Source: Microthyrium microscopicum | Lineage: Eukaryota | Length of the DNA: 64,000 nucleotides | Direction of reading: 5' to 3' | Assembly (NCBI GenBank): GCA_010405405.1 | Contig: MU004231.1 | Coordinates: 2,846,401-2,910,400 of the forward strand | In this document: piece after piece, positions 1-64,000 of the stretch | How positions within the stretch are numbered: the stretch's first letter is position 1 | Layout: every line of letters begins with the position of its first letter | Made by a program: the position numbers and the translations under genes | The notes under the pieces: model-generated | Told to the model about the DNA's origin: nothing | What the model saw: only the letters and a program-made list of their open reading frames with translations | The model's database searches: none

Positions 1-422
1 TAATATGTACGACGCATGGTGTACTTGTGGTATTGTAGGATCCTAACCAAACTCAAGACTGTGCATTGCGGCACAGCTCATGCCAATCCATTGGCTGAAG
101 CGGCTGAAACCTCATACAGGTCTGGATGCTTGATTTAGATTTTGCTTTGGTACGTACTTGTATATATAATATGCTGCCTTCAAGAACAGCGCTCAATAAT
201 GAGAATGTATGTTAGCAAAACTAAGAGTACTTTTTGAATGGAAACTTAACGACAATAAAAGAAAATTCTTACGGCGTTGGTAGTGGATGGGCCGAAATCT
301 CAAAATATAGGAACAATGTAAGGCAGGAAGCGAAGCGCCGGTGTATGCATGTTGGCGCTACACAGCCTGACTACAGTAATTACTGTGCCGTACAGAACTA
401 GCTTCAGATGCTAACGTGGCAT

Positions 423-574
423 TATTGTAATGAAGAATATGCTAAGGGATTAGATAATCGTAGGACCTAATTAGAGATAACATAATCCCCTAATTAGCGT
501 GTCCTAAAAACTATATTAGGCCCTTAGACTTCTATAGTAATTAACTATGCTTTATTTCTTATATTCTTATAATA
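423..574 (+). repeat. 5' LTR of copy 1
   Basis: Matches 10211-10362, 32231-32382 and 41682-41833 apart from C>T/G>A changes; shared core taattagcgtgtcctaaaaactatattaggccc. Confidence 0.95.
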
Positions 575-1239
575 TCTAATAGTAATAATTTAATTTAATT
601 AAGACTTTTAGATAATAAACCTCTTATAGGAATCTCTAGATTTATCTTATTGTTAATAATTACTTAGGATTAATATCTAGTAAAATATACTCTAAGAATA
701 TTATTCCTTAATTAGCTAGCCTTATTATAGCCTAATACTTAGTAACTATATATTAGAAAATAATTCTTAGAATTTATATATAATAATATTCCCTACTATA
801 ATATATTTTAAAAATATCTTAAATTATTTTTAATTTAAACTACTACTTTAAGGATTATTAAATATATTATAAGAATTATCTCTTTTATAATAATATTCTC
901 CTTATCTTTATTAACTTTTATTACGTTAATTATATAGCTATTAAATAAAATATAGAAACTTTTCCTTAGAAAATTCCTTAAGATAACGTTATAGAAACTT
1001 TACTATATAGATTAAAGCTAATAAGTAATAATATAAACTCTTAGCCTTAAGTTATCTTAGGAAATTAGATTAAGATCTTATCTATACTAAGAAAGTATAA
1101 AAATTTACCTTAGAATAATTTCTTAACTTTAAATTCTATTTAACTAACTTTAGTATAGAAACTTCTAAATCTTAAGACTCTTTTCTTACCTTACTAAGAT
1201 TATATTCTTTATTAAAACTATTACTTTCTCTTTATTAAA

Positions 1240-2958
1240 ATAAATAACTAGTATAATAATATTATAACCTAAACTATAAGATAAGATACTTAGTAGGTAT
1301 AATACTAAGCCTAGGTTACTAACCTAAGTTCTTAAAATAAGTAACTTACTCCTATATTATTAAATAATCTTTTTAGTATACTAAATCTTAGTCCTAACCT
1401 TATAACTTAGATTACTAATATTTAGTAATTAGGGCCCTAAGCCTTAAACTATTCTACTAGTATATATTAAGTTAATCTCTAGACTATTAACTATTCTCTT
1501 ACTAAACTATAAACTCTCTCTTAGGCTTAGAATTATATTCTTAAGGAACCTAACTACGTTCCTTAGGCCTATAACTAAACTTTCTAACGTAATAATAATA
1601 AAAATTAGTAGTCTATAAATAGGTCTATTCTTTTCTAGAAAGCGTTATTTTACTCTACTACTAATAAGTAAATTAAATAAGATTATAGCTCTAAATCTAT
1701 AGAAAATATCTAATATACTTAGTAGTAAAAAATAGTAAATTATATTACTAAATTAACCTCTTATCTTAACGTAAGTAAGTTTACCCTATATACTTAAGAT
1801 TACTAAGTAAATAAAATTAAGGCTTATACTTAGACTTAGGCTTTAACCTAAAAAACTTTATAAATAGGTATTACTTACCTAGACTTTATAGGAAAGCTAA
1901 ATAAAGAGTTAAATAAGACTATTAAATTACTTTTTTAAACTTTTAGTCCCTAAAAACTTATTAAGATAATAAGGAACGTTCCTTAAGAATAAAGATAATA
2001 TTTAACTAAGTTTAAGATATTTTTTAATAGTTTATTCTCTAAGAAACTAAGTAAGTATAATACTTAAGCTAAGAGCCTTTTTTATACCTTTAAGGCTAAT
2101 AAGAATATTCTCCTATTAAATTTTACTCTACCTAAATAGTAGAAAATTACTAAAGTTAAAGAATATCTTCTTATTAAGTAACGTCTTCTATAGGCTAACT
2201 TAGCTTAGTAATAGACTATAGAGGAGTTTAAGATACTTAAAAGTTTATCTTACTTCTTTATCTATTTTTAACCTATATTTAGTATTAAAAAAGATATACT
2301 TAAGGTTAGTATTTAGTAAAATTATATATTATAAGTTTTATTTACTAAGGAATTTATTTATTATCTTTATATTCTATAGACTTAAATAAATTCTATACTT
2401 ACTAATTATAAAATAAGTATTTAAATCTAAGGAGGCCTTAAAGAATAGGTTACTCTTAAAGCTAAGTATAGGTATAGTACTATTCCTAACCTTATAATTA
2501 ATATTTTAGCCTTTAAATAAGAAATTATTAAATATAATATAGACTCTTATAGAAATATACGTAATACTTATAATATTTATAGGCTAAAGTAGCTTAATAA
2601 AATCTCTTCTAGTTTTAAGAAAGATAAAGAGCTTACCCTAAATACTAGTTTTAAAGAATATCTTAAGAAAGTTAATAGTAAAAGCTATACTAATAATAAA
2701 CTTAAGTTAGATAATAAAAATTTAGAGTAGCTTAATATTATAAATAGCTATAGTTACTATTCTAAAGAATAACGTAATACTTAATACTCTAAGAAATTTA
2801 ACTCTAATAAGAAGTTATATTCTTTTTATAAAAAAGACTCTAAAGATAGAAAAGCTCTTATAGATAATTTTAAACTTAAGTATTAGAATTATAGTAAACT
2901 TAGTTACTACGCTATAAATTATAAAAAGCCTAACTAGTAATAATAGAATTTAAAAAAC
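1240..2958 (+). pseudogene. gag: gag relic with CCHC zinc knuckle
   Basis: 2881-2922 de-RIPs to approximately C-W-N-C-G-K-x-G-H-Y-A-x-D-C. The likely start (aaaATA from aaaATG) at 1240 is in the same frame; the start position is inferred. Confidence 0.75.
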
Positions 2959-5900
2959 TACTATTATTAAGAAATAAATAAGAATCTTCTAACTTAGAAC
3001 TAGAATACTTTACTTATCTATATAATAATTAATAAGCTTTCTTTAACTATATAAGTAAATATAGTAATACTCTTTTATATCTATCTATTTACTTATATTA
3101 TAAAAATTATTCTATTAAGACTATAGCTCTCTTAGACTTAGAAGCTAATTCTATTTATATTAGTTAAAAGATTATTAGGAAACTTAAAGCTTCTATAATA
3201 CCTATCCTAGAGAAAGAAGTTACTCTTATAAATAGCTATATAGTTATAACTTTCCTTAGGATTTACTTACCCTATTATATTAAGACTTTTTATAGCTACT
3301 TTAAGGCTTATATCCTAAATATTCTTAATCTTAATATTATTTTTAGACTTTTATAGTTCTAGTTATATAATTTATAAATTAATTAAATAATAGAGCAAAT
3401 TAAGCTTATAGAGTAATACTTAGAAGGCCTTTATATTTATAAGCTTACTATAAAATGCTAGATAGAGCCTCTTTAGAATAAGGGAAGCTACTTAAAATAA
3501 ATAGAGTAGTTTATAGCTAGCTTTCTTTATATAATCTTTTAAGTATTTTAAAATAAGGTAAAAAAAGTAAAGAATAAAGTTAAGAGCGTTCTTTAGCTAA
3601 TTTAAGGAATATAGGAATAGCCTAATATTTTCTTAATAACTAATAACTTTAATATTAATAAACTTGCTCTAGAAGATAAAAATATATAGAAACTTTTAAA
3701 TAATTACTATAAGTCCTTTTATTATACTTTTCCTAAACTTTTACTATACTCTAAGTTTAATTATAAAATCCTTATAAAAAACGTTCCTCTTTATAACTAG
3801 GCTTATTATTAGATATCTAGCCTATAACTAGAAAAGTAGAAAAAGTAGATTTAAGAACTACTTACTAAAGGACTTATTAAAGTCTTAAGAAGTCCTTAGG
3901 GTTTCCTTATCTTATTTATATTAAAGCTAAGAAGAAAATAGAAAATATATATTAACTACTATTTACTTAATATAGTTATATATAAAGATACTTATTCTTT
4001 ACTATAAATTAATAAGTATCTTAATACTATTAGTAGAGTAAGATTCTTCTTTAAGCTTAATCTTCTATTAGGCTATTAGTAAGTCTATATAGTAAAAAAA
4101 GATATTAAGAAAATAGTCTTTAATACTAAGTCTAAGAAGTATAAGTTCCTTATTATACCTTTTAGATTAATAAATATACTATTATTCTTCTAGCGTATAA
4201 TAAATACTCTTCTCTAGCTCTTTTTATTAATTTATATAGTTATTTACTTAGATAATATTATTATTTACTTAAATACTATAAAGAAATATTATAAGTATAT
4301 TACCTAGGTTCTAAAAATCCTCTAAGATAATAAGCTCTATGCTTATCCTAATAAATACGTCTTTAGGGTTAAGAAGATTAAATTCTATAGCTATAAAGTA
4401 GGAAATTAGTAAATTTAACCCTTATATAAAAAAACTACCTTAATTAAGTCCTAGCCTATATCTAAGAACGTATATAAAGTATATTAATTCCTTAATTTTA
4501 CCTTATACTATTAGTAATATATTAAGAACTTTACTAAGATTACTACCTTTATCTTTAACCTTTTAAAGGAAGCTAATCTAGATATTAAAAAAAAGAAGTA
4601 CTACTTTATTACTTAGACCTATTAATATACTATAGCTTTTAATAGAATTAAGACTCTATTAACCTTATTACCTATTTTAGTAATATATAATTTATAAAAG
4701 CTTATAAAGCTCTAAATAGATACTTTAAATTATATAATTAGTTATAAGCTAGTATAAAAAAATAACTAAAGTAAATAGTACCTAATTACTTTTAATAGCT
4801 ATAAGCTAAGTAGAGCTAAACTTAATTATTTAGTATATAAGAAAGAGCTTCTTATAGTTAAGAATATAATTAGGAGATACTAATACTACTTTCTAGAGAA
4901 GACTACTAAGATAATTATAGATTATAATAGCTTATAGTATATAAATATAATTAAGAATAATACTTAACGTATTACTTAATAAATTAAAGAGTTCTAAGAA
5001 TTTAATCTTATCTTTACGTATTATAAAGGTTCTTAAGTAATAGTTCCTAATACTTTTAGTTACTACTTAAACTTTTAAGAAAAATAGATTAATACTATTT
5101 AAGAAATAAAGCCTAAAGATAATAATAATAACTTATCTTCTAAGGCATAAGCTACTTTATTAGAACCTTTATAAGAGTAGAAAGAATAGAAAGCCTTCTA
5201 TATATAAGGCTTATAAAAAGTATTAAAAAAGAAAGATTATACTATCTCTACTAGTATATAGAAGAGGCTTTAAAAAAGCGTTCTTAATTATTTTTAAATT
5301 AACCTTAATAAAGATATTAAAAAGAAATATAAGTATTTATTCTTAGAGAAAGATTCTACTAAAGCTAAGATACTTACTAGTTTACTCTATATTTACTTCT
5401 TTTACTATTAAAACCTTATTAAGAAAGTATATAATTAGTATAAGTATTTATTATATATAGGCCTTACTAGTATTCTTAAACTAGAAGGTTAGTAGCTAGG
5501 AATAAAGAATAACTTCTAAAAATTTACTTAGTTCTATCCTATATATTAAGTTTAATAGATAAATTAAAGTAGACCTAAGTATAGGTTCTACTATTAAGTA
5601 TAAAACCTATAACTATTTAAGGCTTAAGGAATTAACTTAATTAATAAACTTTTATAGAGTCTCTTTAAGAATTAGTATATTATCTATATAATTAACTATG
5701 CTATAGAATAGCTTATTATAGAAATAGTACTAAATACTACTATTCTTATAGTTATAGAATTTATTTATAAGAAAATTATCTTAGAATATAGTTCTTCTTA
5801 ATTATTAACCTTAGATAATAAACCTTAGTTTATCTTAGACATAATTTTATCTTTATTATAATAAATAAAGACTAAGTACTACTTAATAGCCCTATATAAC

Positions 5901-7460
5901 CCCTAGTCTAATAAGAAGGTTAAGAGATTTAATAGCCTACTAGGTATATTTTTAACTAAGTTCTTAAAAGAAAAACTTATAGCTAGCTAAGATCTATACC
6001 TAGATTAAGTAGTTTATACTACTAGGATATAAGCTTATACTATATTAAGAATATCTTTCTTCTTCTTTATTTATAAGAAAGATTCTAAGGACTTTAAAAT
6101 AAGCTAGGTAAAGAAAAATAAATAAGCTAAATTAACTAGTATTATACCTCTTATCTACGTAATTATAAAAAATTACCTAAAGAAGGTTAAAACTACTAAG
6201 TAAGTCTATTATAACGCCTTATTAAAATAAGCTATAGCCTTAAACCTTATTAATAGTAATATAATTTTAAAAAAAGACTTTATTATTAAGTTCCCTATAG
6301 GTTCTTATATACTCCTTAAAAACTTAAATAAAACTAAATTCTAAGTAGCATAGTTTAGCCTTTATAAAGTCTTAAAGGCTTACTCCCTAAGAATATATAC
6401 TTTTAAGATACTTAATAAAAGAATACTTAAAAACCTTATCTATAGGAATTACCTTATATAGGTATATATATAAGAAGAAAATAAATACTATTACTAAAAC
6501 TAGCTATACCTTAAATATAAGTAATTAAGTAAAGATAACCTTAAAAGTATTCTAGATAAAGAGTATAAAAATAAAATAGATATATTTACTATAATTAAGA
6601 AAGACTAGCTTAATAGATTAAGAAACTTTTTAATAAAGTTAATTAATATTAAAAAGTCTAGTACTAGGAGATATTACTTAAGTCTATCTACTATTCCTCT
6701 TAACCTTATAAGAAAAGTTTAAAAAGCTAAAGTAAATATTTATAAATAAGAAAAGAAACATCTTATAGTAACTATTTATAACCTAAATAGTAACTTAAAG
6801 ACTCTTATAGTATTAAAATATATTCCTCTTAATCTAATTCTAGCTTTAGCGTAAAATAACTTAGAATAGATAAAGTAAATTATATAAGAAGTAGAATATT
6901 CTATAGTATTATAAAATCTAGTAAGGAAAAAAAATAATAATATTTTTATTCTCTTAAATTAAAGCTTAGTAAGGAAAGAAATCCTCTTAGCTATAATAAA
7001 TTAAGAATTAATCTTTATATTACTAGAATAATAAGAGTAAGGAGATAAATTATTAAAGCTAAGAAGCTATAATAAAATTACTATTTTAATTACTTATATA
7101 CCTATACTAGAGGTAATAAATCTATATAAATAAGTATCTAATCCTAAAGAAGACTATTAGGGTATTAACTCTTTATTACTAGATACTATAAAAGTAGAGG
7201 TTCTTCTTATAAATTATCCTAAACCTAGTCTACTATAAGAGATAAATATAACTAAAGGATTCTTATAGAATACTAATATATTTAGGCTAATTATAATACT
7301 TAGTAGTTTTATACGCCTTAGTACTAGCTTATAATATTTAGAATTAAGATAAAGATAATAAAAGGCTACTTCTAGATAAAAGATTATCTTATATATAAAT
7401 ATAAGTAAGGTACCTATAAGAAAAAAAAGAAAAATTAACCTTTTATTATCTCTTTTATAA
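2952..7460 (+). pseudogene. pol: pol relic (protease, RT, RNase H, integrase)
   Basis: De-RIPed motifs: ALLDSGA (~3126), SPWGFPILF...CIDY (~3890-3960), FSKLDLLSGYWQ (~4045), YLDD (4245), TDASD and NYPVHEKELL (RNase H, ~4715-4855), WGIDL, SDNGPQF, PQSNGKVERFN (integrase, ~5625-5935), WFGPY (~6350). End position approximate. Confidence 0.9.
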
Positions 7461-7714
7461 CTTTTCTTAATTATATTTATTTAAGAAAACTATTTATAAG
7501 AAATTACTTTTATTTATTATTAATTTAAGTAAACTATTATAAGTAATAATAACTAAAATTAAATCTTTAAATCTTCTTAGTAATCCTTAAGACTATTACT
7601 AAAGTTATTTAAATATAATAAGCTATCTCTAGATCTTTCTAGTAATCTTTAAGACTATTACTAAAAGCTTTCTTATAAAATATTTAATAGTAAGAAATAA
7701 GAAACTTAAATAAC

Positions 7715-9559
7715 CTAAATTCTTAAGCTAATCTACTACTTTTTAGTTTTAAAGTAACGTAAGCTTAATACTGCTTTTCTCTATTTCTTAAAAAATAACT
7801 AACTCTAAGAGTCTAGTTCTATTTCTTTCTCTATATAAGTAAGCTAATATACTTCTTCTTTACTAGAACTAAATATAGTTAGTAAAGCTTTTAAATAACC
7901 TAAAGATAGTGTAAATAATAAGCTATTAATAAAGTTATAAATAGAAGTAATAAGTAGTCTAGTAACTACCTATATTAATTACGTAGTATTTATACTTACC
8001 TTCTTTATTATAAATAAGTAATCTTATTTACTATTTAAGGCATAATTTATATAAGCCCTATTAAATATAAAATTACTTTTTATATTCTAGAAGACTATAT
8101 AATTATACTAAGTAATAACTTCTTTATCTAAGAGCTTAAGTATATAGTAGCGTTTATATTTATTATAACGCTAGTTAGGTTAGTAATCCTAAATATAAGC
8201 TATAGCTACTTATAGCTTATTACTACTAGATAGTAAGTTAGTTATTATTATAATAGCTAGCTTAGTCTAAGTAAGACTATACTTAATATAATACTTAAAT
8301 AATACTAGAATCTCTTAGAGGATTTTAACTCTTTAATTCTAAAGATCTTATAGAACCTAGATAAGCTTATTCTAAGTCTCTTTCTTATGTATTTATAGCT
8401 AGTAGTTTAAATAGATTAATTAACTATTTACTATAGTATAAGCTATATTATTAAGCAAATGCTTATAAGTCTACTTATTAAGCTTCTTTAAGAAAGCTAA
8501 ATAATAACCTAAACTAAGCTCTACCTTAATTTAAGGCTTAAGTAAAGTCTTATATATACTACTTTGCTTCTTTATAGGCTAATATAATAGTATCTTTACC
8601 TTTTCCTTACTTAAAGACTTAACGTACTCTAGTTTATTCTTAAAAATATTTAAGAAGCTAGTCTTACTAACTATATACTTATATACTTATAAAATATTAT
8701 AAGTTTACTTTAGCTTAAGTATTATATAATAGTAATAGCCTTAGCTATGCTCTTAGTTAATAACCTAATATAAGGTTATTTTAAAGTATACTAAGCTATT
8801 TTAAATATACTAGAATATATCTTTTACTACTTAAACCTAGGAATATATTATATCTTACTCTATATATATTTATATAGAATTAAGTAGTATAGTATTTAAG
8901 AAGTTATAGTCTAAACTAAAGGTATTAGTAATATAAGTACTAAATATTATAAATAGCTTAATCTTATTTTAATCTAGGAGACTTATTTCCTAAAGCTATT
9001 AAAGCGTTACCTATATTAGAGTATTCTTTTTAATAAAACTTACTTTTCGTTTAGGTATCTCTTAAGTAGCTTACTTATAAGCTAATTTCTACTAGTAAAA
9101 GAACTTACTCTTTAGAATTAAAGGATATTATCTAAATATAGGTAATTATTTATAAGATTATCTCGTCTTAGAATTAACGTTATAGTAGCTTATAGAAGCT
9201 TACTAGTAAGCCTTCTTAAGAAAAGAATTTAGATAGCTAATACTCTATTAATAACTAAATCTAGCTAGAGAAGGTAAAAAGTAGTTATTATTATTCCTTA
9301 TGCTTAAAAATCTTAATATATTATCTTATTAGCTATAAGCTTTAGTTAGAGAAGATAAACGTATAGGTATATTTATAAATAATTATAAACGTTCCTTAAA
9401 ATAAGGTTAAGTAACTAGACTTAGAGACTAAGTAATAAGACTTAGAGCTTATTATAAAGATTTAGCTTAATTATACTAAGCTTAAAAAACTTAAGAGTAA
9501 GTACTATGCTTTTTAGACGTCTTTAAAGATAATATAGTTAGCTTAGTATAAGGAGCTAT
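7715..9559 (-). pseudogene. RIP-mutated intronless antisense accessory ORF A (~615 codons), unknown function
   Basis: Minus strand begins agaATA GCT CCT (ATG GCT CCT, MAP...). One frame carries RIP-resistant codons (GAG, AAG, GAC, GCT, CGT, ATC, TTC) throughout, and in-frame TAA/TAG can be explained as CAA/CAG/TGG/CGA after RIP. The stop position is uncertain (7715 or 7706). Confidence 0.7.
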
Positions 9560-10201
9560 TCTAAAGAGCTCTTATAATTAAGAGCTTAAAAAGAATTAAG
9601 GATTAAAGAAAAGAAATATATAGAGCTACTTATACTTAATAATATTAAAAGTATAAAAGGAAATCTACTTTTACTAGCTTAAAGTATTATAGAAGTATAA
9701 TAAAAAAGAAGAAAAGAAGATAATAAATTATAAAGCTTTATAAATATAGGATTAAGCCTTTATCTTATATTTACTTAGACTAGTAATTACTATCTAATTC
9801 TTTATTACTACCTATATATTACTTTTTATAAACTTTACTCTTTAAGGCCTTAAAGTATAGGTTATATATATTCTTTACTAAATTAAGTAGTCTTAGTATA
9901 CCTATATAAATCTCTTATAATTTCTTAATTTACTATTACTAATAGCCCTTACGTAAATAAACTTTCTTAAAAGAATTAAGAACTATAAACGCTTAAGTAT
10001 TATTTATAATAGTTTAACCTAAATCTTAAGAAAAATCTTAAGAAGATAATTCTTTAGAAATTACTTTATAGCATAGCTAGGGTAATAGTCCTAAATCTTA
10101 AATAAAGATTCCTTATTAGTTATTATAATATTTTTTTTATTTTACTTATTTATTAAAGTTACGACTATAGGATTTATAATCTTAAGAGAGTTTATACTAG
10201 T

Positions 10202-10210
10202 AAAAGAAGA
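10202..10210 (+). other. Polypurine tract of copy 1
   Basis: aaaagaaga abuts the 3' LTR; copy 2 has aaggaagaa (41673-41681); most-G consensus AAGGGAGGA. Confidence 0.75.
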
Positions 10211-10362
10211 TATTATAATAAAGAATATACTAAGAGATTAGATAATTATAAGACCTAATTAGGGATAACATAATCCCTTAATTAGCGTGTCCTAAAAACT
10301 ATATTAGGCCCTTAGACTCCCGTAGTAATTAACCACGCTTTATTTCTCATATTCTTGCAATA
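10211..10362 (+). repeat. 3' LTR of copy 1
   Basis: Direct repeat of 423-574, followed by TSD GGCAT. Confidence 0.95.
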
Positions 10363-11396
10363 GGCATTCACCCCGGCACATCACTTCTCTAATACAACTC
10401 AACTTCATCCTGCTTAGCATGGTATTAAGTGCTTGTCACCTACTCTAGTATACCTGTTATGAATACCAGCGGATAGGTGATTGGAAGCAGCGATTCAATT
10501 GCTGCAAATTCATGATGTTGGGATCCGAAGTATGCGGCCCATCTAATGTGAAGTTCAGCGAGCCTGAAATTACGATGCGTCTCGTGGCCATTGGCATTGT
10601 CATTCGAGGAGCAAGTGCCTGGTACGTTACCAGTCACGACTCTGAGGACATCAAGAGCATGGAACATGTAGTTGCCATCATCTCAAGACAACTGGGGGTT
10701 TGGCCTCAAGAGCTAAGGGCTAGGATGGATGTATCAAAGGACTTTTGTAAGTGTAAGTTGTTCGATTGAGCATTCAACAAGATATCATTACAAGTGAGTA
10801 CTGTACAGCCATCAATCATCGCATCTCAGAAAAAATATCAAGATAATCATCAACAGTCCACCATTCAAGAATGAGAAGCAGAAACACGACTGACGGTACA
10901 GACAAGACTCCAAAACAGACTTTCTAATCTTTCCATTTTGGCTAGGAGGACTATACATGAAGATCTAACCTGATCTGTGGTTGTTGACCCTCTCCAATAT
11001 CCAAAATGCAATCTGCAAGCAGCTGAACGACAGAGACCTGTATTGCGCCAACAGGTCCTTCATGACAGTTGTGGGTTCAGATGACTTGAAGTCTCTCAAC
11101 TCAGACAATATACAATAAACAAGAAGCTGCTCCAAGCATGACTGCTGTCTCCAAAGGGGTATCCCTGTGACTAAACGCGACAAGCCTTCCACACCAGGCT
11201 CGAAGAATAAAAAGCAACACCAGGTTCGCGGCGAACAGGACTGGAGTCCCTTTCGCCCCTAAATATGTACCTGCATGGTAAAGAAGACTCATGTCCATCC
11301 GGGGATATGCCAGAAAAAAATAAAGTTACAAGAAGATGTGACCGCTAAGTGATGACAGGAAAGAATGCTCGTTCTGATTTGAAAACCGGTCCACGC

Positions 11397-12140
11397 CTAG
11401 GAGCGCATGTGGTTGTGACGACGCATATGATCGTGTACATCACGAGCAGCGATAGCTGGCTCTCGGACGGCGAGCTTCTTGACGAAGGTGGTAGGAATTG
11501 CCATTGGCGCATCCATCTTGACAACTGGGCCCTGGGTCACTGTTGGCGCTGCGGAGCTGACTGGTGCGACTACAGAGGATACGGCAGCCGGAGAGGCAGA
11601 AACAACAGGTGCGGCGGCAGCGGGAGCAGCAGCGGCTGGTGCACTCGATGTAGTGGCGCAAAGATAGAACGAGATATCAGCGGTGGGCGCGCATGAGAGG
11701 GAGTTCCAGTCATCATTGTAGAGTTGGTAGAATCCGTTGCAGTCGGTGCCAGGTGTGCAGGTTCTGTTTGGGCAGGACGATACTGATGTTTCCATATGGA
11801 TACCGTCGTTGTAGAATGGGCAGTCGGTACCCGTGCAGTCAACGTTGGAGCCATCGTACCAGATGAAGCCTCCGGCGGAAGTGTACTCAAATTGGGTAAT
11901 GGGCTTTGGTGTTGTGGTCTTTGAGAGCTTGAGAGAGACACCTCCAGAGGAGAGAACCTTGTACGCCTCGGAGTAACTGGCACCGGGAGCGATGATTGTT
12001 GGAGTTTGAGGGTTCCGTAGCATATCAGTAGCCCATAGATAGACCGGAACAGAGCAGCGATTGTAGATATTGGCAGTTCCAGCAGCCGAAACAATAGGAG
12101 CAGCAGCAGCAATGGCTGCAATAGTAGCGATGAGTTGCAT
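11397..12140 (-). CDS. Secreted Bys1-like (thaumatin-fold) protein with Ala/Pro-rich tail
   Basis: Signal peptide; N-R-C-x-x-P-V-Y-L-W, GGVSLKLS, ITQFEYT and IWYDxSNVDC motifs typical of the Bys1 family. Confidence 0.8.
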   Translation of the reverse strand: MQLIATIAAIAAAAPIVSAAGTANIYNRCSVPVYLWATDMLRNPQTPTIIAPGASYSEAYKVLSSGGVSLKLSKTTTPKPITQFEYTSAGGFIWYDGSNVDCTGTDCPFYNDGIHMETSVSSCPNRTCTPGTDCNGFYQLYNDDWNSLSCAPTADISFYLCATTSSAPAAAAPAAAAPVVSASPAAVSSVVAPVSSAAPTVTQGPVVKMDAPMAIPTTFVKKLAVREPAIAARDVHDHMRRHNHMRS

Positions 12141-14125
12141 TTTGATTTGTTCTAGTCAGGAGAACGTGATTGTGAGTGGTGTATAAAATTGGTTTGTTGG
12201 ACAGGGAGTGTGATGGTAGATGATCCTTAAGGAATGGACGCTTTCAAGAAAGCAGTAGATGTTGGACAGCAAACCGGTCGAAAGTCGTGATATGAACGAG
12301 TGTAGCAGTAAACAGGAAAACGCGGAAGAGAGACTGCTGGGATAAAGAGGAAAACGCGCGGTATGATAGTCAACGGTGAAGGGGGAACAGCTAAGGAAGG
12401 GGCTCGCGTTGAGCTCCATCTTTTCCACTACTCGAGGATTTTGCTGTGGAACTGGTGAGAAAAGGTTCATGCTTCGAGAGACTAAGAGGCCTGGTTGCGC
12501 AGCGAGGCGTCTACTAGAAAGCGCCACAGATGCTTAAGATGAGCAGCCTACCCAATGAGGCATGGTGTTGAGCTTTTGACAGCTTGAAAGGGGCTGGCAA
12601 GGAAATGAGAGCATCACATTACGGGGGCTGTTGAAGGCCAATGGATGATTTTGTGAAGACTTTGGAGCGCTAAAACATTAGATTCGCATCTTGTTTGTTC
12701 TATTTCTTTCCAGTGTCTTGAGCGTGTTGCGCTGTCACTGGAGTTGATGTTGAACACGTAGGAAATGCGATTGCAGTAGCTGTTTATCACTTCTCCGTAC
12801 GTTGTGCAGCTTGCTATACTTAGCCTCAAACATAGCCTACAGAATTTGCGCCTTAACTTTTGCAATGGAGAATGGAGAAACTTGGGTGGAAAATTGCGAT
12901 GCTGGGTTGCATTCGGTTGTGTCGTGGTTGAGGTTCAGGGGCAGGGACTCAGGGAGAGTTAGTCAGGGGAAATTAAGAGGCGTCGAAAAAATCCCGGTAC
13001 CTGGTGGACCCCACGCTTCTGCTGCTTGTACCCACCAACGGGATCGCTTCCTTTTACAGGCATCTTTCTTAAAAGAGTTAAAGTCTCCACTCAAAGAGAG
13101 AGGCTCAGAGACTGGCTGGAAGCCGTTGGATGATGGCTCTCCAGGAGCGGTTGCTCTGCCAGGTCGCGACGGGCCTTGATCAATCGCAACCACAGCAGTC
13201 TTCCTTCTTCCAAGTAGAGAGTAGAGAAGCCCCTCTCATTTCCCTATGGTAACCCCCCATAATCACAGAGAGTCTGAGACTCGGAGCCAAAGGCGTGTGC
13301 TGAGGCATTGGCACTCTTGATAGAATCTGGTGGCATTTTGGAAAGCGTTTACTGAGTATCAAATCGGATCGTGTGTTGCCAATGAACCGCGAAGTTGCCA
13401 GCGCAGACCATTAACTTCACTCACCACCAATGCGGTTAAAGATCTTGAAAACGTTGGAAAACAAAACTGGTCAAACAAATTATGGACTCCACGTGCTGTC
13501 TCCTGGCTGCAGGTACCGTAATCATGAAACATCTGTTGCTCGCTGATTTTTTTGGCTGCGACTGCATTTCGCCTAGAATATTCCAATATCTCCAAGCAGT
13601 ACCCAGTGAGTTCAGCAAGGTGGCTGATTCTGTTACAGACACGAATAATGCATGAAGATCATATAGAGCCTGATATCCAACAGTTGCGATATGTCACAGT
13701 ACAAGCCTGGACATTTCGTACTTGCCAAAAATAGCTCGGAGAAGTCTTCTAGAAAACTGAGATTGAATGCCAACCACCTCCTCGGGTTGGTCGGATCATA
13801 ACTGTCGTCCCAGTGTTGCACCGTTACACAGCCTAAAGATATAATCGGAACAAACTAGCGAGGGTGTAGTAATTCTACCGGAGAATGAAAAAGCAAGGGA
13901 GACATGGGAAGTCACACTTGAGCAATAGTCGTCGCATGAACCGAGTTCTTCCGGACTCAAGACATTTTCCACGTTCAAGATTCGAGCAAAGGTCAAAATG
14001 CAAAGACAATGATGTGAGCGGGTTTATCGACCCACGGCTAGGACTGCATTTGTATTGGTTTTTTGCTACACCGCTATGGTGCCTAAGGTACAATACTAAT
14101 GTTACCCATCGATTACATCTTGCGC

Positions 14126-14838
14126 TTAACTTCGCTTGCCGTTGATAGCTTTCAAGGTGACCTCACTGCAATCTCGCGTCAGTGTTGGGAGATAAACATG
14201 CGAAATGAGCAACTCACAAAATCAAAGTAGCATTTGGAGGGATGAGACCGGGGAATCCACTACTACTTGTTAGTATGGAAATGCAACAATCGCGCCTAGA
14301 ATACGCAGAGGGATGGCATACCGGTTGCCATAGGCGTAGTCACTGATCGTTATTAGCTAATCTCTCGCATATAGATGTCACTGACTTACCCAGTGATAGT
14401 GAGAACTGCCTTCTCTCCGAGAGTCATACCCTCCTGAGAGGGTGTTCCAATGATGCCCTCATCCCACCCTGGAAAGAGTCAGACCAACGATACTCATGTC
14501 CAAATATTCGTGAGAAATTTACCCTTGATGACCTTTGAAGTGCCAATCTCGGTGTTGAACTCTCCGCGGTCTTGGGAAGAATCGAATCTGTTCGATGTTA
14601 GGTGATTTACAACACCTGTTGGATGGCTTTCCAATGTTGCCGGAACGAAGATCTCTGGAGTAGGAGCCTTCTTGAGCGAACAAAAGGTAGCTGTTGTAAC
14701 TTACTGGTTACCACGGTATTGGTTGTCAGCGGCATTTGGATCATGGAGCCAACCGGTGTAGTCCATTGAGACTTTGTCACCGGCCTTTGGCTTGTCGACG
14801 CCATTGCCTGCGCTAAGAGTTTCTTTGGTTACGCCCAT
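14126..14838 (-). CDS. FPR1: FKBP12-type peptidyl-prolyl cis-trans isomerase (multi-exon)
   Basis: Manually spliced exons: MGVTKETLSAGNGVDKPKAGDKVSMDYTGWL.. / FDSSQDRGEFNTEIGTSKVIKG / WDEGI..MTLGEKAVLTITG / DYAYGNR / GFPGLIPPNATLIF / EVTLKAING. Confidence 0.92.
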
Positions 14839-15941
14839 GTTGTGATATGGACAAAGGTGTTGTATGATTACTGCTTGACGATTAATGCTTCTTCCAGGTC
14901 TCTACATTGAAGATTACTGACTAGGAGTTGATAATGTGCAAATGAAGGATCAGTTTGATGCACGGAAGAGTTAAGGAACCGGATCTAAATATGCGATGAG
15001 CCTAGAGCTTTGAAGAATTGCATCAGAACTCGGAGATGGCGGGGCAGCTTCCCTGGTCTTGCACAATGCCCCTCTTCTTGTAACCACCAAGGTCCAACAT
15101 CTCCATCTGTTCCGGTAACAATGGATACTGCATCGATTCTTACTATGCTAGTTTACCTAACGGTTGCTGATGTTGGCGCAAGTTTGCAGATAATCACAGA
15201 GACTGTGATAGCTGGGGTCGTTGATTGGGTTAGCTCTTATGCAAACCCATGAGCGCCCTGAACTGTAGATGGGAAAGGAAGGCGAGAAGAGCAAATGATC
15301 AGCCAGTACCATGATGACGTCTCGTACGGATCTCGGAATGAGGGCGTGGGTATCGAGGATGCGCGAATATCAACCAAGTTTCTGTTCCGTTTACGGATAG
15401 ACATATTGCGCTACACCAAAGATACTCGGCGCTACGAAAGAAGAGCTACTCCAACGTGTCACAAAGTTGGTGGCCTCGCCGGTATGCTTTCCAGTTACAC
15501 TGCCATCTGATACTAGGATCAGTTGCTTTGAACATGTTCGTGGTTTATATTGTTTGTTACCGACCATGATATAGCAAGAGCCCCCACCATAAGTCAGACC
15601 GCCAGTTAACCGTTCGTGCAGGTCCCATATTGCATCCCATAGGGCAGGGGACTGACGCACACTGGGATGAGCTGCACGTCTTCAGGTCATGAGTTCATTG
15701 TTACCAGTGTCTTTTATACCCCACCAAGAAATGGCCCTGCTTGGAGATGGTGATAAGGCTATAGCTGTTGATTGTGACATTGCCTCTTCACATATCCCGC
15801 AAATCCAGGAATTGGCCTCCCCGGGGATAAGCATTGGCAAGCAGGAGGAAAGGGGACGATGTCGTCTATACCAGTAACAAGGAAGCATGTAATCAGTCAT
15901 CTGGCGATCTGGTCGTTTAGTCTAATACGCGCTTCTGAGCC

Positions 15942-16944
15942 TCATGCAGCTTCCCTTTGATCCCATTTCTCTATCAATGTCGATACCTCCATCGAGGACC
16001 AGTCTTTATCCGAGAAGTATACCAACTGCTCTATTCCAGCTGCCTCTAGAATATTGAAGACTTTGCTGTAGTTTGTCCCAACTTGTTCCACAGTATGAGC
16101 ATCGTCAGAGAGACATAGCTGTCCGCCAAGACCGAGGAAGGTCTTATTTTCGGTCAGAGATATTGTCTAAACATTTATCAGAGCCTGTGACTTACTCGAC
16201 ACATTTCCATAGAAGGGTACGGCTCTATCAAACCCTTTCGTAAGGCGGATGAGTTGATCTCGACAACACCACCGTATTCTGAGATAGCTTTGAGATTGCG
16301 TTCTACTTTTGACCAGACACTGTCCCATTGACGCATGTTCTCGTTTGGATGGTCGCTCAGTAGTTTGATAAGATCGAAGTGGCCGATGATTGGAGGCTTG
16401 ATAGCTTGTATCATCTCATATTGAGCATCAAAGTAACTCTCAAAGAGTTGAACATCAGTGCCTCCCGCCGAGACTCGAGCAGTCTCGTAGGTTGGTCTAT
16501 TGAAGTCAATTGGTACAGTTTTGACATGATGAACAGAGCCTACGAAAAAGTCCCAAGGATATTTTGATTGAAGACTTTCGATCAATTTCACGGAAGACTT
16601 GCGGATCCACTCAGATTCAAAGCCAATCAGAATTTTGATATTCGCTTTATACTGTTCTCGTAACCGAACAGCTTCTTCGTAGAAAGCATCGATGTTTTCG
16701 TCGAACTGTTCAGCTTTCGAGATGGCACCTTTCTTTCAAACAAGGATGTTTAGTTTACAGTTACGCAAGACCACTATCGTGGACTCACTTCTTCTGGATA
16801 AAGATCCTCTATATCTCTTGGCATATGTTCCGTGAGAGCGTACGTACTCATGCCTCTGGCAATTGCTGCCTGAACCATTTCTTCTAGGTTGCCTTTGGCA
16901 TGCATGCAGAATTGTCCACTATGACTATGGTGTGAATAAACCAT
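15942..16944 (-). CDS. HIS2: Histidinol-phosphate phosphatase (PHP/HisJ family), multi-exon
   Basis: MVYSHHSHSGQFC, LTEHMPR, GFESEW, VGSVHHV, IIGHFDLI, EINSSALRKGL..PYP, LSDDAH. Confidence 0.92.
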
Positions 16945-17660
16945 AGTGACTCAAGTTTTGGCTTGTAAGAGTCATAGACTTGAGTTCGCCGTAGCAAGCC
17001 AAATGGCGCGTTGCCGAGTGCGCTGCTCACCCACAGCTCGCGCTGGAATGCGACAAGAAATCCCTGGATGAAGGATGTGATGAATAACGCAATCCGGATA
17101 AAATATGCTCCTCGTGTTTTGATGACTGGAACAAACGACCGGAGGCAACACTGAAATGATGAATGAAGTGTCCGAGAGTGGAACAAGAAGTGACCAATAG
17201 GGCTGCAAGCCTCATCCACGAAGCTTTGGGTCGTCGATGGTACTCTCTAGTACGCAATAACAGATTTCATCATCATCAGGTGAAATCTGAATTTTGTAAT
17301 GTGTTTACAACAGAGAACTCAGTATTTTAGCTGTTTTAGACATTATTAAGATCTTTTGAAGCAGAGCAGGTTCAAAATGAGCAAATGATACTGTCTTGCA
17401 CGTCAAAAGCATCAAATGCTTGTAGTCCTCAGGGGCCATGTTATATCGCAAACGGCTACAGCCGTATCCGGTGATACATTAATCCCAATCTCCCATGATT
17501 GCGACGGCTGACCCCTTTCCTCTCGATACCTTTCACTTGGAAGAAAGAGATCGCCTAAAGGTCGTAAGAACGATCAATCTATTGTCCCAATTCTGAACTT
17601 ATACTTCCTAATATCAATACCCATCAAGCTATACTCTGTCCGTTACCCCGAGCTTATACG

Positions 17661-18714
17661 ATGGCGGCGAACAACTCCAAGCTTCAGGCAACAACCCAGA
17701 GCTCGCCTCAGGGAGCCAGTGCTTACGTTGATGTTGAAGCGTGGAATAGCTCAACTCTCAAAGCTCTCAACGGCCTGAGTTTGGCTCCAACCCGTCCCAT
17801 CCGAGGCGCTTCTGTCTCCTTAGCTATCTCGCTCGACGATAGCGCGCCAGCTCCCGTTATCAAGGCAGATGATAGCGACGATGAAGGAGCTGAGCAAGCC
17901 ACCACAGGCTATCCTCCTCTGCGTCGCAAGACAAGCCGACGCGATAGCATGCGTCGACGCGATGAGCTTTTGAAGGGCAAGGAAGGGAGCCGTCGTCGCC
18001 AGAAATGGGAGAACGGTACGCGAGCTCGCGAGCTTTGACGAATCCTATACTGATGATTATTGTTTGGTAGACCACCTTCTTGGCAATCCTCACGTCCAGC
18101 CTCCACTTCCTACCGATTGGGAAGTTCGTCCAACGTACCCAGTTCGCACCGTCCCATACTATCTTGCCACCCTCTGGGATGCCAAGCGTGCCGAGGAAGA
18201 ACGCGTCGCTGCCACTCGCAAGAACAAACCTACCAAGCGCAAGGAACTTTCCCAGCCCGAGGGATTAGGTCGCGTGCCAAAGGGTCTCAAGGACACAATG
18301 AAGCGTCATCGCGCTGCAAAGACTCTTCTCCAGGAGCTCGAGAACGAGATTCGCGAGTTTGTTGTTGCCATGCACGAAGGTGGACAGGTGCCAGACGATG
18401 CTGGGATTGAAGTCGATGCCGATGACGATGATTTTGTGCTGGTCGATGAGAAGACGCTGTCACCAATCATGAGCCATTTCCCCACCTATGAGAAACTCAT
18501 CTTTGAAAGTCCAGAGACCGACCAGTCTGCGACATTCAGTCGTTGGCTTGTGCATGCGTTGGGCAAGTACTACGGCTTGGATTCCTGGAGCGTGAGTGTT
18601 CAAGGCAAGCCAGCTCGCCGAGAGGCATATGTCGGTATCAAGGACGTCAAGTTGAAACGAACCTGTCAACCAAGCATGGGCAGTTTACCGCTGCCAATGT
18701 GGGCAAGAGTTTGA
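17661..18714 (+). CDS. R3H-associated N-terminal domain protein (one intron, ~18016-18070)
   Basis: RRDSMRRRDELLKGKEGSRRRQKWEN-DHLLGNPH..P.PTDWEV; C-terminal R3H-like RWLVHALGKYYGLDSWS. Confidence 0.85.
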
Positions 18715-18965
18715 AGGATGAAGGGGAGGTTTTTTTCAGAAGAGTGCATTTTCACCGCAATTTTCGCTTCTAGATTGGAGAAAGAGGCTTGCATATTAGT
18801 ATGCAGATCTTTAGCTCGCCGCCAATTTTTGTCATTTATATTTCTGCAAATCTTGCAGCTTTAATCCTGCTTTCTACACTACAGAAGAACCTTGATATTA
18901 GAGCAATACATTGAGGTCTTCACATTTGGTGGAGATCTCGCATACATCCGCTCGCACAAGATGGT

Positions 18966-19674
18966 TCAATTTCGCTTCTTTTTGCTGCCTGTTTTGGATA
19001 AAACTGCATCCAGTCTCCCAAACATATCGACTCCCATAAATACAGCTATACGATGGTCAGTGAAGAACACTTTGAGATTAGTTGTGTCTTACATAAAGCA
19101 AGGTATGGTACATATAAATATGCCAGCTGGACCTTTTGGTCGTTTGAAAACGATGACCAGCTAAGGTAGTCTGAAATACAAGTCAAGGTGGTGACCGCCG
19201 TCTCTAAGGCAAAGACCAGAAGGTGAAGAGGTACTTTGGGGTCATCTAATAAGCCGTTAGTCAAAATCGCACGTATATCTCTGAGCTTAATGTATCATAC
19301 CACGGAGGAGCGCGCTGACAGCCCATACAGAGATCGGTAAATGATACAAGGCCTCAAGCCAAATATAGGTATTAAACCATGCACTGCAGACCTGTTAGAC
19401 CAAAACTGAGCCAAAGTTTGACCAAAGGTTCATACGGTGGGCTGATGAAAAATTGGTCTTGGTAGGTGGTGATGTAGAACTCTCGGATATCATCCATGAA
19501 AGCAGGTCGCAGGCTTGCTGGCCACAAATTATAGCAGTCCACGGCTTTTAAAAGTCAGTCACTGCCCTTTATCATAAGTAAACGGAGATTTAACGTACTG
19601 ATAATGATGGGAATATGAGTGAGGAAGAAGATGAAGTACATCAAGTCCCGCTTTCGCGAAAATATGGACGCCAT
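18966..19674 (-). CDS. EXPERA/TMEM97 (EBP-like) membrane protein, multi-exon
   Basis: MASIFSRKRDLMYFIFFLTHIPI, YKDQFFISPP, WFNTYIWLEALYHLP, TTLTC, LYVPYLAL; short GT-AG introns. Confidence 0.85.
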
Positions 19675-20255
19675 TGTTGTTTTGAGGTATTACAGGATGT
19701 AGGCTCTGATACAATCAAGATACGGATTCTGAGCTGTTAAAGCCTCAATGGTCCAAACTCCAGAGATTGATGTTGGAGGTTAGCAAGAACACGGAGTTGC
19801 TTCAGTTGCTGATGAGTTGAGGGAGGCTCATGCAAGCCACCAGGCAGAAGGAAATTTATTGGTCCATCAATAATTACAAGCATTATTCAGAACACACCGA
19901 AGCTTTTCTTTTATTCCAGTAGGTAATACCAAAAATCCGACTAGATTGGCAAATAGCTCCTTTGAGGAGCATCAGTCATGTGACAGCGTGAAACGACTTC
20001 ACTTTCTGTCGCGTTCTTTTCCATTCGTCGCGTCTCCAACCACCACCCTCCGTTGAGCCGTTCTCTCCAGATTCGCCCAGCACTTTCTGCCCATTCTTAC
20101 GGATGAATGCATCTTCTCCAAGCGCTGAAACCCCGTAACCAGAAATTCATGACACTAGGTTCTGGTGCGAGGCAGACTTCTCTGCAACAACTGAGAAATT
20201 TCAGTCCTGGCATCCCATGAACTGAAAGACAGCAATCACTAGACTAATAAGCACA

Positions 20256-21792
20256 ATGCGTAACGTCAAAAGCGTTCCAATATACGACATTGATTTCACT
20301 CTCCGACGCACGTTTCGCAAGAAAAATTTCAGGTGAGCAACACAAGCATACCGTGTAATTCAATCTAACTATTAGAAGAACGCTACAAAGAGAAGTCATT
20401 CTAGCAGCGCTAAGTGGCGAAGATGTATACCTACAAGCTGCCACATCCTTTGGAAAGAGCATATGCTTCCAGCTTCCCGCGGTCGTGAACTTGGGCGTAA
20501 CTATTGTCGTCTCTCCGCTGCTCTCCTTAATGATGAACCAAATCAACGCGCTTCGAGAAAACAACGTACCGGTAGAGACGATAAATGGAACAACTCAGTA
20601 TCATGAGCGGAAGAGAATTATTGACGATGCCCAATGCGGCCATCCGCGAGTCAAAATGCTTTACGTTACTCCAGAGTTGTGCAGTCGAGACTGGTTTCGA
20701 GACTTGCTTCGATCAATTCACGCCCACGGTCAACTTGCCAGATTCGTTGTCGATGAGGCACATTGCGTCAGCCAATGGGGCCACGATTTTCGTAAAGATT
20801 TTCTTGAGCTGTCATTCTTCAGACGAGAGTTCCCCGACATTCCAATCATGTGCGCTACAGCAACGGCGACAGCGGTTGTGCGAAAAGACATCATCAATAT
20901 CATGGGGCTGGATGAGAAACTTAAATTCTTTGCAATGCCCACTTCTCGGCCGAACCTTCATTATGAAGTTCGATTCAAATCGGATGAATTCGATGAGCGC
21001 TACACAGACTTTCTACAGTGGATACGCCAAATCTACGCTAGACGGCAAGGAACTGCCAGATTAGAAGAGCTTCAAAAGACTAAAGAGCGAGTGGAAGGTG
21101 TGAGTGGTATAATATACGTTATCAGCCGTGAGGGCTGCGAGAACTTGGCCGAACGACTTTGCAACGACGGGATCGGAGCAAAGGTCTATCACGCCAAACT
21201 CAGCAATGACGCGAAGAAGGATCATTTGGCGGGATGGATCTCCAATCGGCCTGGCTACGATATCATCGTTGCTACAACTGCCTTTGGCATGGGCATCGAC
21301 AAGGAAGATGTTCGATTCGTCGTGCATTGGCAGCTACCGAAATCATTTGAAGGCTTCTATCAAGAAGCCGGCCGAGCAGGTCGAGATGGGAAGGCGAGTA
21401 TATGCATACTCTACTATGCCCTGGAAGATCGGATATGGCTTGAGAGAATGATCGAAATGCAAGCGGCGCAGAATCAGAAAAAGAAAAGCAGTACAGCTAG
21501 AACGGAGAACATTGAAGGACGGCGGAAAAGTTTTAATCAACTCGTCAAATACTGTGAAAAAACGACCAAGTGTCGGCATCAGATCATAGCGGACTACTTT
21601 GAAGACAAGCAGAAACCCGTTTGTGATTGGGCTTGTGACTGGCACAAAGATCCATCAAAGCTTCAAAAGGCCAAGAAAAGATTCGATGCGACAGGCCTCA
21701 CTCCTTCCATGTCCCAAGCTATTGATAACCATCTAATGGATCATCGCCAGACCATGGCAAATACAGATCTGGAGTGGGTTGCTCAGGATTGA
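20256..21792 (+). CDS. RecQ-family DNA helicase (short form: helicase core plus Zn/RQC)
   Basis: Exon 1 ..DIDFTLRRTFRKKNFR, intron, then AATSFGKS, LYVTPE, VDEAHCVSQWGHDFR, ATATA, VATTAFGMGIDK, YQEAGRAGRDG, C..CRH..CDWACD. Confidence 0.93.
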
Positions 21793-23259
21793 TAGCTACA
21801 CTCATCGGAGAGTCCATGTTAACTTATAACCTATATAATTTACTAACGAGCATGATAGCCCCTATCTCTCGACACTAATGTAATGCCGAATTCGCTATAT
21901 GGTAATCAAACAACTTTGAAAGGCATTTTACGTTAGTGCTTACCAGCTGCTATTTCCCATTCTTCTCATCCTAAATGCATTTATTATTTTGATGCGCCGC
22001 TGTAACATTTTAGAGTCAAGATTCGCGCGCGAAGTGTTGAGCGGACATGCGTCAGAAGTTGCGACACAAGGCAGTTCTGGAGTTACCACTCTCTCAGGTC
22101 GAGGAAGACAAGAATGAAATAACAGTAGTGTGTATGAGGAGGAGATTCCGACATACTCCGTCCAGTTCCTAAGATTCAATGTTGCAGGAGGCTAGTTTTG
22201 ATTTTAAGGCAGTGCAAGGCAACCAGGGCTGATGTAAGCACGAGCTGATTCTGCAAAGTGTACACTGTACAGATTGTAACTACCCGTAAGCCTTTTGGTG
22301 ATGGTCCACAACAGCCAAAGCTGCAACCTCATCGCACCTCTCGCTCTACGGATCTTGCGGCCACCCGAACAGCGAACTGGTTCTACTATTGCGCATGAAC
22401 TCCCAGGCTTCAACTAGGTACGCAACGCGAGAACAGCGAAGTTATCGTGATTTCTGGAGGCATTGGCTCATGATGTCGTGTAAATGAGTGGTGCGGATGC
22501 TTTGTCAAAGCTTAACGGGCATGGAGACAGGGCAGTGAGTAAGCCGCCATAAAGATGTGCAAAACATTTTGGACCAGTAGCATTCAACGATAGGGAATGT
22601 TACTCAAGGAGTCCAAGACTAAGCAATATCAGCCCTAGCTAGACTTCAAGCGTCTCAGATGTTGCATCCGTCGTCCAACGTCCATCCTCCACGCCCAATT
22701 TCGACATTCATCAGAGCCATCATCCATGAAATTTCGATCTTGGGAATCACGATATCACTGCCTACCGCACTTCTGCTCGACGTTGTCTGATGAAATGTCC
22801 CATCGGTCCTCGGTGCTTCGGTGTTGAGACCTCCTACTCACTCACTCCTCGATTCATTTCTTTCCGGTTCCAATGCCATCCTATTCTACCTATCATGACA
22901 AACCAACTCTCTGCCTAAGTAGGTGTGCTCTCATAACTTCTCTTTTCCTCTGTCATATCGCACTCGCCACCCCATGGCCCTATTGACCCCAAGTGTTGAT
23001 ATATCAGGGCCAGTGGTGGCTCTAGGGGAACTTATATCCTGTCCAGGCTGATGGCTGATTACCCATATCAACTAAATCTCCCATTTACCGATAGTACAAA
23101 TTTTCCCATACTCTCAAGTTTAAACCTATCACAATCCTTGTCCTTGTATCACTCGTCCTTCAACATATCATTGAACAAAGATCCTTACTGCACATTTACC
23201 TTTTTATTCCCAGCGTCTATTGCATTGTCTTGCTTGAGGAAATATCTGTCATCTGCTAA

Positions 23260-25685
23260 ATGTCCAAGCGAGGAAGTAAGTATAACAAGAACCAACCCAC
23301 TAAATCTCCTGAGCAGCCTCCAGCGATAGCAGTATCAAACACTCCTTTTCATGGGAATGATTTTGTCCGAGAGGAACCAATTACAGCTCTTGCGTCAGAG
23401 GTTTATATACAAACCCCCGAAGCCGAAGCTTCGACCGCCGGGACTGCCCTACTACCTATAGAAGAAGCAACCGGGTATTCGGCAGGCTTCTTGCTATCCC
23501 CTGGAGGTGCCCTTGTGCCCGATTGGGATACCAATTTGAGTCTCAGTGATTTCCTGAACTTTTTTGAGCCTCAAGGCGAGCTGGCCGCAGCTTACCAACC
23601 GCATTCGTATCCCACCTTACAGGACTTTACAACTCCATTAACGCTTAGGTCTGATTCAGCTTGGTCGGCATCCCTTGCTACAGACCTAAAGTCCCCCGCT
23701 TCTAATGCGATTGGAGAAGAAGCATACGCCGATGTAACGGATCACTCTTTGCCGCCCAACATGTCTTTGCGAGGTGCAATGAAAAGGAAGGCAAGCTCCG
23801 TTTCTGAATTGCAAACAACAACTGAAGCTGGTCCTTCAACGTCTAAACGCCCTTCATTTGGGCGAACGGATTCGGCACGTATTGCATCCATGAGGGTTGA
23901 ATCCGCTCAGCACAGTCGACGAGAGTCAACACAGCCCGAAGATGTGTCGGAAACTGCGGATGCGCAAGGGACTACAGACCAAAAGGCCTTCAGGAGCGGG
24001 TCCAAACCAACCGCCGAATCCTCATCTGTCACTGCACGAAAGGCATCTGAGATAACAGCAAGGCTCAGCCCTATATTACCAGCCGGAAAGGTCTTTCCCA
24101 TCCGGATCGGAGCAGAACTTTTCCAGCTATCAGGCGCATCCATATCGTCAGACGGTGAGTTTTCTTGGTGTTGCGACTTCATTTCTCAACTCATAGCTGA
24201 CAAACTTTAGCGCCTTCATGTTTTTCCCACTACTTTGGCGAGCAGTTGCTCCAAAGCGGCGGCAAGGCGAGCTCGGTTAAGACGCTTTACATTGATCGAG
24301 ACGCTTCCACCTTTCAAGACATCGTACGACATCTCCAGGGTAAGCAACCAAGAACCCCTGAGCTTTTGACATAGCATCGTTTCTTATTGTAAGCACTTGA
24401 TTAACGGGTCTCTAGGATACCACATAAAACCCCGCGACGGAGCACACTATGTTAGGCTGTTTGCAGACGCACAGTTCTACAGCTGTAAGTAATCCCTGTC
24501 CTGTCAGACGCTTATATATATCGACTAGGATGCTAATGTCACGTTTTAGTACCTCGCCTAACCCAACAACTGTTCAAATCCGAAATCTTTGTACAGGTCG
24601 GGGAGCGGCACTTTCAAATACCCCGAGATATCTTTTCAGCTCCAGGCGACTCACCCAACTACTTCTCTCTTGGATTCGCCCACTACTTCTCTTCACCCCT
24701 TGATTCTTTACCAGCAAATGAGGGACAGGCTTTACTACGTCCTCCTTCTATTCAGCCTCCAGTAGTCCCGAATCGTGATGGAGACATTTTTGCAGAGTTG
24801 ATACATCTCCTCCAAGGATATGATATCGAGATTCGCGATGAAACACATCGCAACAAACTTCTTCGAGATGCCCGGTATTTTCATTTAAAAGGTCTGGAGC
24901 AGAAGCTTCTCCCCTTCGAAAAGTCCTTCAATCTTGGCCGGCAGCGGTATGAGATTGTCATGCGACTGGAAGATCTCAGACAGTCAGGAGTAATCTTTAC
25001 ACCAGACCCCGACTCAACTTCAGGCCAAGCGCCCGCTGATCTCAGCAAGCCAGCAACCCCGCATAGCATCATGGGTGGTAATGTAGACAGTGGAGCATCC
25101 AGACCAATGGGATGGATTTCCTATCAGCGGCCATTCGTTGATGAGAATACGTCAGATTTGGTTGTTGATATTACAGGGCCCCGTGAATCCATTCGCCTGG
25201 ATCCAAAGACACTGCGAGTAACATTCTACGGCGAGGTGCGTGCTCGCATCACTAGTCTTTTTCAAGTTATTGCAAACAAAATGGGTTTGCCTGCAACGCT
25301 ACCTCTTGGGCTTATGATGATACAGAGTGGCGGAGGTGTGGCGGCTCAGCCTGTCAGCCCTGCTAATTCTGGTGTCAGCGGGGATAGAGTAAAAGTACGG
25401 TTCGAAAGGGATTCATGGGTCGAAGTAGATGGTAAGGAGCTCGACTGGGACGATGAAGATGAAGATGAAGGAGATGATGAAGATTACGACTCTTGTCCTA
25501 ATCTTAAAGAACCTGCCGATCAAATCATGGAACGGGACTGGGTAGTAAAGCGTTCTCTATGGCGCTTGACTGTGGTGAACTCTAGCGAGTCTGGGAAACC
25601 TGAGGTGGTTATGGTAGTTGTCAAAGTGGAGGCTATCACGGATCAGAGAAGCAGGAACAGGAAAAGGGGCTTCATAAGTTCATAG
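23260..25685 (+). CDS. BTB/POZ (K+ channel tetramerisation-like) domain protein, multi-exon
   Basis: VFPIRIGAELFQLSGASISSD / APS.FSHYF / LYIDRD..TFQDI..HLQGY / LFADAQFYS-LPRL, and a second repeat with LLRDARYFHLKGLEQKL. Confidence 0.85.
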
Positions 25686-26780
25686 ACATTCTGCATTAGA
25701 CTTATGTGATACAGCTTATGCGAGATATCATATATTATTTGCCATTCCAGGCTGTTTCTGTATTCTACTCTCTTCTTCTTTCGAAAAACTCTAATGCTTT
25801 CGTGTCAAGAGATCTACTACTATTCCTGGAAGTCCATATCACGCGTTTACGTTGACTGTTTGACTGTCTAGATGGCGCAGACACTACATTATTATACACA
25901 GAAAACATACCTGGTACCAAGTACGATTTACAATAGCCATTACAGCGTACTATTCAAATCCATATATATACCGAGTTAGTTCTTTTGATGTGGAATACTG
26001 ATGAAAGGTCGGGGAGGACCAAAAAAAGAAACTTAAAACTATCAAAAAGAAATAACTTCGATTTCTTGTGTATCCCCCAAAAATAGATAACTTCTCACAA
26101 TTGAGAATTAAAACGACCCTCACGCGACTCGAACGCGCAGCCTCGTCCTCGCTATGCCACTGAGGGTAATAGGAGGGACGCGCGCTACCATTGCGCTGTA
26201 ATATGTGGTTAGCCATGGGCTGACAAAGGGAGTTTCGTGGTACTACACACCCAAAGGGCCTTAAACTGGAACTAAATTTCAGTTTTACAGCTCTGCAAAA
26301 CGGACGCAGATCAGCTCAAAAATTGCTTGTTTTTAGTTATATTAAATACATTTTAAGTCTGTGACGGTATCCTGCATTTTTAACTACTTGCGCCTTCCAT
26401 CTCCATGGTATAACCATTTCCATATCGAGTCATATCATACAACGCTCATATTTTGGTTCCAACAAGTTCGAGCAACAGTTTGGGTTCTGCTGATGTTGGG
26501 TTGCAATTTGATAAAACTGGTAACTCTAGAGAGGAGTAATTGATCAGTCCGTCTTCTACCACAAGCATAACGAATTTATACTTCATGCCGGCAACTTTGC
26601 TGTTCTATGATGCTTCTTTCAACGCCATCAAGATGACAAAATGTTTAGTTGATATATCTGCTGAATGATGGTTCACAGCTCATGTTGAGATTACAAAACC
26701 GCAGCAAGGACAATGCTTCCAAAGGCGAGGTCAACAATTAGTGGACGATCTATCCAAGTGAATTCCCTGCACCTTGGTCC

Positions 26781-28139
26781 TTAAAGCGCGCCGTATCCGA
26801 GTGCCATGTTCTCGTGGTTCAAAGGACAAGTTCCGCCCTCAATTAGAAACTCTTTCAGCTCTGGCCAAAGACTATCCCTGAGATCTGGCCATATTTGCCA
26901 ATGCTCAGCATACGGCTCGGTTTGTCCCCACAAGTTCCCACTAACGTCTGCATCCTGCAGGTTCATTGTCTGCTGAATAGTAGTCAAAAATGTTATCCAC
27001 GAACTGTCAAGGGTGATTCCCTCTAACACAAGTTCCCTAAAGGTGTGATGGTGCTTTGCTGCGAACGACAAAAATTCGCTGCTTTGTATGAGTACGGTAC
27101 TGAGCTCCAGATATTGAAAACGAGGCCATGTTCCATTTTTGTCGAAGATATCATCGAAGCTCGCCCCACATGTTCCGTCTTCGTCGCGGTAGTCGAAAGT
27201 CACGGACAGCTTCTCGAGGTTTGGTAAAGCTTTAATAAAACGGCGTAAATGTCCGTCTTCCATAGCCTCGCTACATTCGGTAGCTTCCAGGCCTTCGAAC
27301 TCAAATTCATCCCGACCTCCTTCTTCCGTAATTCCTGCAAGCTCTTCTCTCAGTTCTTGAACCTCAGTTATACCAAGGCTCGTTGTGATCTGCAATACAA
27401 GAGTTGTGAGGTGGGATAAACTGGGCAGCACATGAGACAGATCCGACACCGAGAACTGAGGAAAGAATCTCCAGCTGATGTAGCCGACTTCAAGCTCTTT
27501 CAGCCGCGTTTCTGACTTGACTACAGCCTTGAGCAGGGCATTGAGATCCGACACTCCCAAAGGATCCGATATTTCGCCCAAATGCGCACCCAAACTGTGT
27601 GCGTCCCAGGGACTATTGTGATAACTGATTTGAGATGTCAGAGAGATTGATTCCAAGTTGCTGAGTTTACTGAGAGCAAAGGTCCAAACATTGTGGTGAA
27701 TCTTGTTGCGAAGGATCACATCCTGAGTAATCGCAGTGGCTCTATAGACCTCATATTCTTCTTGCAGATTCCTCTTCGGGCGCGGCCTGACCAGACCTTT
27801 CTTTGCCAGGTTTTTTCTGATGAGTAGCTCATTGATTTCTTGCATGCGAATCTCACTCTGCTCAGCTTTGGCGACGTGTTCTTCGTTTGAAAGGACTGGA
27901 TCCATAAGGCCATCGATGTCCAGACGTAGCGATCGTACGGCCTGACTGGCGGCTTGATGAGAGGCCAGCTCCGAAAGCCTAAGAAGACTACGGTGATGTA
28001 AGTAAGCCACAGCGTCTTCGAATAAGTACTCCAGTCCAATTTCCGAAAACTGCCAGCAAGACAGCCTAAAGTTTGCAATATCTGCTGGGTCCAGACATCG
28101 GACAATCATGTGCATAAGTTCAATGGGGAAGGGTGTCAT
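26781..28139 (-). CDS. F-box domain protein with LRR-like C-terminus
   Basis: 452-aa ORF; N-terminal FPIELMHMIVRCL...DIANFRLSC..F F-box-like motif; LxxLxL repeats. Confidence 0.75.
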   Translation of the reverse strand: MTPFPIELMHMIVRCLDPADIANFRLSCWQFSEIGLEYLFEDAVAYLHHRSLLRLSELASHQAASQAVRSLRLDIDGLMDPVLSNEEHVAKAEQSEIRMQEINELLIRKNLAKKGLVRPRPKRNLQEEYEVYRATAITQDVILRNKIHHNVWTFALSKLSNLESISLTSQISYHNSPWDAHSLGAHLGEISDPLGVSDLNALLKAVVKSETRLKELEVGYISWRFFPQFSVSDLSHVLPSLSHLTTLVLQITTSLGITEVQELREELAGITEEGGRDEFEFEGLEATECSEAMEDGHLRRFIKALPNLEKLSVTFDYRDEDGTCGASFDDIFDKNGTWPRFQYLELSTVLIQSSEFLSFAAKHHHTFRELVLEGITLDSSWITFLTTIQQTMNLQDADVSGNLWGQTEPYAEHWQIWPDLRDSLWPELKEFLIEGGTCPLNHENMALGYGAL

Positions 28140-29043
28140 GATTGATGGTGTTCCTGCGAAGCTGAAATTTTTGAAGCTGTGGTGAGCTCAGAGGCTGGTT
28201 TTGAAATTCGATTGCGAAGGAAGCTTTTTGAGATTCATAACGGAAGGATTCCTCAATCGGTCTTATATACGCCAAATGAAGTCGAGTTGTTGTTGGGAAC
28301 TCAGGGACCGTACCGTAGGGTAGCGACGCGCTCCACACGCGTGGTCCCCTGAGCTGAAAACGCCGCGCACGTAATGATGATCATGGATGAAAGCTCCATC
28401 GAGATTCAAGATGTCTATCACTTGGCCCTTGAATTGCCAACCATCAACCGCCATCAGAGCATTCTTGGAATCCCACACAAAAGTTGGCAGGGAGAACGCC
28501 TTGGACGCCTTTGCCCCTTCTCTGGCTAAGCAGGTCTTTAGACCTAAATCACGAAACATCTTGAACTTCAGCATACCTAGTCGCACAATACAGCTCAATC
28601 CTCGTCCTGATAATTTGGAAGCTAGCTGAAATTGAGCTGTTCCTTCATCCTTCCACTCGAGTTGCCTCAAGGCGCAAAGTTGTTAGAACAATGATCTTGA
28701 TTCAACAATGACACCTGCCGCTCACAACATTTTAAGCTCGCCTATCCACGAAAGTTTGCGATTCAAATTAAATGACATTCAAGGCAGGTCGAGCCTGAAA
28801 GAGCATTGATGGCCAAAGCGGTCACTGTCCTTGCCTGCAGCACCCGATTACCTAGCAAGTTCCGCAGCACTTGAGCCAGAAGCATATAATGATTTATTAT
28901 CTACCAAATACAAAGTAAGTCGCTTCAAGATGTGATGATGCGATAGTCCCGAGTCTCGCCTGAATAAAGTATGTATATTTTCGAGATCTGTTGTTATATC
29001 GTAATGCGTAACACAAGACCGAGATGTTGAGATAATGCCGATT

Positions 29044-30476
29044 TCAAACCAAGAATGCCTTCGTTCCCAGCCTCGATAGTCGGTCCCTGGCTTCCTGGAG
29101 TTCCAAATCGTCGTTCATAGTCTATAGATTACACAGTCAGATAATGCTCTTCAGGATCAGATATTGACCAGACTGGGAAAACTGCGTACCTCTCCCGCTT
29201 GCTGACTGCTTTCTCTCAACAGTTATTTCCTGCAGATTTGGCAGCTGGCCCCCAAGCTTTCTTCCTTCCAGTATGGATAGAAGCTGTATGGCATCTTGAG
29301 GTGTGGATACTTTGCCCAGGCGCAAAGCACGTAGTGATCGCGGCAAACATCTGAGTACGACAGAATCTATGCCTACTGCACTAGACCATTCAATTACCAG
29401 CTGGCGAATGTGACTGCTTTCAAGGAATGGACAGAAAAGCAATGTTGTTTGAGGATCAGGAGCAAAATTCTCAAGAACGACTTCAAATCTGAACAGTGTA
29501 TGCCTTCGAACCGCATTTAGTGCTGGCAAAAAGGTTGAGTTGAAAAAAGCCGGGGCAGAAGGGTTCAGAATGAGAGATTCACGTATGCTTAAACCCTCGG
29601 GGCGAAGCGAGCGGAGGACTTCTCGAGTAAGGCATGGACTAGTTCCCAGTGGTCTAGAGTGGGATCCCCATGCTAATAACTGAGTTGCTGCTGGTCGCAG
29701 CGATGGTATTATGTCCCAAGTCTGTAAGATGTCGAAGGCAGGAAAGCGCTGCGACGGTTTCCATTGGGCTACTGGTTGAATAACCAGTGAAGTGGAGTCT
29801 TCTCAGGCTTGAAATCGGACGGAGAAATGCAAGAGAATGATTATCGGTATGAACTGTGAGATCCGTAAGGTTTGGAAAGCAGGTATTGAGGGACCGCAGC
29901 AGTGTGTCATAAAGAGCTGTGTATTCTGCTCTGTTATCATGTGGGAGCCTGTAATCTTTTAGCATAAAATCATTACAGTAAACACGTGTATAGCATAAAT
30001 TTGTCGGTACGCTCACGTCCTACTCTATCCAATACTCGTAGAAACAGGCATGTATAAGGCACTAGTCAAGACAATTCTCAAGATGCCTGCTGGCTTCCAA
30101 CTTACTTGTACACTGCTAACTTCGTCACATTGCTCATCAGCTGTAGGGTGGATCGCAGGCGTGCGCATTCCTCATCGGCGACAATGCTGGATTGGCCATG
30201 ATTTCCATTCGTTAAGCCCACATGTTCGCTTAGAACGAGGGAAAAGCTCAGAGCATCAACGTGGTGTAGATTTGACGTCCCTGCTCTTTGAATCCAAGTA
30301 TACAGATCATCTTGAGACTCGAATGTGAGTGGCCGACGATACATAAATGGTAAGGTCTCGTTATAGATTTGGTGTGAGACTCTAAGAACCTGCGAATTGG
30401 CGTCACCGCTTTCGGAGAAAACCAGATTCCAGATTCGATCTCGAATGGCTATGGGAAGATTTGTAAGGGCTGGCAT
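29044..30476 (-). pseudogene. F-box-like/LRR protein with an apparent 1-bp frameshift
   Basis: MPALTNLPIAIRDRIWNLVF..LRVSHQIYNE. Intron ~29949-30105 joins in frame (VYK-LPHD). An extra base at 29715-29717 separates two otherwise continuous LRR-like frames. 3' end uncertain. Confidence 0.6.
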
Positions 30477-32230
30477 AAGTGAAGACTTGGTACGAATTAA
30501 GTCTGGAATTTTGAGGCAGTCGGGGAAGAGTGAAACACAAACTCTTGATATCTAGAATGAAGCCAAAGTGAGATTCAGATCTGCGCTATATGTGAGATAG
30601 TGCTAGTGAATGGAATGACCCGCCTTCAAATCGAGATGGCGCCTCTACTTCGATAGCGGGCGCCCACAAGGGAACTAATGAATAACAGATCACTTCGAAC
30701 GTGCCTACATGTCACAAAAAAACATGACAAGAGGAAACAAGAAGAAAGAAATCAGACCCCAGCTGGGTTTCTACCTTCTCAATTTGGTACCTTTGTAAGA
30801 TCCTCATTTCTCTCTCCACCAAGAAGCATCACCAAGAGTGATGCAAGCTTGGTTTACCCTTGGACAGCTCAGCCACCCGAGCAGTTGCTTGTTACTGTAT
30901 AAATGTCCCTGATAAAACAGTTTTGGTGGTCCGATTATGGACTTGATAAATCATTGATTGGGCAACAGAGATCCTGGAGGAGATATCGGACAGCGTTCTA
31001 CTAACCTGTTCAATTGGAACGCTTGAGCCCGATCCACGCCTATCTAATCCAGCCCGGCTATCGAGCGATTTGAATCTACATAGTGATGAGACCTGGCAGT
31101 TCATAGGCTGACTTGCAGCAGCAGTCACAATCCATGTCGGAGCTTGGCTGAGCCGAAGCAGACCGCTCAGTCGTGAGTTCTACCTGCTGGTGGAACAACT
31201 ATCGTCGTTGTTGGCTCCTGCATAGTGAATAGTGTGCAACCAACGTCTGTTCGGTCTGCGGGAGTGCAGATCTCCGATTTTTAGCTTAATCATTCGCAGC
31301 TTTGAACTTAGAGGAAAGCAGGACTACGACTAACAGTACTGAGCGCTCCACATAATGCTCTTTTGCTTCGACACCCGATCTAGTCTTGTGACTTGGTACC
31401 TCTAATCATTAATGATACGATCAGTCACAGATGGACGATTGACCTGTTTTACCTGTATAGTTCGTGAAATAGCCATCGCTTACTTGCTTGGAGTTTTGGA
31501 CAATCTCAAAATGAGAAGCTCCAATGGTTTAGGACTCTTCGACCATAAACAGAGCAGGACGTTTCCTGTTCATGAAGGTACCGAGCAGATTACACTGTGA
31601 GTCTGGCACCTCTATGAAGTGCACGTCACCCTTGCGAGTGTTTTCTGATTCCATGGAAGCCTCGTTGTTGGACGTCATCTGGGTTGACCAACCATTCGAC
31701 GCTTCTATGGCGAATTAGCGAAAGAATGGTGGCACCGCGTTCGCGCTAAAACTTACCGTACTTTGGGATTTCGGCCCTTCCCATGGCTACTTGAAGTTCG
31801 GCCTGCGTTACAAACTGATAATTCGAGTTTACAGTAAAACCTCCTCAATTCCAGGTGGTGACTACTAGGCGGTAGAGATATACATTTTGATGAATTGTAC
31901 GAGCAGATGCACCACGACGATCTCCCAATCCGAGAAAGTCTCTTTGGCATCACAGACACTTCCATTATCCTTTACATATCGTAGAACCAATCATCGGGCG
32001 CGCGATGGGGTTGGTGATGTTCAGCCTTGAGGTTCTGGAGAAAGAGCTTGGAGCCATTTCAGGACGTAGCCGACGGCGTGGCACGCTTAGCGTCCTGCGG
32101 CAAGAACCGCCTAGCTACTAATTCAACCAATCTATTGGTTACTATGCAGAACTAGTGATGCTTTTCCCAGATTTCCTGGAAATTTCACGCGAGAAACCTG
32201 CTACGTGGGAACGGTAAGATCGCTCGCCAT

Positions 32231-32382
32231 TGTTGTGATGAAGAACATGCCAAGGGATTAGATAATCATAGGACCTAATTAGGGATGACATAATCTCCTA
32301 ATTAGCGTGTCCTAAAAACTATATTAGGCCCTTAAATTCTTGTAGTAATTAACCACGCTTTATTTCTTATATTCTTATAATA
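32231..32382 (+). repeat. 5' LTR of copy 2
   Basis: 152-bp repeat beginning TGTTG. Confidence 0.95.
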
Positions 32383-33046
32383 TTTAGTAGTAATAATTTA
32401 ATTTAATTAGGACCTCTAGATAACGAACCTCTTATAAGAATTCCTAGATTTATCTTATTATTAATAATTACTTAGGATTAATATTTAGTAAGATATACTC
32501 TAAGAATACTATCTTCTAATTAGCTAGCCTTATTATAGCTTAATACCTAGTAACTATATATTAGAAAATAATTCTTAGGATTTATATATAATAATATTCT
32601 TTACTATAATATATCCTAAAAATATTTTAAATTATCTTTAATTTAAACTACTACTTTAAGAATTATTAAATATATTATAAGAATTATTTCTCTTATAATA
32701 ATACTCTCTTTATCCTTACTAACCTTTGCTACGTTAATTATATAGCTATTAGACGAAATATAGGAACTTCTTCTTAGAAAATTCCTTAAGATAATGTTAT
32801 AGGAACTTCACTATATAAATTAAAGCTAATAAGTAATAACGTAGACTCTTAGCCTTAAGTTATTTTAGGAAATTAGATTAAGATCTTATCTATACTAAGG
32901 AAGTATAAAAATCTACCTTAGAATAATTTCCTAATTCTAGATTTTGTCTAATTAACTTTAGTATAGAAACTTCTAGACCTTAAGACTTTTCTTCTATCTT
33001 ACTAAGATTATACTCTTTATTAAAACTATTACCTCTTTTTACTAAA

Positions 33047-36000
33047 ATAAATAACTAGTATAATAATATTATAGCCTAAGCTATAGAATAAAATACCTAG
33101 TAAGTATAATACTAAGCCTAAGTTACTAACTTAGGTTTCTAAGATAAGTAACTTACTTCTATATTACTAAATAACCTTTCTAACGTACTAAATCTTAGTC
33201 TTAACCTTATAACTTAGGTTACTAATATTTAGTAATTAGGGCCTTAAGCCCTAAACTATTTTACTAATATATATTAAGTTAATCTCTAGACTATTAACTA
33301 TTCTTCTACTAAATTATAAACTTCCTTTTAAGCTTAGAACTATACTCCTAGGGAACCTAACTATATTTCCTAGGCCTATAATTAAACTTTCTAACGTAAT
33401 AATAATAAAAATTAGTAGTTTGTAAATAGGCCTATTCCTTTTTAGAAAGCGTTATTTTACTCTACTACTAATAGGTAAAGTAAATAAGATTATAGCCTTA
33501 AACCTATAGAGGACGTCTAATATATTTAGTAATAAGAAATAGTAAATTATATTACTAAATTAACTTCTTACCTTAATATAAGTAAGTTTACTTTACGTAC
33601 TTAAGATTATTAAGTAAATAAAATTAAGGCTTATGCCTAGACTTAGGCTTTAACCTAAGAAACTTTATAAATAGGTATTACTTACCTAAACCTTATAGGA
33701 AAGCTAAGTAAGGAGTTAGATAAGACTATTAAATTACTCTTCTAAACTTTTAGTCCTTAAAAACTTATTAAGATAATAAGGGATGTTCCTTAGGAATAGA
33801 GATAATATTTAACTAAGTTTAAGATGCTTCTTAATAGTTTATTCTCTAGGAAACTAAGTAAGTATAATGCCTAGGCTAAGAGCCTCCTTTATATCTTTAA
33901 GGCTAGTAAGGATATTCTTCTATTAGATTCTACCTTATCTAAGTAGTAGAAAATTACTAAGGTTAAAGAATATCTTCCTATTAAGTAATATTTCTTATAA
34001 GCTAACTTAGCCTAGTAATAGGCTATAGAGAAGTTTAAGATACTTAAAAGTTTATCTTACTTTTTTACCTACTTTTAACCTATATTTAGTATTAAAAAAG
34101 ATATGCTTAAAGTTAATATTTAGTAGAATTATATATTATAGGTTTTATTTACTAAGGAATTTATCTATTATCTTTATATCTTATAGACTTAAATAAATCT
34201 TATACTTACTAATTATAAAATAAGTATCTAAATCTAAGGAGGCCTTAAAGAATAAGTTACTCTTAAAGCTAAGTATAGACATAGTGCTATTCTTAATCCT
34301 ATAGTTAATATTTTAGCCTTTAAATAAGAGATTATTAAATATAATATAGACTTTTATAGGAATACGTATAATACTTATAATGCTTATAAGTTAGGGTAGC
34401 TTAATAAAATCTTTTTTAATTTTAAAAAAGATAAAGAGCCTACCCTAGATACTAGTTTTAAAGAATATCTTAAGGAAGTTAATAATAAAAGCTATACTAA
34501 TAATAAGCTTAAGTTAAATAATAAAAATTTAGGGTAGCTTAATGCTATAAATAGTTATAATTACTATTCTAGAGAATAATATAATACTCTACGCTCTAAG
34601 AAATTTAACTCTAATAAAAAGTTATAGCCTTTTTATAAAAAGGACTCTAAAAGTAGGAAAGCTTCTATAGATAATTTTAAACTTAAGTACTAGAATTATA
34701 GTAAACTTAGCTACTACGCTATAGATTATAAAAAGCTTAATTAATAATAATAGGGTTTAAAAAACTATTATTACTAAGAGATAAATAGGAATCTTCTAGC
34801 TTAGAACTAGAATACCTTATTTATCTATATAGTAATTAATAAGCTTTCCTTAACTATATAAGTAGATATAGTAATACTCTCTTATATCTATCTATTTACT
34901 TATATTATAAAAATTATTCTATTAAGATTATAGCTCTCTTAGACTTAGGAGCTAACTCTATTTACGTTAGTTAAAAGATTATTAAGAAACTTAAAGCTCT
35001 TATAATACCTATCCTAGAGAAAAAAGTTATTCTTATAAATATCTATATAATTATAACTTTCTTTAGAATTTACTTACTTTATTATATTAGGACCTTTTAT
35101 AGTTACTTTAAGGCTTATATCTTAAATATTCTTAATCTTAATATTATTTTTAGACTCTTATAGTTCTAGTTATATAATCCCTAGATTAATTAGATAATAG
35201 AGTAAATTAAGCTTATAAAATAACGCTTAGGGGGCCTATATACTTATAAGCTTATTATAAGACGCTAAGTAGAGCCTCTCTAGAATAAGAAGAGCTACTT
35301 AGAATAAATAGAGTAGTTTATAGCTAGCTTTCTTTATATAATTTTTTAAGTACTTTAGAATAGAGTAAAAAGAGTAGAAGATAAAGTTAAGAATATTCTT
35401 TAGCTAATTTATAAAATATAAGAATAGCTTAATATCTTCTTAATAACTAATGACCTTAATATTAATAAACTTACTTTAGAAGATAAAAGTATATAGAAAC
35501 TTTTAAATAATTACTATAAATTCTTTTGTTATACCCTTCTTAAATTCTTCTTATATTCTAAGTTTAATTATAAAATCCTTATAAAGAATGCTCCTCTTTA
35601 TAACTAGGCTTATTATTAGATATTTAGCCTATAACTAAAAGAGTAAAAAAAGTAGATTTAAGAACTACTTACTAAAGGACTTATTAAAGTCTTAAGAAGT
35701 CCTTAGAGTTTCCTTATCCTATTTATACTAAAGCTAAGAGAAAAATAAAGAATATATATTAATTACTATCTACTTAATATAGTTACGCATAAAGATACTT
35801 ATTTTTTACTATAAATTAATAAGTATCTTAATACTATTAGTAGAGTAAGATTCTTCTCTAAGCTTAATCTTCTATTAGGCTATTAGTAAGTCTATATAGT
35901 AGAAAAAGATATTAAGAAAATAGCCTTTAATACTAAGTCTAAGAAGTATAAGTTCCTTATTATATTTTTTAAATTAATAAATACGCTATTATTCTTCTAG

Positions 36001-39000
36001 CGTATAATAAATATACTTCTCTAGCTTTTCCTATTAACCTACGTAGTTATTTACTTAGATAATATTATTATTTACTTAAATACTATAGAGAAATATTATA
36101 AGTATATTACTTAGGTTCTAAAGATCTTCTAAGATAATAAGCTCTATACTTATCCTAATAAATACGTCTTTAGGATTAAGAAGATTAAATTCTATAGCTA
36201 TAAAGTAAAAGGTTAGTAAATCTAACCTTTATATAAAAAGACTACCTTAATTAAGTCCTAGTCTATACCTAAGAACGTATATAAAGTACGTTAATTTCTT
36301 AGTCTTACCTTATACTATTAGTAATATATTAAGAACTTTACTAAGATTGCTACTCTTATCTTTAATCTCTTAAAAGAGGCTAACCTAAATATTAAGAAAA
36401 AGAAGCACTACCCTATTACTTAAACCTATTAATATACTATAGCCTTTAATAGAATTAAGACTCTATTAACTTTATTATCTATCTTAGTAGTATATAACTT
36501 ATAAAAGCTTATAAAGCTCTAAATAGATACTTTAGATTATATAATTAATTATAAGCTAGTATAAAAAGATAACTAGGATAAATAGTACTTAGTTACTTTT
36601 AATAGCTATAAGCTAAGTAAAGCTAAACTTAACTATCTAGTATATAAAAAAAAGCTTCTTATAGTTAAGAATATAATTAAGAGATACTAATACTACTTCT
36701 TAGAGAAGACTACTAAAGTAATTATAAATTATAATAGCTTATAGTATATAAATATAATTAAGAATAATACCTAACGTATTACTTAATAGATTAAAGAATT
36801 CTAAGAATTTAATCTTATCTTTACGTATTATAAGGATTTCTAAGTAGTAGTTTCTAATACTCTTAATCGCTACTTAAACTTTTAAAAAGAATAGATTAAT
36901 ACTATTTAGGAAATAGAGCTTAAAGATAATAATAATAACTTATCTTTTAAGGTATAAGCTACCTTATTAGAACTCTTATAAGAGTAAAAAGAATAAAAAG
37001 CCTTTTATATATAAAGCTTATAAGAAGCGTTAGAAAAGAAAGATTATATTATCCTTATTAGCATATAGAAGAGGCTCTAAAAAAGCATTCTTAATTATTT
37101 TTAGATTAATCCTAATAGAGATATTAGAAAAAAACGTAGATATCTATTCTTAAAGAAAGATTTTACTAAAGCTAAGATATTTACTAATTTACTCTATATT
37201 TATCTCCTTTATTACTAAGACCTTATTAAGAAAGTATATAATTAGTATAGATACTTATTATATATAAGCTTTACTAGTATTTTTAAACTAAAAGGTTAGT
37301 AGCTAGAAATAGAGGACAACTTTTAGAAATTTACCTAGTTTTATTCTATATATTAAGTTTAATAAATAGATTAAAGTAGGCCTAAGTATAGGTCCTACTA
37401 TTAAGTACGAAACTTATAGCTATTTAAGGCTTAGGAAATTAACCTAATTAGTAAACTTCTATAGAGTCTCTTTAGGAACTAGTATATTATTTATATAATT
37501 AACTATACTATAGAATAGCCTATTATAAAAGTAGTACTAAATACTACTACTCTTATAGTTATAGAATTTATTTATAGAAAAATTATTTTAGAATATAGTC
37601 CTTTTTAATTATTAACCTTAGATAATAGACTTTAGTTTATCTTAGACGTAATTTTATTCTTATTATAATAGATAAAGATTAAGCACTACTTAATAGCTCT
37701 ATATAACCTCTAGTCTAATAAGAAGATTAAGAAATTTAATAGCCTACTAGGTATATTTCTAACTAAGTTCCTAGAAGGAAAACTTATAGCTAGCTAGGAT
37801 CTATATTTAGATTAAGTAGTTTATATTACTAGGGTATAAGCTTATACTATATTAAGAATATCTTCCTTTTTCTTTATCTATAGAAGAGATTCTAAGGACT
37901 TTAAAATAGGCTAAGTAAAAAAAAATAAATAAGCTAAATTAACTAGTACTATACCTCTTATCTACGTAATTACTAAAAATTACCTAGAGAAGATTAGAAC
38001 TACTAAGTAAGTCTATTATAATACTTTATTAAAATAAGCTATAGCTTTAAACTTTATTAATAGTAATATAATTTTAAAAAAGGACTCTATTATTAAGTTC
38101 TCTATAAGTTCTTATATACTTCTTAAAAACTTAAATAAAACTAAGTTCTAGGTAGTATAGTTTAGCCTTTATAAAGTCTTAAAGGCCTACTCTTTAGGAA
38201 TATACGCTTTTAAGATACTTAATAAAAGAGTACTTAGAAACTTTATCTATAAGAATTGCCTTATATAGGTATATATATAAAAAGAAAATAAATACTATTA
38301 CTAGAATTAGCTATATTTTAAACATAAGTAACTAAGTAAGAATAACCTTAAAGGCGTTCTAGACGAAGAGTATAAAAGTAAAATAAATATATCTACTATA
38401 ACTAAGAAAGACTAGCTTAATAGATTAAGAAACCTTTTAGTAGAGTTAATTAATATTAAGAGGTCTAGTACTAGGAGATATTACCTAGGTCTACCTACTA
38501 TTCTTCTTAACCTTATAAGAAAAGTTTAAGAAGCTAAAGTAGGTATTTATAAATAAGAAAAAAAACGCTTTATAGTAACTATCTATAACTTAAGTAATAA
38601 CTTAGAAACTCTTATAGCGTTAGAATATATTCCTCTTAGCCTAATTCTAGCTTTAGCATAAAATAATCTAGAGTAGATAGAGTAAATTATATAAAAGGTA
38701 GAATATTCTATAATATTATAAAATCTAGTAAGGAAGAAGAATAATAATATTTTTACTCTTTTAAATTAAAGCTTAGTAAAGGAGGAAATCTTCCTAGCTA
38801 TAATAGAATAAGAATTAATCTTTATATTATTAGAATAATAAAAGTAAAGAGATAAATTATTAAGGCTAAGGAGCTATAATAGGATTACTACCTTAATTAC
38901 CTATATATCTATATTAAAAGTAATAAATCTATATAAATAAGTATCTAATCCTAGAGAGGACTATTAAGGCATTAACTCTTTATTACTAAATACTATAAAA

Positions 39001-39267
39001 GTAGAGGTTCTTCCTATAGATTATCCTAAACCTAGTCTACTATAAGAGATAGATATAACTAAAGGATTCTTATAGAATACTAATATATTTAGGCTAACTA
39101 TAACGCTTAATAGTTTTATATATCTTAGTACTAGCCTATAATATTTAAGATTAGAATAAAGATAGTAAAAGGCTACTCCTAAATAAGAGATTATTCTACG
39201 TATAGATATAGGTAAGGTACCTATAAAAAAGAAAAGAAAAATTAACCTTTTATTATCTCTTTTATAA
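33047..39267 (+). pseudogene. gag-pol relic of copy 2
   Basis: Same motifs as copy 1: zinc knuckle at 34688, ALLDSGA ~34933, YLDD ~36052, integrase ~37430-37740. Confidence 0.9.
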
Positions 39268-39528
39268 TCTTTCCTAATTATATTTATTTAAAAAATTGTT
39301 TATAAGAAATTACTTTTATTTTATTATTAATTTAAGTAAACTATTATAAGCTATAATAAATAAGCTAAATCCTTAGATCTCTCTAGTAATCCCTAGAACT
39401 ATTACTAAGGATATTTAAATATAATAAGTTATCTTTAGATTTCTCTAGTAATCTCTAGGACTATTACTAAAGTTTACCCTTTAATAAATTAATAAGATAA
39501 GACTAAGAAATATAGGAATATTAAAGAA

Positions 39529-41037
39529 CTATTACTATACGTCTTACTATAATCTTATAGAGTCTTATCTTTTTAAGGCCTATGCTTATTCCTTCTTCTT
39601 ATTCTTTAAGAGCTTTACCTAGGCTACTAATTTTATAGTAATTTTAGCTATTCTAAAGTACTCCTTATTAATTAGTAACTTAGGAATGCTAGGAGAAGTA
39701 GATAATTAAATAATAGTAGAATTTAAACCTTTTTTTTAACTCTATAGTAAGATATAGTCTTTATAGAATAAATAAGTTTAAAGTTTACTATTAAACATAT
39801 AATTAGTATAAGCGTTATTTAGGAAAGGAGCTTTATTTCTTTTATATATACTAATAATATATTTATTATAAGTATAGATTTATAATAAGTTCTAATAACG
39901 CGTATAAGCCTTTTCTTACTTTACTTTTATAGTTATATATATTATAGAAGTCTTTAAATAAGAAGATAATAATAGAATATTCTTAGTTAAGAGTAAAGTA
40001 CTTAGATACTAATAGATCTCTTACTAAGGTATAAGCGTTAAGATATTAGTAACCTCTACTAGAATACTATTATTCTTCTAATAATATTTTAAAAGCTAGA
40101 AGAGTAATTCTTAAGTTACTTTCTCTTTTAAGAGTTTAACGTCCTTAAAGGTAAGATACTAGTTAGAGTTTAAGAACTTAACCTATTTTTTTTAATAATC
40201 TATACTTTTTTTAGTAGTTAGTCTTATTATATTTATATAACTACGCGTAGTAGATAGCTTTTTTAGAATTACTATTAAGCTTACTTTACGTTTATACTTT
40301 TAGAGTCTTACTTACTTTAACTCTTACTTATATTTATTACGTATAGTTTTAGTAGTTTTAATATACTTATAAGTATTTTCTAGGCTCTTATTAATAAAGA
40401 CTAGTTAATCTTTATAACCTTTTACTTCTTACTTTATAAACTCTTAGTACTTTATTAAGTTTACTAACTCCTTTTTAGTAACCTTATACTTATAAGTTAA
40501 AACTATTATAGAAGTTTTAATATAGAAATTGCGTACTTATAATAGGTTAAAGGGTATAGGAGTTCTATACTTAGCCTTATAATTACTTTCTAATAAGTCT
40601 AGACTTCTTATTATACGCGCTAATTCCTAAATAAGAGTATTATTAATAGAAATTATTTAATAAGATATTTTTAGCATTATAAAAAGTACTAAAAACTTAT
40701 AGTAAGAATAAAAGACGTTATTAGAAGTATTACTAAAGAGATCTTCCTTCTTCTTATTAGCTTCTAGGATTTAGTTAATTAGCTAAAAACTTATAGAATA
40801 GGAATAATACTTAATTAAGTTATAAACTAATTCTTTAAGAGTTTCTTTACGACTTAGTAAAAGGGATAGAACCTTAGCCTTAACCTTTTTATATAAATAG
40901 GTTATATAAGGTAAGAGCTATTTTTGCTTATTTTCCTTTAAAGCGTTAATAATTTTTTAATAAGCGTTTAAATAAGAAGAGTTTCCTTTATTAGACTTTT
41001 AAGAGCTACCCTTTTTTAGAGTATCTAGAGGAGCTAT
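39529..41037 (-). pseudogene. RIP-mutated intronless antisense accessory ORF B (~503 codons), unknown function
   Basis: Minus strand aaaATA GCT CCT CTA GAT ACT CTA AAA AAG GGT AGC TCT (about MAPPDTPKKGSS). One frame keeps RIP-resistant codons (e.g. AAG AAG AAG GAA GAT, GAG ATC, GCG CGT) over 1.5 kb. Stop position approximate. Confidence 0.72.
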
Positions 41038-41681
41038 TTTAAAAGCCTTAAGAAGTATAAATAGTAAGTTTTAAGTAGGGAGAATATATAAAGTTACTTA
41101 TATTTAATAATATTAGAAGTATAAGAGGGAATCTACTTCTACTAGCTTAAAAATATTATAGAAGTATAATAAAAAAGAAAAAGAGAAGATAATAAATTAT
41201 AAAGCTTTATAGATATAGGATTAGGCTCCTATCCCTATATTTACTTAGATTAGTAATTACTACCTAGTTCTTTATTACTACCTATACGTTACTTTTTATA
41301 AATTTTATCTTTTAAGGCCTTAATATATAAGTTATATATATCTCTTACTAGATTAAGTAGCCTTAGTATATCTATATAAACTTCTTATAATTCCTTAATA
41401 TATTATTACTAATAGCTCTTATATAGATAAATCTTCCTAAAAGGATTAAGGAGCTATAAACGTCTAAGTATTATTTATAATAATTTAACTAAGATCTTAA
41501 GGAAAGTTCTTAGGGAATAATATCTTAAAGGTTACTATCTAGTATAACTAAAGCAATAAACCTAATTCCTAGGTAGAGGTTCCTTATTAGTTATTATAAT
41601 ATTCTTTTTATTTTATTTATTTATTAAAGCTATAGTTATAGGATTTATAATCTTAGGAAAGTTTACGCTAGTAAGGAAGAA

Positions 41682-41833
41682 TATTATAATAAAGAATATG
41701 CTAAGGGATTAGATAATTATAGGACCTAATTAGGGATAATATAATCCTCTAATTAGCGTGTCCTAAAAACTATATTAGGCCCTTGGACTCCCGTAGTAAT
41801 TAACCACGCTTTATTTCTCATATTCTTGCAACA
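41682..41833 (+). repeat. 3' LTR of copy 2
   Basis: Ends TTGCAACA; preceded by the PPT and followed by the TSD. Confidence 0.95.
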
Positions 41834-44097
41834 GCCATGTGGCCGCAACGTGGAGCTTCTTCGTCCCATCTGCATTGTCTAAACCATCACCTTTCACGCG
41901 AAGTAATCGACACATTACTCCATAATGCCCAAATCTAATAACTTTTATCTAGCATTGCCCCGTCACCGCATAAAGGACGGACCTATCATGTTTACTCCGT
42001 ATGGTAACCCGACATCGGTGCGTGGTCGTGGTCGTGGTCGCTGCTTGTCAGACGCCCATCCTCTAGATTTATGTTTCTTTTAAGCGCGGATTGTCTTGAA
42101 TTGTGATTGTGCATAAAGCCTCAAAGCGATACAGCAATGATGGGGGCTGAGCGGTTGAAGTTGCCCTTCTAAAATATTTCCCCTTCGTCCATACCGGCAA
42201 CAAAAATGCCACACCAACATCATTAACTGGATAGGCATTTCCTCCTGAGCGATCAGAACATTCTGCAGTAGGCCGAGAATTCATGGCATCAACGGCTCAA
42301 CCTCCGCCCATCTGCAACTTGTAAGAACTGCATTTTAGTTGCTGCATCACCTAGTGTTTGTACAAAAAGCATGTCTATATTACCATCTTACATTCACTGC
42401 TGGATAGAAAATGCGTGAGTCATGATTGGCAATCTCTTAAGCAGGACTGCCCTTTTTCATCCCTTGCCTTATAGTATTCTGTATTCATGAGCAACGTATC
42501 TTACTGATACCTTGCGGGGAAGCAAAGAGTAAAAGCAAGACAACTTTCGACACTTCAAGATATTTGATTGTTCTGCACGCATTTGAAGCTCTGACCGTAC
42601 TCGGTGTGCAGGTTGGTGTTGATTTTAATGCGGACGCTGCGTCCATGCTCACAGCCCAGCAAAAAGAAATAACATGTCGCACAAGAACATTTTAAGACAG
42701 CCAAAAACAGTCCAACTCGTTGGATCTTGCAATGTTTTGTTATATCTTCCTTACTTAGCAGGTTTTCTGGCTGTAGAGTATTGTCAGGAAGTGAACAATT
42801 TCAAGGTTTTCGATCTCAGCACTTTGTTGTCATCAACTATGCTGATTATCAAAACGAGATTTCTACCTCTCTCATGATGCATTCATTCCTGTATTTCTTT
42901 CAGCTTCCCGACCATTTGGTTGACCACATGGCTCACACGTGTGCGTGCGCCAACATTAGGGACTCAGCTTGTATTCGCTTATGCAGCGCCCAGCCGCCCC
43001 GTGACACCAATACTAATGCATGTCTCAACAAATTCACGAAGTCGGTTTTGCCTTTTTATCATGCCCACAATATACCTGCACAATATACATGGTATCCTTT
43101 GTCTGTCAAGTTTCCCGGACATCTTTACCTACTGGCATATCTGATTGTTTCCTCCTTACCCCTTTGGTAATGCATACGATGATAGCTTAAGGTAGTTGAA
43201 TCGATCTCGTAGGTGCCAGCGTAGCTCACTGTGTCTCTCTATCATTTGCTTCTTTTTCTGGTGCAACCACATGGTTCGCCAGGGTTTAACTTAGGCTTTC
43301 ATTAGCTTCTTTGCTTGTTTATTTGATCAAAAATCTTCCCATAAGGAAACATCCTTTAGGATGTCTTTGAATTTGCTCGAAGCGAGCATACAGGTAGTAC
43401 TTGGCTGTCGGTTGTTATACCAGTGTACCCTCCAACTTAATCATCATGTTCTTCGAAAAGATGTTCTGACTGGCCAGCTGTCATCGAAGGCAACTACAAA
43501 TACGCTAAATTGATTCTAGGCTGAATGATATCAATGGAAACGGTGAACAGGAGGGAGCGAATTTGTCTGGAAGGCACACTTTCACTGTAGTTGGTGACCT
43601 CTTATCCTCCTCATTTACTGGCCTCTTTATGTGTCAACATGTGCCTGGAGTAGTTAAGAGCAGGTAGAACGCACTCCTGTCTCTATGTGTGCCTAGGTCA
43701 TGCTGAATCTGCGAAGTCAGACAATAGCTATGGCCGTAGTGATAGGGTCTGTGATAAGCGTCTATTTACTTTTTGTACCTTCAAGAACTCGAAACGCTCA
43801 CGTGCTTTCGATAAACAGGGTAGAAATATAATGTAGAGTATGTAATGTAAGGCGTTGAGGGGAGAAGTTAAGTCTCAGCCTGATTGCAGCCTTGTCTGTG
43901 GCGCATTTGTGGCTTAGAGCGGCTTTGCCCCGCGTCTAGCCGATCTCGGAATCATGAGCGAGGCATTTGTCAGGTTCACTAGTGCTCTCAACCACTTCGA
44001 CAACTTTTTGATTGCTAGAACTTCCTCGGAGACATATCACATACCTAATCCTCCCATACCTACTCTCATCCTGCCTTCCCTCCCCGAGTACGCCAGA

Positions 44098-45154
44098 ATG
44101 GCTCCATCAGTGATACCAGAGTCCGCAACAGACAACCAGTTCGCAATGGCCACTCCTTCAACACTCAAAACTCTCCTTCTATCACCACCCTCGCTGTCCT
44201 CGCACCCCGAGGCGCTCAACAAAGCACTAGCTGGTCATGACCGACAAGTCACAGACATTCAGATGCTTGACCGACTAGCGGCAAGCATAATTGCTCTGCC
44301 GCCAGCCACGTACGATCTCATCCTTCTACTTTCCGATGCCAACGGATCACACGTCGAAAGCCAGAAATTGCTGAGTCGCGATGTAATGGCGAATATCAGC
44401 AGCTCTCTCAAAACTGGTGGAAAGTTACAGAGTCAAGATGGTACTTTTGGAACTGTGCCGGGTGCCGACAAGACGGAAGCTATACTCGCTGGACTGATCT
44501 TGAACGATACAGGTGACGGCATGATGAAGCCGGTTGACTCGGGTGGCTCTGGTGTTGTCAAGCTTAACTTTGGCAAGAAAAAGGCAGCACAGTCGAACGG
44601 CGCAGATCTTAACGGAGCCACGCCGTTGAATGGAAAAAGAAAGTCTGACGAGCTTCTATCTGAACCGCCAGCTGGTGTGGGATTTGTGGACTTTGGGGAT
44701 GACTTGGACATTCCAATTATTACAGGAGACGATGACGACCTTATTGACGAGGATGATTTATTGACAGAGGAGGACATGAAGATGGGAATTGTTCAACGTA
44801 AGTCTACTTGTATCCCTTTCGATATCACATACCTAAATCAATACAGCTCCCGAGTGCCAACCAAAAACTGGCAAGCGTCGTCGCGCATGCAAAGACTGTA
44901 GCTGTGGGCTGAAAGAAAAGCTGGAAGCCGAAGACGCTTCAAAAAGAGATCAAGCAGATACTGCACTCAACACTCTCAAATTAGATGCGGATGATCTTGC
45001 CGAAGTTGACTTTACGGTCCAAGGTAAAGTCGGAAGCTGTGGTAATTGTTCACTGGGAGATGCCTTCCGCTGCGCTGGATGTCCGTATATTGGTTTGCCA
45101 GCTTTCAAGCCAGGGGAAGAAGTAAGGCTTTTGAACGACGATATTCAACTCTGA
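44098..45154 (+). CDS. DRE2: Fe-S cluster assembly protein Dre2/anamorsin (one intron)
   Basis: DIQMLDRL, acidic linker [22 protein letters not shown] and [29 protein letters not shown]. Confidence 0.95.
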
Positions 45155-45799
45155 AGTAGAGCTTCTTTGTTATCATACTGTATTGTACACTATAGAGTAG
45201 CTGTTGGGTAGTAATCAATAGGTCTGTATCCTCATTATGCGCTTAAAACGATGCAGTTCTGTCATAAACGGAGTTGTTGACTACACAGGTCTGATGTTCT
45301 TCTAAAACGTGGAATAATAGCTAGCTGCTACTCTGGAGAGTATCGTTGCCAGGGGTCCGAATCCGACTCTACTCTACACACCCAAGTATGCAACCTCGCA
45401 TTTAGCATCTTGTCCTGAACTCACAAACAACTCTCTCATACTCAATATCAAGTATTAACCTTTCATTAAGTACATTGAGTGAATGATCACGCTTTTACTG
45501 TCTTATGAACATCTGCAAGCAGCTTTTCTCACTCTACTCTAGGGCAGTTGGCATATGTCACCGCTCCTGAGATAGGTACACAGACCTGGCCGTTCGAAAC
45601 CCTTTGGAAACCAGCAACTCTGCTATACCAAAGTTCTTGTTTCTGATTACACATTATCGACAATTTCTCAGTCAAAGACGACTTAACAACAGCACACAGT
45701 CAATAGTTCCATCTCTCACGCTTCTTGACCATAAGCAAAGGGCCTCTTCGATAGGTTTCGGATAGTCCGGATTGCTTCATAAGATATATTCTGCAAGCG

Positions 45800-46648
45800 A
45801 TGTCCAAGTCTTCTACCTTAGCTTTCACCGGCTTCAATCAACTGTCTGCGAATGTCTTCTACTGCGACCCTCTACAGAAGTCAGGCCCTTCAGAGACCAC
45901 CAGCACATCAGCGTCAGAAAATGCTCCCAGTCTGGTTATTCTGGCAACCTGGATGGGCGCTGTAACGCGGCCAATTGCGAAATACCTCGCCGGCTACCAA
46001 ACACTATATCCCAAGACGCCAATTCTCCTGCTTAGAAATGAGACATCAGATGTCATGTATCGTTCCACACGCACTCAAATCAGTCGTCTCCAACCAGCTC
46101 TAGAAGTTCTAGAGATAGCAAAAGAAACTCCGTCAGCACGAATCCTGCTTCACTTCTTCTCCAATGGTGGCTCCATACAAATACGTACTCTGGCTCAAAT
46201 GTACAAAGCCAAATACAACGCGCCATTGCCAGTCACCGGCATGATTCTCGACTCCTGTCCTGGCCTCGAAGATCTACAGACAAACTACAACGCTTTCGCA
46301 GTCGGTCTGCCAAAATTCTGGCTCCTTCGCGCATTGGCTATGACCATCATTTCCATCTTCTTTCTTGGGCATTATATTGCCAACATCGTCTTTGGGAAGG
46401 AACCATTTTTGCGAAAGCTTAGAAGACAGCTCAATGATCCATCTCTCTTCCCGACCTCCGCACCGCGAGTTTATGTTTATTCCAAGACGGATGACATGGT
46501 CAGATGGCAAGATGTGGAGAGTCATGCGGCCGAAGCTGCGACAAAGGGATGGAGTGTGAAGACTGATCGTTTTGAGGAGAGTAAGCATGTTGGTCATATG
46601 GTTGTTGATGCACAAAGGTATTGGGCAAACGTAAAGAGTGTAGCATAA
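45800..46648 (+). CDS. DUF829/TMEM53 (PaxU-like) alpha/beta-hydrolase-fold protein
   Basis: WMGA..IAKY, HFFSNGG, ILDSCPG, YVYSKTDDMV, SKHVGHM. Confidence 0.88.
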   Translation: MSKSSTLAFTGFNQLSANVFYCDPLQKSGPSETTSTSASENAPSLVILATWMGAVTRPIAKYLAGYQTLYPKTPILLLRNETSDVMYRSTRTQISRLQPALEVLEIAKETPSARILLHFFSNGGSIQIRTLAQMYKAKYNAPLPVTGMILDSCPGLEDLQTNYNAFAVGLPKFWLLRALAMTIISIFFLGHYIANIVFGKEPFLRKLRRQLNDPSLFPTSAPRVYVYSKTDDMVRWQDVESHAAEAATKGWSVKTDRFEESKHVGHMVVDAQRYWANVKSVA

Positions 46649-46680
46649 GACTTAAGAGTGGCTGTTGTTATACTATAGAT

Positions 46681-48079
46681 TTATGTAGAACCTAGTCTAG
46701 ATGCTATAAACTTTCGTTTTTCTTCCGTTCTGATTATCAATCAGTATGCAGTATAGAATAGAAGTCCAATACACTCACATCGGTATCACCGATCCATGCC
46801 GACAAGGCTTGGGAAGTGTAAAGTTGTTCGACGGTTTCCAACTCGCTCGATAAATGTCAGTTGTCTCGAAAGGAACATAACCACGACCTGCTCACATCAT
46901 TTATTAGCTTTGAAGGTACGATGTGAAAGTCTTTCTCACCACCAAACTCGTCAATGAACAAATGCCACTATCTCGGTTAGCTATTTCCACTAGACTATAT
47001 CCCAGGCGTATACATACCTTATCGTTCTGCAAATTGTTCTTAAACACTAACGGCCCTTCGCCTTGTTTGATGGACCCCTTGCCAATGCCAACTTTCACAT
47101 CTGTCCATTTACCTGTCACGCCATCGCTAACTTCCTGCACAATGAATTTGCCATCTACGCTTTTACCTTCGCCAACACCATTGCTGCGTTCGTCTTTGCT
47201 GAAGCGATAAAATTTTGAACTTGATTCGTCGTATACTACGCCAGCGTCAATCACACTGTGGCCAGAGTCAATGTGTACCGTGGCTGGTGAGAAGGTTATG
47301 AAGTCTTTGGTTGTGGCTCTCATGATGCGGTGATAGGTACTACCATTGTGGTTGCTGTTTCCAGCCGGGTAAAGAGAACTTGCCCAGAAGACGTGATATT
47401 CATTCGAACTGGAGTCGTAGATTGCTTTTGGTGCCCAGCTGATTCTGTATCAGTAAGGCGCTTGCAAGATAAAGATCGGTGTACTGACGTGTTTCCCGCT
47501 GTGTCTGGGGCAATTTTGACCAGTCTGATCTAGCATTAGAAACTTGTGTTTCCTTCAAGATACGTATCGTACCTGGGGCCTTGCCAATCAAGAAGATTGC
47601 TACTTTCCCATATTAGAATGGATTTGCTCCCTTGTCTTTGAGAGGTATCCCACGACATGCCGCTCTTATACATCTTCAGATCCTAGATTTGCTATTAGCC
47701 AAAAGCTATGAGCAGGAAGACGCACCTACAGTAGCCAACAGCCAGAACTTGGAGCCATCGTAAGAGCGTATAAGATAAGGATCCCTCACCCCCTTCGTGC
47801 CAACATTCGATACCAATACCGGGTGTCCGCCCTTCAATGCTCTCCACTCAAGGGGGTCATTTGCTTCACTCAAAGCAAAGTATACTTGTTCTCCATTCTG
47901 TAGTCCTTCTCCTGTGAACTGAAGACTTGCGGTTAGCTTTCAGGCAACAAAGATCTTCGATAGAGATGAAAACTCACATATGCAAAGAGGTAAGCTGAAT
48001 GGTTTGGCATACAGATTGCCTGTTCCACCTGGAAGAGAAATATCAAAAGAACAAGAAATGAGTGACACCAGCGGAACAT
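46681..48079 (-). CDS. Secreted glycoside hydrolase family 43 protein, multi-exon
   Basis: Signal peptide; GVRDPYLIRS, ATDL, WAPKA, VIDA, EGPLVFK, WHLFIDEFG, RHGSVIP. Confidence 0.85.
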
Positions 48080-48412
48080 GACTGAAGTCTTTGCTACAAA
48101 GCACAACTCACACATTATATGAACGAAGTGCTCGTAGTCGGCGTTGATATCTCCAATTTCTGTTGCACGGTTCACTTTGAGGGGTTTGAGGCTATATTTT
48201 GAATATATGGGGTTACTATACCAGTCGAAGATCATTTAGTAAACCAAGGACACGGCTAATTACAAGTTTAGAACACTCAGCTATATTGGGCACCTTAAGC
48301 GAAGCTTAAAATGTAACTTTGAAGCATGACGTCTAACCGTATTTTTGCAATCATGCTTTCATTCTGGCAAACATCACTATTCGTTATATAAATATATCTA
48401 GATAACCCTACA

Positions 48413-49649
48413 TTAGCTCGTAATAGCTTCACCAGTTTCACTGACCAAATGATGATCAATCTTCTGTGGTCCCTCGCCAACGCCGGTCAGAATTACCCTG
48501 CTAATACCCTCTTTGAGCGTACTAGCGATAGACTCATCCAAGGGAGTAGCAGACGAAGCTTGGATAGCCTGTCCACGCCTGACTTGCCAACCGTCAATAT
48601 GGGACAGAAAGCTCTTGAAGAGACCAGCCACCAGTCCCTCATTCTCAGCTAGGTAGTAGATGACTGCATTTGGGCCAGCATCGAACGTATATGCCGCCAC
48701 GTCCTTCCCAGCCGCTCTGTTGATCGCCTCCACTGCGCGCACTGCTGCCCTCGACGTATCATTCATGTAAAACGTGGGCGGATATGTGTCCAAACAGGTC
48801 GCGTGGAATCCATTACTATCCTGCATCGTAATGCGCGCAAAATCTTCAAAGTTTTTGGAAGCAATTGCCTTCTTCATCTCTTCCATGCGCTGTGGCACAA
48901 TCGTGTTCGCGCGCAATGGAAATAATGTGGAGGTTTTGACTGTCAACTGCATGCCTTCCGTGCTGCCAACGTCCTTCTTCAATGCGCTCGCGACAAGGAT
49001 TACGGCGCGCATTTCCGGCCAATGCGACGCGGGTGCGACTTCTACGGCCAAACTATCTGATCCATCGGCCTTTTCGCCAGCTTGCCATGCCACATAACCG
49101 CCGAAAAGGGAGCGGCAGGCAGAACCAGATCCTTGGCGCGCGATTATGCTCAAATCAGATGGGTTGGCGGGTAGCTCGTAGAGGTTGGCGATTGCGCGGA
49201 TTAGAGCGGCGAAACCGGCGGCACTGGAGGCTAGGCCCGCGGCGGTGGGGAAGTTGTTGACAGAAACAATTCTTAGGGGGAAAGTGGAGAGTTTGGGGAG
49301 GTTGGAATTGGCTTCTTCGAGAGCGGCGCGTTGCGAGCGCAGAGCTTTAAGGCAGGCTTGTGTTCGGGGAGTCTCGAGAGTTTGAGGCGCGGAGTTCAGG
49401 AGAAGGGAGTCAGCGGTGGTGTATGAGGCGGAGCATGATGCAGTTGTGGTGGTGCAGAGATCAGCTTGCGATAGAGTTACGGAGAGGGAGGAGTTGGTAG
49501 GTAGATTGAGCTTTGCGTCGCGTTTTCCCCAATATCTGTGGTTGTTAAGAGCTGATCGAGAGAAATCCAATTATGTGGAACACTGACTTGATGACTGCGA
49601 TATTGACAGGCGCAGTTGTGCTGGCCCGGTAGATGGTTTGATCTGCCAT
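48413..49649 (-). CDS. MVD1: Diphosphomevalonate decarboxylase
   Basis: TTAPVNIAVIK / YWGKRD, NNFPTAAGLASSAAG, RQGSGSACRS, YTFDAGPNAV. Confidence 0.97.
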
Positions 49650-50133
49650 GACTAGATCGATTTGTAAACAGTTTGAGAGTGCAATTGGGTGGAAGTTGAG
49701 TTAGGGAAGGCAAGAATCGCAAACCGCAAGAATCGAGTCGGTGAGAAGAAGGTTGGGTTCTAGATCTTGATGTGGAAGGCTGGACAAGGATTAAGAATAG
49801 CTGTTTTTGCACTAACCAGCGCATTCGGCAGACAGTCCAGGTGAGTCAAAACACTTTTTTATTCTACATGCTGCATTCGAATCAGAATGATTACCAGGAA
49901 TATGAAACTGATCATGCTGTGAGCCTGTGATCATACATAAAGCAACTCGTGGGTACCTGTATCTTACTATCTCGAAATCGCTTCCCAATGCGGCGGGTAG
50001 CGACGGATCGGCCCGTCATTGTTCTCGGAATCTCGGTATCCCGACTAAACCTAAACATATCATCTCGTGCTTGAAATTCTTCGGACCAGTTGTCGAGCGC
50101 AAGACAGCTAAATACCCCCAAACATATAACACA

Positions 50134-50901
50134 ATGGTGCAAAGTCAGGAAGCAGAAGCAGACGCATGTCCGGTCGATCACAAAACCCGTGCCGCCTGGC
50201 TAGAAAAAGCCAAAAGCGCGCCTCATCCTCTACCACCCGCTCCCAATTCGCTACCATCGGCTTCTGAAGGCCAAAATTGCGACTCGAGTACAATGGACCA
50301 GACTACAAAATCACCTACACTTACGAACCTACCTGGCGCTTCAAAGCTAGCAAAGGATCGCGAGATCTCAACAATACCGCGCGCCCTCCCACAAGCTGGC
50401 GTTTCCCCTTCACAACCTGCCGCGAATAGTCAAGGAGAGACTGGAACATCAAAGTCTGGCCATTGGATATACCCTTCAGAGCGCATGTTCTTTGATGCTC
50501 TGAAACGGAAAAACTACGACGCCAACGCGCAAGATATGCGATCGATAGTACCGATACATAATGCTGTGAATGAGAAGGCATGGCAGGAAATACTGGCTTG
50601 GGAGAAAGGGCGAGGCGGAGATTCGTGTGGAGGGCCACGTTTGGAGTCATTTAGCGGATTGAGTACTCAGCTTACGCCGCGAGCGAGGTTCAATACTCTT
50701 ATGGGATATCATGCGCCATTCGATAGACACGATTGGGTCGTGGATCGATGTGGGACGAAGGTGGAATATGTGATTGACTTTTATAGTGGCAAAGATGATG
50801 GCAAGTCTGGAAAGCCGTTGAACTTTTATTTGGATGTTCGGCCGAAATTGAATACTGTGGAAGGCTGGAAGACGAGGTTTGGAGGGATGTTTGGGCTGTG
50901 A
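50134..50901 (+). CDS. CYT2: Holocytochrome c-type synthase (probably cytochrome c1 heme lyase)
   Basis: CPVDH heme-regulatory motif, REISTIPR, WIYPSE, IHNAVNE.AW, PFDRHDWVVDRCG, YVIDFY, LDVRP. Confidence 0.88.
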   Translation: MVQSQEAEADACPVDHKTRAAWLEKAKSAPHPLPPAPNSLPSASEGQNCDSSTMDQTTKSPTLTNLPGASKLAKDREISTIPRALPQAGVSPSQPAANSQGETGTSKSGHWIYPSERMFFDALKRKNYDANAQDMRSIVPIHNAVNEKAWQEILAWEKGRGGDSCGGPRLESFSGLSTQLTPRARFNTLMGYHAPFDRHDWVVDRCGTKVEYVIDFYSGKDDGKSGKPLNFYLDVRPKLNTVEGWKTRFGGMFGL

Positions 50902-51147
50902 TAGATCCATCGAGGTCGCATTGTAACACCATCTCCCCTTGTATAATACACTCATAGAATTAGACGGATTAGTCCTCACGACCTCACCATCTCTACAGCA
51001 CACTCAAGCAGCTAAGTCGAATACGCACTGGTTAGTGAATTCATGCTTCTAGGAGCGAGCTATAAACAAATTGCTCAGACAACGCAAACCAACGCCATTC
51101 CAAGCCTGGTATCCAACGCCGCCATACAACAAACGCACAAGACACAC

Positions 51148-53522
51148 TCAAGGGCTCTCTAGACCAACATTTTCAGCCTCCCACTTCTTCGCCTTGAGGA
51201 CTCGCTGCTTCTTGATCATCTTCGTCGGCGTCTTGAGCATATTCTCCCGCTCAAGCATCTCAATACGCGCCAACAACCTCCGGTTCTCCTCCTCAGCCTC
51301 CTTCAACTTGGTCTCTGCGCTATTGTCATTTGTGACAGTGACTTTCGCATCTTCATCCTCGTACACTTCCACCTCACGCGTCATGATATCAATCTTTGCG
51401 TCCAGTCGCTCATCATTATAATCAGCTTCCGCATCCAACGCCGCCTTCCACCGTCTTCGCTCAGTCTCGATCTGATTCTGCATCTCCTCATAGCACTCAT
51501 CGCGGATTTCTTGCTCGAGGGCTGCCATGCGCTCTTCACTCGCGGCCCAGCATGTCTCGGCATCTTCGCGGCGGGCGCGTTGATCGTCGAGTTGTAGAGT
51601 CAAGATGTCTAGCTCGTCATTGAGGCGGGCGATTTCAGCATCTTTGAGTTCCATTTCTTCTAGATATGCGGCAGAGGGCGTATCTCTCCCGCTTGGACCA
51701 TCTCGTGTACCTGGCCGTGTCGTATTACCGTGGCCGCCGGATAGGATTTGGCTGGTTATGGATGGGATGCGAGGGATGGTCACTTCGCGAGCTAGGGCGG
51801 AGTACCGGAGCATTTGTGATGTGGCGTTGAAGTCGCCAGTAGCATCGCCGGCGACAACCATGATAGCTTTTTGAGGATGTCGGTGCTGGTAGTAGTAGTG
51901 ATTGTGGTGATGGTGTTGTTGGGCGACTATGTGTGCTGAAGGGAAGGAGTTGGAGAATAGAACTTCGGTGAGCTTGCATTGGCGGTATGGAACAATGTTG
52001 GCTTTTTGGCCCTCGGATGTGCCGCTTTGCATCATTTGCATGCATTGCCCGAGATACATCAGGCTTTCGTTGATTTTGCCAGCTTCGACGAGTGTGGCGC
52101 CGGCGGTGTTGGCTTGTCGGGCTCGTTCAGAGCCTGTGATTGTTAGCATAAATCGTTTCCAAGAGATGCATGAGATACATACCAGCTAGATCAACAATGG
52201 TCAATGTTTGACCTTCCCATCGGCCCTTTTCAATCCGATTGCGTTTCTTCACTTCGACACAGAAGAAACCATGACTTCTCGAACTCACAGCATTGCTTCC
52301 AGTGCCCGCCACCTTGCGCTCCACCAACCCCGTCTCCAAAATCTGCAGTGCTTCATCGAGCGAGGAGCATACTATCTTCCTCAAGCCCGCCACCACCTTC
52401 CGAGCCGAACTCTTCTCAGTCGACTTGAACGGCACGCTCGGACGTTTCGGAAATCCACGTTTTGCCTGACTTACACTAGAAACCAGCAAATCGTAAATCT
52501 TATCGTTGTAAACCTCATACATCGACACGACAATCACGTACTCCGCCGCCGGGTCAACCGGTACCTGAAAGCCATCGACATTCGGGCTCTGCGCCATCAT
52601 CGAGGGCCGCGGAAGTTTCTGCTTCGAAGGCATATGTACGCTGAGATACGACGCATCCTTTGTTGGGTTAAACACAGCTTTTGTCAAGAATGCCAATGTT
52701 GGCTTTAGAAGAGAGAATTTTGGCGACTTGGAAGGAGACATTTTTGTGTGAAACACTTTTGATGCAGACATCTTTGAGGGGAGAACTTCTTTGGCATCCT
52801 CTGGCAGGTCTGTGAAATACTTCGGTGACTTGCCAGAGGTAGACAGAGGGCTCTTGGCTGAGGAAGAAATTGGAGTGCCTACGGGCATGGGTGTTTGGGC
52901 GCGCGAGCAGCTGCCTCGTGTTGATTGTCCATCGCCGTACATGGAGTCGAGGAAAAGGGCGGCAGTCTGCATATGTGCGTCGGAGACGTCTGAGACAGCG
53001 ATGGAGGAGAGGACGGAGTTTATGCATGTGGGGTGGACGAGGTTGTGGGATATGCTTTGGAAGAGGACGTCGAGTGCTAGTTGGGTGAGACCGCGTTGTG
53101 ATTTCGTTCCGAGGATCGTGTGGCTCTATACGAAGTGGTTAGACAGATCCTTGGTGAGATATTTGACGGTTTTGATCCTCTTATATTACCTTGCCAGATC
53201 CTGTTACACCAAGTGTGGCCAGTAGGCCATCTCGAGGTCTACCTTCTGCTCCTAAAACGCCTTCAAGCAAGGAAAGGATGCCGGTGCCTTGGAATAAATC
53301 AAGTTGTGATGCGTCTTCTTCGAATACTCGAGTAAACGCGAACTTCTCGACTGCTCGTTTGCGGTGATCGTTGACAGGCGGCTTTATGGTGATGTATCGC
53401 GGCCATTCGTTCGGCTCAGGAGGTTCCACGTCAAGGAAACGATCAGGATTCCCATTAAGCGATGGGCGCAGGCGTAAATACACATCGAACAAGTTCGGCG
53501 AGGATCGTGTTGAGCTATCCAT
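51148..53522 (-). CDS. Kinesin motor protein (kinesin-6-like), multi-exon
   Basis: VYLRLRP, GVTGSGK, SMYEVYND, NAVSSRSH, IVDLAG/SER, INESLMYLGQC, VPYRQCKLT; coiled-coil tail. Confidence 0.92.
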
Positions 53523-54288
53523 GATTTCTTAATTTGGGAGGAATAGCTGACGATATGGTTGTGGATAATTGGTGTGAGAGCTGTCAGGTTGAATGTTGAA
53601 TCTTTGGCAAGGGTTGAAAGTCGCACTTTCGGTAAACACTCCCGGTTGCCATCGCAACGTGCCACCACACATTTTGGGCTTCGTCATAACTTATCACCTC
53701 AACTCATCAAGAAACAGATACAATCAGGAACATTATCGTCAGGTCGCTGACAGTATAATTAGCCTCTTATCAAGCCGTGATAAGATTCAAACATCAACCT
53801 AATAACATGCGTAGATCGATCAAGTAGTCAAACGAGACGACAACAACCTCGAGTATCAGCCTCCAGGGCAGTCATTACTTGAGTCGACTTGATACTTTCC
53901 CACCACGAAGTGAATTCTACTCGCTTGTTCTAGTTCAGCGGCATAACTTTCTGGAATGTGGAGAGTCAGTCTGTGCCCCAGCTGCCCCAGTTGTGGGACA
54001 TTGCTTCAAATATATTGTCGGCAAACTATCAAACCTCAAATCGGCACTCCGAAATAAACCTAATCTTTCCGAAAGCACTTTTCCATTTCCCATCGGATAC
54101 TGTAAACAGGTCAAGTTGCGATGTAAGGGTACTTGGTCGGCAACCATATCTGCCGCATGGCTGACTACCAGGAGGGTGGGCGGTTCTTTTATATTCTTGG
54201 TCCTCCTTCTTATATGCCATTATAACGATTTTGTGTGCTCGGGTTTCTTTTCATCTTCTAGTCTCTCATTCAAGTATCTTTTGCAATC

Positions 54289-55265
54289 ATGCGGTCCACA
54301 CTCATTTTGGGGCTTGCTTCGCTCGCTTTGGCTCAGAAAGGAAAGGTTGATCCAGGTGGAACTCCAGGAAACCGAGGACCGAACACTGGTATATTTCATG
54401 AAGTTATATGATAGATCGATATACTGATATGTCCGCTCAGAAAATGATCTTTCTACCGGCGGATGCCGTGATGTTTACTTTATTATGGCTCGCGCATCCA
54501 CCGAGGCTGGAAATATGGTATTGATATCGTAACGAAATCGACAAACGAGAGGCTGACCAAATCAGGGGGGTTCGATGGGTCCCATCCTCTGCAAAGGCTT
54601 GAGAGCAGCCTATGGACAGAAAGTTGGCTGCCAGGGTGTCGGTAAAGCTACCCATCTTTCAGAAACATAGTTTGCTTAAACTGACTGTCTACAGGCGCAC
54701 CCTATACAGCAGCACTGGCAGATAATGCAAAGGCGAAAGGCACAACTGAAGAAGCCATCACGGAAGCGACGAAGATGTTCACTACAGCCCATAGCAAATG
54801 TCCAAAGGCTCTCATCGCATTCTGTGGCTACAGGCAAGTAAATCACATCATGTTAGGCCAATAGCTGACCCGTTTATAGCCAAGGAGCGGCTGTTATGCA
54901 TAACACAGTTCAGGTAACTTTCTCGTCTTCCGATTATATTCGAAACTTATTGACATATCTTATAGGCTCTCCCAGAGGATGTTAAGAAGCAGGTAGTCGG
55001 CGGAGTCACATTCGGCGACACCAGAGCCAAGCAAGATGGATTCCAGATCAAGAACTACCCCAAGGATAATATCATGATCTTCTGCGCCAAAGAGAACAAT
55101 CCTCCAGACAGCGCATGCGAAGGCAAAGGACCAAACTCTGCACATTTCCTGTACACGACCAATGGAGAGGGACCAATAGCACTTGACTTTCTTAAGAAGA
55201 AGATTGATGGCGCTCTCGGAGGACGTCAAATGGTTAAGAAGCGAGGACCAAGCGTGCTCGGGTAA
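54289..55265 (+). CDS. Secreted cutinase (CE5), six exons
   Basis: MRSTLILGLASLALA signal peptide; C.DV.FIMARASTEAGNMG, CQGVG..Y.A, KCP..GYSQGAA, VTFGD, C...D..C, AH. Confidence 0.92.
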
Positions 55266-55600
55266 TCCACATGAGCTTAAGTTTCATGGATATGTATCAT
55301 CAAACAGAATATATCTTGGTCGTAAACGAGTTCGAATTGTTGCAAATCGCAAAGATCATAACTTGTGCGCATGCGACTACCAGAAAGCCACTTCCTATCT
55401 CATGCAAACTACCAGACTTCGCAATGGAGGAAAAGATTCCTTCATCTATAACTTGGCATGATTTCCCCCGAGAATGCCAAAGCTACCACAAAAGCAGAAA
55501 CCAAACCAAAGAACCATAAAACCTCCCACAATCAACCCACCGCCCCTATCCCATATAATTCAACCAAACTTCCCTCCCACCCAAATCACGCCATTCCCCT

Positions 55601-56068
55601 CTACCAACCCCACGTCCTCAAATGCTCCAAATGATCCATATAACTCAACGGAGGATACGCATTCTGCTGATCCGCCTGATACGTCGCATTAGCCATATCC
55701 CGGCCCTGAGCCACACAGCACTCCCTAAACGCCTTGTGGCTATCCAATATATACACCGCCCGATCGACTACTCCACACCCTTCATAGTCGCCAGTAAATT
55801 TTAGGCCGGGGAGACGGATGGCGTCGCAGCAGTAGGCGGTCATGGGCGGGTCGCGCCAGAGGGTGGGCCCGCGGCTGGAGTTGTGGACGGGTTTGGTGCA
55901 GTGCATGCGCACGGGGTAGGTGCCGTTGATGAGGCCTTGGTTGGGGACTTTGGGGGGGATGGCGACGATGTCTGTGTAGCCCGGGAATGTGGAGTGGTTG
56001 GGCTGGGGGAGGGGAGTGCTGGTTATGAGAGGAGTGAGGGACGGGAGGGCGAGGAGGGAGAGTTTCAT
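55601..56068 (-). CDS. Small secreted cysteine-containing protein (effector-like)
   Basis: 155 aa, signal-peptide-like N-terminus, six Cys (C, CC, C, CC). Confidence 0.65.
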   Translation of the reverse strand: MKLSLLALPSLTPLITSTPLPQPNHSTFPGYTDIVAIPPKVPNQGLINGTYPVRMHCTKPVHNSSRGPTLWRDPPMTAYCCDAIRLPGLKFTGDYEGCGVVDRAVYILDSHKAFRECCVAQGRDMANATYQADQQNAYPPLSYMDHLEHLRTWGW

Positions 56069-56097
56069 GGTTGGTGGTGGTGGTGGTGGTGGTGGTG
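56069..56097. repeat. (GGT)n microsatellite
   Basis: ggtggtggt... run directly upstream of the 56068 start codon. Confidence 0.85.
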
Positions 56098-56186
56098 ATT
56101 GTGATGGTCGACTGGAGGATCTGCCGGCTTGATTTGTTGGAGGGTGGTGAGTTGTTCTTTGTCTTGTAGTAGATGTGTGCGTTTCA

Positions 56187-56223
56187 ATATGAATATATAT
56201 GAATATATATATATATATATATG
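56187..56223. repeat. Interrupted (AT)n microsatellite
   Basis: atatgaatatatatgaatatatatatatatatatat. Confidence 0.85.
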
Positions 56224-56620
56224 GAAGACTGAAATCGTTTGGTAAGAAAGAATCATGGAACTATTGATACTAGCGGGTATAGAGTAAGGCTTGACTTTTC
56301 TGGTACCCAGTACCATTGTTGATTACTCGATCGACCTGCAAAAGAAAACGATATATCATCTGTCAAGGAGATATCATTGCTTCATATATAAGTTGCAGTG
56401 GACAAAAAAGTAAAGAATCTCAGCTGCGTAGCCTCATATCTAATGGCGCTTGAGTGAATAATACTATTAATACAACACGCATCTATAGTCCGAGAATCCA
56501 GTCAGCGGAGGAGAATGACTTTAAAAGCTCAAAAACGCCAAGTCATCGTCTAATGGATGATCGTTGCCAGCAATAATGCAAATAAAAACGTAAAGGTCAT
56601 AAGGTTGGCGATAGATGGTT

Positions 56621-57197
56621 TCATGTAGTCGCATCGGGGGCAACTCCTTCAGCTTTTCGCATAGCGAGGTCGAGTTCCGATTGACTGAAAGGCGGCTTCG
56701 TAGTATCAGGTAAGACAACTGGCTCCATCACAGATTGTATTGGTTCCAATTCCGTTGTTCCATGTCCATCAGTCTTTGGGCCGTGCTGATGTAAACCGCT
56801 GGCTACAACACTCAAGTAAGTTTACTGCTCCCAATCATACGTTCAGTGAAATGCAGAACCTACCTCGTCGTCCCTTATCTATCGACGTGCTATATCGTGG
56901 ACCAAACGGCCCAGCCTCACTGCCCTGGCGACTAGGCATCCTCGAGCCCATGGGCGAATACTGGCTCGTCAGACTTTTTCTGCGCCATGCAGTCGCCCAT
57001 GAAAAGCTATCTAGCTTTTCCTTGTGCTCGGGCTGGACGGGTCGCCTGTATTTGTAAGGAATGCGTTCGCCAGGCTGGTAGTAGATCGGCGAGGACCTAT
57101 CTGAGGGGTTCGACGAGGAATTTGAGGTTTGTCGTGATGACGAGGAGTTTGAGCTCTTGCGTCGAAAGGTTTTCTTGATGCGCTCACGAAATGCCAT
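56621..57197 (-). CDS. Small hypothetical protein (two exons)
   Basis: MAFRERIKKTFRRK..YYQPGERIPYKYRRPV..EHKEKLDSFSW..SQYSPMGSRMPSR; intron ~56812-56859; ends PFSQSELDLAM. Confidence 0.7.
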
Positions 57198-57904
57198 GAC
57201 GTCGAGTATGTAACAGGTAAGTTGAGCAGGAAGCTTAGGGTGTCGGAGTGGCCGGGGTCTGGCAACAGTAGTGAGGATGGATTACAGCATACACCCAGCG
57301 AGCTTAGGATGCCTAGAATAAAGGGGCAATTGAGGAGATATATAAAATCTGGGGAAGTAGCGTCAGGGAGGATTGGAGGAAAAGGCAAGTCTGGATGGCT
57401 AAGACTGGCGGCAAGTTGGGGAAAGTGTACTAGATATACTTTGGTCGACTACTTTTAGTGTACTTTACGGGCGAGGCCTCCACCATGATACCATGAGATG
57501 GATGCAAGTTCGGAAGTGGCGCCGAACCTAGGGTGGGATTCTGGTGGACATGCTGCGCACTTGGGATCAGTTGGTTGAAGTTGGGGTGAGCTTATTTTTG
57601 ATGAGTTGCATCAGGAAAGAGGCAAAGTACGGGATCCAACCCCCATCAAGTCAGCCGGTTCCAGTTTCGGAGAGTTTTAACTGGATCTGAAGGATGGTTC
57701 TTCTTTGAGTGTTGGGAGTGACAAAATGCGCCCGCCCATTATTCTCAAGGTGCAACTGCATGCCATACGAAAGGCCCTACAGCCCCTGCAGCAGATCAGC
57801 GTCAGAGCATTGGATGGTTCGGAAGCGGTAACAGGCTTGCTAGAGAGCGCGAGAAGGGAACGGATGGAGAAGGTTAGGTTTAAACATTGAACACCAAGCC
57901 TATT

Positions 57905-58214
57905 GGGGACCGTTAGCAGCTCAGATTCTGCTCATATCTTTTGCTCGTTTTCTAACCAAAAGTAGACTGATTAGGCCTTTTGGGCTCTAGCCGATAACCT
58001 TATTGTTTCCACAAAATATTTAGGCTAAGTAGCTTCAAGCAGCTTAACCAATGATAAGCTACAAATAATGCCGCTATACCTTTTTGAGGAGGTCAGATCG
58101 AGGTCACGGCGCCAGACCTCAGCTCTAGCGCCGTGAGCTCGTTCTGACCTTCTAGCCTTTTTAGGTGAAGATCGCTAAACAATAAGAGCAGAATCTGAGC
58201 TGCTAACGGTCCCC
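57905..58214. mobile_element. 310-bp MITE, PIF/Harbinger-like (PHIS)
   Basis: Perfect 29-bp TIR GGGGACCGTTAGCAGCTCAGATTCTGCTC at both ends; 3-bp direct repeat ATT at 57902-57904 and 58215-58217; no ORF. Confidence 0.88.
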
Positions 58215-59340
58215 ATTACCGCACCTGTTCCGTAAGACCGTTTGGTTGCTAACATCAACATCCCACACACTGCAAACTGGAAGAAATGTCGCAGCACGTC
58301 GGCGACTTCCAGCTACCGTAGTCAAAAGGAACAACGGATCTCTTGGAAGTTGGTTTTAGGATCAGCTTGTCTCTTCTGCATGAGTGGGATCCAATAATCG
58401 ATGAACGGGTTATGGCTGTGGGCAGTCGCACAAGCGCCAGATTATGAGCTTGTACCAATCTTTACTCGTTGTGCATGGAAGAGGTTGTTATGCCTCATCG
58501 CAGCCGATCCAGACCAGGGCCTTTTGAGGTTATCTCTACAATGCAGTAATAGTGCAATTTATAGTTATGTACGCACTTTTAGACTGATAGTAGGTTAGTA
58601 GGTTGCTTTGAGTTGTCCAACACTGCCCAAGGATTATGGATCGTACAAGGTAGAAGATAGGCCGACACGTAATCTGTTGGAATGGGCAAAGTTCAAATGT
58701 TACCCTAGCACTGGAGGTGCAGATAAAGTTATGGATCAATGTTGGGGACCTACCTTTTTGGGCTGTCTCATCTTTCCAACATCACCAGAGCCACATCCCT
58801 TTCCATCCTATGGTGTTCGTGCACGTTATAGCGTCGAGCTTTTGACCAATGTCCTCACCAGATTTCAGCCAAATCACAACCTTATTTCGTATGAGAGGGG
58901 GCAGTTTTTGGTGAGAATTCGGGGCCAAGCTATCCCAAACAGGTTTGGTAAGGACGGTTGTGGCGGGTGTTGATAATTTAGCGTAGGATGGAAAGGGATG
59001 CCGCCAGCCAACACCCGCCCGAGCGAGTCGAGAAGTATCGGATAATTGTTGCCAATTACATCAAGATCCGATCGGGTGAGGTAGATGCACTGTGGTAGCT
59101 GTGATGCCTTCATTGGCTGAAACTCAGCTTTCAAGACGCTTGTGCAAATAGAGTAAGGTGGTAGAACGAACGTGCTTGCAAGGTTGAAGGCGCTGACAAG
59201 CTGCAAAAACCCCGCCAAGACTGCAGCTTGAATTTCGGGTCCGAGCAAAAGACTAAAAATTTCAGCGCTGAAGACGACACCGCACCCTCGAGCTGTATGC
59301 CATAGAGCTGTCATTGGTATAATTAGAACATTGCTGGGAC

Positions 59341-60825
59341 ATGTTTTCCGTTTCTGGATGGTCCGTTACGGCACCATTGAAGACACAAGCCGACGTCACC
59401 AAGATCCCCAATAAAGCAGAAGGCTCCAAAGGCACGAAACGGAAAAGAGATGGACCTAGTACTGTGACAGGCGACAATGTTGTTAGCTTATGGGAGCATC
59501 ATATTGAAGGCAAGAGTCCCAAGAAGAAAGCAAAGAAAAAGCCACGCAAAGAGAAAAGAGATGCCGCTCAGCAAGATGAAGCTCAGGACGAGAAGACTGC
59601 ACAGAACGGAGATGCTACCGAGAAAGAGACACCACAACAAAATTCTACGAAATCCAAATCGACATCTGTTGCAACAGTAGAAGAAGGCACGAAGAAGCAA
59701 CAGAAGAAAGAAAAGGCAAAGAGCAAGACCACCACCAAAGATCAGGACAAATCTCAGCTTCCATCGACTATCAAACCGAAAGCAAAGCCAGCCACAGAGC
59801 CAAAGCTCACGCCCCTTCAAGCTTCCATGCGAGCCAAGTTATCGTCTGCTAGATTTCGACATCTGAATGAACAGCTTTATACCACTCCATCTAACACTGC
59901 GCTTACGCTTTTTACCGAATCGCCTTCACTCTTTTCCGAATATCACGCTGGTTTTCGACAACAAGTTGAAGTGTGGCCAGAGAATCCTGTAGACGGCTAT
60001 ATATCAGACATTCGCACGCGAGGCAAACTACGACGAGCACCGAACCCCAACTCCTCTGTCAAATCTACACCACTCTCTTTTCCCCTGCCCAGAACCAAAG
60101 GAACCTGCACAGTTGCGGATCTCGGCTGTGGCGATGCTAGACTCTCCTCTGAGCTTCAGTCCAATTTTACACGCCTAAATCTCAAAGTACTGTCATTTGA
60201 TCTGCATTCGCCCAGTCCACTAGTCACCCGCGCTGACATTGCTGCTCTTCCATTACCCGATGGTGCAGTCGATGTCGCCATCTACTGCCTGGCCTTGATG
60301 GGCACCAACTGGCTCGACTTTATCGACGAGGCATGTCGAGTACTGCGCTGGCATGGTGAGCTGTGGATAGCAGAGATCAAGAGCCGATTCAGTCGTGCCA
60401 AGGAGAGGTCAGTTGGAGGAATTGGAGCTGTTCGCCAGGACTCTTCCAACAAGAAGAATCGGAAAAATCAAGATGAAACAGAGGAACTGTTGGAGGAGGA
60501 AGCTGATGGCTCTGCAGAGGCCAAGCGGGAAACGGATGTTAGTGGTTTTGTTGAAGCTCTTCGAAAACGCGGCTTTGTTCTTGCTGGAGATGAACGACAG
60601 GCGGTGGACATGACGAATAAGATGTTTGTCAAATTGCGGTTCATGAAAGCTGTTAAGCCGACTCGGGGTAAGAACGTTAGTGCTGAAGAAGAGGAAGAGC
60701 CTTCGAAAGCGGGCACTCAATGGCAGAAGAAGGATAAGAAGAAGAAGTTCATTGATGACAAGGGGCCAGAAATTGGCGAGGACGAGGGGAAGATTCTCAA
60801 ACCGTGTGTTTACAAGCTACGATGA
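59341..60825 (+). CDS. RRP8: 25S rRNA adenine-N1 methyltransferase Rrp8
   Basis: ARFRHLNEQLYT, YHAGFRQQV..WPENPVD, ADLGCGDA, CLALMGTNW, LWIAEIKSRF, LKPCVYKLR. Confidence 0.96.
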   Translation: MFSVSGWSVTAPLKTQADVTKIPNKAEGSKGTKRKRDGPSTVTGDNVVSLWEHHIEGKSPKKKAKKKPRKEKRDAAQQDEAQDEKTAQNGDATEKETPQQNSTKSKSTSVATVEEGTKKQQKKEKAKSKTTTKDQDKSQLPSTIKPKAKPATEPKLTPLQASMRAKLSSARFRHLNEQLYTTPSNTALTLFTESPSLFSEYHAGFRQQVEVWPENPVDGYISDIRTRGKLRRAPNPNSSVKSTPLSFPLPRTKGTCTVADLGCGDARLSSELQSNFTRLNLKVLSFDLHSPSPLVTRADIAALPLPDGAVDVAIYCLALMGTNWLDFIDEACRVLRWHGELWIAEIKSRFSRAKERSVGGIGAVRQDSSNKKNRKNQDETEELLEEEADGSAEAKRETDVSGFVEALRKRGFVLAGDERQAVDMTNKMFVKLRFMKAVKPTRGKNVSAEEEEEPSKAGTQWQKKDKKKKFIDDKGPEIGEDEGKILKPCVYKLR

Positions 60826-61024
60826 GCACGATTATGTATTACTCGGAATACAGTGATTCTCTCCATTACAATTGCTTCTTCATACTAGGACTGAAAGATC
60901 AAATATCTCCATTTGCCGTGCGTGGTATCTGTACTATCATCCAATTCATATCCCTTTTCGTCCCACATTATATCCTCCAATCATTCATATCTCATAACCA
61001 TCCATATCATCACAATTCAACCCA

Positions 61025-64000
61025 TCAAACCGGACTCCTCGCCCTCCCCATAGCAATCTCACTTCTCCCCCTCCTCTCCCTCCCCCTAACAACCTCAATA
61101 CCAGCCCCCTCATCCAAACTACACACCCGCAATCCAATAACACACGTCGCCTGCCACGGATCATCCGCATACATCTCATCATCACTGCTCCCACTCCCAC
61201 TGCCCCTTCCACCCGCGCCCAGCCCTCCATCATCACCGTCACTCCTATCGCTCGATGGCGGCCCATCAATATCGCTGTCCCATGGAAAATCATCGTCGCA
61301 TACGGAGCTCACTGGACTGATCGGTGGGCCCCTGTCAGAGCCGCCGGAGGAGAAGGAGCGCCGGCGGTGGTGCATGTGGCGAGGTGGGCCGGGTGGCATC
61401 ATGCCTGGGCGTGGACGGTCGATTATTATTACTTCGCCGGGTGGTGGTGGGCCGGGCGGGCCGTGGTGGCCTGGATGGCCGGGAGGTAAGTGGCGTGGAG
61501 GGGGAGGGAAGTTTTGGGGGAAGCGTGGGCCGCGGATATTGGGGTCGTCGTCAGTGGGTTTCTGGGGATGATCGGTAGGCTTTGGTGGTGAGGTATCTGG
61601 TGCATCTGGGCTCTCAGCTTGGTTGTCGGTGTCTTGGGAGTCTTTGGGTGTTGGCTCGAAGACGAAGACTTTGGACGGAGGGATTTTCTCTTCTGGTGGG
61701 ACGGTGGGTTTGTCTGTGTCGTTTGATGCTTCTGGCTCGACGGATGCTGTGGACGATCCAGGAGTTATAGGGGCTACGCGCTCCTGAGCTTTACTTTTAG
61801 GCACATCAAGCGGAATGTGTTTGGGGCGCTTTGGTCTTTCTTCTCCAGAATCATATGGGGAACCTTCACTTCCTGAAGACTCGCTGCTTGTCGAAGAGAT
61901 ATCCGATGCGCTTTCAACTTCCTGGGGAGAAATCCTATGGTCTCCGTTGAGAGGATTGACTAGTTTGGTATCGCCAGTGTGCTCCGGATCGTCGGCTTTG
62001 TTAGTACCGTCATCATCCGGTGCTGTCTTGCCTTTTTTCTTCTTCTCCGCTTTCCTGGCCTTTCTTTGCTTCCTTGCCTTTCTGTGAGCCTTCTTCTGAC
62101 GGGCATATTCCTCTTTCTCTTTCTTGATCTGCTCGTCTCTCTTCTTTTTCAGTTCCTCATCCCTCTTCTTCATCTTTTCATCTCTAATCTTCTTTTTCGC
62201 TGCCACCTTTTTATCAAGTTCATCTCTCAGGCGCTTATGTCTAGCCTTCTCTCTGTCTCTCTCCTTCTGACGACGAGCTCTTTGCCTGACCATCTCGTCT
62301 CGATTGCGCTGCTTATTCTCTTTCAACTCATTGTCATAATTTCCAATTTCAAGCTCGCGCAGTTTGCCTTTGGAGTGAGTGAGATCAAAACTTTTTCCAA
62401 TGGCCAGAAGCTTTTCCCGACGATCATCCCGATACTCGCGAATGATCTGATCTGGGGTTCTCTTGTTATCGACGCGTTCCGCAGTGATCTTTAGAAGAAG
62501 CTCGTAAGTGCCAGGCTCAAGATCAATTTCAGCATTGCATGACCGCATATTTCCAGACTGCTGCATTGAACGCAGCAGGTAAATATTCTCGCCTTTCTTG
62601 TACAGTCTGAAATGTAGGCTATACTTGTAGCGACCAGTCAAGCCCTTGAAATATCGCGTATCTGGTTGCGACAGGACTAAAACGACAGGCCCGGCCTTGG
62701 TAACAGTCACCTCAAAGCCAGTGTCAAGATAATCCGTGGTCCAGGGCACATTGACTGAAGTCCATTGCTGCGTTACAGTCCATTCCGGGCCAATAAGGCG
62801 AATTCTGTCGATAACAGGATAGTACTTCAAGAAATCCTGATAGGAAATAAAGAATGTTCCATCGTCGCCCATCGTATGATTCAGCTCTTTCAAGACATCT
62901 GGCGTCCATTCTTTGCTTCCATCACTCCAAGCTCCGTTCCATTCTTGGTTGCCCCAAGGATTGTGAAGCTTTAGAAGTCTGATCTTGCCATCTTTGGTTA
63001 TCTCCTTCTTCCTCTTCTCTTGCTCTTCCTTCAATTTCTTTTTGGAAAGCTTCCTGCCTTCGAGGGGCGGTGCATCAATCTCGCGGGCTTCTAGAACTGT
63101 ATATGCATGACCTCTCACGAAACCCTCGTCATCAGCCGAATCACTATCACGACCTTTCCGAGTTCCACATCCGAAGAGAAACTTGTCATTGACTTGCATC
63201 AATTCGCCCCAGAGTTGGGCCTTGTCCAAGACATTCTCTGAGCGAACATAGCTTGCAACACCGCCAGTCAGATCTTCGATTCCTTCACTACACAGTGTGA
63301 GTTGAAATAACAGGTCGAGACTGACTTGACTTACCCAGTGACTCCGCCATCAATTGATTGATAGTCGCCGTGCGCTTTCGCGTATGCTTTCTCGATCAAT
63401 GGTAGCCAGGTCTCATTCGACTCTCGACAACTGCCAAAGTACAGCGCATTACTTCCTCGACGTAGAGTTTGCGAAAAGTCCTTGGGCAGCACTTGGACGA
63501 CATGCCCCATTTCTTGCAAAGAATGTGTAAGAGCATTCTTATCACCTCGAGTGATAACCAAAAAGTCTGTAGGATGTTGTTGCTGGTCGTCGGAATATCG
63601 AAGAGCAAGTCTATCATCCACAACCTCCGATATCCATTCACCATCTATATCATTAGTTGACGCTCCTTAAAACTGCTTGTATGCTCTTACCGCGGAAGAA
63701 AACAAATCCATACACTCCAACCTTTTCATCTCTGGCGACACAGAGCTTTTCGATCAGCTCTGGCTTTCCACTCAGTGCTGTGATTGCTGCTAGAAACCAA
63801 CAGTCTCCGACATTGCCTTGTCGAATGTCGTTGGCGCTAGGCCCATCTTCGAAGAATTCCGGCTCGTCAAATATATCCTATAAAAATAAGCCCATGCTCC
63901 TGTGACTTTCAATAATCCTTACCTCGACTCTCTTGACCGCTCCAACTCCCACCACATCCTTCACAGATGAAGGTTGCTCATCAGCGCCCAGGGATACAAG
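61025..64000 (-). CDS. Calpain-like cysteine protease (peptidase C2), 5'-partial, multi-exon
   Basis: RQGNVGDCWFLAA (~63790-63825), WLPLIEKAYAKAHGDY, GHAYTVL, LHNPWG..W.GAWSDGS.EW; charged and Pro-rich tail. Confidence 0.93.

Follow-up and report, generated by a model that had tools for sequence, protein, structure and literature searches.

Two non-homologous segments behind pol in a RIP-mutated Ty3/Gypsy retrotransposon family of Microthyrium microscopicum

Results

Two Ty3/Gypsy elements and their limits

The window, a stretch of 64,000 nucleotides of contig MU004231.1 from Microthyrium microscopicum, contains two full-length Ty3/Gypsy elements at 423-10362 (copy 1) and 32231-41833 (copy 2). 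Both are heavily RIP-mutated and lie on the plus strand. Copy 1 has a 5' LTR of 152 bp at 423..574 and a 3' LTR at 10211..10362, defined by BLASTN (423-574 against 10211-10362) and by an alignment of the four LTRs. The same alignment placed the LTRs of copy 2 at 32231..32382 and 41682..41833. LTR ends are TGTTG...GCAACA in the least mutated copies and of the TG...CA type once RIP is allowed for. The four LTRs differ by no transversion in the 148 bp compared. A purine run, the candidate PPT, is located directly upstream of the 3' LTR in copy 1 (10199-10210); that of copy 2 is at 41670-41681. A tRNA primer-binding site after the 5' LTR was not recognisable after RIP.

Copy 1 is flanked by the target-site duplication GGCAT, with identical five bases at 418..422 and 10363..10367, and copy 2 by GCCAT at 32226..32230 and 41834..41838. 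Both copies are complete and were inserted separately. Since each has its own LTR pair and its own perfect 5-bp duplication, each inserted whole, with its variable segment already inside.

Self-BLASTN of the window aligned the copies in two blocks. The left match of 7.2 kb (420-7665 with 32228-39471) has 89.5% identity over 7247 columns, and the right match of 0.75 kb (9615-10367 with 41083-41838) has 85.9% over 758 columns. The matches overrun the element limits by a few bases because the GGCAT and GCCAT duplications are alike. The search gave no match that links the two blocks across the middle stretches. These stretches are segment A of copy 1 (7666..9614, 1949 bp) and segment B of copy 2 (39472..41082, 1611 bp). 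A preliminary description of this DNA had placed a slot for exchangeable DNA at 7543..9615, between pol and the PPT. The true left breakpoint is about 120 bp further right. The segment does not adjoin the PPT: a shared 3' internal block, 596 bp long in copy 1 (9615..10210) and located at 41083..41681 in copy 2, lies in between.

gag and pol

Leader, gag and pol of copy 2 (32383..39471) are collinear with copy 1 and end with a palindromic repeat pair. In copy 1, a degraded gag-like region spans 1172..2900 with a stop-depleted frame (z = -4.2) and a mirror antisense frame (z = -5.0). It has no Pfam match and is named gag by its position only. The degraded pol occupies 2970..7300, with reverse transcriptase (RT) at about 3807-4530 and RNase H at 4632-5000. 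Pfam families RT_RNaseH_2 (4.2e-13) and RT_RNaseH (2.7e-11) were detected. RT and RNase H are collinear with a Gypsy polyprotein carrying PF00078, PF17919, PF17917, PF17921 and PF00665 (BLASTP, 26% identity, E = 2e-34). A database search with the pol translation, the control for the searches with the segments, returned 12 matches, the best at 1.7e-29. A weak C-terminal match to integrase 3' of RNase H (E = 0.034) is consistent with an RT-RH-IN order, in which the integrase is not firmly detected. When all six frames of both whole elements were compared with Pfam at E <= 0.01, the pol frames of the two copies each matched the two RNase H families, and nothing else was found. Stops common to both copies, 266-310 per frame, were uninformative for removing RIP stops.

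Stop depletion of the pol frame persists through 6750-7483, and the frame is probably coding on to about 7300-7480. In the shared region, 6400-7483 also contains an apparent antisense open reading frame (361 codons, 19 stops), which is not regarded as a gene of its own. The reasons are that gag and pol each show an equally stop-depleted mirror antisense frame, that the plus strand is A-rich here like a sense strand, and that the pol frame itself stays depleted. This minus frame had no match in a word-indexed database search. Most likely, 6400-7483 is the C-terminal part of pol.

RIP and uneven divergence of the shared parts

The RIP indices of both segments are as extreme as in the rest of the element. 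TpA/ApT is 1.86 in A and 1.90 in B, against 0.7 in the flanks, and (CpA+TpG)/(ApC+GpT) is 0.06 and 0.04, against 1.3. The 5' block differs between the copies almost exclusively by C/T and G/A exchanges, as first described: among 7240 columns, 14 transversions and 4 gap columns stand beside 743 transitions.

Transversions are unevenly distributed. The first 7062 bp (423-7484) have 11, a density of 0.16%, whereas the 777 bp beside the segments (7485-7665 and 9615-10210) have 12, or 1.54% (Fisher p = 4e-7). The 3' block is more diverged than the 5' block; it alone has 9 transversions and 3 gap columns in its 596 bp, in comparison to 0 transversions in 596 bp of the 5' leader (p = 0.004). Beside the segments, transversions are thus about ten times as dense as in the remaining 7 kb, and the element is a mosaic. 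The divergence pattern fits a recombination between diverged lineages. Relaxed constraint on non-coding DNA, instead of another ancestry, could account for part of the higher density near the segments.

Lack of similarity between segments A and B, and their breakpoints

A and B cannot be aligned in purine/pyrimidine (R/Y) coding, on either strand or as protein. The best local R/Y scores were 33 in forward and 31 in reverse-complement orientation, at the level of shuffled sequences (33.1 +/- 3.2, maximum 39 in 30 shuffles), compared to 1930 for a homologous control stretch. As protein, the best of 36 frame pairs scored 140 and 128, taken as within the null range (maxima of 128-136). The segments of ~1.95 and ~1.6 kb had been called unalignable in the preliminary description, which had asked whether they would align once RIP is collapsed and whether one is a nested transposable element with its own TIR and TSD; the R/Y comparison bears out that they are unalignable, and no signature of a nested element was found for A or B. 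Around the segments, the search for TIRs, LTRs and TSDs yielded short AT-rich chance matches only. No remnant of B was found beside A, nor of A beside B. Nor did either segment convincingly resemble other parts of the window: R/Y comparisons on both strands had top scores of 43 and 46, for means of ~33.5 (sd 3-4).

The left breakpoint is sharp (7665/39471). Similarity stops abruptly at 7665, after 181 bp with 3 transversions only, and does not decay gradually. On the right the boundary is less distinct and has small indels: a weak gapped match begins at about 9550/41028 and clean alignment at 9615/41083.

Two palindromic repeat units, spaced by 62 bp, are located at 7567..7665 in copy 1 (cores 7578-7602 and 7640-7664) and terminate exactly at the left breakpoint. 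The pair of copy 2 is located at 39369-39471 (cores 39384-39408 and 39446-39470). An R/Y motif scan found the core at four sites only, two per copy. For the pair of copy 2, a hairpin of about 90 nt is predicted (-26.8 kcal/mol, z = -3.0). Folding significance is limited to this copy; copy 1 has z = -0.1. The hairpin core, written as an IUPAC pattern, had 0 matches in a metagenome scan.

Coding content of the segments

Segment B contains a probable degraded antisense open reading frame at 39590..41070 on the minus strand, of about 490 codons with many RIP-type stops. The minus frame of 537 codons has 41 stops, in comparison to 68.2 +/- 7.6 in dinucleotide shuffles (z = -3.6), a count reached by 0.7% of the shuffles. 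The stop test alone does not settle the strand, as gag and pol also give mirror antisense frames. The minus strand is preferred because the depletion is stronger there and A exceeds T, as on the sense strands of gag and pol. An R/Y Markov model with a period of 3, for which pol served as training sequence, was too weak and does not distinguish the strands. B is probably a degraded orphan antisense reading frame and may have encoded an antisense protein.

Segment A has no coding signal: no frame is depleted and the minimum is reached by 37% of shuffles. At E <= 5, Pfam assigned 0 families to the 12 translated frames of the two segments. Among 1.84 billion representatives, phmmer found 0 matches to the minus frame of B, and a word-indexed database search with one minus frame of the six frames of A also had 0. 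Of the accessory cargo first proposed for both segments, the coding-like frame in B stands; A shows none, and neither segment has a homologue in these searches.

Other copies in public sequencing runs

Contigs assembled from public sequencing runs of this organism were surveyed for further copies; run X5 is from a second organism, at low depth. Up to 26 distinct variant contigs covered sites of the shared part in run X1, and up to 8 covered sites within A. At least 8 other copies have A, compared to at least 26 in the shared part. Summed contig depth in X1 was 1145-1562 for A, 3225-5445 for the bins at 735-7707 and 98-109 for the single-copy flanks; such sums are not copy numbers, and the ratio of element to flank varies between libraries, with about 33-56 in X1, 7-14 in X3 and 0.6-2.5 in X4. 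Three X1 contigs fit copy 1 up to 7665 and continue with a 30-nt consensus identical to the start of B except for 2 transitions. The genome therefore has several copies of type A and several of the B junction. None of the 9 listed joints connects 7665 straight to 9615.

In run X5, the left part of A was covered, with little or no cover at 8809-9542, a gap from which nothing follows. Two joints were seen in this run, 4697 to 8050 and 4708 to 8286; their sides, about 24 letters at 80% likeness, are too short for interpretation.

Discussion

Origin of the two forms

The best explanation, with a probability of about 0.7 for the whole, is that a single Ty3/Gypsy family of a filamentous ascomycete gave rise to both loci, each a complete copy with its own insertion event, and that RIP inactivated them later. 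The family would comprise at least two structural subfamilies which share LTRs, leader, gag, pol and the 0.6-kb block before the 3' LTR and have unrelated DNA behind pol. This reading is drawn from the two full copies read. It retains the core of the preliminary description: one element family has two non-homologous post-pol versions at the same left breakpoint, and both are multi-copy in the contigs.

Most likely, the two forms go back to one recombination event, in which the partners were two diverged elements, or an element and foreign RNA or DNA. One crossover would have occurred at or just behind the palindromic hairpin pair (7665/39471), the other in the 9550-10100 region. Retrotransposition would then have multiplied each form, before RIP set in. 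The route may have been template switching by reverse transcriptase on co-packaged RNAs, and the hairpin may have favoured the switch. Template switching had been put forward earlier with too much emphasis; it is one of several possible routes.

A capture at the DNA level is an unlikely origin, with a better claim than the readings that follow. The post-pol region of a master copy would have been replaced by unrelated genomic DNA or DNA of another transposable element, by nested insertion and subsequent deletion, illegitimate recombination or gene conversion, without co-packaged RNA or template switching. The altered copy would then have retrotransposed, and A would be tolerated junk. A segment with neither coding signal nor homologue suits this origin, and a fuzzy right boundary with small indels is often typical of illegitimate joins. 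Nested insertion with illegitimate recombination is also an accepted alternative route to recombinant elements (PMC4079200). The flanks speak against a capture: remnants of the other segment are missing on both sides of the comparison, as are terminal repeats and TSDs, and the raised transversions in both shared flanks are better explained by a homologous, diverged donor than by a foreign insertion.

The labels 'swappable' and 'allelic' were not sustained, since only two types were seen and a single exchange or capture with subsequent amplification explains both. In a true modular slot, the swappable cassette of the preliminary description, the hairpin pair would be a recombination hot spot for repeated exchange of unrelated accessory modules. 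Such a slot would fit the position of the breakpoint, which coincides with the 3' foot of the palindromic repeats found in both copies and is identical in copy 2 and three further contigs, and it would fit the ORF-like frame in B. A single event ancestral to all B-type copies would, however, give identical breakpoints just as readily, and two types, of which A has no reading frame, are evidence for one exchange at most, so that a slot of this kind is very improbable. We likewise give little credence to the related proposal that the repeat pair is a dedicated recombination or template-switch site at which the family repeatedly swaps modules of 1.6-2 kb, at least one of them encoding an orphan antisense protein. 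If true, a fungal retrotransposon would possess a real system for the exchange of accessory modules.

Mis-joined repeats, or homologous segments diverged in situ beyond recognition, have a negligible probability: the listed short-read contigs are short and no listed piece bridges the junctions of copy 1 (7665 and 9615), but the LTRs match and the TSDs are perfect in either copy, and the B junction as well as several variants of A recur on independent contigs. The similarity also breaks off at 7665 right beside the little diverged 181 bp, and R/Y coding strips the RIP noise and still reveals none between the segments.

If the subfamily reading holds, the family is a clean case of mosaic LTR retrotransposon evolution in a RIP-active filamentous fungus, with a breakpoint at a hairpin and subfamilies distinguished solely by a non-homologous post-pol region. 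Where RIP has made a sequence unreadable, its breakpoints and the history of its family are recovered by purine/pyrimidine coding, which counts transversions only. This is of value for the annotation of transposable elements, as consensus libraries otherwise merge or mis-split the two forms. Segment B may point to an orphan antisense gene. The finding opens no new class of mechanism; recombinant subfamilies are a known evolutionary route for such elements.

Comparison with known systems

Mosaic LTR retrotransposons and extra antisense reading frames are already described, ascomycetes included. The earlier statement that no allelic, exchangeable version was known in ascomycetes was too strong in view of brtn in Boty (PMC8365987), mosaic Ty1 (PMC7055915) and crapaud (PMC10787394).

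In the ascomycete Botrytis cinerea, Boty-like Gypsy elements carry brtn, an antisense extra gene that varies between consensus classes (PMC8365987, which has Zhao et al. 2011 among its references). One class of Boty-like (BcGypsy1) elements is without the beginning of brtn and keeps a putative reading frame (PMC8365987). The resemblance is that of an ascomycete Gypsy element with an additional antisense reading frame, here a probable one, in a region that varies between classes. The LTRs here are, in contrast, only 152 bp long, and the reading frame in B is a statistical prediction from RIP-degraded sequence. The comparison of B with brtn concerns this arrangement, not the sequence.

Mosaic Ty1 elements of Saccharomyces cerevisiae, recombinants of canonical Ty1 and Ty1', have breakpoints that coincide with one reading frame (PMC7055915). 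There too, in an ascomycete, LTRs and pol are near-identical and one module differs, with breakpoints almost exactly at the module. Ty1 belongs to Ty1/Copia, its module is gag, and the versions are homologous though diverged (PMC7055915). The elements of the present study are Ty3/Gypsy, vary behind pol, have no detectable homology between the versions, and all copies are RIP-dead.

Inter-element recombination in grass centromeric retrotransposons (CR) yielded new subfamilies that proliferate, and the proposed routes are co-packaging with template switching, or nested insertion with illegitimate recombination (PMC4079200). Complex elements made by template switching were described in Triticeae (PMC1950507). 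Unlike here, these are plant elements whose parents were identified by phylogeny (PMC4079200, PMC1950507).

Plant Gypsy elements of the Retand/Tat lineage have a long region from pol to the 3' LTR with antisense reading frames (PMC11963269), and LTR elements of bdelloid rotifers have a diverse ORF3 (PMC5408684). As in the present family, the stretch from pol to the 3' LTR is long, variable and contains tandem repeats; extra or antisense reading frames, here a probable one, and a modular gain of unrelated reading frames are further parallels (PMC11963269, PMC5408684). Their reading frames contain recognisable domains (TRP28, env-like, GDSL, DEDDy; PMC11963269, PMC5408684), whereas the segments here have no recognisable domain and one version looks non-coding.

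The crapaud element forms recombinant subfamilies in the RIP-active Podospora anserina complex (PMC10787394). It shares with the present family a RIP-active filamentous ascomycete as host, a sharply bounded variable part beside conserved parts, and recombinant copies; the variable part is the U3 half of the LTR in crapaud (PMC10787394) and an internal post-pol segment here. Recombinant subfamilies that proliferate are thus documented for CR elements (PMC4079200), Ty1 (PMC7055915) and crapaud (PMC10787394).

Two RIP-mutated Gypsy elements in gene-dense DNA

Two AT-rich islands with a GC content of about 0.20–0.30 interrupt the window, the remainder of which has 0.43–0.57. Self-BLASTN of the window revealed one repeat in two copies of the same orientation, with 89.5% identity between 420–7665 and 32228–39471 and 85.9% identity between 9615–10367 and 41083–41838. 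Alignment of the four ends defined LTRs of 152 bp each, at 423–574 and 10211–10362 in copy 1 and at 32231–32382 and 41682–41833 in copy 2. They differ by transitions only, with no transversion over the 148 bp compared. A purine run immediately precedes the 3′ LTR of both copies. For fungal Gypsy elements, the lengths of 9.9 kb (copy 1) and 9.6 kb (copy 2) seem long and the LTRs short. A leader of about 600 bp (575–1171), which has no stop-depleted frame, separates the 5′ LTR from the first coding-like frame. Perfect target duplications of 5 bp flank copy 1 (GGCAT, 418–422 and 10363–10367) and copy 2 (GCCAT, 32226–32230 and 41834–41838). The close likeness of these duplications from two independent insertions hints at an integrase target-site preference, but a sample of two sites is too small to decide.

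The pol frame was translated with stops as X before domain and protein searches. It matched the Pfam domains RT_RNaseH_2 (4.2e-13) and RT_RNaseH (2.7e-11) at nt 4632–5000. Twelve proteins of a 5.8-billion-cluster database were matched (best E = 1.7e-29): all carry RVT_1 (PF00078), 11 have Ty3-type RNase H domains and most have integrase domains. BLASTP against the best match aligned residues 280–697, covering RT and RNase H with a YLDD-type box, at 26% identity (E = 2e-34). Judged from these RNase H and RT matches, the element is a Ty3/Gypsy retrotransposon. The search also served as a positive control: a conserved protein is still detectable despite RIP.

Both elements, including the variable segments A (7666–9614, copy 1) and B (39472–41082, copy 2), have an extreme RIP signature. 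TpA/ApT is 1.69–1.90 versus 0.70–0.71 in flanking DNA, and (CpA+TpG)/(ApC+GpT) is 0.04–0.08 versus 1.31–1.32. CpA is already exhausted in both copies; their residual differences are mostly CpT/ApG (218 and 225 of 623 scored). The indices change abruptly at both elements' ends.

The copies are isolated islands amid gene-dense, un-RIPped DNA (10400–32200 and 41900–64000). Surrounding ORFs match common fungal families: Bys1, RecQ-type helicase, DRE2, DUF829, diphosphomevalonate decarboxylase, cytochrome c heme lyase, kinesin, a Methyltransf_8 (PF05148) methyltransferase and a calpain-type protease. The copies are 21.9 kb apart, and the DNA between them holds several genes, the Bys1-domain and RecQ-like ORFs among them. 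Unequal recombination between these equally oriented copies could delete or duplicate this interval, with the RIP divergence of about 10% as a hindrance.

Alternative segments behind pol

Segments A (1949 bp) and B (1611 bp) could not be aligned with each other. Purine/pyrimidine coding, which hides RIP transitions, gave best local scores of 33 (forward) and 31 (reverse complement); shuffles reached 33.1 ± 3.2 and a homologous control 1930. As proteins, the top of 36 frame pairs scored 140, within the null range. The lack of alignment between shared blocks, reported in the preliminary description, was thus confirmed, and collapsing RIP did not restore a match. Neither purine/pyrimidine-coded segment resembled other sequence of the window. 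A nested independent transposon is unlikely to account for either segment: a search around A and B for terminal inverted repeats, direct repeats and a target duplication found none, and neither segment is bordered by remnants of the other.

At the left breakpoint, 7665/39471, similarity ends abruptly. The right boundary is blurred: a diverged match with gaps begins at about 9550/41028 and gives way to clean alignment at 9615/41083. The sharp left breakpoint is immediately preceded in each copy by two palindromic units 62 bp apart, with cores at 7578–7602 and 7640–7664 in copy 1 and at 39384–39408 and 39446–39470 in copy 2. The core does not occur elsewhere in the window (purine/pyrimidine coding, zero mismatches). 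In copy 2, the less mutated copy, the pair is predicted to form a hairpin of about 90 nt (−26.8 kcal/mol, z = −3.0) with its 3′ foot at the breakpoint; copy 1 no longer gives this signal (z = −0.1). The predicted hairpin could promote a reverse-transcriptase pause and template switch. Alternatively, it could act as a terminator between sense and antisense units.

Stop codons were counted in six frames and compared with dinucleotide-preserving shuffles. Stops were depleted in gag (z = −4.2) and pol (z = −4.4), and also in their mirror antisense frames (z = −5.0 and −4.0), so the test detects coding periodicity, not the strand. B has one stop-depleted frame, on the minus strand (41 stops versus 68.2 ± 7.6, z = −3.6); only 0.7% of shuffles reached this minimum. 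An antisense ORF of about 490 codons, now degraded, probably lies in B at about 39590–41070; its strand is suggested by the A-richness of the minus strand, which gag and pol show on their sense strands. None of the six frames of A is depleted, and 37% of shuffles reached its minimum. Searches with 12 frames of A and B against Pfam, with the B frame against 1.84 billion representatives and with one A frame against a word-indexed database gave no match. An apparent antisense ORF at the shared positions 6400–7483 most probably mirrors the pol frame, in which stops stay depleted to about 7300–7480.

Mosaic divergence

Since RIP dominates transitions, divergence between the copies was counted as transversions. 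There were 11 in 7062 bp (0.16%, one gap column) at 423–7484 and 12 in 777 bp (1.54%, six gap columns) in the shared sequence on either side of the variable segment (7485–7665 and 9615–10210; Fisher p = 4e-7). Given this raised density, the two copies have a different and deeper history between about 7485 and about 10100 than in the remaining element. Weaker constraint alone is an unlikely cause, since the presumably non-coding 5′ leader has no transversion in 596 bp, versus nine in 596 bp of the 3′ internal block (p = 0.004). Such heterogeneous divergence is what recombination between diverged lineages characteristically leaves behind.

Other copies of the family

Contigs of public sequencing runs X1, X3 and X4 (same organism, one sample) and X5 (a second organism) were aligned to positions 1–11000 at 80% likeness. 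The summed X1 contig depth was 98–109 in single-copy flanks, 3225–5445 in element bins 735 to 7707 and 1145–1562 in five bins inside A; this depth is not a copy number and ratios vary between libraries. Counting the distinct X1 variant contigs that cover a single site gives a sounder minimum: as many as 26 for sites in the shared part and as many as 8 for sites in A. Depths and variant counts together assign A to roughly one quarter to one third of the family copies.

Three X1 contigs fit up to 7665; the consensus of their next 30 nt differs from the start of B by two transitions only. B-type junctions thus recur at the identical base. The junctions of copy 1 itself were bridged by none of the contig pieces listed. 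A direct joint from 7665 to 9615 was absent among the nine joints listed, and empty forms were not observed.

An 80-bp skip at 10018–10099 occurs in contigs from other copies (two of X1, one each of X3 and X5); the same stretch holds seven of the nine transversions of the 3′ shared block. Both observations mark this stretch, close to the PPT on its 5′ side, as the family's second site of variation.

From X5, labelled as a different organism in another study, 133 contigs were placed, 16 of them at ≥99%. One contig of 268 bp is identical to copy 1 at 4382–4649. As RIP makes each copy unique, this identity suggests that X5 comes from a very close relative that inherited this insertion, or that material was shared.

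Origin of the two forms

The data are best read, with a probability of about 0.7, as a two-form recombinant Gypsy family shaped by one recombination, amplification and then RIP. A single recombination between two diverged members of a single Gypsy family, or between an element and foreign sequence, would have changed the post-pol region and left a near-identical LTR-gag-pol backbone. A homologous donor is favoured, because the shared flanks are diverged yet homologous. The exchange may have taken place while co-packaged RNAs were reverse-transcribed, or else on DNA, by nested insertion and deletion or by gene conversion. Retrotransposition would then have amplified both forms, which explains the perfect target duplications and several copies of each, and RIP would have destroyed every copy afterwards. 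Of the preliminary description, the recombinant family with two forms is supported. Its swappable cargo system is not, as A lacks a coding signal and one event suffices for two forms.

Comparison with known systems

A limited literature search found no description of this Gypsy family or its two forms. Its features have published precedents. In grasses, recombinant subgroups of LTR retrotransposons are well known to have proliferated (PMC4079200). Mosaic Ty1 of Saccharomyces cerevisiae is near-identical to Ty1′ in LTRs and pol and differs in gag, with breakpoints almost exactly at the gag ORF (PMC7055915). This is likewise an ascomycete; the mosaic module is gag there and the post-pol region here. 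In the RIP-active Podospora, a delimited variable part separates crapaud subfamilies, and recombinants are present (PMC10787394). Extra antisense ORFs are described behind pol in plant Retand elements (PMC11963269) and as brtn in Boty-like Gypsy elements of Botrytis cinerea, also an ascomycete, where its start differs in one consensus class (PMC8365987). Bdelloid rotifer elements gained unrelated ORF3s modularly (PMC5408684). With its combination of known features, this family adds another example to an existing kind and does not represent a new one.

Follow-up and report, generated by a model that had tools for sequence, protein, structure and literature searches.

Positions 7715-9559 of the window, by which we mean the whole 64,000-nucleotide stretch of Microthyrium microscopicum DNA that was analysed, raise the question whether DNA with dozens of stop codons in every reading frame can once have encoded a protein on its reverse strand. 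The initial annotation had proposed here a minus-strand ORF of about 615 codons, hidden from ORF finders by RIP and encoding an accessory protein of a mobile element. In our analysis the reverse strand probably did once encode an extra protein, and in the M. microscopicum genome this antisense gene is dead. The evidence comes from the anatomy of the surrounding element, from codon statistics calibrated on that element's own mutated genes, and from a second copy of the same family.

The studied stretch forms the 3' internal portion of a Ty3/gypsy LTR retrotransposon that is complete but inactivated by RIP (copy A, 423-10362, 9.9 kb). The element is mutated by RIP to saturation and is bordered by a 5-bp target duplication. 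Its parts follow each other in the order LTR, gag, pol, spacer, cassette, shared region, polypurine tract and LTR, and a second full copy lies further along in the window:

418 to 422, no strand: target-site duplication GGCAT, left copy; the same 5 bases stand at 10363-10367, immediately outside the LTRs

423 to 574, plus strand: 5' LTR, 152 bp, RIP-mutated, a direct repeat with 10211-10362 (89%)

1000 to 2800, plus strand: gag-like coding relic in frame +1 (codon start coordinate mod 3 = 1), found with the pol-trained codon model

2900 to 6900, plus strand: pol relic in frame +0, recognised by Pfam and by homologues, with RNase H at 4629-5003

6900 to 7665, no strand: post-pol spacer without coding signal, common to copy B and inside the 89.5% alignment of the two copies

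7666 to 9614, no strand: cassette A, 1949 bp, sharply bounded at both junctions; blastn finds no counterpart in copy B or in the rest of the window

9615 to 10198, no strand: region common to copy B (86%), upstream of the antisense start, without coding signal

10199 to 10210, plus strand: polypurine tract AGTAAAAGAAGA, directly 5' of the 3' LTR, read from the sequence

10211 to 10362, plus strand: 3' LTR, direct repeat with the 5' LTR (89%)

10363 to 10367, no strand: target-site duplication GGCAT, right copy, matching 418 to 422

32231 to 41833, plus strand: copy B, the family's second full copy, flanked by a target duplication of its own, GCCAT, at 32226-32230 and 41834-41838

The element has two direct LTRs with a short target duplication, and a pol with RT, RNase H and integrase in this order. 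Pfam recognised the RNase H of pol (RT_RNaseH_2, 7.4e-15; RT_RNaseH, 4.9e-14), and 13 Ty3/gypsy pol proteins matched the pol relic at E<=1e-5, the best at 5.1e-39; they carry RT, RNase H and integrase domains (PF00078, PF17917/17919, PF00665/PF17921). We take the relic at 1000-2800 to be gag from its position. A Pfam search gave no match for it, and the pol-trained model, applied to 1300-2800, scored frame +1 at 13.7 and the other frames at -24 or lower, with none of 300 shuffles reaching 13.7. On the RIP-mutated copy A Pfam missed the element's own gag, the protease/RT start and the integrase, and no primer-binding site was recognisable after the 5' LTR following RIP. The best-frame LLR of the spacer was -12.2, a value reached by 290 of 300 shuffles. 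The pol signal ends near 6900; the cassette (7666-9614) follows it and the polypurine tract (10199-10210) comes after the cassette, which is the position of the antisense ORFs called aORF-3R.

The frame that the initial annotation proposed occupies most of the cassette:

7715 to 9559, minus strand: proposed frame, 615 codons with 67 stops, best of the six frames under three codon models

Its quoted translation was accurate; read from 9559 to 7715 the frame gives IAPYTKLT..., EYVKSLSKEKVK and EKEIELDS*. The argument drawn from this reading did not survive. CA and TG are almost absent from the stretch (together 10 of 1844 dinucleotides), hence all stops in all frames are RIP-compatible TAA or TAG (36 TAA, 31 TAG and no TGA in the proposed frame), any frame reads through if stops are taken as Q or W, and the statement that no frameshift or intron is needed is empty. 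The six frames of 7715-9559 contain 66, 80, 83, 67, 74 and 92 stops, and 26% of 500 dinucleotide-preserving shuffles include a frame with 66 stops or fewer. Stop counting was rejected as a test of frame, as it misses gag, where the model-supported frame has about 10% stops and a shifted frame has fewer. The protein had also been described as helical and charged; its composition (L 14%, I 11.5%, K 10.9%, Y 9.3%) does not differ from what RIP-mutated pol shows and thus reflects AT-rich codons. In RIP-saturated DNA, reading stops as Q or W proves nothing, and codon models derived from the element's own mutated pol still recover frames.

Such codon models were trained separately on the mutated pol and gag of the element and on cassette B, the equivalent part of copy B. 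Each of the three ranked the proposed minus frame first of six, and the pol and gag frames were correctly recovered. The gap between the proposed frame and the second-best one was 22.8, which was reached by none of 300 shuffles. The 3-base periodicity of the frame (chi2 29.9, reached by 1 of 500 shuffles) is about as strong as in the 3' half of pol (29.6), and the composition of its codon positions (A, A, T-rich, with G poorest at position 2) is like that of the pol sense strand. This coding-like 3-periodicity goes beyond chance. Tandem repeats, considered as a source of the periodicity, were rejected, because only micro-repeats of 2-3 copies with periods of 8-21 were found. The signal is confined to a core:

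7920 to 9000, minus strand: core with coding-like signal in the proposed frame, about 360 codons, delimited by sliding LLR

Over 7900-9099 the LLR was 8.1, compared with -12.2 +/- 3.5 in shuffles, none of which (0 of 300) reached it; the sliding LLR was above 0 at window centres from 8070 to 8670 and about 0 up to 9000. The proposed length and the unbroken frame were not borne out at the ends: over the N-terminal 140 or so codons (9150-9560) a different register carries the periodicity, +1 being slightly stronger than -1, and the last 60 or so (7715-7900) have none. In the core, codon usage favours the minus frame, yet the frame contains its 67 stops and we saw no intact copy of it; none of the 14 cassette variant sites among those listed (40 of about 1250) removes a stop in any frame.

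Many LTR retrotransposons possess a fast-diverging non-coding 3' region, and it could be argued that cassette A is such a region, which was never a gene and whose periodicity is a compositional accident from viewing six frames. Stop counts no different from those of shuffles would agree with this explanation, as would the negative LLR of the proposed frame over the whole region (-10.7, reached by 17 of 300 shuffles), a signal that covers only about 55% of cassette A, and the zero homologues in Pfam, protein representatives, PDB and metagenome contigs. We nevertheless regard it as rather unlikely, because neither the core LLR nor the frame gap was attained by any shuffle, the three separately trained models concur, and the true non-coding flanks used as controls (6900-7665 and 9615-10210) gave no coding signal with the same models. 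The second copy adds a stronger signal on the same strand, obtained independently, and a conserved start in frame in both cassettes.

Copy B is less mutated than copy A, and its LTR ends are TG...CA (TGTTG...CAACA). Positions 420-7665 of copy A align to it at 89.5% and positions 9615-10367 at 86%; between the same junctions the two elements contain DNA that cannot be aligned, and the place of cassette A is taken by another cassette:

39472 to 41082, minus strand: cassette B, 1611 bp, with a minus frame that has 41 stops in 537 codons and a putative start ATA at 41037-41035

Loose-scoring blastn between the cassettes gave about 58% identity whatever the register or strand, which reflects composition only. 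In the source sample, contigs that follow copy A as far as 7665 change to cassette B precisely at this junction. Each listed site of cassette A was covered by 5-10 contigs of the source sample and the shared parts by 7-26, it being understood that contig depth is not copy number, and two contigs from the run of a second organism match cassette A at 7876-8053 and 8093-8271. The family carries at least two very different gene versions, cassettes A and B, in otherwise about 90% identical elements, and since each copy has its own target duplication, both versions are carried by normally integrated elements. The coding signal of cassette B is stronger than that of cassette A. Its fewest-stop frame has 41 stops, compared with 55.6 +/- 4.4 in shuffles (3 of 500 reach 41); the LLR of its minus frame is 10.9, reached by 0 of 300 shuffles, is positive almost throughout 39690-41070, and leads that of the plus partner by 48 log units.

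Two short similarities connect the cassettes:

9551 to 9565, minus strand: start island TTTAGAATAGCTCCT, read ATA (from ATG) GCT CCT = M-A-P, conserved within otherwise unalignable sequence

8012 to 8098, minus strand: the sole BLASTP similarity to the cassette B frame, NRAYINYALNSK in A versus NNAYTNYMFNSK in B, 14 of 29 residues identical, E 0.022

The 15-mer of the start island occurs in the window only at 9551-9565 and 41029-41043 (0.05 occurrences expected, for a pattern that was derived from both sites), and in both cassettes it is in the supported frame. Counted from the end of the sequences compared, the BLASTP match is 99 residues away in A and 98 in B, and the Y-x2-Y within it may have arisen by RIP from C-x2-C, a change seen in the integrase zinc finger. 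In these frames the similarity of the cassettes is weak and collinear; in a Smith-Waterman comparison of A and B the minus pair scored 128 (mean 77.7, sd 20, over 36 frame pairs; 2 of 200 shuffles reach 128). The plus-strand partner pair (+2,+1) outscored it with 140, therefore this comparison is blind to strand. When the comparison was made by thirds, the N-terminal third best matched cassette B in frame -1, not -2.

The score of the plus pair is one of the observations that would suit a gene on the plus strand, in frame +2, which shares its codon boundaries with the proposed frame; it would be a sense ORF3 or an env-like gene following pol. Its 66 stops put frame +2 level with the minus frame, and within the core it ranks second, with a score of about -2 per 100 codons. 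We hold such a gene to be very improbable, as over 7715-9559 all three models place the minus frame 23 to 68 log units ahead, the plus partner trails also in cassette B, and the conserved island is a start only when read on the minus strand. The AT skew of the core (-0.037 on the plus strand) is opposite to that of gag and pol, which adds slight support, given that the skew of the non-coding spacer equals that of pol. An env-like sense ORF3 was also rejected as a class, since the frame preferred by all three models is not on the strand of gag and pol.

Searches for relatives of the putative cassette proteins gave no matches. There were none in Pfam for the cassette frames at E<=10, and the whole six-frame read-throughs yielded nothing but RNase H. 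Phmmer with the proposed frame against 1.84 billion protein representatives (E<=0.001), PDB phmmer with cassettes A and B (E<=1) and a word-based protein search with cassette B found 0 matches each. Among metagenome contigs there were 125 pattern matches, of which 0 were confirmed, and an exact 52-nt stretch of the pol tail had 0 matches. The absence of homologues weighs little, because Pfam also misses the element's own gag, protease/RT start and integrase. For the roles considered by the initial annotation, a silencing suppressor of the VANC type, a toxin/antidote or a mycoviral protein, these searches offered no support (0 matches in Pfam, PDB and the representatives, at a sensitivity that is low after RIP). 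No sequencing run recorded as RNA was listed as carrying the cassette stretch, and one run guessed to be RNA matched 10216-10400 only.

The search results bear also on the origin of the cassette. The coding relic could be real but captured: part of some host gene or other mobile element, lying in reverse orientation, may have been acquired by retroviral-type transduction or left behind when an old nested insertion went to fixation in one subfamily. Template switching or transduction would be expected to leave sequences that cannot be aligned between shared junctions, as is seen here. We think capture unlikely: no host or transposon protein was matched, while the RIP-mutated pol still finds relatives at 5e-39, and the two cassettes share the start island, the orientation, a similar length and a collinear C-terminal motif. 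Moreover, cassette A was present on several contigs per site and in the run of a second organism, and both cassette types are inside elements with target duplications of their own.

The reading that we prefer, with moderate confidence, is that cassette A preserves what is left of an additional ORF, antisense to the rest of the element and placed between pol and the 3' LTR. The idea of an element-encoded antisense accessory ORF, put forward by the initial annotation, therefore stands as the best reading on the strength of the periodicity, the start context and the parallel of cassette B, and not of the read-through. The gene would be on the strand opposite to gag-pol, corresponding to the aORF-3R of the plant literature; it would start at 9559 in the conserved ATG-GCT-CC context (now ATA) and run toward pol for roughly 400-550 codons, ending near 7900. 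Its transcription would start at an internal promoter, directed antisense, within the 0.6 kb of shared sequence that separates the ORF start from the polypurine tract; this makes 9615-10198 a candidate antisense promoter region, and the antisense transcription unit would have its end in the shared post-pol spacer. The sequence itself shows the anatomy of the element, the replacement of one cassette by the other, the coding-like periodicity of the minus strand and the conserved start island; production of the protein and the use of these promoter and terminator sites are what we infer. By analogy only, the product may have been a nuclear or nucleic-acid-binding regulator that influenced expression of the element or silencing by the host, or the antisense RNA itself might have done so.

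It is conceivable, if quite unlikely, that elements of this family reserve a dedicated slot for an antisense accessory gene that can be exchanged, with fixed promoter/terminator flanks, an unchanging start context and two or more alleles in which only the C-terminal Y-x2-Y can be aligned. The extreme divergence of the cassettes inside about 90% identical elements would then point to an arms race with host defence, and the product would be a candidate counter-defence factor, e.g. against RNA silencing or against RIP/heterochromatin targeting.

Antisense extra genes of LTR retrotransposons are widespread in plants, and we know of none with a known function. On our reading, cassette A is a new case of a known kind, such ORFs being already known from plant elements and from one fungal element; this precedent, in plants and in Boty, was missing from the initial annotation. 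Antisense ORFs between pol and the 3' LTR are described for the plant elements Grande (gene23), RIRE2, Retand and PvRetro13 (PMC7264820). As far as that account goes, the aORF-3R of maize Grande, rice RIRE2, Silene Retand and Phaseolus PvRetro13 are like our case in position, orientation, the lack of database homologues and the long region between pol and LTR. They occur in many copies of a family; here 5-10 contigs per listed cassette site (contig depth being different from copy number) are accompanied by a second cassette type. Unlike our element, the plant ones belong to the Tat/Retand lineages, and for some of them a nuclear protein or an SMC-like domain has been shown. Two unalignable versions in one approximately 90% identical family are seen only here in comparison with the plant elements described in PMC7264820, whose conclusion also brings in retroviral antisense genes for comparison. 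The likeness to these, minus-strand genes in the 3' part of a reverse-transcribing element, is an analogy only: in animal retroviruses these genes have the 3' LTR as their promoter, and they have no sequence or structural link to the cassettes. The genes meant are HBZ of HTLV-1 and ASP of HIV-1, which are located on the minus strand and have a proposed regulatory role.

The closest parallel is brtn of the Boty-like Ty3/gypsy retrotransposons of Botrytis cinerea and Sclerotinia, reportedly the subject of a 2011 paper by Zhao et al. in Virology (417:248). In the fungal element Boty, brtn is an antisense additional gene between pol and the 3' LTR, and as far as the two accounts go it is the single antisense case described in fungi (PMC8365987, PMC7264820); one Boty consensus is without the start of brtn (PMC8365987). 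As described there, brtn is, like cassette A, an extra antisense gene between pol and the 3' LTR of a fungal Ty3/gypsy element that belongs to no known protein family, and its variants differ between subfamilies, as do cassettes A and B. The two are likened by position and strand, not by sequence, and come from Leotiomycetes and Dothideomycetes, respectively; in contrast to brtn, the putative gene studied here is known from DNA alone, in copies that, as far as seen, are all RIP-mutated. If our reading is true, it would be the second fungal case, from a distant class and with two gene versions in one family, which would make the antisense position a recurrent gene slot of gypsy elements and offer a simple system for asking what antisense accessory genes do.

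The G+C content of the window is about 47%, except in two blocks of about 10 kb (roughly 400-10400 and 32200-41800), where it is about 21%. An island of about 22 kb with normal G+C and host genes lies between these RIP-mutated blocks. Block A consists of one complete LTR retrotransposon, block B of a second copy of the same Ty3/gypsy family; the pol read-through translation had 13 matches among Ty3/gypsy pol proteins, which carry domains for RT, RNase H and integrase (best E 5.1e-39). The features referred to here are listed below.

418-422 and 10363-10367: 5-bp target duplication GGCAT on both sides of copy A
423-574 and 10211-10362: LTRs of copy A, 152 bp each, 89% identity
Immediately 5' of the 3' LTR: polypurine tract of copy A
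Plus strand: RNase H, RT-linked type, of copy A (Pfam, 7.4e-15 and 4.9e-14)
32231-41833: copy B, with its own target duplication GCCAT (32226-32230 and 41834-41838)
39472-41082, minus strand: frame of cassette B, 41 stops in 537 codons
11397-12155, minus strand: Bys1-domain protein gene, host gene between the two elements
17974-18714: R3H-associated domain protein gene, host gene between the two elements
20359-21792: RecQ helicase gene, host gene between the two elements
26781-28187: F-box protein gene, host gene between the two elements

Microthyrium microscopicum is a Dothideomycete, a saprobe of leaf litter. The RecQ helicase exon (20359-21789), in the part of normal G+C, matches an NCBI protein of this species at 100% identity, the second-best match being 63%, which places the window in this species or in a nearly identical strain. 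A 1322-nt contig from a run guessed to be RNA showed no differences over 10288-10400 and extended rightward on the minus strand; apparently the adjacent Bys1-domain gene (11397-12155, minus) reaches with its 3' end into the dead element's 3' LTR. The ends of copy B are less mutated (TGTTG...CAACA). The duplications of the two independent insertions, GGCAT and GCCAT, are similar, perhaps through a preference for certain targets. In one run about 1600 contigs matched 5000-10400 at a likeness of at least 80%, and they differed almost only by transitions (1115 places, as against 19 with transversions), thus the family is high-copy and RIP-mutated throughout. Every copy seen is dead. In one contig from each of two source-sample runs position 10360 was joined back to 10211, therefore some copies have two tandem LTRs, or one LTR is common to two elements.

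Between pol and the 3' LTR the two copies carry different cassettes. Copy A is 89.5% identical to copy B over 420-7665 (7247 columns) and 86% over 9615-10367, but cassette A (7666-9614, 1949 bp) and cassette B (39472-41082, 1611 bp) gave no alignment. With loose scoring they were about 58% alike in each register on both strands, which is composition only, and neither was found a second time within the window. The junctions are sharp on the left and on the right, and three contigs from public runs with this DNA matched up to 7665 and from there ran into cassette B, whose first 30 bases they carried with two transitions. The cassette is thus real as a replaced block. Among the variant sites listed, contig cover was 5-10 at most sites of cassette A and 7-26 in the shared parts. 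The run of a second organism gave two contigs that fell on cassette A, at 7876-8053 (20 of 178 letters differing) and 8093-8271 (11 of 179). One contig in each of two source-sample runs skipped 248 bases within cassette A (8685-8934), therefore a deletion variant of it is present among the copies. Such different sequences between shared junctions would also suit a captured foreign coding fragment, a reading that we consider unlikely; both gene versions sit in elements with normal target duplications.

The initial annotation had read the minus strand from 9559 to 7715 as a hidden frame of 615 codons, on the ground that no frameshift was needed once stops were taken as Q or W. This argument does not hold. 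Dinucleotide counts show that 7715-9559 is at RIP saturation, with TpA/ApT at 1.88 and (CpA+TpG)/(ApC+GpT) at 0.06; only 2 CA and 8 TG are left among 1844 dinucleotides. RIP-derived TAA or TAG in any frame can revert to CAA, CAG or TGG. TGA is absent from all frames, because saturated RIP removes TG, and since every TAA and TAG is revertible, any frame here can be read without a frameshift. Among the 615 codons of the claimed frame 67 are stops; the counts for the six frames are 66, 80, 83, 67, 74 and 92, and 26% of 500 dinucleotide-preserving shuffles contained some frame with at most 66. Stop density is a poor guide even for known genes, and in gag it misleads: the frame supported by the codon model has about 10% stops and a shifted frame fewer (in 1300-2800 the fewest-stop frames are +2 and -1, the codon-model frame +1). 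Where coding DNA has an A-A-T codon pattern and is saturated with RIP, the frame one base away has the fewest stops.

The choice of frame fared better. A three-base periodicity is present: the chi2 of nucleotide by codon position was 29.9 in 7715-9559 (p 4e-5; reached by 1 of 500 shuffles), compared with 29.6 both in cassette B and in the 3' half of pol, a stretch of equal length. By codon position the claimed frame has A 0.42/0.43/0.34 and T 0.35/0.35/0.43, and its G is lowest at the second position; the values for the sense strand of pol are A 0.46/0.45/0.34 and T 0.32/0.38/0.42. Tandem repeats do not account for the periodicity. A codon log-likelihood (LLR) model trained on the element's own RIP-mutated pol ranked the claimed frame first of six, as did models trained on gag only and on cassette B only, both of which recover the pol and gag frames.

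Codon log-likelihood scores under the pol-trained model, with shuffle controls
gag: best frame +1, LLR 13.7; other frames at most -24
Cassette B: best frame -1, LLR 10.9; other frames at most -34
Cassette A: best frame the claimed one, LLR -10.6; other frames -33 to -55
Cassette A, whole-region LLR (-10.7): reached by 17 of 300 shuffles
Cassette A, whole-region gap to the second-best frame (22.8): reached by 0 of 300
Core of cassette A, 7900-9099, LLR 8.1: reached by 0 of 300
Control 6900-7665, no signal: reached by 290 of 300
Control 9615-10210, no signal: reached by 160 of 300

That no gene was ever present would agree with the stop counts and disagree with the codon signal; we regard it as rather unlikely. 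The signal of cassette B is stronger than that of cassette A and nearly full length, and cassette B is the better start for a reconstruction.

The support does not extend over all 615 codons. In sliding 100-codon windows the LLR of the claimed frame was positive at centres 8070-8670 and near zero to 9000; in 9150-9560 another register was best (+1 at 2 to 3.6, -1 at about -1.5, the claimed frame at -10 to -13), and in 7715-7900 no frame was prominent. Support thus covers about 360 codons and is lacking for the first 140 or so and the last 60 or so. In this one mutated copy the unsupported ends could be due to paired indels, to an intron or to an N-terminal region of unusual make-up. The weak coding-like LLR of plus-strand frame +1 at 9200-9500 (1.5 to 3.6 per 100 codons), where the claimed frame fails, could be noise, a short sense ORF or a piece of the antisense gene brought into another frame by a frameshift.

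The proposed start at 9559 gained support from the comparison of the cassettes. On the minus strand their alignment breaks down some 50 nt inward of the right junction, save for one island, TTTA[G/A]AATAGCTCCT, at 9565-9551 (A) and 41043-41029 (B). The 15-mer has no other occurrence in the window (0.05 expected); the pattern was built from these two sites, so only its absence elsewhere is informative. The island includes ATA GCT CCT, and in both cassettes this lies in the supported frame. ATA is the RIP product of ATG, and the reading with RIP mutations written back, CAAAATGGCTCC, would be a good fungal start context.

BLASTP between the read-through frames of A and B gave a single match (14 of 29 identical, E 0.022), 99 (A) and 98 (B) residues before the end of the compared stretch. 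In Smith-Waterman comparisons of the 36 frame pairs (mean 77.7, sd 20) the top two were those with the supported codon boundaries, plus/plus at 140 and minus/minus at 128, the latter reached by 2 of 200 residue shuffles. The supported pair was best in the C-terminal third (z 2.6; 2 of 100 shuffles) and highest in the middle third (z 1.6); in the N-terminal third frame -1 of A fitted better (z 2.0). These scores weakly suggest a deep, register-preserving homology, and the A-B comparison is neutral as to strand. The shared motif contains Y-x2-Y, which may be a mutated C-x2-C, because the integrase zinc-finger C-x2-C of this element translates as Y-P-I-Y. On the plus strand gag and pol have an AT skew between +0.03 and +0.06, the core of cassette A one of -0.037 and cassette B one of -0.070; this points only slightly to the strand, because the non-coding spacer likewise has +0.068. 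A sense-strand gene, which the plus/plus score would allow and the sign of the skew would not favour, seems to us very unlikely.

Searches for homologues were blank: Pfam with the cassette frames at E<=10, phmmer with both cassettes against PDB at E<=1 and with the claimed frame against 1.84 billion protein representatives at E<=0.001, a word-based search with cassette B, and metagenome contigs. They carry small weight, because Pfam at E<=1 also missed the element's own gag, protease/RT start and integrase part, and because known antisense ORFs likewise lack database relatives, according to PMC7264820. Of the initial proposal of an element-encoded accessory protein, the accessory gene itself is likely to stand, with no homologue found and none of the suggested functions supported. 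We slightly favour the relic of an antisense gene encoded by the element. The frame was rightly chosen, as judged by periodicity and codon models, but wrongly argued for by read-through, and it is not supported over its full length.

Additional antisense ORFs located between pol and the 3' LTR have been described in maize Grande, rice RIRE2, Silene Retand and Phaseolus PvRetro13 (PMC7264820), and in the Boty elements of Botrytis and Sclerotinia, whose ORF is named brtn (PMC7264820, PMC8365987). Their function is given there as unknown, with nuclear localisation and regulation through the protein or through double-stranded RNA proposed. The passages of the two papers considered here describe no family in which two gene versions that cannot be aligned lie between fixed junctions. 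Cassette A has the same position and orientation as the plant and Boty ORFs, and because of this fit it is probably a new case of the same kind.

Follow-up and report, generated by a model that had tools for sequence, protein, structure and literature searches.

A candidate antisense accessory gene, destroyed by repeat-induced point mutation, between pol and the 3' LTR of a Ty3/Gypsy-like retrotransposon of Microthyrium microscopicum

A three-periodic, purine-first pattern and a deficit of stop codons mark one minus-strand reading frame along the whole of an insert that lies between pol and the 3' LTR of a Ty3/Gypsy-like retrotransposon of the fungus Microthyrium microscopicum. This frame, termed here ORF B (positions 39529 to 41037; 503 codons), is dead as a gene in the copy at hand, whose DNA is saturated with repeat-induced point mutation (RIP). 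The chances are, in our judgement, about even that ORF B is what RIP has left of a genuine antisense accessory ORF (an aORF-3R) belonging to one subfamily of a Dothideomycete Ty3/Gypsy-like element. The window within which the analysis was done is a stretch of 64,000 nucleotides (contig MU004231.1 of assembly GCA_010405405.1, positions 2,846,401 to 2,910,400 of the forward strand), and all positions are counted from its first letter.

Antisense ORFs located between pol and the 3' LTR form an established class, into which ORF B fits by position and orientation. In those parts of the published accounts that were available, they are described from plants, namely from maize Grande (gene23), rice RIRE2, Silene Retand and Phaseolus PvRetro13 (PMC7264820), and from the fungal element Boty (PMC7264820, PMC8365987), whose antisense gene, in Botrytis cinerea and Sclerotinia sclerotiorum, is named brtn (PMC7264820, PMC8365987, PMC4227169). 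The same partial account gives their function as unknown in every system, credits Grande's gene with a promoter of its own upstream, and reports a proposal that the protein or the antisense RNA plays a regulatory role (PMC7264820).

The element that carries ORF B (termed here copy 2) occupies positions 32231 to 41833 and is bounded by 152-bp LTRs: a 5' LTR beginning with TG at 32231-32382, recognized by blastn and as a repeat family, and a 3' LTR ending with CA at 41682-41833, recognized by blastn, where likeness to genomic contigs likewise ends at 41833. Both are on the plus strand and are flanked by a perfect 5-bp target site duplication (TSD), GCCAT, at 32226-32230 and 41834-41838. Another copy of the same element (copy 1; 423-10362, plus strand) likewise has 152-bp LTRs and a perfect 5-bp TSD, in this case GGCAT (418-422 and 10363-10367). 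In both copies a purine run stands immediately 5' of the 3' LTR; that of copy 2 (41671-41681) adjoins the LTR and is read as the polypurine tract (PPT). Within pol, Pfam identifies an RNase H domain (RT_RNaseH_2; 36439-36720, plus strand; E=1.9e-11), at residues 1404-1497 if the frame is read from 32230, and a remnant of the reverse transcriptase (RVT_1; 35809-36204, plus strand), at residues 104-235 if translated from 35500, which scores below the Pfam cut-off (E=3.6e-4; 20.7 bits versus 29.6); in both translations stops were read as X. The LTRs, the TSDs, the PPT and the plus-strand orientation of both RT_RNaseH_2 and the sub-threshold RVT_1 match thus identify a complete, TSD-flanked, plus-strand Ty3/Gypsy-like LTR retrotransposon of 9.6-9.9 kb. 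No other expected pol or gag domain is detectable: searches for the integrase, protease, chromodomain and gag of the element returned no Pfam family at E<=10. No tRNA can be assigned to a primer-binding site after the 5' LTR, where the sequence is heavily RIP-altered. Near 38600 the best-scoring sense frame switches from +1 to +0, which suggests that a frameshift has occurred or that the end of pol holds a second ORF.

Two blocks of the window (about 1000-10400 and about 32300-41800) have a GC content of 0.20-0.23, as against 0.43-0.57 elsewhere. Where the two copies align, 7243 columns show 743 transitions, 14 transversions and four one-base gaps; the scarcity of transversions implies that, before mutation, these aligned parts were about 99.8% identical. 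The insert that contains ORF B has 323 TA and 170 AT dinucleotides, only 2 CA and 4 TG, and 71 AC and 74 GT, and each of the 371 stop codons in its six frames is TAA or TAG, with TGA absent. RIP is saturated in both copies. Host genes border the RIP-saturated blocks directly and the GC boundaries are sharp. Between the two copies lies a RecQ-family helicase with an intact open frame (20359-21792), whose product over 20359-21789 matches a protein of Microthyrium microscopicum at 100% identity--the next-best matches, from other Dothideomycetes, being at most 63% identical--and the identical database protein carries the Pfam domains PF00270, PF16124 and PF00271.

ORF B had first been noticed in a sequence-only reading, whose coordinates, strand and quoted residues agree with the minus-strand translation of 39529-41037. 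The frame had been described there as uninterrupted, which it is not: it contains 39 stops in 503 codons (23 TAA and 16 TAG, the last three codons all being stops). The raw translation reads IAPLDTLKKGSS*KSNKGN...ALKENKQK*...KVKAKVLSL...RKETLKELV...ILEANKKKEDLF, where * marks a stop, and it turns into the string that was quoted if every stop is replaced by Q and if I1, L4 and L7 are replaced by M, P and P, respectively. A listing of ORFs contains none of at least 40 aa between 32292 and 41752. Nor does the strong start context claimed for the frame exist as such, inasmuch as the first codon is ATA rather than ATG and a former ATG has to be assumed. That the frame opens after de-RIP is no evidence for a gene, because every stop in the six frames is TAA or TAG, so that reading these as CAA, CAG or TGG would open any frame. 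More generally, being open after de-RIP is a property of every frame in RIP-saturated DNA and should not be scored. The absence of introns had been taken to fit passage through an RNA intermediate, an argument that fails for an antisense gene: the genomic RNA of a retroelement is the complement of the mRNA of such an ORF, and hence passage through that RNA does not remove the introns of an antisense gene. What stands of the antisense ORF reading is the slot, the strand and a RIP-invariant coding signature; what does not is the raw frame, with its stops and without an ATG. A mycovirus connection was also raised, to which no pointer was found.

The position of ORF B is well defined. Blastn aligns positions 420-7665 of copy 1 with 32228-39471 of copy 2 (89.5% identity) and 9615-10367 with 41083-41838 (85.9%), so that the copies are homologous up to 7665/39471 and again from 9615/41083 on. 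Between these boundaries copy 2 has an insert of 1611 bp (39472-41082) and copy 1 one of 1949 bp (7666-9614), and the slot that they occupy lies, as judged by blastn, Pfam and the position of the PPT, between pol and the 3' LTR, with ORF B antisense to pol. At its left edge are two tandem 62-bp units (39369-39470; in copy 1, 7560-7665), which belong to one repeat family (D3) with 90% identity; each unit holds a short internal inverted repeat, and the units are placed exactly where the copies cease to align. Some contigs from other copies diverge at 39363, suggesting that the number of units varies. On the other side of the slot, a region common to both copies (41083-41681; 9615-10214 in copy 1; 85.9% identity by blastn, with 98 transitions and 10 transversions) extends to the 3' LTR; it would lie upstream of ORF B, and its purine track shows no period-3 signal.

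No likeness between the inserts themselves is detectable at the DNA level. Blastn finds no match between them at word size 7, and alignments in purine/pyrimidine (RY) space or tolerant of transitions, run with strict parameters, stay at the null level; a laxer first RY alignment was uninformative (observed 151/142, null 162+-15). Nevertheless, slot 1 has, on the same strand and in the same position, an antisense frame (ORF A; 7721-9559, minus strand) of 613 codons, as the sequence-only reading had noted, and the raw start of both frames is ATA GCT CCT, although they are otherwise unalignable. These codons are contained in an island of 15 bases (41029-41043, minus strand), 14 of which match copy 1 (9551-9565), an agreement reached in 2.8% of 1000 dinucleotide shuffles of 150-base neighbourhoods (p=0.028). 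At the protein level, the best BLASTP HSP between ORF A and ORF B has E=0.25, and a Smith-Waterman comparison gives z=3.75, the top of 36 frame pairs; the RIP-invariant RY-codon alignment, which lacked a positive control, gives z=0.18 and rank 13 of 36.

Contigs from DNA runs of the same organism, compared with 38900-41900 at a likeness of at least 80%, reveal further copies. One run (X1) contributed 754 contig pieces, and in both X1 and a second run (X2) all 30 bins of the region are covered; variable places among contigs comprise 649 transitions versus 16 transversions. Because all bins are covered and because nearly all of the variation consists of transitions, the slot-2 insert is a repeated, RIPped part of the family and not a private insertion. 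Four contigs diverge at 39471 into an insert of the copy-1 type; since contigs of both kinds thus cross this boundary, both insert types are multi-copy. Indels within the ORF are few; those listed comprise, in single contigs, a +1 and a -1 at 39837-39841 that compensate each other and, in one contig, a skip of 109 nt. Among the 21 ORF variants listed (40 of 728 variable places) none reverts a stop; at position 40926 (codon 38), copy 2 keeps CAA where most contigs have TAA, that is, the route from Q to stop is seen in action. The LTR (41682-41838) has a summed contig depth about 10 times that of the internal region in the DNA runs, a depth that is not a copy number. A presumed-RNA run (X6) yielded contigs only on 41687-41838, within which long contigs (up to 5833 nt) end in or cross LTR sequence with 0-3 differences. 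Together these observations suggest that many solo or little-mutated LTRs lie in or beside transcribed regions. A run labelled with another organism (X5) contains pieces of the element at low depth (about 2.5-5) over 38900-41900, one of which matches the window without a difference for 184 nt.

A first alternative to an antisense accessory gene accepts that the coding signal is real and sees in the insert a reversed passenger, that is, a fragment of a host gene or of another transposon (a transposase, gag or pol) captured by the ancestor of the subfamily. Capture or replacement predicts just what is seen here, namely unalignable inserts within elements that are otherwise about 99.8% identical, and homology searches are in no position to object. 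With stops entered as X, ORF B has no match at E<=1e-3 in a phmmer search of 1.84 billion representative proteins and no chain at E<=10 among PDB sequences; Pfam returns no family at E<=10 for ORF B, for ORF A or for the extended frame, and none for ORF B at E<=0.1 in a search with all six frames of the whole element. These blanks say little, however, because a matched control, the equally RIPped integrase region of the element cut to 503 aa, is blank as well (no Pfam family at E<=10 and no match among 7235 candidates, these being proteins of 276-881 aa only, to the exclusion of long polyproteins), as are the protease, chromodomain and gag. With the integrase control undetectable, homology does not discriminate against a known transposase, gag or pol in reverse orientation, and the arguments against one are structural only. 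Neither insert carries at its edges (39472/41082 and 7666/9614) a TSD of its own or terminal repeats, whether inverted or direct; the matches there are short and of low complexity. ORF B bears no similarity to the element's own gag-pol when compared in 'RIP space' (z<=1.2), and no RY 28-mer of either insert recurs elsewhere in the window. Moreover, the same conserved ATA-GCT-CCT island starts both insert types, both types are multi-copy, and the putative ORF takes up 1509 of the 1611 bases of the insert, which is not expected of a random fragment. A reversed passenger is accordingly regarded as unlikely.

A second alternative dispenses with coding altogether: the interval from pol to the PPT would be a non-coding, fast-evolving spacer, and its frame bias would be due to composition and chance. 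The blank protein, Pfam and PDB searches are in keeping with this, as is the ease with which de-RIP can open any frame. The tests that bear upon it are stop counts, an RY-codon model, period-3 purine power and purine content by codon position, all chosen as measures that transitions cannot alter. Over the insert, the ORF B frame has 41 stops in 537 codons versus 54-74 in the other five frames, and a six-frame minimum as low as 41 occurs in 2 of 1000 dinucleotide shuffles; its stop density (7.6%) compares with 8.8% in the true frame of pol. A caveat on stop counts taken alone is that an antisense frame over the 3' part of pol, at 38300-38950 and at the corresponding 6500-7100 of copy 1, is also stop-poor (6-11 per 200 codons). 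In these stretches the sense frame has 15-19 stops per 200 codons, and the antisense RY coding score is about zero.

The RY-codon model reduces codons to their eight purine/pyrimidine classes and was trained on pol, where it picked the true frame in both cross-validation halves. Under this model the ORF B frame scores +12.4 bits and is the sole frame with a positive score, the other five ranging from -7.1 to -28.5; none of 1000 dinucleotide shuffles reaches its score, and it ranks top in each of eight windows of 450 nt. Period-3 purine power, for which no training is needed, is 3.99 for the insert (p=0.018), as compared with 6.1-6.7 for windows of pol, 10.5 for gag and 0.55-2.05 for the non-coding leader and pre-LTR region. 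Purine content at the three codon positions of ORF B (0.583/0.519/0.497) resembles that of the pol stretch 35230-39129 (0.58/0.513/0.475), and the first-position value is 0.57-0.61 in six of seven long host open frames. The signal of ORF B is weaker than that of pol. In a 600-nt scan it fades, ORF B scoring about zero or below in windows from 40700 on (the first ~100 codons). A spacer could draw upon two other results: the period-3 value is modest and, for the C-terminal half of ORF B alone, not significant (p=0.25); and slot 1 lacks a significant frame signal, ORF A reaching p=0.125 and 0.387 against shuffles and p=0.12 for period-3. (In slot 1 the ORF A frame scores weakly positive in the left part, at about 7550-8600, which is the C-terminal half, and not so at 8750-9559, the putative N-terminus.) Against a spacer, three partly related statistics converge upon the frame of ORF B, which leads in every 450-nt window; the codon-position purine pattern agrees both with pol and with host ORFs; and the insert contains no tandem repeat able to mimic periodicity. 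A non-coding spacer is therefore considered slightly less likely again than a captured fragment.

The support for ORF B is stronger as to phase than as to strand, a purine-first, pyrimidine-last pattern being nearly self-complementary; and the difference RRR-minus-YYY has the 'wrong' sign in four of the seven long host open frames. The minus strand is nonetheless favoured, both by stops (41 versus 62) and by first-position purine (0.583 versus 0.503) as well as by AT skew. The insert might instead have been coding on the plus strand, in the frame whose codons line up with those of ORF B, and have formed a sense ORF3 or extended pol at its C-terminus. This would suit the near self-complementarity and the fact that the aligned frame is in phase with pol (32230 and 39472 both being 1 mod 3), and is nevertheless quite improbable, given 62 stops in its 537 codons (11.5%), an RY score of -7.1 versus +12.4, a first-position purine content below the 0.56-0.61 found in eight of nine reference sense frames, and an AT skew that is negative on the plus strand at 40001-41000.

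If ORF B is indeed what remains of an antisense accessory gene, then before RIP it would have run as a single ORF for about 500 codons from the common ATA(ATG)-GCT-CCT island. Its promoter, antisense and internal to the element, may have been situated in the 600-bp common region beside the 3' LTR, and its transcript may have extended to about the 62-bp repeats. If Grande gene23, Boty brtn and the antisense genes of retroviruses are a guide, the replication or the silencing of the element could have been modulated by the protein or else by the antisense RNA.

Of the known systems, Boty offers a likeness in kind: it too is a Gypsy-type element of ascomycetes in which an additional ORF, opposite in orientation to gag-pol, occupies the interval from pol to the 3' LTR. 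ORF B differs from brtn in being a RIP-wrecked remnant, and the two are compared by description, the phmmer search with ORF B being without matches. Furthermore, two unalignable versions of the slot occur here in near-identical elements, a feature that does not appear in the portions of the Boty descriptions covered. The plant aORF-3R, as presented in the available part of the source, resemble ORF B in existing as many copies per family without clear database homologues (PMC7264820), and Retand, as a title cited there (Kejnovsky et al. 2006) indicates, has a tandem repeat in the interval between pol and the 3' LTR (PMC7264820), where the present element has a doublet of 62-bp units at the edge of the slot. 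They differ in coming from another kingdom and in that the same source documents, for some of them, transcription, nuclear localisation and conservation across copies (PMC7264820). HTLV HBZ and other retroviral antisense genes, again according to the portion of that account available, resemble ORF B in lying on the minus strand of a reverse-transcribing element, towards its 3' end; their antisense promoter, however, is in the 3' LTR (PMC7264820), while the putative start of ORF B is about 645 bp internal to the 3' LTR, and no homology was found.

A broader notion takes the interval between pol and the 3' LTR to be a modular antisense gene slot, in which two unrelated ORFs of about 500-600 codons would be accessory genes swapped as cassettes between retroelements. 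Both ORFs would be anchored at the conserved island (ATG-GCT-CCT before RIP) and at the downstream 62-bp repeats, with swapping presumably occurring by template switching. This notion is held to be decidedly doubtful, though not to the degree of a plus-strand gene. What two alternative inserts in near-identical elements do hint at is that the slot evolves by replacement.

For RIP-saturated DNA in general, this analysis illustrates that transition-invariant RY statistics can still recover both frame and strand. The practical value of ORF B itself is limited, because all copies seen are RIP-inactivated and recovery of the protein would require all genomic copies or a less-mutated relative. If the antisense gene is real, however, then the Dothideomycetes, beside the Leotiomycete lineage of Boty, would be a second fungal lineage with an antisense gene in a Gypsy-type retrotransposon.

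Follow-up and report, generated by a model that had tools for sequence, protein, structure and literature searches.

The stretch of DNA analysed here (the window) comprises 64,000 nucleotides of the Microthyrium microscopicum genome (assembly GCA_010405405.1, contig MU004231.1, positions 2,846,401 to 2,910,400 of the forward strand) and contains two full-length copies of one LTR retrotransposon family. A host gene matches a named M. microscopicum protein at 100% identity. Element A, a RIP-degraded Ty3/Gypsy element of the chromovirus type, lies on the plus strand at 423..10362; its LTRs (423-574 and 10211-10362) were located by blastn of the element ends, and a 5-bp target-site duplication, GGCAT, was read from the sequence at 418-422 and 10363-10367. 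Element B, found by blastn and likewise full-length, is another copy of this family and lies on the plus strand at 32231..41833, with LTRs at 32231-32382 and 41682-41833 (blastn of ends) and the target-site duplication GCCAT, again read from the sequence, at 32226-32230 and 41834-41838. The LTRs are 152 bp long and in direct orientation, with ends of the TG..CA type and ∼89% identity within each copy. The ends of element B are corroborated by contigs of other copies, which diverge as loose ends exactly before 32231 and behind 41833. One run that we guess to be RNA matched at the LTR ends only, which is evidence neither for nor against expression.

An RNase H-like domain of pol, which Pfam profiles match in copy A at 4629..5003 on the plus strand, establishes on which strand and in which frame gag-pol is read; its counterpart in copy B lies at about 36439-36807. 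If stops are translated as Q/W, RT_RNaseH_2 reaches E 7.9e-16 and RT_RNaseH reaches E 5.7e-15; if they are translated as X, the values for these families are 1e-12 and 2e-11. No Pfam family beyond this domain was found in the pol frame at E 0.1 or better. The frame runs on for ∼2.4 kb past the RNase H-like domain, and its signal stops at about 7400. When read through its stops, pol matches Gypsy polyproteins (best E 8e-34; of 8000 candidates, 16 passed a cut-off of E 1e-5), and the best of these relatives carry Pfam accessions that we take to be RVT_1, RNase H and rve, with Chromo also on two. We take elements A and B to be structurally complete Ty3/Gypsy LTR retrotransposons, probably of the chromovirus type.

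In LTR-gag-pol, where 7,239 bases could be aligned, copies A and B differ at 757 sites, through 743 transitions and 14 transversions (0.19% of sites). Other genomic copies (contig set X1) show transitions at 2,058 of 2,093 differing places. The TpA/ApT ratio is 1.69-1.90 in the elements versus 0.70 in flanking genes, and (CpA+TpG)/(ApC+GpT) is 0.04-0.08 versus 1.3; element A, at a GC content of 0.21, has values of 1.69 and 0.04. The dominance of transitions, the excess of TpA and the depletion of CpA/TpG mark both copies as RIP products, dead and RIP-saturated. Before RIP, the two elements were ∼99.8% identical over the 7.2 kb of LTR-gag-pol.

Between pol and the 3′ LTR, the two copies carry different sequence in the same slot: module A (1,949 bp; 7666..9614, minus strand) and module B (1,611 bp; 39472..41082, minus strand). 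The modules cannot be aligned with each other, as blastn found no match between them and a forced global alignment produced 22% transversions and 114 gap events. Their edges are sharp to ∼10 bp, and both coincide within a few bases across copies A and B. Beyond the module, a conserved right flank leads to the 3′ LTR (9615..10210 in A and 41083-41681 in B, plus strand); the codon model described below detected no coding signal in any of its frames. Right flank and 3′ LTR together (9615-10365) are more diverged than gag-pol, with 10 transversions in 751 sites versus 14 in 7,239 (Fisher p 3e-5). The comparison of full copies covers two, each module type occurring once in the window, and contigs of other copies show that both types are multi-copy. 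Module B is covered by such contigs at ∼84-88% identity, and four contigs carry B-type pol up to 39471 followed by A-type sequence (agreement 0.97).

Because gag-pol is near-identical and the module edges are sharp, the module was replaced as a block, by recombination between sub-lineages, and did not diverge in place through accelerated point substitution. The contigs that pass from B-type pol into A-type sequence, the differing divergence of the right flank and the lack of terminal repeats at the module edges fit such a swap. The first-pass annotation had instead seen variants that diverged far beyond the near-identical gag/pol, as expected in an arms race or a self/non-self specificity system; with 0.19% transversions in gag-pol and sharp module edges, the contrast reflects recombination and not rate, so that the arms-race part of the proposal is not supported, and none of the observations bears on self/non-self specificity. 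A separate explanation sees the two modules as nested insertions of different foreign mobile elements, or as host gene fragments that were captured, which would fit the failure of the modules to align with each other or with the rest of the element. We regard this as very improbable, given that the edges coincide in the two copies, that they showed neither terminal repeats (inverted or direct) nor duplications, that no Pfam or database match to transposases or host genes was obtained, and that the B-type module accompanies the element in several copies, also under a second organism label.

Both modules are coding-like on the strand antisense to pol, strongly in B and moderately in A. Stop density, periodicity and a codon model delineate in module B a degraded antisense ORF of ∼510 codons (ORF B; 39560..41100, minus strand). 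It contains ∼7.5 stops per 100 codons, all TAA or TAG, and its frame has the fewest stops of the six, with 4.5-5.5 per 100 over 40200-41099 versus 8.7 in pol. A 3-base periodicity is present with the phase pattern seen in pol. The codon model, which was trained on gag-pol of the element, scores the frame at +20.7 bits and the remaining five at −21 to −48; the positive control, pol of copy B, scored +33.8, and non-coding controls scored at most +0.5. In module A, periodicity and the codon model point to a degraded antisense reading frame (ORF A; 7790..9590, minus strand) whose coding-like signal is limited to about 7825-8950 (∼375 codons), the part upstream having no clear frame. Over 7920-9119 its periodicity has a pol-like phase and a chi2 of ∼26 per 900 nt, and the codon model gives +2 to +11 bits per 450 nt over 7825-8949 only; across the whole frame the score is −8.2, still the best of six. 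The stop density of ORF A, 11.1 per 100, is not distinctive among frames. One sense frame of module A was also weakly positive in the codon model. The periodicity of both modules equals that of pol and is absent from non-coding stretches of the element. The antisense ORFs sit between the end of pol (∼7400 in A) and the starts of the 3′ LTRs (10211 and 41682), and dozens of RIP stops leave neither module with an intact ORF. Thus exactly the antisense frames named in the first-pass annotation look like degraded coding sequence, and they share the same slot in two otherwise near-identical elements.

Searches for relatives of the two ORFs were negative. Pfam returned no family for either ORF at E 10 or better with two readings of the stops, detection being weakened by RIP; TRP28 (PF04195) was among the families without a match at that threshold, a weak negative since RIP erases most domain signal. 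Searching the PDB with phmmer gave nothing for ORF A or ORF B at E 1 or better. For ORF B, a word-seeded search of 7,998 candidates had no match at or below E 0.01, and an exhaustive phmmer search against 1.84 billion representatives gave none at E 0.001 or better. These database negatives are weak, because the pol frame itself yields the RNase H-like domain only. At 47 metagenome loci that encode relatives of the best pol match, tblastn produced no HSP for ORF A and four for ORF B, all at E 0.64 or worse, alongside 1e-46 for pol. These loci, the closest un-RIPed pol relatives retrieved, contain no long antisense ORF downstream of pol; their downstream ORFs are on the sense strand, and three of them match pol in phmmer, which suggests that these belong to next copies. 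With no long antisense ORF downstream of pol at the 47 loci, the accessory ORF is not general across the wider clade.

Because no relative of either ORF was found, the "gene" rests on the statistics of degraded DNA. An alternative is that there is no gene, and that the slot holds a variable non-coding spacer whose coding-like statistics are an artefact of RIP composition. The absence of a homologue among the 1.84 billion representatives (ORF B), Pfam and the PDB would fit such a spacer, as would the 11 stops per 100 codons of ORF A, no better than in its other frames, and the weakly positive sense frame in A. However, module B has a single positive frame of six (+20.7 versus −21 or lower) and fewer stops than pol, and both modules have pol-equal periodicity and phase, which the non-coding stretches lack; we consider a spacer improbable.

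Three collinear motif blocks lie in module B at 39766-39837, 39931-39981 and 40069-40131 (minus strand), with counterparts in module A at 8012-8080, 8189-8239 and 8330-8392 (minus strand). Within the first, B reads AYTNYMFNSKL*TYLF (39766-39813) and A reads AYINYALNSK*DYLF (8012-8056), both on the minus strand; within the second, B reads NILLLSSYLKTSIIYI (39934-39981) and A reads NLLSSSNKL*VAIAYI (8192-8239), also on the minus strand; in the third, A reads IHKKET*NKLI*VL*DL*N*R (8330-8392) and B reads LKEKVT*ELLF*LLKYY*KNN (40069-40131). Peptides from these blocks had been quoted in the first-pass annotation as motifs shared by distant homologues. The quoted letters are present on the minus strand, but every Q among them is a TAA or TAG stop. 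The first two blocks are spaced as claimed, by 45 codons in A and by 40 codons in B, and all three blocks are collinear in a single frame per copy. The RIP-aware alignment of this region comprises 120 codon pairs in 5 blocks, with 51% nucleotide and 29% residue identity, and its score comes mostly from aligned stops, of which there are 5, and from 7 positions where TAT/TAC codons coincide.

Standard tests of homology between the two ORFs were not significant. The best blastp match with composition-based statistics was an 18-aa stretch at E=1.5, and phmmer gave E ∼180 in a set of 181 decoy sequences, in which the partner ORF came 1st and 2nd on whole-sequence bits, by a margin of <1 bit, whereas on the best domain it came 176th and 150th. 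Nucleotide-level alignments were not above real controls, with 0 to 41 of 176 controls reaching the observed score across 8 settings. When whole modules were scored as DNA, either with tolerance for transitions or as purines and pyrimidines, z was ∼0, from near-whole-module alignments that we therefore treat as uninformative. The ORF A/B score was matched by 1-2 of 1000 codon shuffles, and shuffle z values for the pair were 3-4; in one comparison, however, ORF A had a z of 4.4 with ORF B, of 4.1 with gag, which is unrelated, and of 3.4 with a chunk of pol. Full-length shuffle tests, in which ORF A has z values of 3.4-4.1 against gag/pol from alignments that are near full-length drift, were rejected as sufficient evidence. 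The warning in the first-pass annotation that a RIP-shrunken alphabet inflates chance matches is borne out.

Other comparisons favour the pair. In all 6 settings, ORF A with ORF B ranked first among 36 frame pairs. Over the 200 C-terminal codons, a region selected post hoc, the RIP-aware score was reached by 0 of 528 real-sequence controls and the BLOSUM62 score by 3 of 528; unrelated chunk pairs reached the RIP-aware score in 43 of 6000 cases, and coding-by-coding pairs in 0 of 365. In a chunk matrix the highest values, 49.9 and 37.7 versus a background of ∼27 (sd 4), fall on the collinear diagonal, the frames of the two ORFs are in phase at the right module edge, and near the other end lies an identity island of 14 of 16 nt that encodes F(R/K)IAP in both frames (p about 0.06). 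Near-perfect 16-mers also arise off the diagonal by chance (3 window pairs at ≥15/16, none collinear), and the RIP-aware score is not frame-specific, since the in-phase frame of the plus strand scores 48.4 versus 50.6.

The proposal of one protein family is accordingly left without significance by composition-corrected standard tests, whereas the RIP-aware test is suggestive (p ∼0.002-0.1, allowing for the post hoc region). On these alignments, we put the chance that ORF A and ORF B are true distant homologues at slightly less than even, and the view that the two versions are deeply diverged relatives in their C-terminal third at nearly an even chance. That they form one family which an arms race or self/non-self specificity drove far beyond gag-pol is a stronger claim and unlikely: the shared slot and strand, similar size, matched phase at the right edge, top frame-pair rank, C-terminal score, diagonal peak and F(R/K)IAP island would all fit it, but BLAST and HMMER are without signal, ORF A scores almost as high against gag, unrelated chunk pairs reach the C-terminal score, and that score comes largely from aligned stops and Tyr codons and is not specific to the frame. 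Alternatively, the modules may be unrelated sequences in the same slot whose motif matches arose by chance from the RIP-shrunken alphabet, a reading that we consider a serious one, of somewhat less than even probability. It would account for the failure of all standard significance tests, for DNA-level collinearity no greater than in shuffles or real controls, for the comparable z-scores against unrelated coding sequence and for the chance off-diagonal 16-mers; the consistent first rank of the ORF A/B pair, the C-terminal score that none of the 528 sequence-specific controls or the 365 coding-by-coding pairs reached, and the position of the signal on the collinear diagonal are less easily reconciled with it.

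We think it probable that the window holds two dead chromovirus-type Gypsy copies, near-identical before RIP, with alternative, unalignable antisense-ORF modules that were exchanged as a block. Each module, of 1.6-1.95 kb, retains remnants of an ORF of ∼450-590 codons antisense to gag-pol. The swap would most likely have occurred by template switching during reverse transcription between co-packaged RNAs of two sub-lineages, or else by DNA recombination between copies. By analogy with known elements, transcription of the antisense ORF may have started on the 3′ side of the element and run towards pol, and its product may have been an element-encoded accessory or regulatory protein; in both copies the ORF is inactivated by dozens of stop codons. 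It is conceivable, but improbable, that the pre-RIP lineage had an exchangeable antisense gene with two or more deeply diverged alleles that had a C-terminal domain in common, and that this gene served as a lineage-specific "specificity" module, kept distinct by selection and shuffled by recombination among elements that were otherwise identical. Such a module might, for example, regulate its own sub-lineage only or block competitors.

Antisense ORFs between pol and the 3′ LTR (aORF-3R) are described for the plant Ty3/Gypsy elements Grande of maize, RIRE2 of rice, Retand of Silene (TRP28 domain) and PvRetro13; they are several hundred codons long and of unknown function (PMC7264820, PMC11963269). 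The Microthyrium antisense ORFs belong to this class, with which they share slot, orientation and a length of several hundred codons. They differ in their fungal host and in the absence of a TRP28 (PF04195) or other Pfam match, for which detection is weak after RIP. Plant aORFs are reported to be about as conserved within a family as gag-pol; where the plant class is defined by presence in most copies with such conservation, we found two versions that cannot be aligned although gag-pol is near-identical. A fungal parallel is brtn of Boty, a chromovirus-type Gypsy element that carries this additional antisense gene towards its 3′ end (cited in PMC8365987, PMC7264820, PMC4227169). As described, it resembles ORFs A and B in element type, strand and position; the name "brtn-106", used in one paper, if it denotes a length (a guess), would imply a gene far shorter than the ∼450-590 codons here. 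Deltaretroviruses also have antisense genes, HBZ of HTLV-1 and APH-2 of HTLV-2 (PMC11963269). These likewise lie opposite gag-pol near the 3′ end and are presumably driven from the 3′ LTR side, a promoter use that may also apply to the Microthyrium elements; they belong to animal retroviruses, and a sequence relation to ORFs A and B is not expected.

Retroviruses and endogenous retroviruses swap env, and LTR retrotransposons recombine between elements during reverse transcription. The Microthyrium copies resemble such module exchange in that near-identical gag-pol meets, at sharp junctions, a 3′ module that is unrelated or deeply diverged, and in their mosaic divergence, whereas what was exchanged here is an antisense accessory ORF and not env, and all copies are dead. 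Recombination in retroelements is addressed in two published accounts (PMC6894440, PMC10536682).

Antisense extra ORFs in LTR retrotransposons are already known, with unknown function and few fungal examples; Boty/brtn was the sole fungal one found in our literature search. Near-identical elements with two alternative versions of an antisense ORF would show the accessory gene to be a swappable module. The present copies are dead, the gene is without detectable relatives and the proposed homology is unproven, so that these data serve in practice chiefly as a caution: where motifs match in DNA degraded by RIP, controls from real sequence are needed in addition to shuffles. Living copies from a related species would give a natural contrast for the function of the gene.

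Two AT-rich blocks of the window, with a GC content of ~21–23% against ~47% in the surrounding DNA, are two copies of one element when compared block against block by blastn. Copy A (423-10362, plus strand) and copy B (32231-41833, plus strand) are 89.5% identical over 7,247 positions (A 420-7665, B 32228-39471) and 85.9% identical at the right (A 9615-10367, B 41083-41838), with no similarity found by blastn in the intervening stretches A 7665-9615 and B 39471-41083. These non-alignable stretches between pol and the right flank are called here module A (7666-9614) and module B (39472-41082). The LTRs, found by blastn of the ends, are 152 bp long (A 423-574 and 10211-10362; B 32231-32382 and 41682-41833), the flanking 5-bp duplications read off the sequence are GGCAT (A) and GCCAT (B), and contigs of other genomic copies diverge from B exactly before 32231 and behind 41833. 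In both copies, Pfam found the plus strand to encode an RNase H-like RT domain (E 8e-16, stops read as Q/W), and of 8,000 candidates scored against the pol read-through, 16 proteins reached E 1e-5 or better (best E 8e-34). From their precomputed Pfam accessions, we take these relatives to carry RVT_1, RNase H-like and rve domains, and Chromo too in two of them. The domain and the relatives together point to a Ty3/Gypsy retrotransposon of chromovirus type whose gag-pol lies on the plus strand; the two reading frames considered here, ORF A (7790-9590, minus strand) and ORF B (39560-41100, minus strand), are antisense to it, between pol and the 3′ LTR. In the presumed gag (1300-3000, plus strand), 3-base periodicity is strong (chi2 reaching 44 per 900 nt) and one frame has few stops, but Pfam gave no match at all. 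Microthyrium microscopicum is a saprobic Dothideomycete, and the GC-normal DNA separating the two dead elements holds a RecQ-family ATP-dependent DNA helicase gene (20359-21792, plus strand), a 477-codon open frame 100% identical to a named protein of this species.

Both elements and both modules carry strong RIP signatures, with TpA/ApT of 1.69–1.90 vs 0.70 in flanking genes and (CpA+TpG)/(ApC+GpT) of 0.04–0.08 vs 1.3. Across 5′ LTR, gag and pol (7,239 aligned sites, 4 gap events), 743 of the 757 differences between A and B are transitions, leaving 14 transversions (0.19%), and before RIP the copies were ~99.8% identical apart from the replaced module. Among the remaining polymorphic sites (424-7665 vs 32232-39471), C/T is followed by T in 271 of 388 and G/A preceded by A in 252 of 355, with 43 in the classical CpA context; CpA/TpG appears saturated in both copies, with second-choice RIP contexts alone still differing. 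A forced global alignment of the modules (1,576 aligned sites) gave 141 transitions, 348 transversions (22%) and 114 gap events, which is no alignment at all.

The first-pass annotation had read the difference between ORF A and ORF B as divergence of the kind expected in an arms race or a self/non-self specificity system. The arms-race explanation is not supported by the near-identity of the rest of the element or the sharpness of the module edges, where identity falls from ~90% to background within ~10 bp on the left (A~7670/B~39475) and on the right (A~9615/B~41083); the data show a module swap instead. In addition, four contigs of other copies, all from one DNA run, follow the pol of B to 39471 and then continue as A-type sequence (loose-end consensus agreement 0.97), and module B is covered by further contigs with 47/380, 47/396 and 62/381 other letters; therefore, both module types recur in other genomic copies. 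A search of the module edges found no bracketing terminal inverted or direct repeats. The right flank and 3′ LTR (9615-10365 vs 41083-41836; 751 aligned sites, 98 transitions, 3 gap events) show a transversion divergence seven times that of gag-pol (10/751, or 1.33%, vs 14/7,239; Fisher p 3e-5), and the element is therefore a mosaic of at least three histories, those of gag-pol, the module and the 3′ end. We conclude that the difference between A and B is a recombinational mosaic and not accelerated divergence in place.

A ~40-nt direct repeat (62-nt spacing) occurs within the conserved spacer that follows pol (A 7579-7597 and 7641-7659; B 39369-39408 and 39431-39470). Both units carry a small inverted repeat (TAGTAAT ... 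ATTACTA), and the second copy stops precisely at the variable module's left junction. This repeat could mark a recombination point or serve as a 3′-end signal of the antisense ORF.

The peptides on which the proposed homology was based are present in minus-strand translation at A 8012-8056 and 8192-8239 and at B 39766-39813 and 39934-39981, every 'Q' in them being a TAA or TAG stop, and a third block (KETQ.../KVTQ...) lies at A 8330-8392 and B 40069-40131. Coding capacity was assessed in three ways, with the degraded pol of the element itself as the yardstick in each. Stops per 100 codons were 7.5 across module B in the ORF B frame (the lowest of six frames; 4.5–5.5 over 40200-41099), 8.7–8.8 in the pol frame and 11.1 in the ORF A frame, which is not distinctive. 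The 3-base periodicity (chi2 per 900 nt) was ~26 in A 7920-9119 and ~17 in B 39500-40999, compared with 13–29 in pol and 4–8 in a non-coding stretch (7020-8519), and in both modules its phase gave the minus-strand ORF frames the codon-position pattern of pol's sense frame. A codon-usage log-odds model trained on A's gag-pol scored the true frame of copy B's pol, the positive control, at +33.8 bits (other frames +4 or lower) and non-coding stretches at +0.5 or lower in all frames. The ORF B frame scored +20.7 bits across module B (other frames −21 to −48); the ORF A frame, at −8.2 bits, was the best of six across module A (others −15 to −59) and reached +2 to +11 bits per 450 nt over 7825-8949, one sense frame being weakly positive at ~8050-8949. 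Taken together, these measures support ORF B well as dead coding sequence some 500 codons long and ORF A moderately over ~375 codons; the antisense ORFs are thus probably real dead genes.

Standard tools returned a negative answer on whether ORF A and ORF B are related. With composition-based statistics, blastp ranked the ORF pair best of 36 frame pairs, yet the hit spans 18 residues with E=1.5; uncorrected, the pair reached 1e-8 and nonsense pairs 1e-6 to 1e-4. In phmmer searches of each ORF against the other among 180 real-sequence decoys, E was about 180, the partner ranking 1st and 2nd of 181 by whole-sequence bits (margins <1 bit) and 176th and 150th by best domain. Aligned as DNA, the whole modules scored no better than dinucleotide shuffles (z 1.6 with strict scoring; 9/100 reached the score). 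By BLOSUM62 Smith-Waterman, ORF A vs ORF B scored 127 vs 84.6 ± 11.7 for shuffles, reached by 0/300 (2/300 and 10/300 with stricter gaps); the pair ranked first of 36 (z 3.5 and 3.35), one nonsense pair having z 3.33. We also used a RIP-aware 64×64 codon matrix, in which BLOSUM62 target frequencies are passed through C-to-T and G-to-A decay with no sequence reconstructed. The ORF pair ranked first of 36 in all four settings (z 3.6, 4.2, 1.6 and 3.4; best nonsense pair z ≤2.6), and its score was reached by 1/1000 codon shuffles and, within 40- and 20-codon windows, by 2/1000 and 1/1000. Although few shuffles reach these scores, ORF A scored similarly against unrelated degraded coding sequence (z 4.1 for gag and 3.4 for a pol chunk vs 4.4 for ORF B; with stricter gaps, 2.9 and 2.7 vs 3.05), in near full-length drifting alignments like that with ORF B. 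Thus, shuffles understate chance in this RIP-degraded DNA.

A fairer null was equal-length real sequence, comprising 528 controls taken from all six frames of the two elements, modules excluded. The RIP-aware score of the C-terminal 200 codons, 50.6, was reached by none (mean 26.7–27.6, sd ~4, maxima 44.4 and 43.6), and the plain BLOSUM62 score of 81 by 3/528. Chunk by chunk, scores peaked on the collinear diagonal at C-terminus against C-terminus (49.9; next diagonal cell 37.7), the N-terminal half being background. In a broader null of unrelated chunk pairs, 50.6 was reached in 43/6,000 (0.7%) and among sense-coding pairs in 0/365; the C-terminal region was itself chosen post hoc from 5–25 possible chunk pairs. 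The signal lacks frame specificity, as a plus-strand in-phase frame scored 48.4, the six in-phase frames averaged 37.5 and twelve out-of-phase pairs ~28. Nucleotide log-odds alignments with free gap lengths were not above controls (0 to 41/176 reached the score, 8 settings), and with simple DNA scoring 9/264 and 0/264, or 78/264 and 33/264, controls did so. The aligned stretch comprises 120 codon pairs at 51% nucleotide and 29% residue identity, its score resting in large part on aligned stops (5) and aligned TAT/TAC codons (7). Towards the modules' other end, a 14/16 identity island reads F(R/K)IAP in both frames (p ~0.06, from 65 such matches in 3.09 million window pairs). In our reading, the C-terminal third shows a weak, collinear, codon-step resemblance with an effective p of ~0.002–0.1, possibly a final remnant of shared ancestry. 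The distant homology originally proposed is unproven; we put its chances a little short of even.

Neither ORF matched anything in Pfam at E 10 or better or in PDB, and for ORF B a word-seeded search and an exhaustive HMMER search of 1.84 billion representatives returned nothing; these negatives are weak, the true pol frame itself showing the RNase H-like domain alone and no other family to E 0.1. Degraded as it is, pol nevertheless finds relatives at E 8e-34, so the ORFs at least do not belong to a family of comparable conservation. Against 47 metagenome loci encoding relatives of the best pol hit, tblastn gave 0 HSPs for ORF A and 4 for ORF B, all at E ≥0.64, compared with 1e-46 for pol; these loci had no long antisense ORF 3′ of pol and had sense ORFs instead, three matching pol by phmmer.

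Additional ORFs lying antisense between pol and the 3′ LTR form a well-known class. Its plant members include maize Grande, rice RIRE2, Silene Retand (often with a TRP28 domain) and PvRetro13, and the gene brtn of Boty, an element of Botrytis and Sclerotinia, is a fungal one (PMC7264820, PMC11963269, PMC8365987, PMC4227169). Recombination in reverse transcription and env swapping are documented for LTR elements and retroviruses (PMC6894440, PMC10536682). In contrast to the known antisense-ORF elements, two non-alignable ORF versions occur here in elements otherwise ~99.8% identical, and a narrow search of the literature on antisense or additional ORFs and recombination surfaced no such dimorphism in a fungal element. 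ORF A and ORF B belong among the accessory genes already known from retrotransposons, as a variant of modest interest found only in RIP-killed copies.

The B-type region is shorter in some other copies, by 109 nt (a single contig in each of runs X1 and X5) or 47 nt (X1 and X2), at window positions 40510-40620 and 41370-41418, neither length being divisible by three. Run X5, which bears a different organism label, contains the same element family as B (32231-41833) in 125 contigs, with B-type module pieces at ~85–86% identity (42/307 and 41/273 other letters). Since 928 of the 946 listed change-places relative to B are transitions, this is the same element, independently RIP-mutated, which points to a close relative or horizontal spread. 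In run X6, RNA by guess only, the interior of B is without cover and contigs reach just the outer LTR ends (32230-32334 and 41759-41838), continuing into several different flanks, which suggests LTR or solo-LTR sequence within transcripts of other loci.
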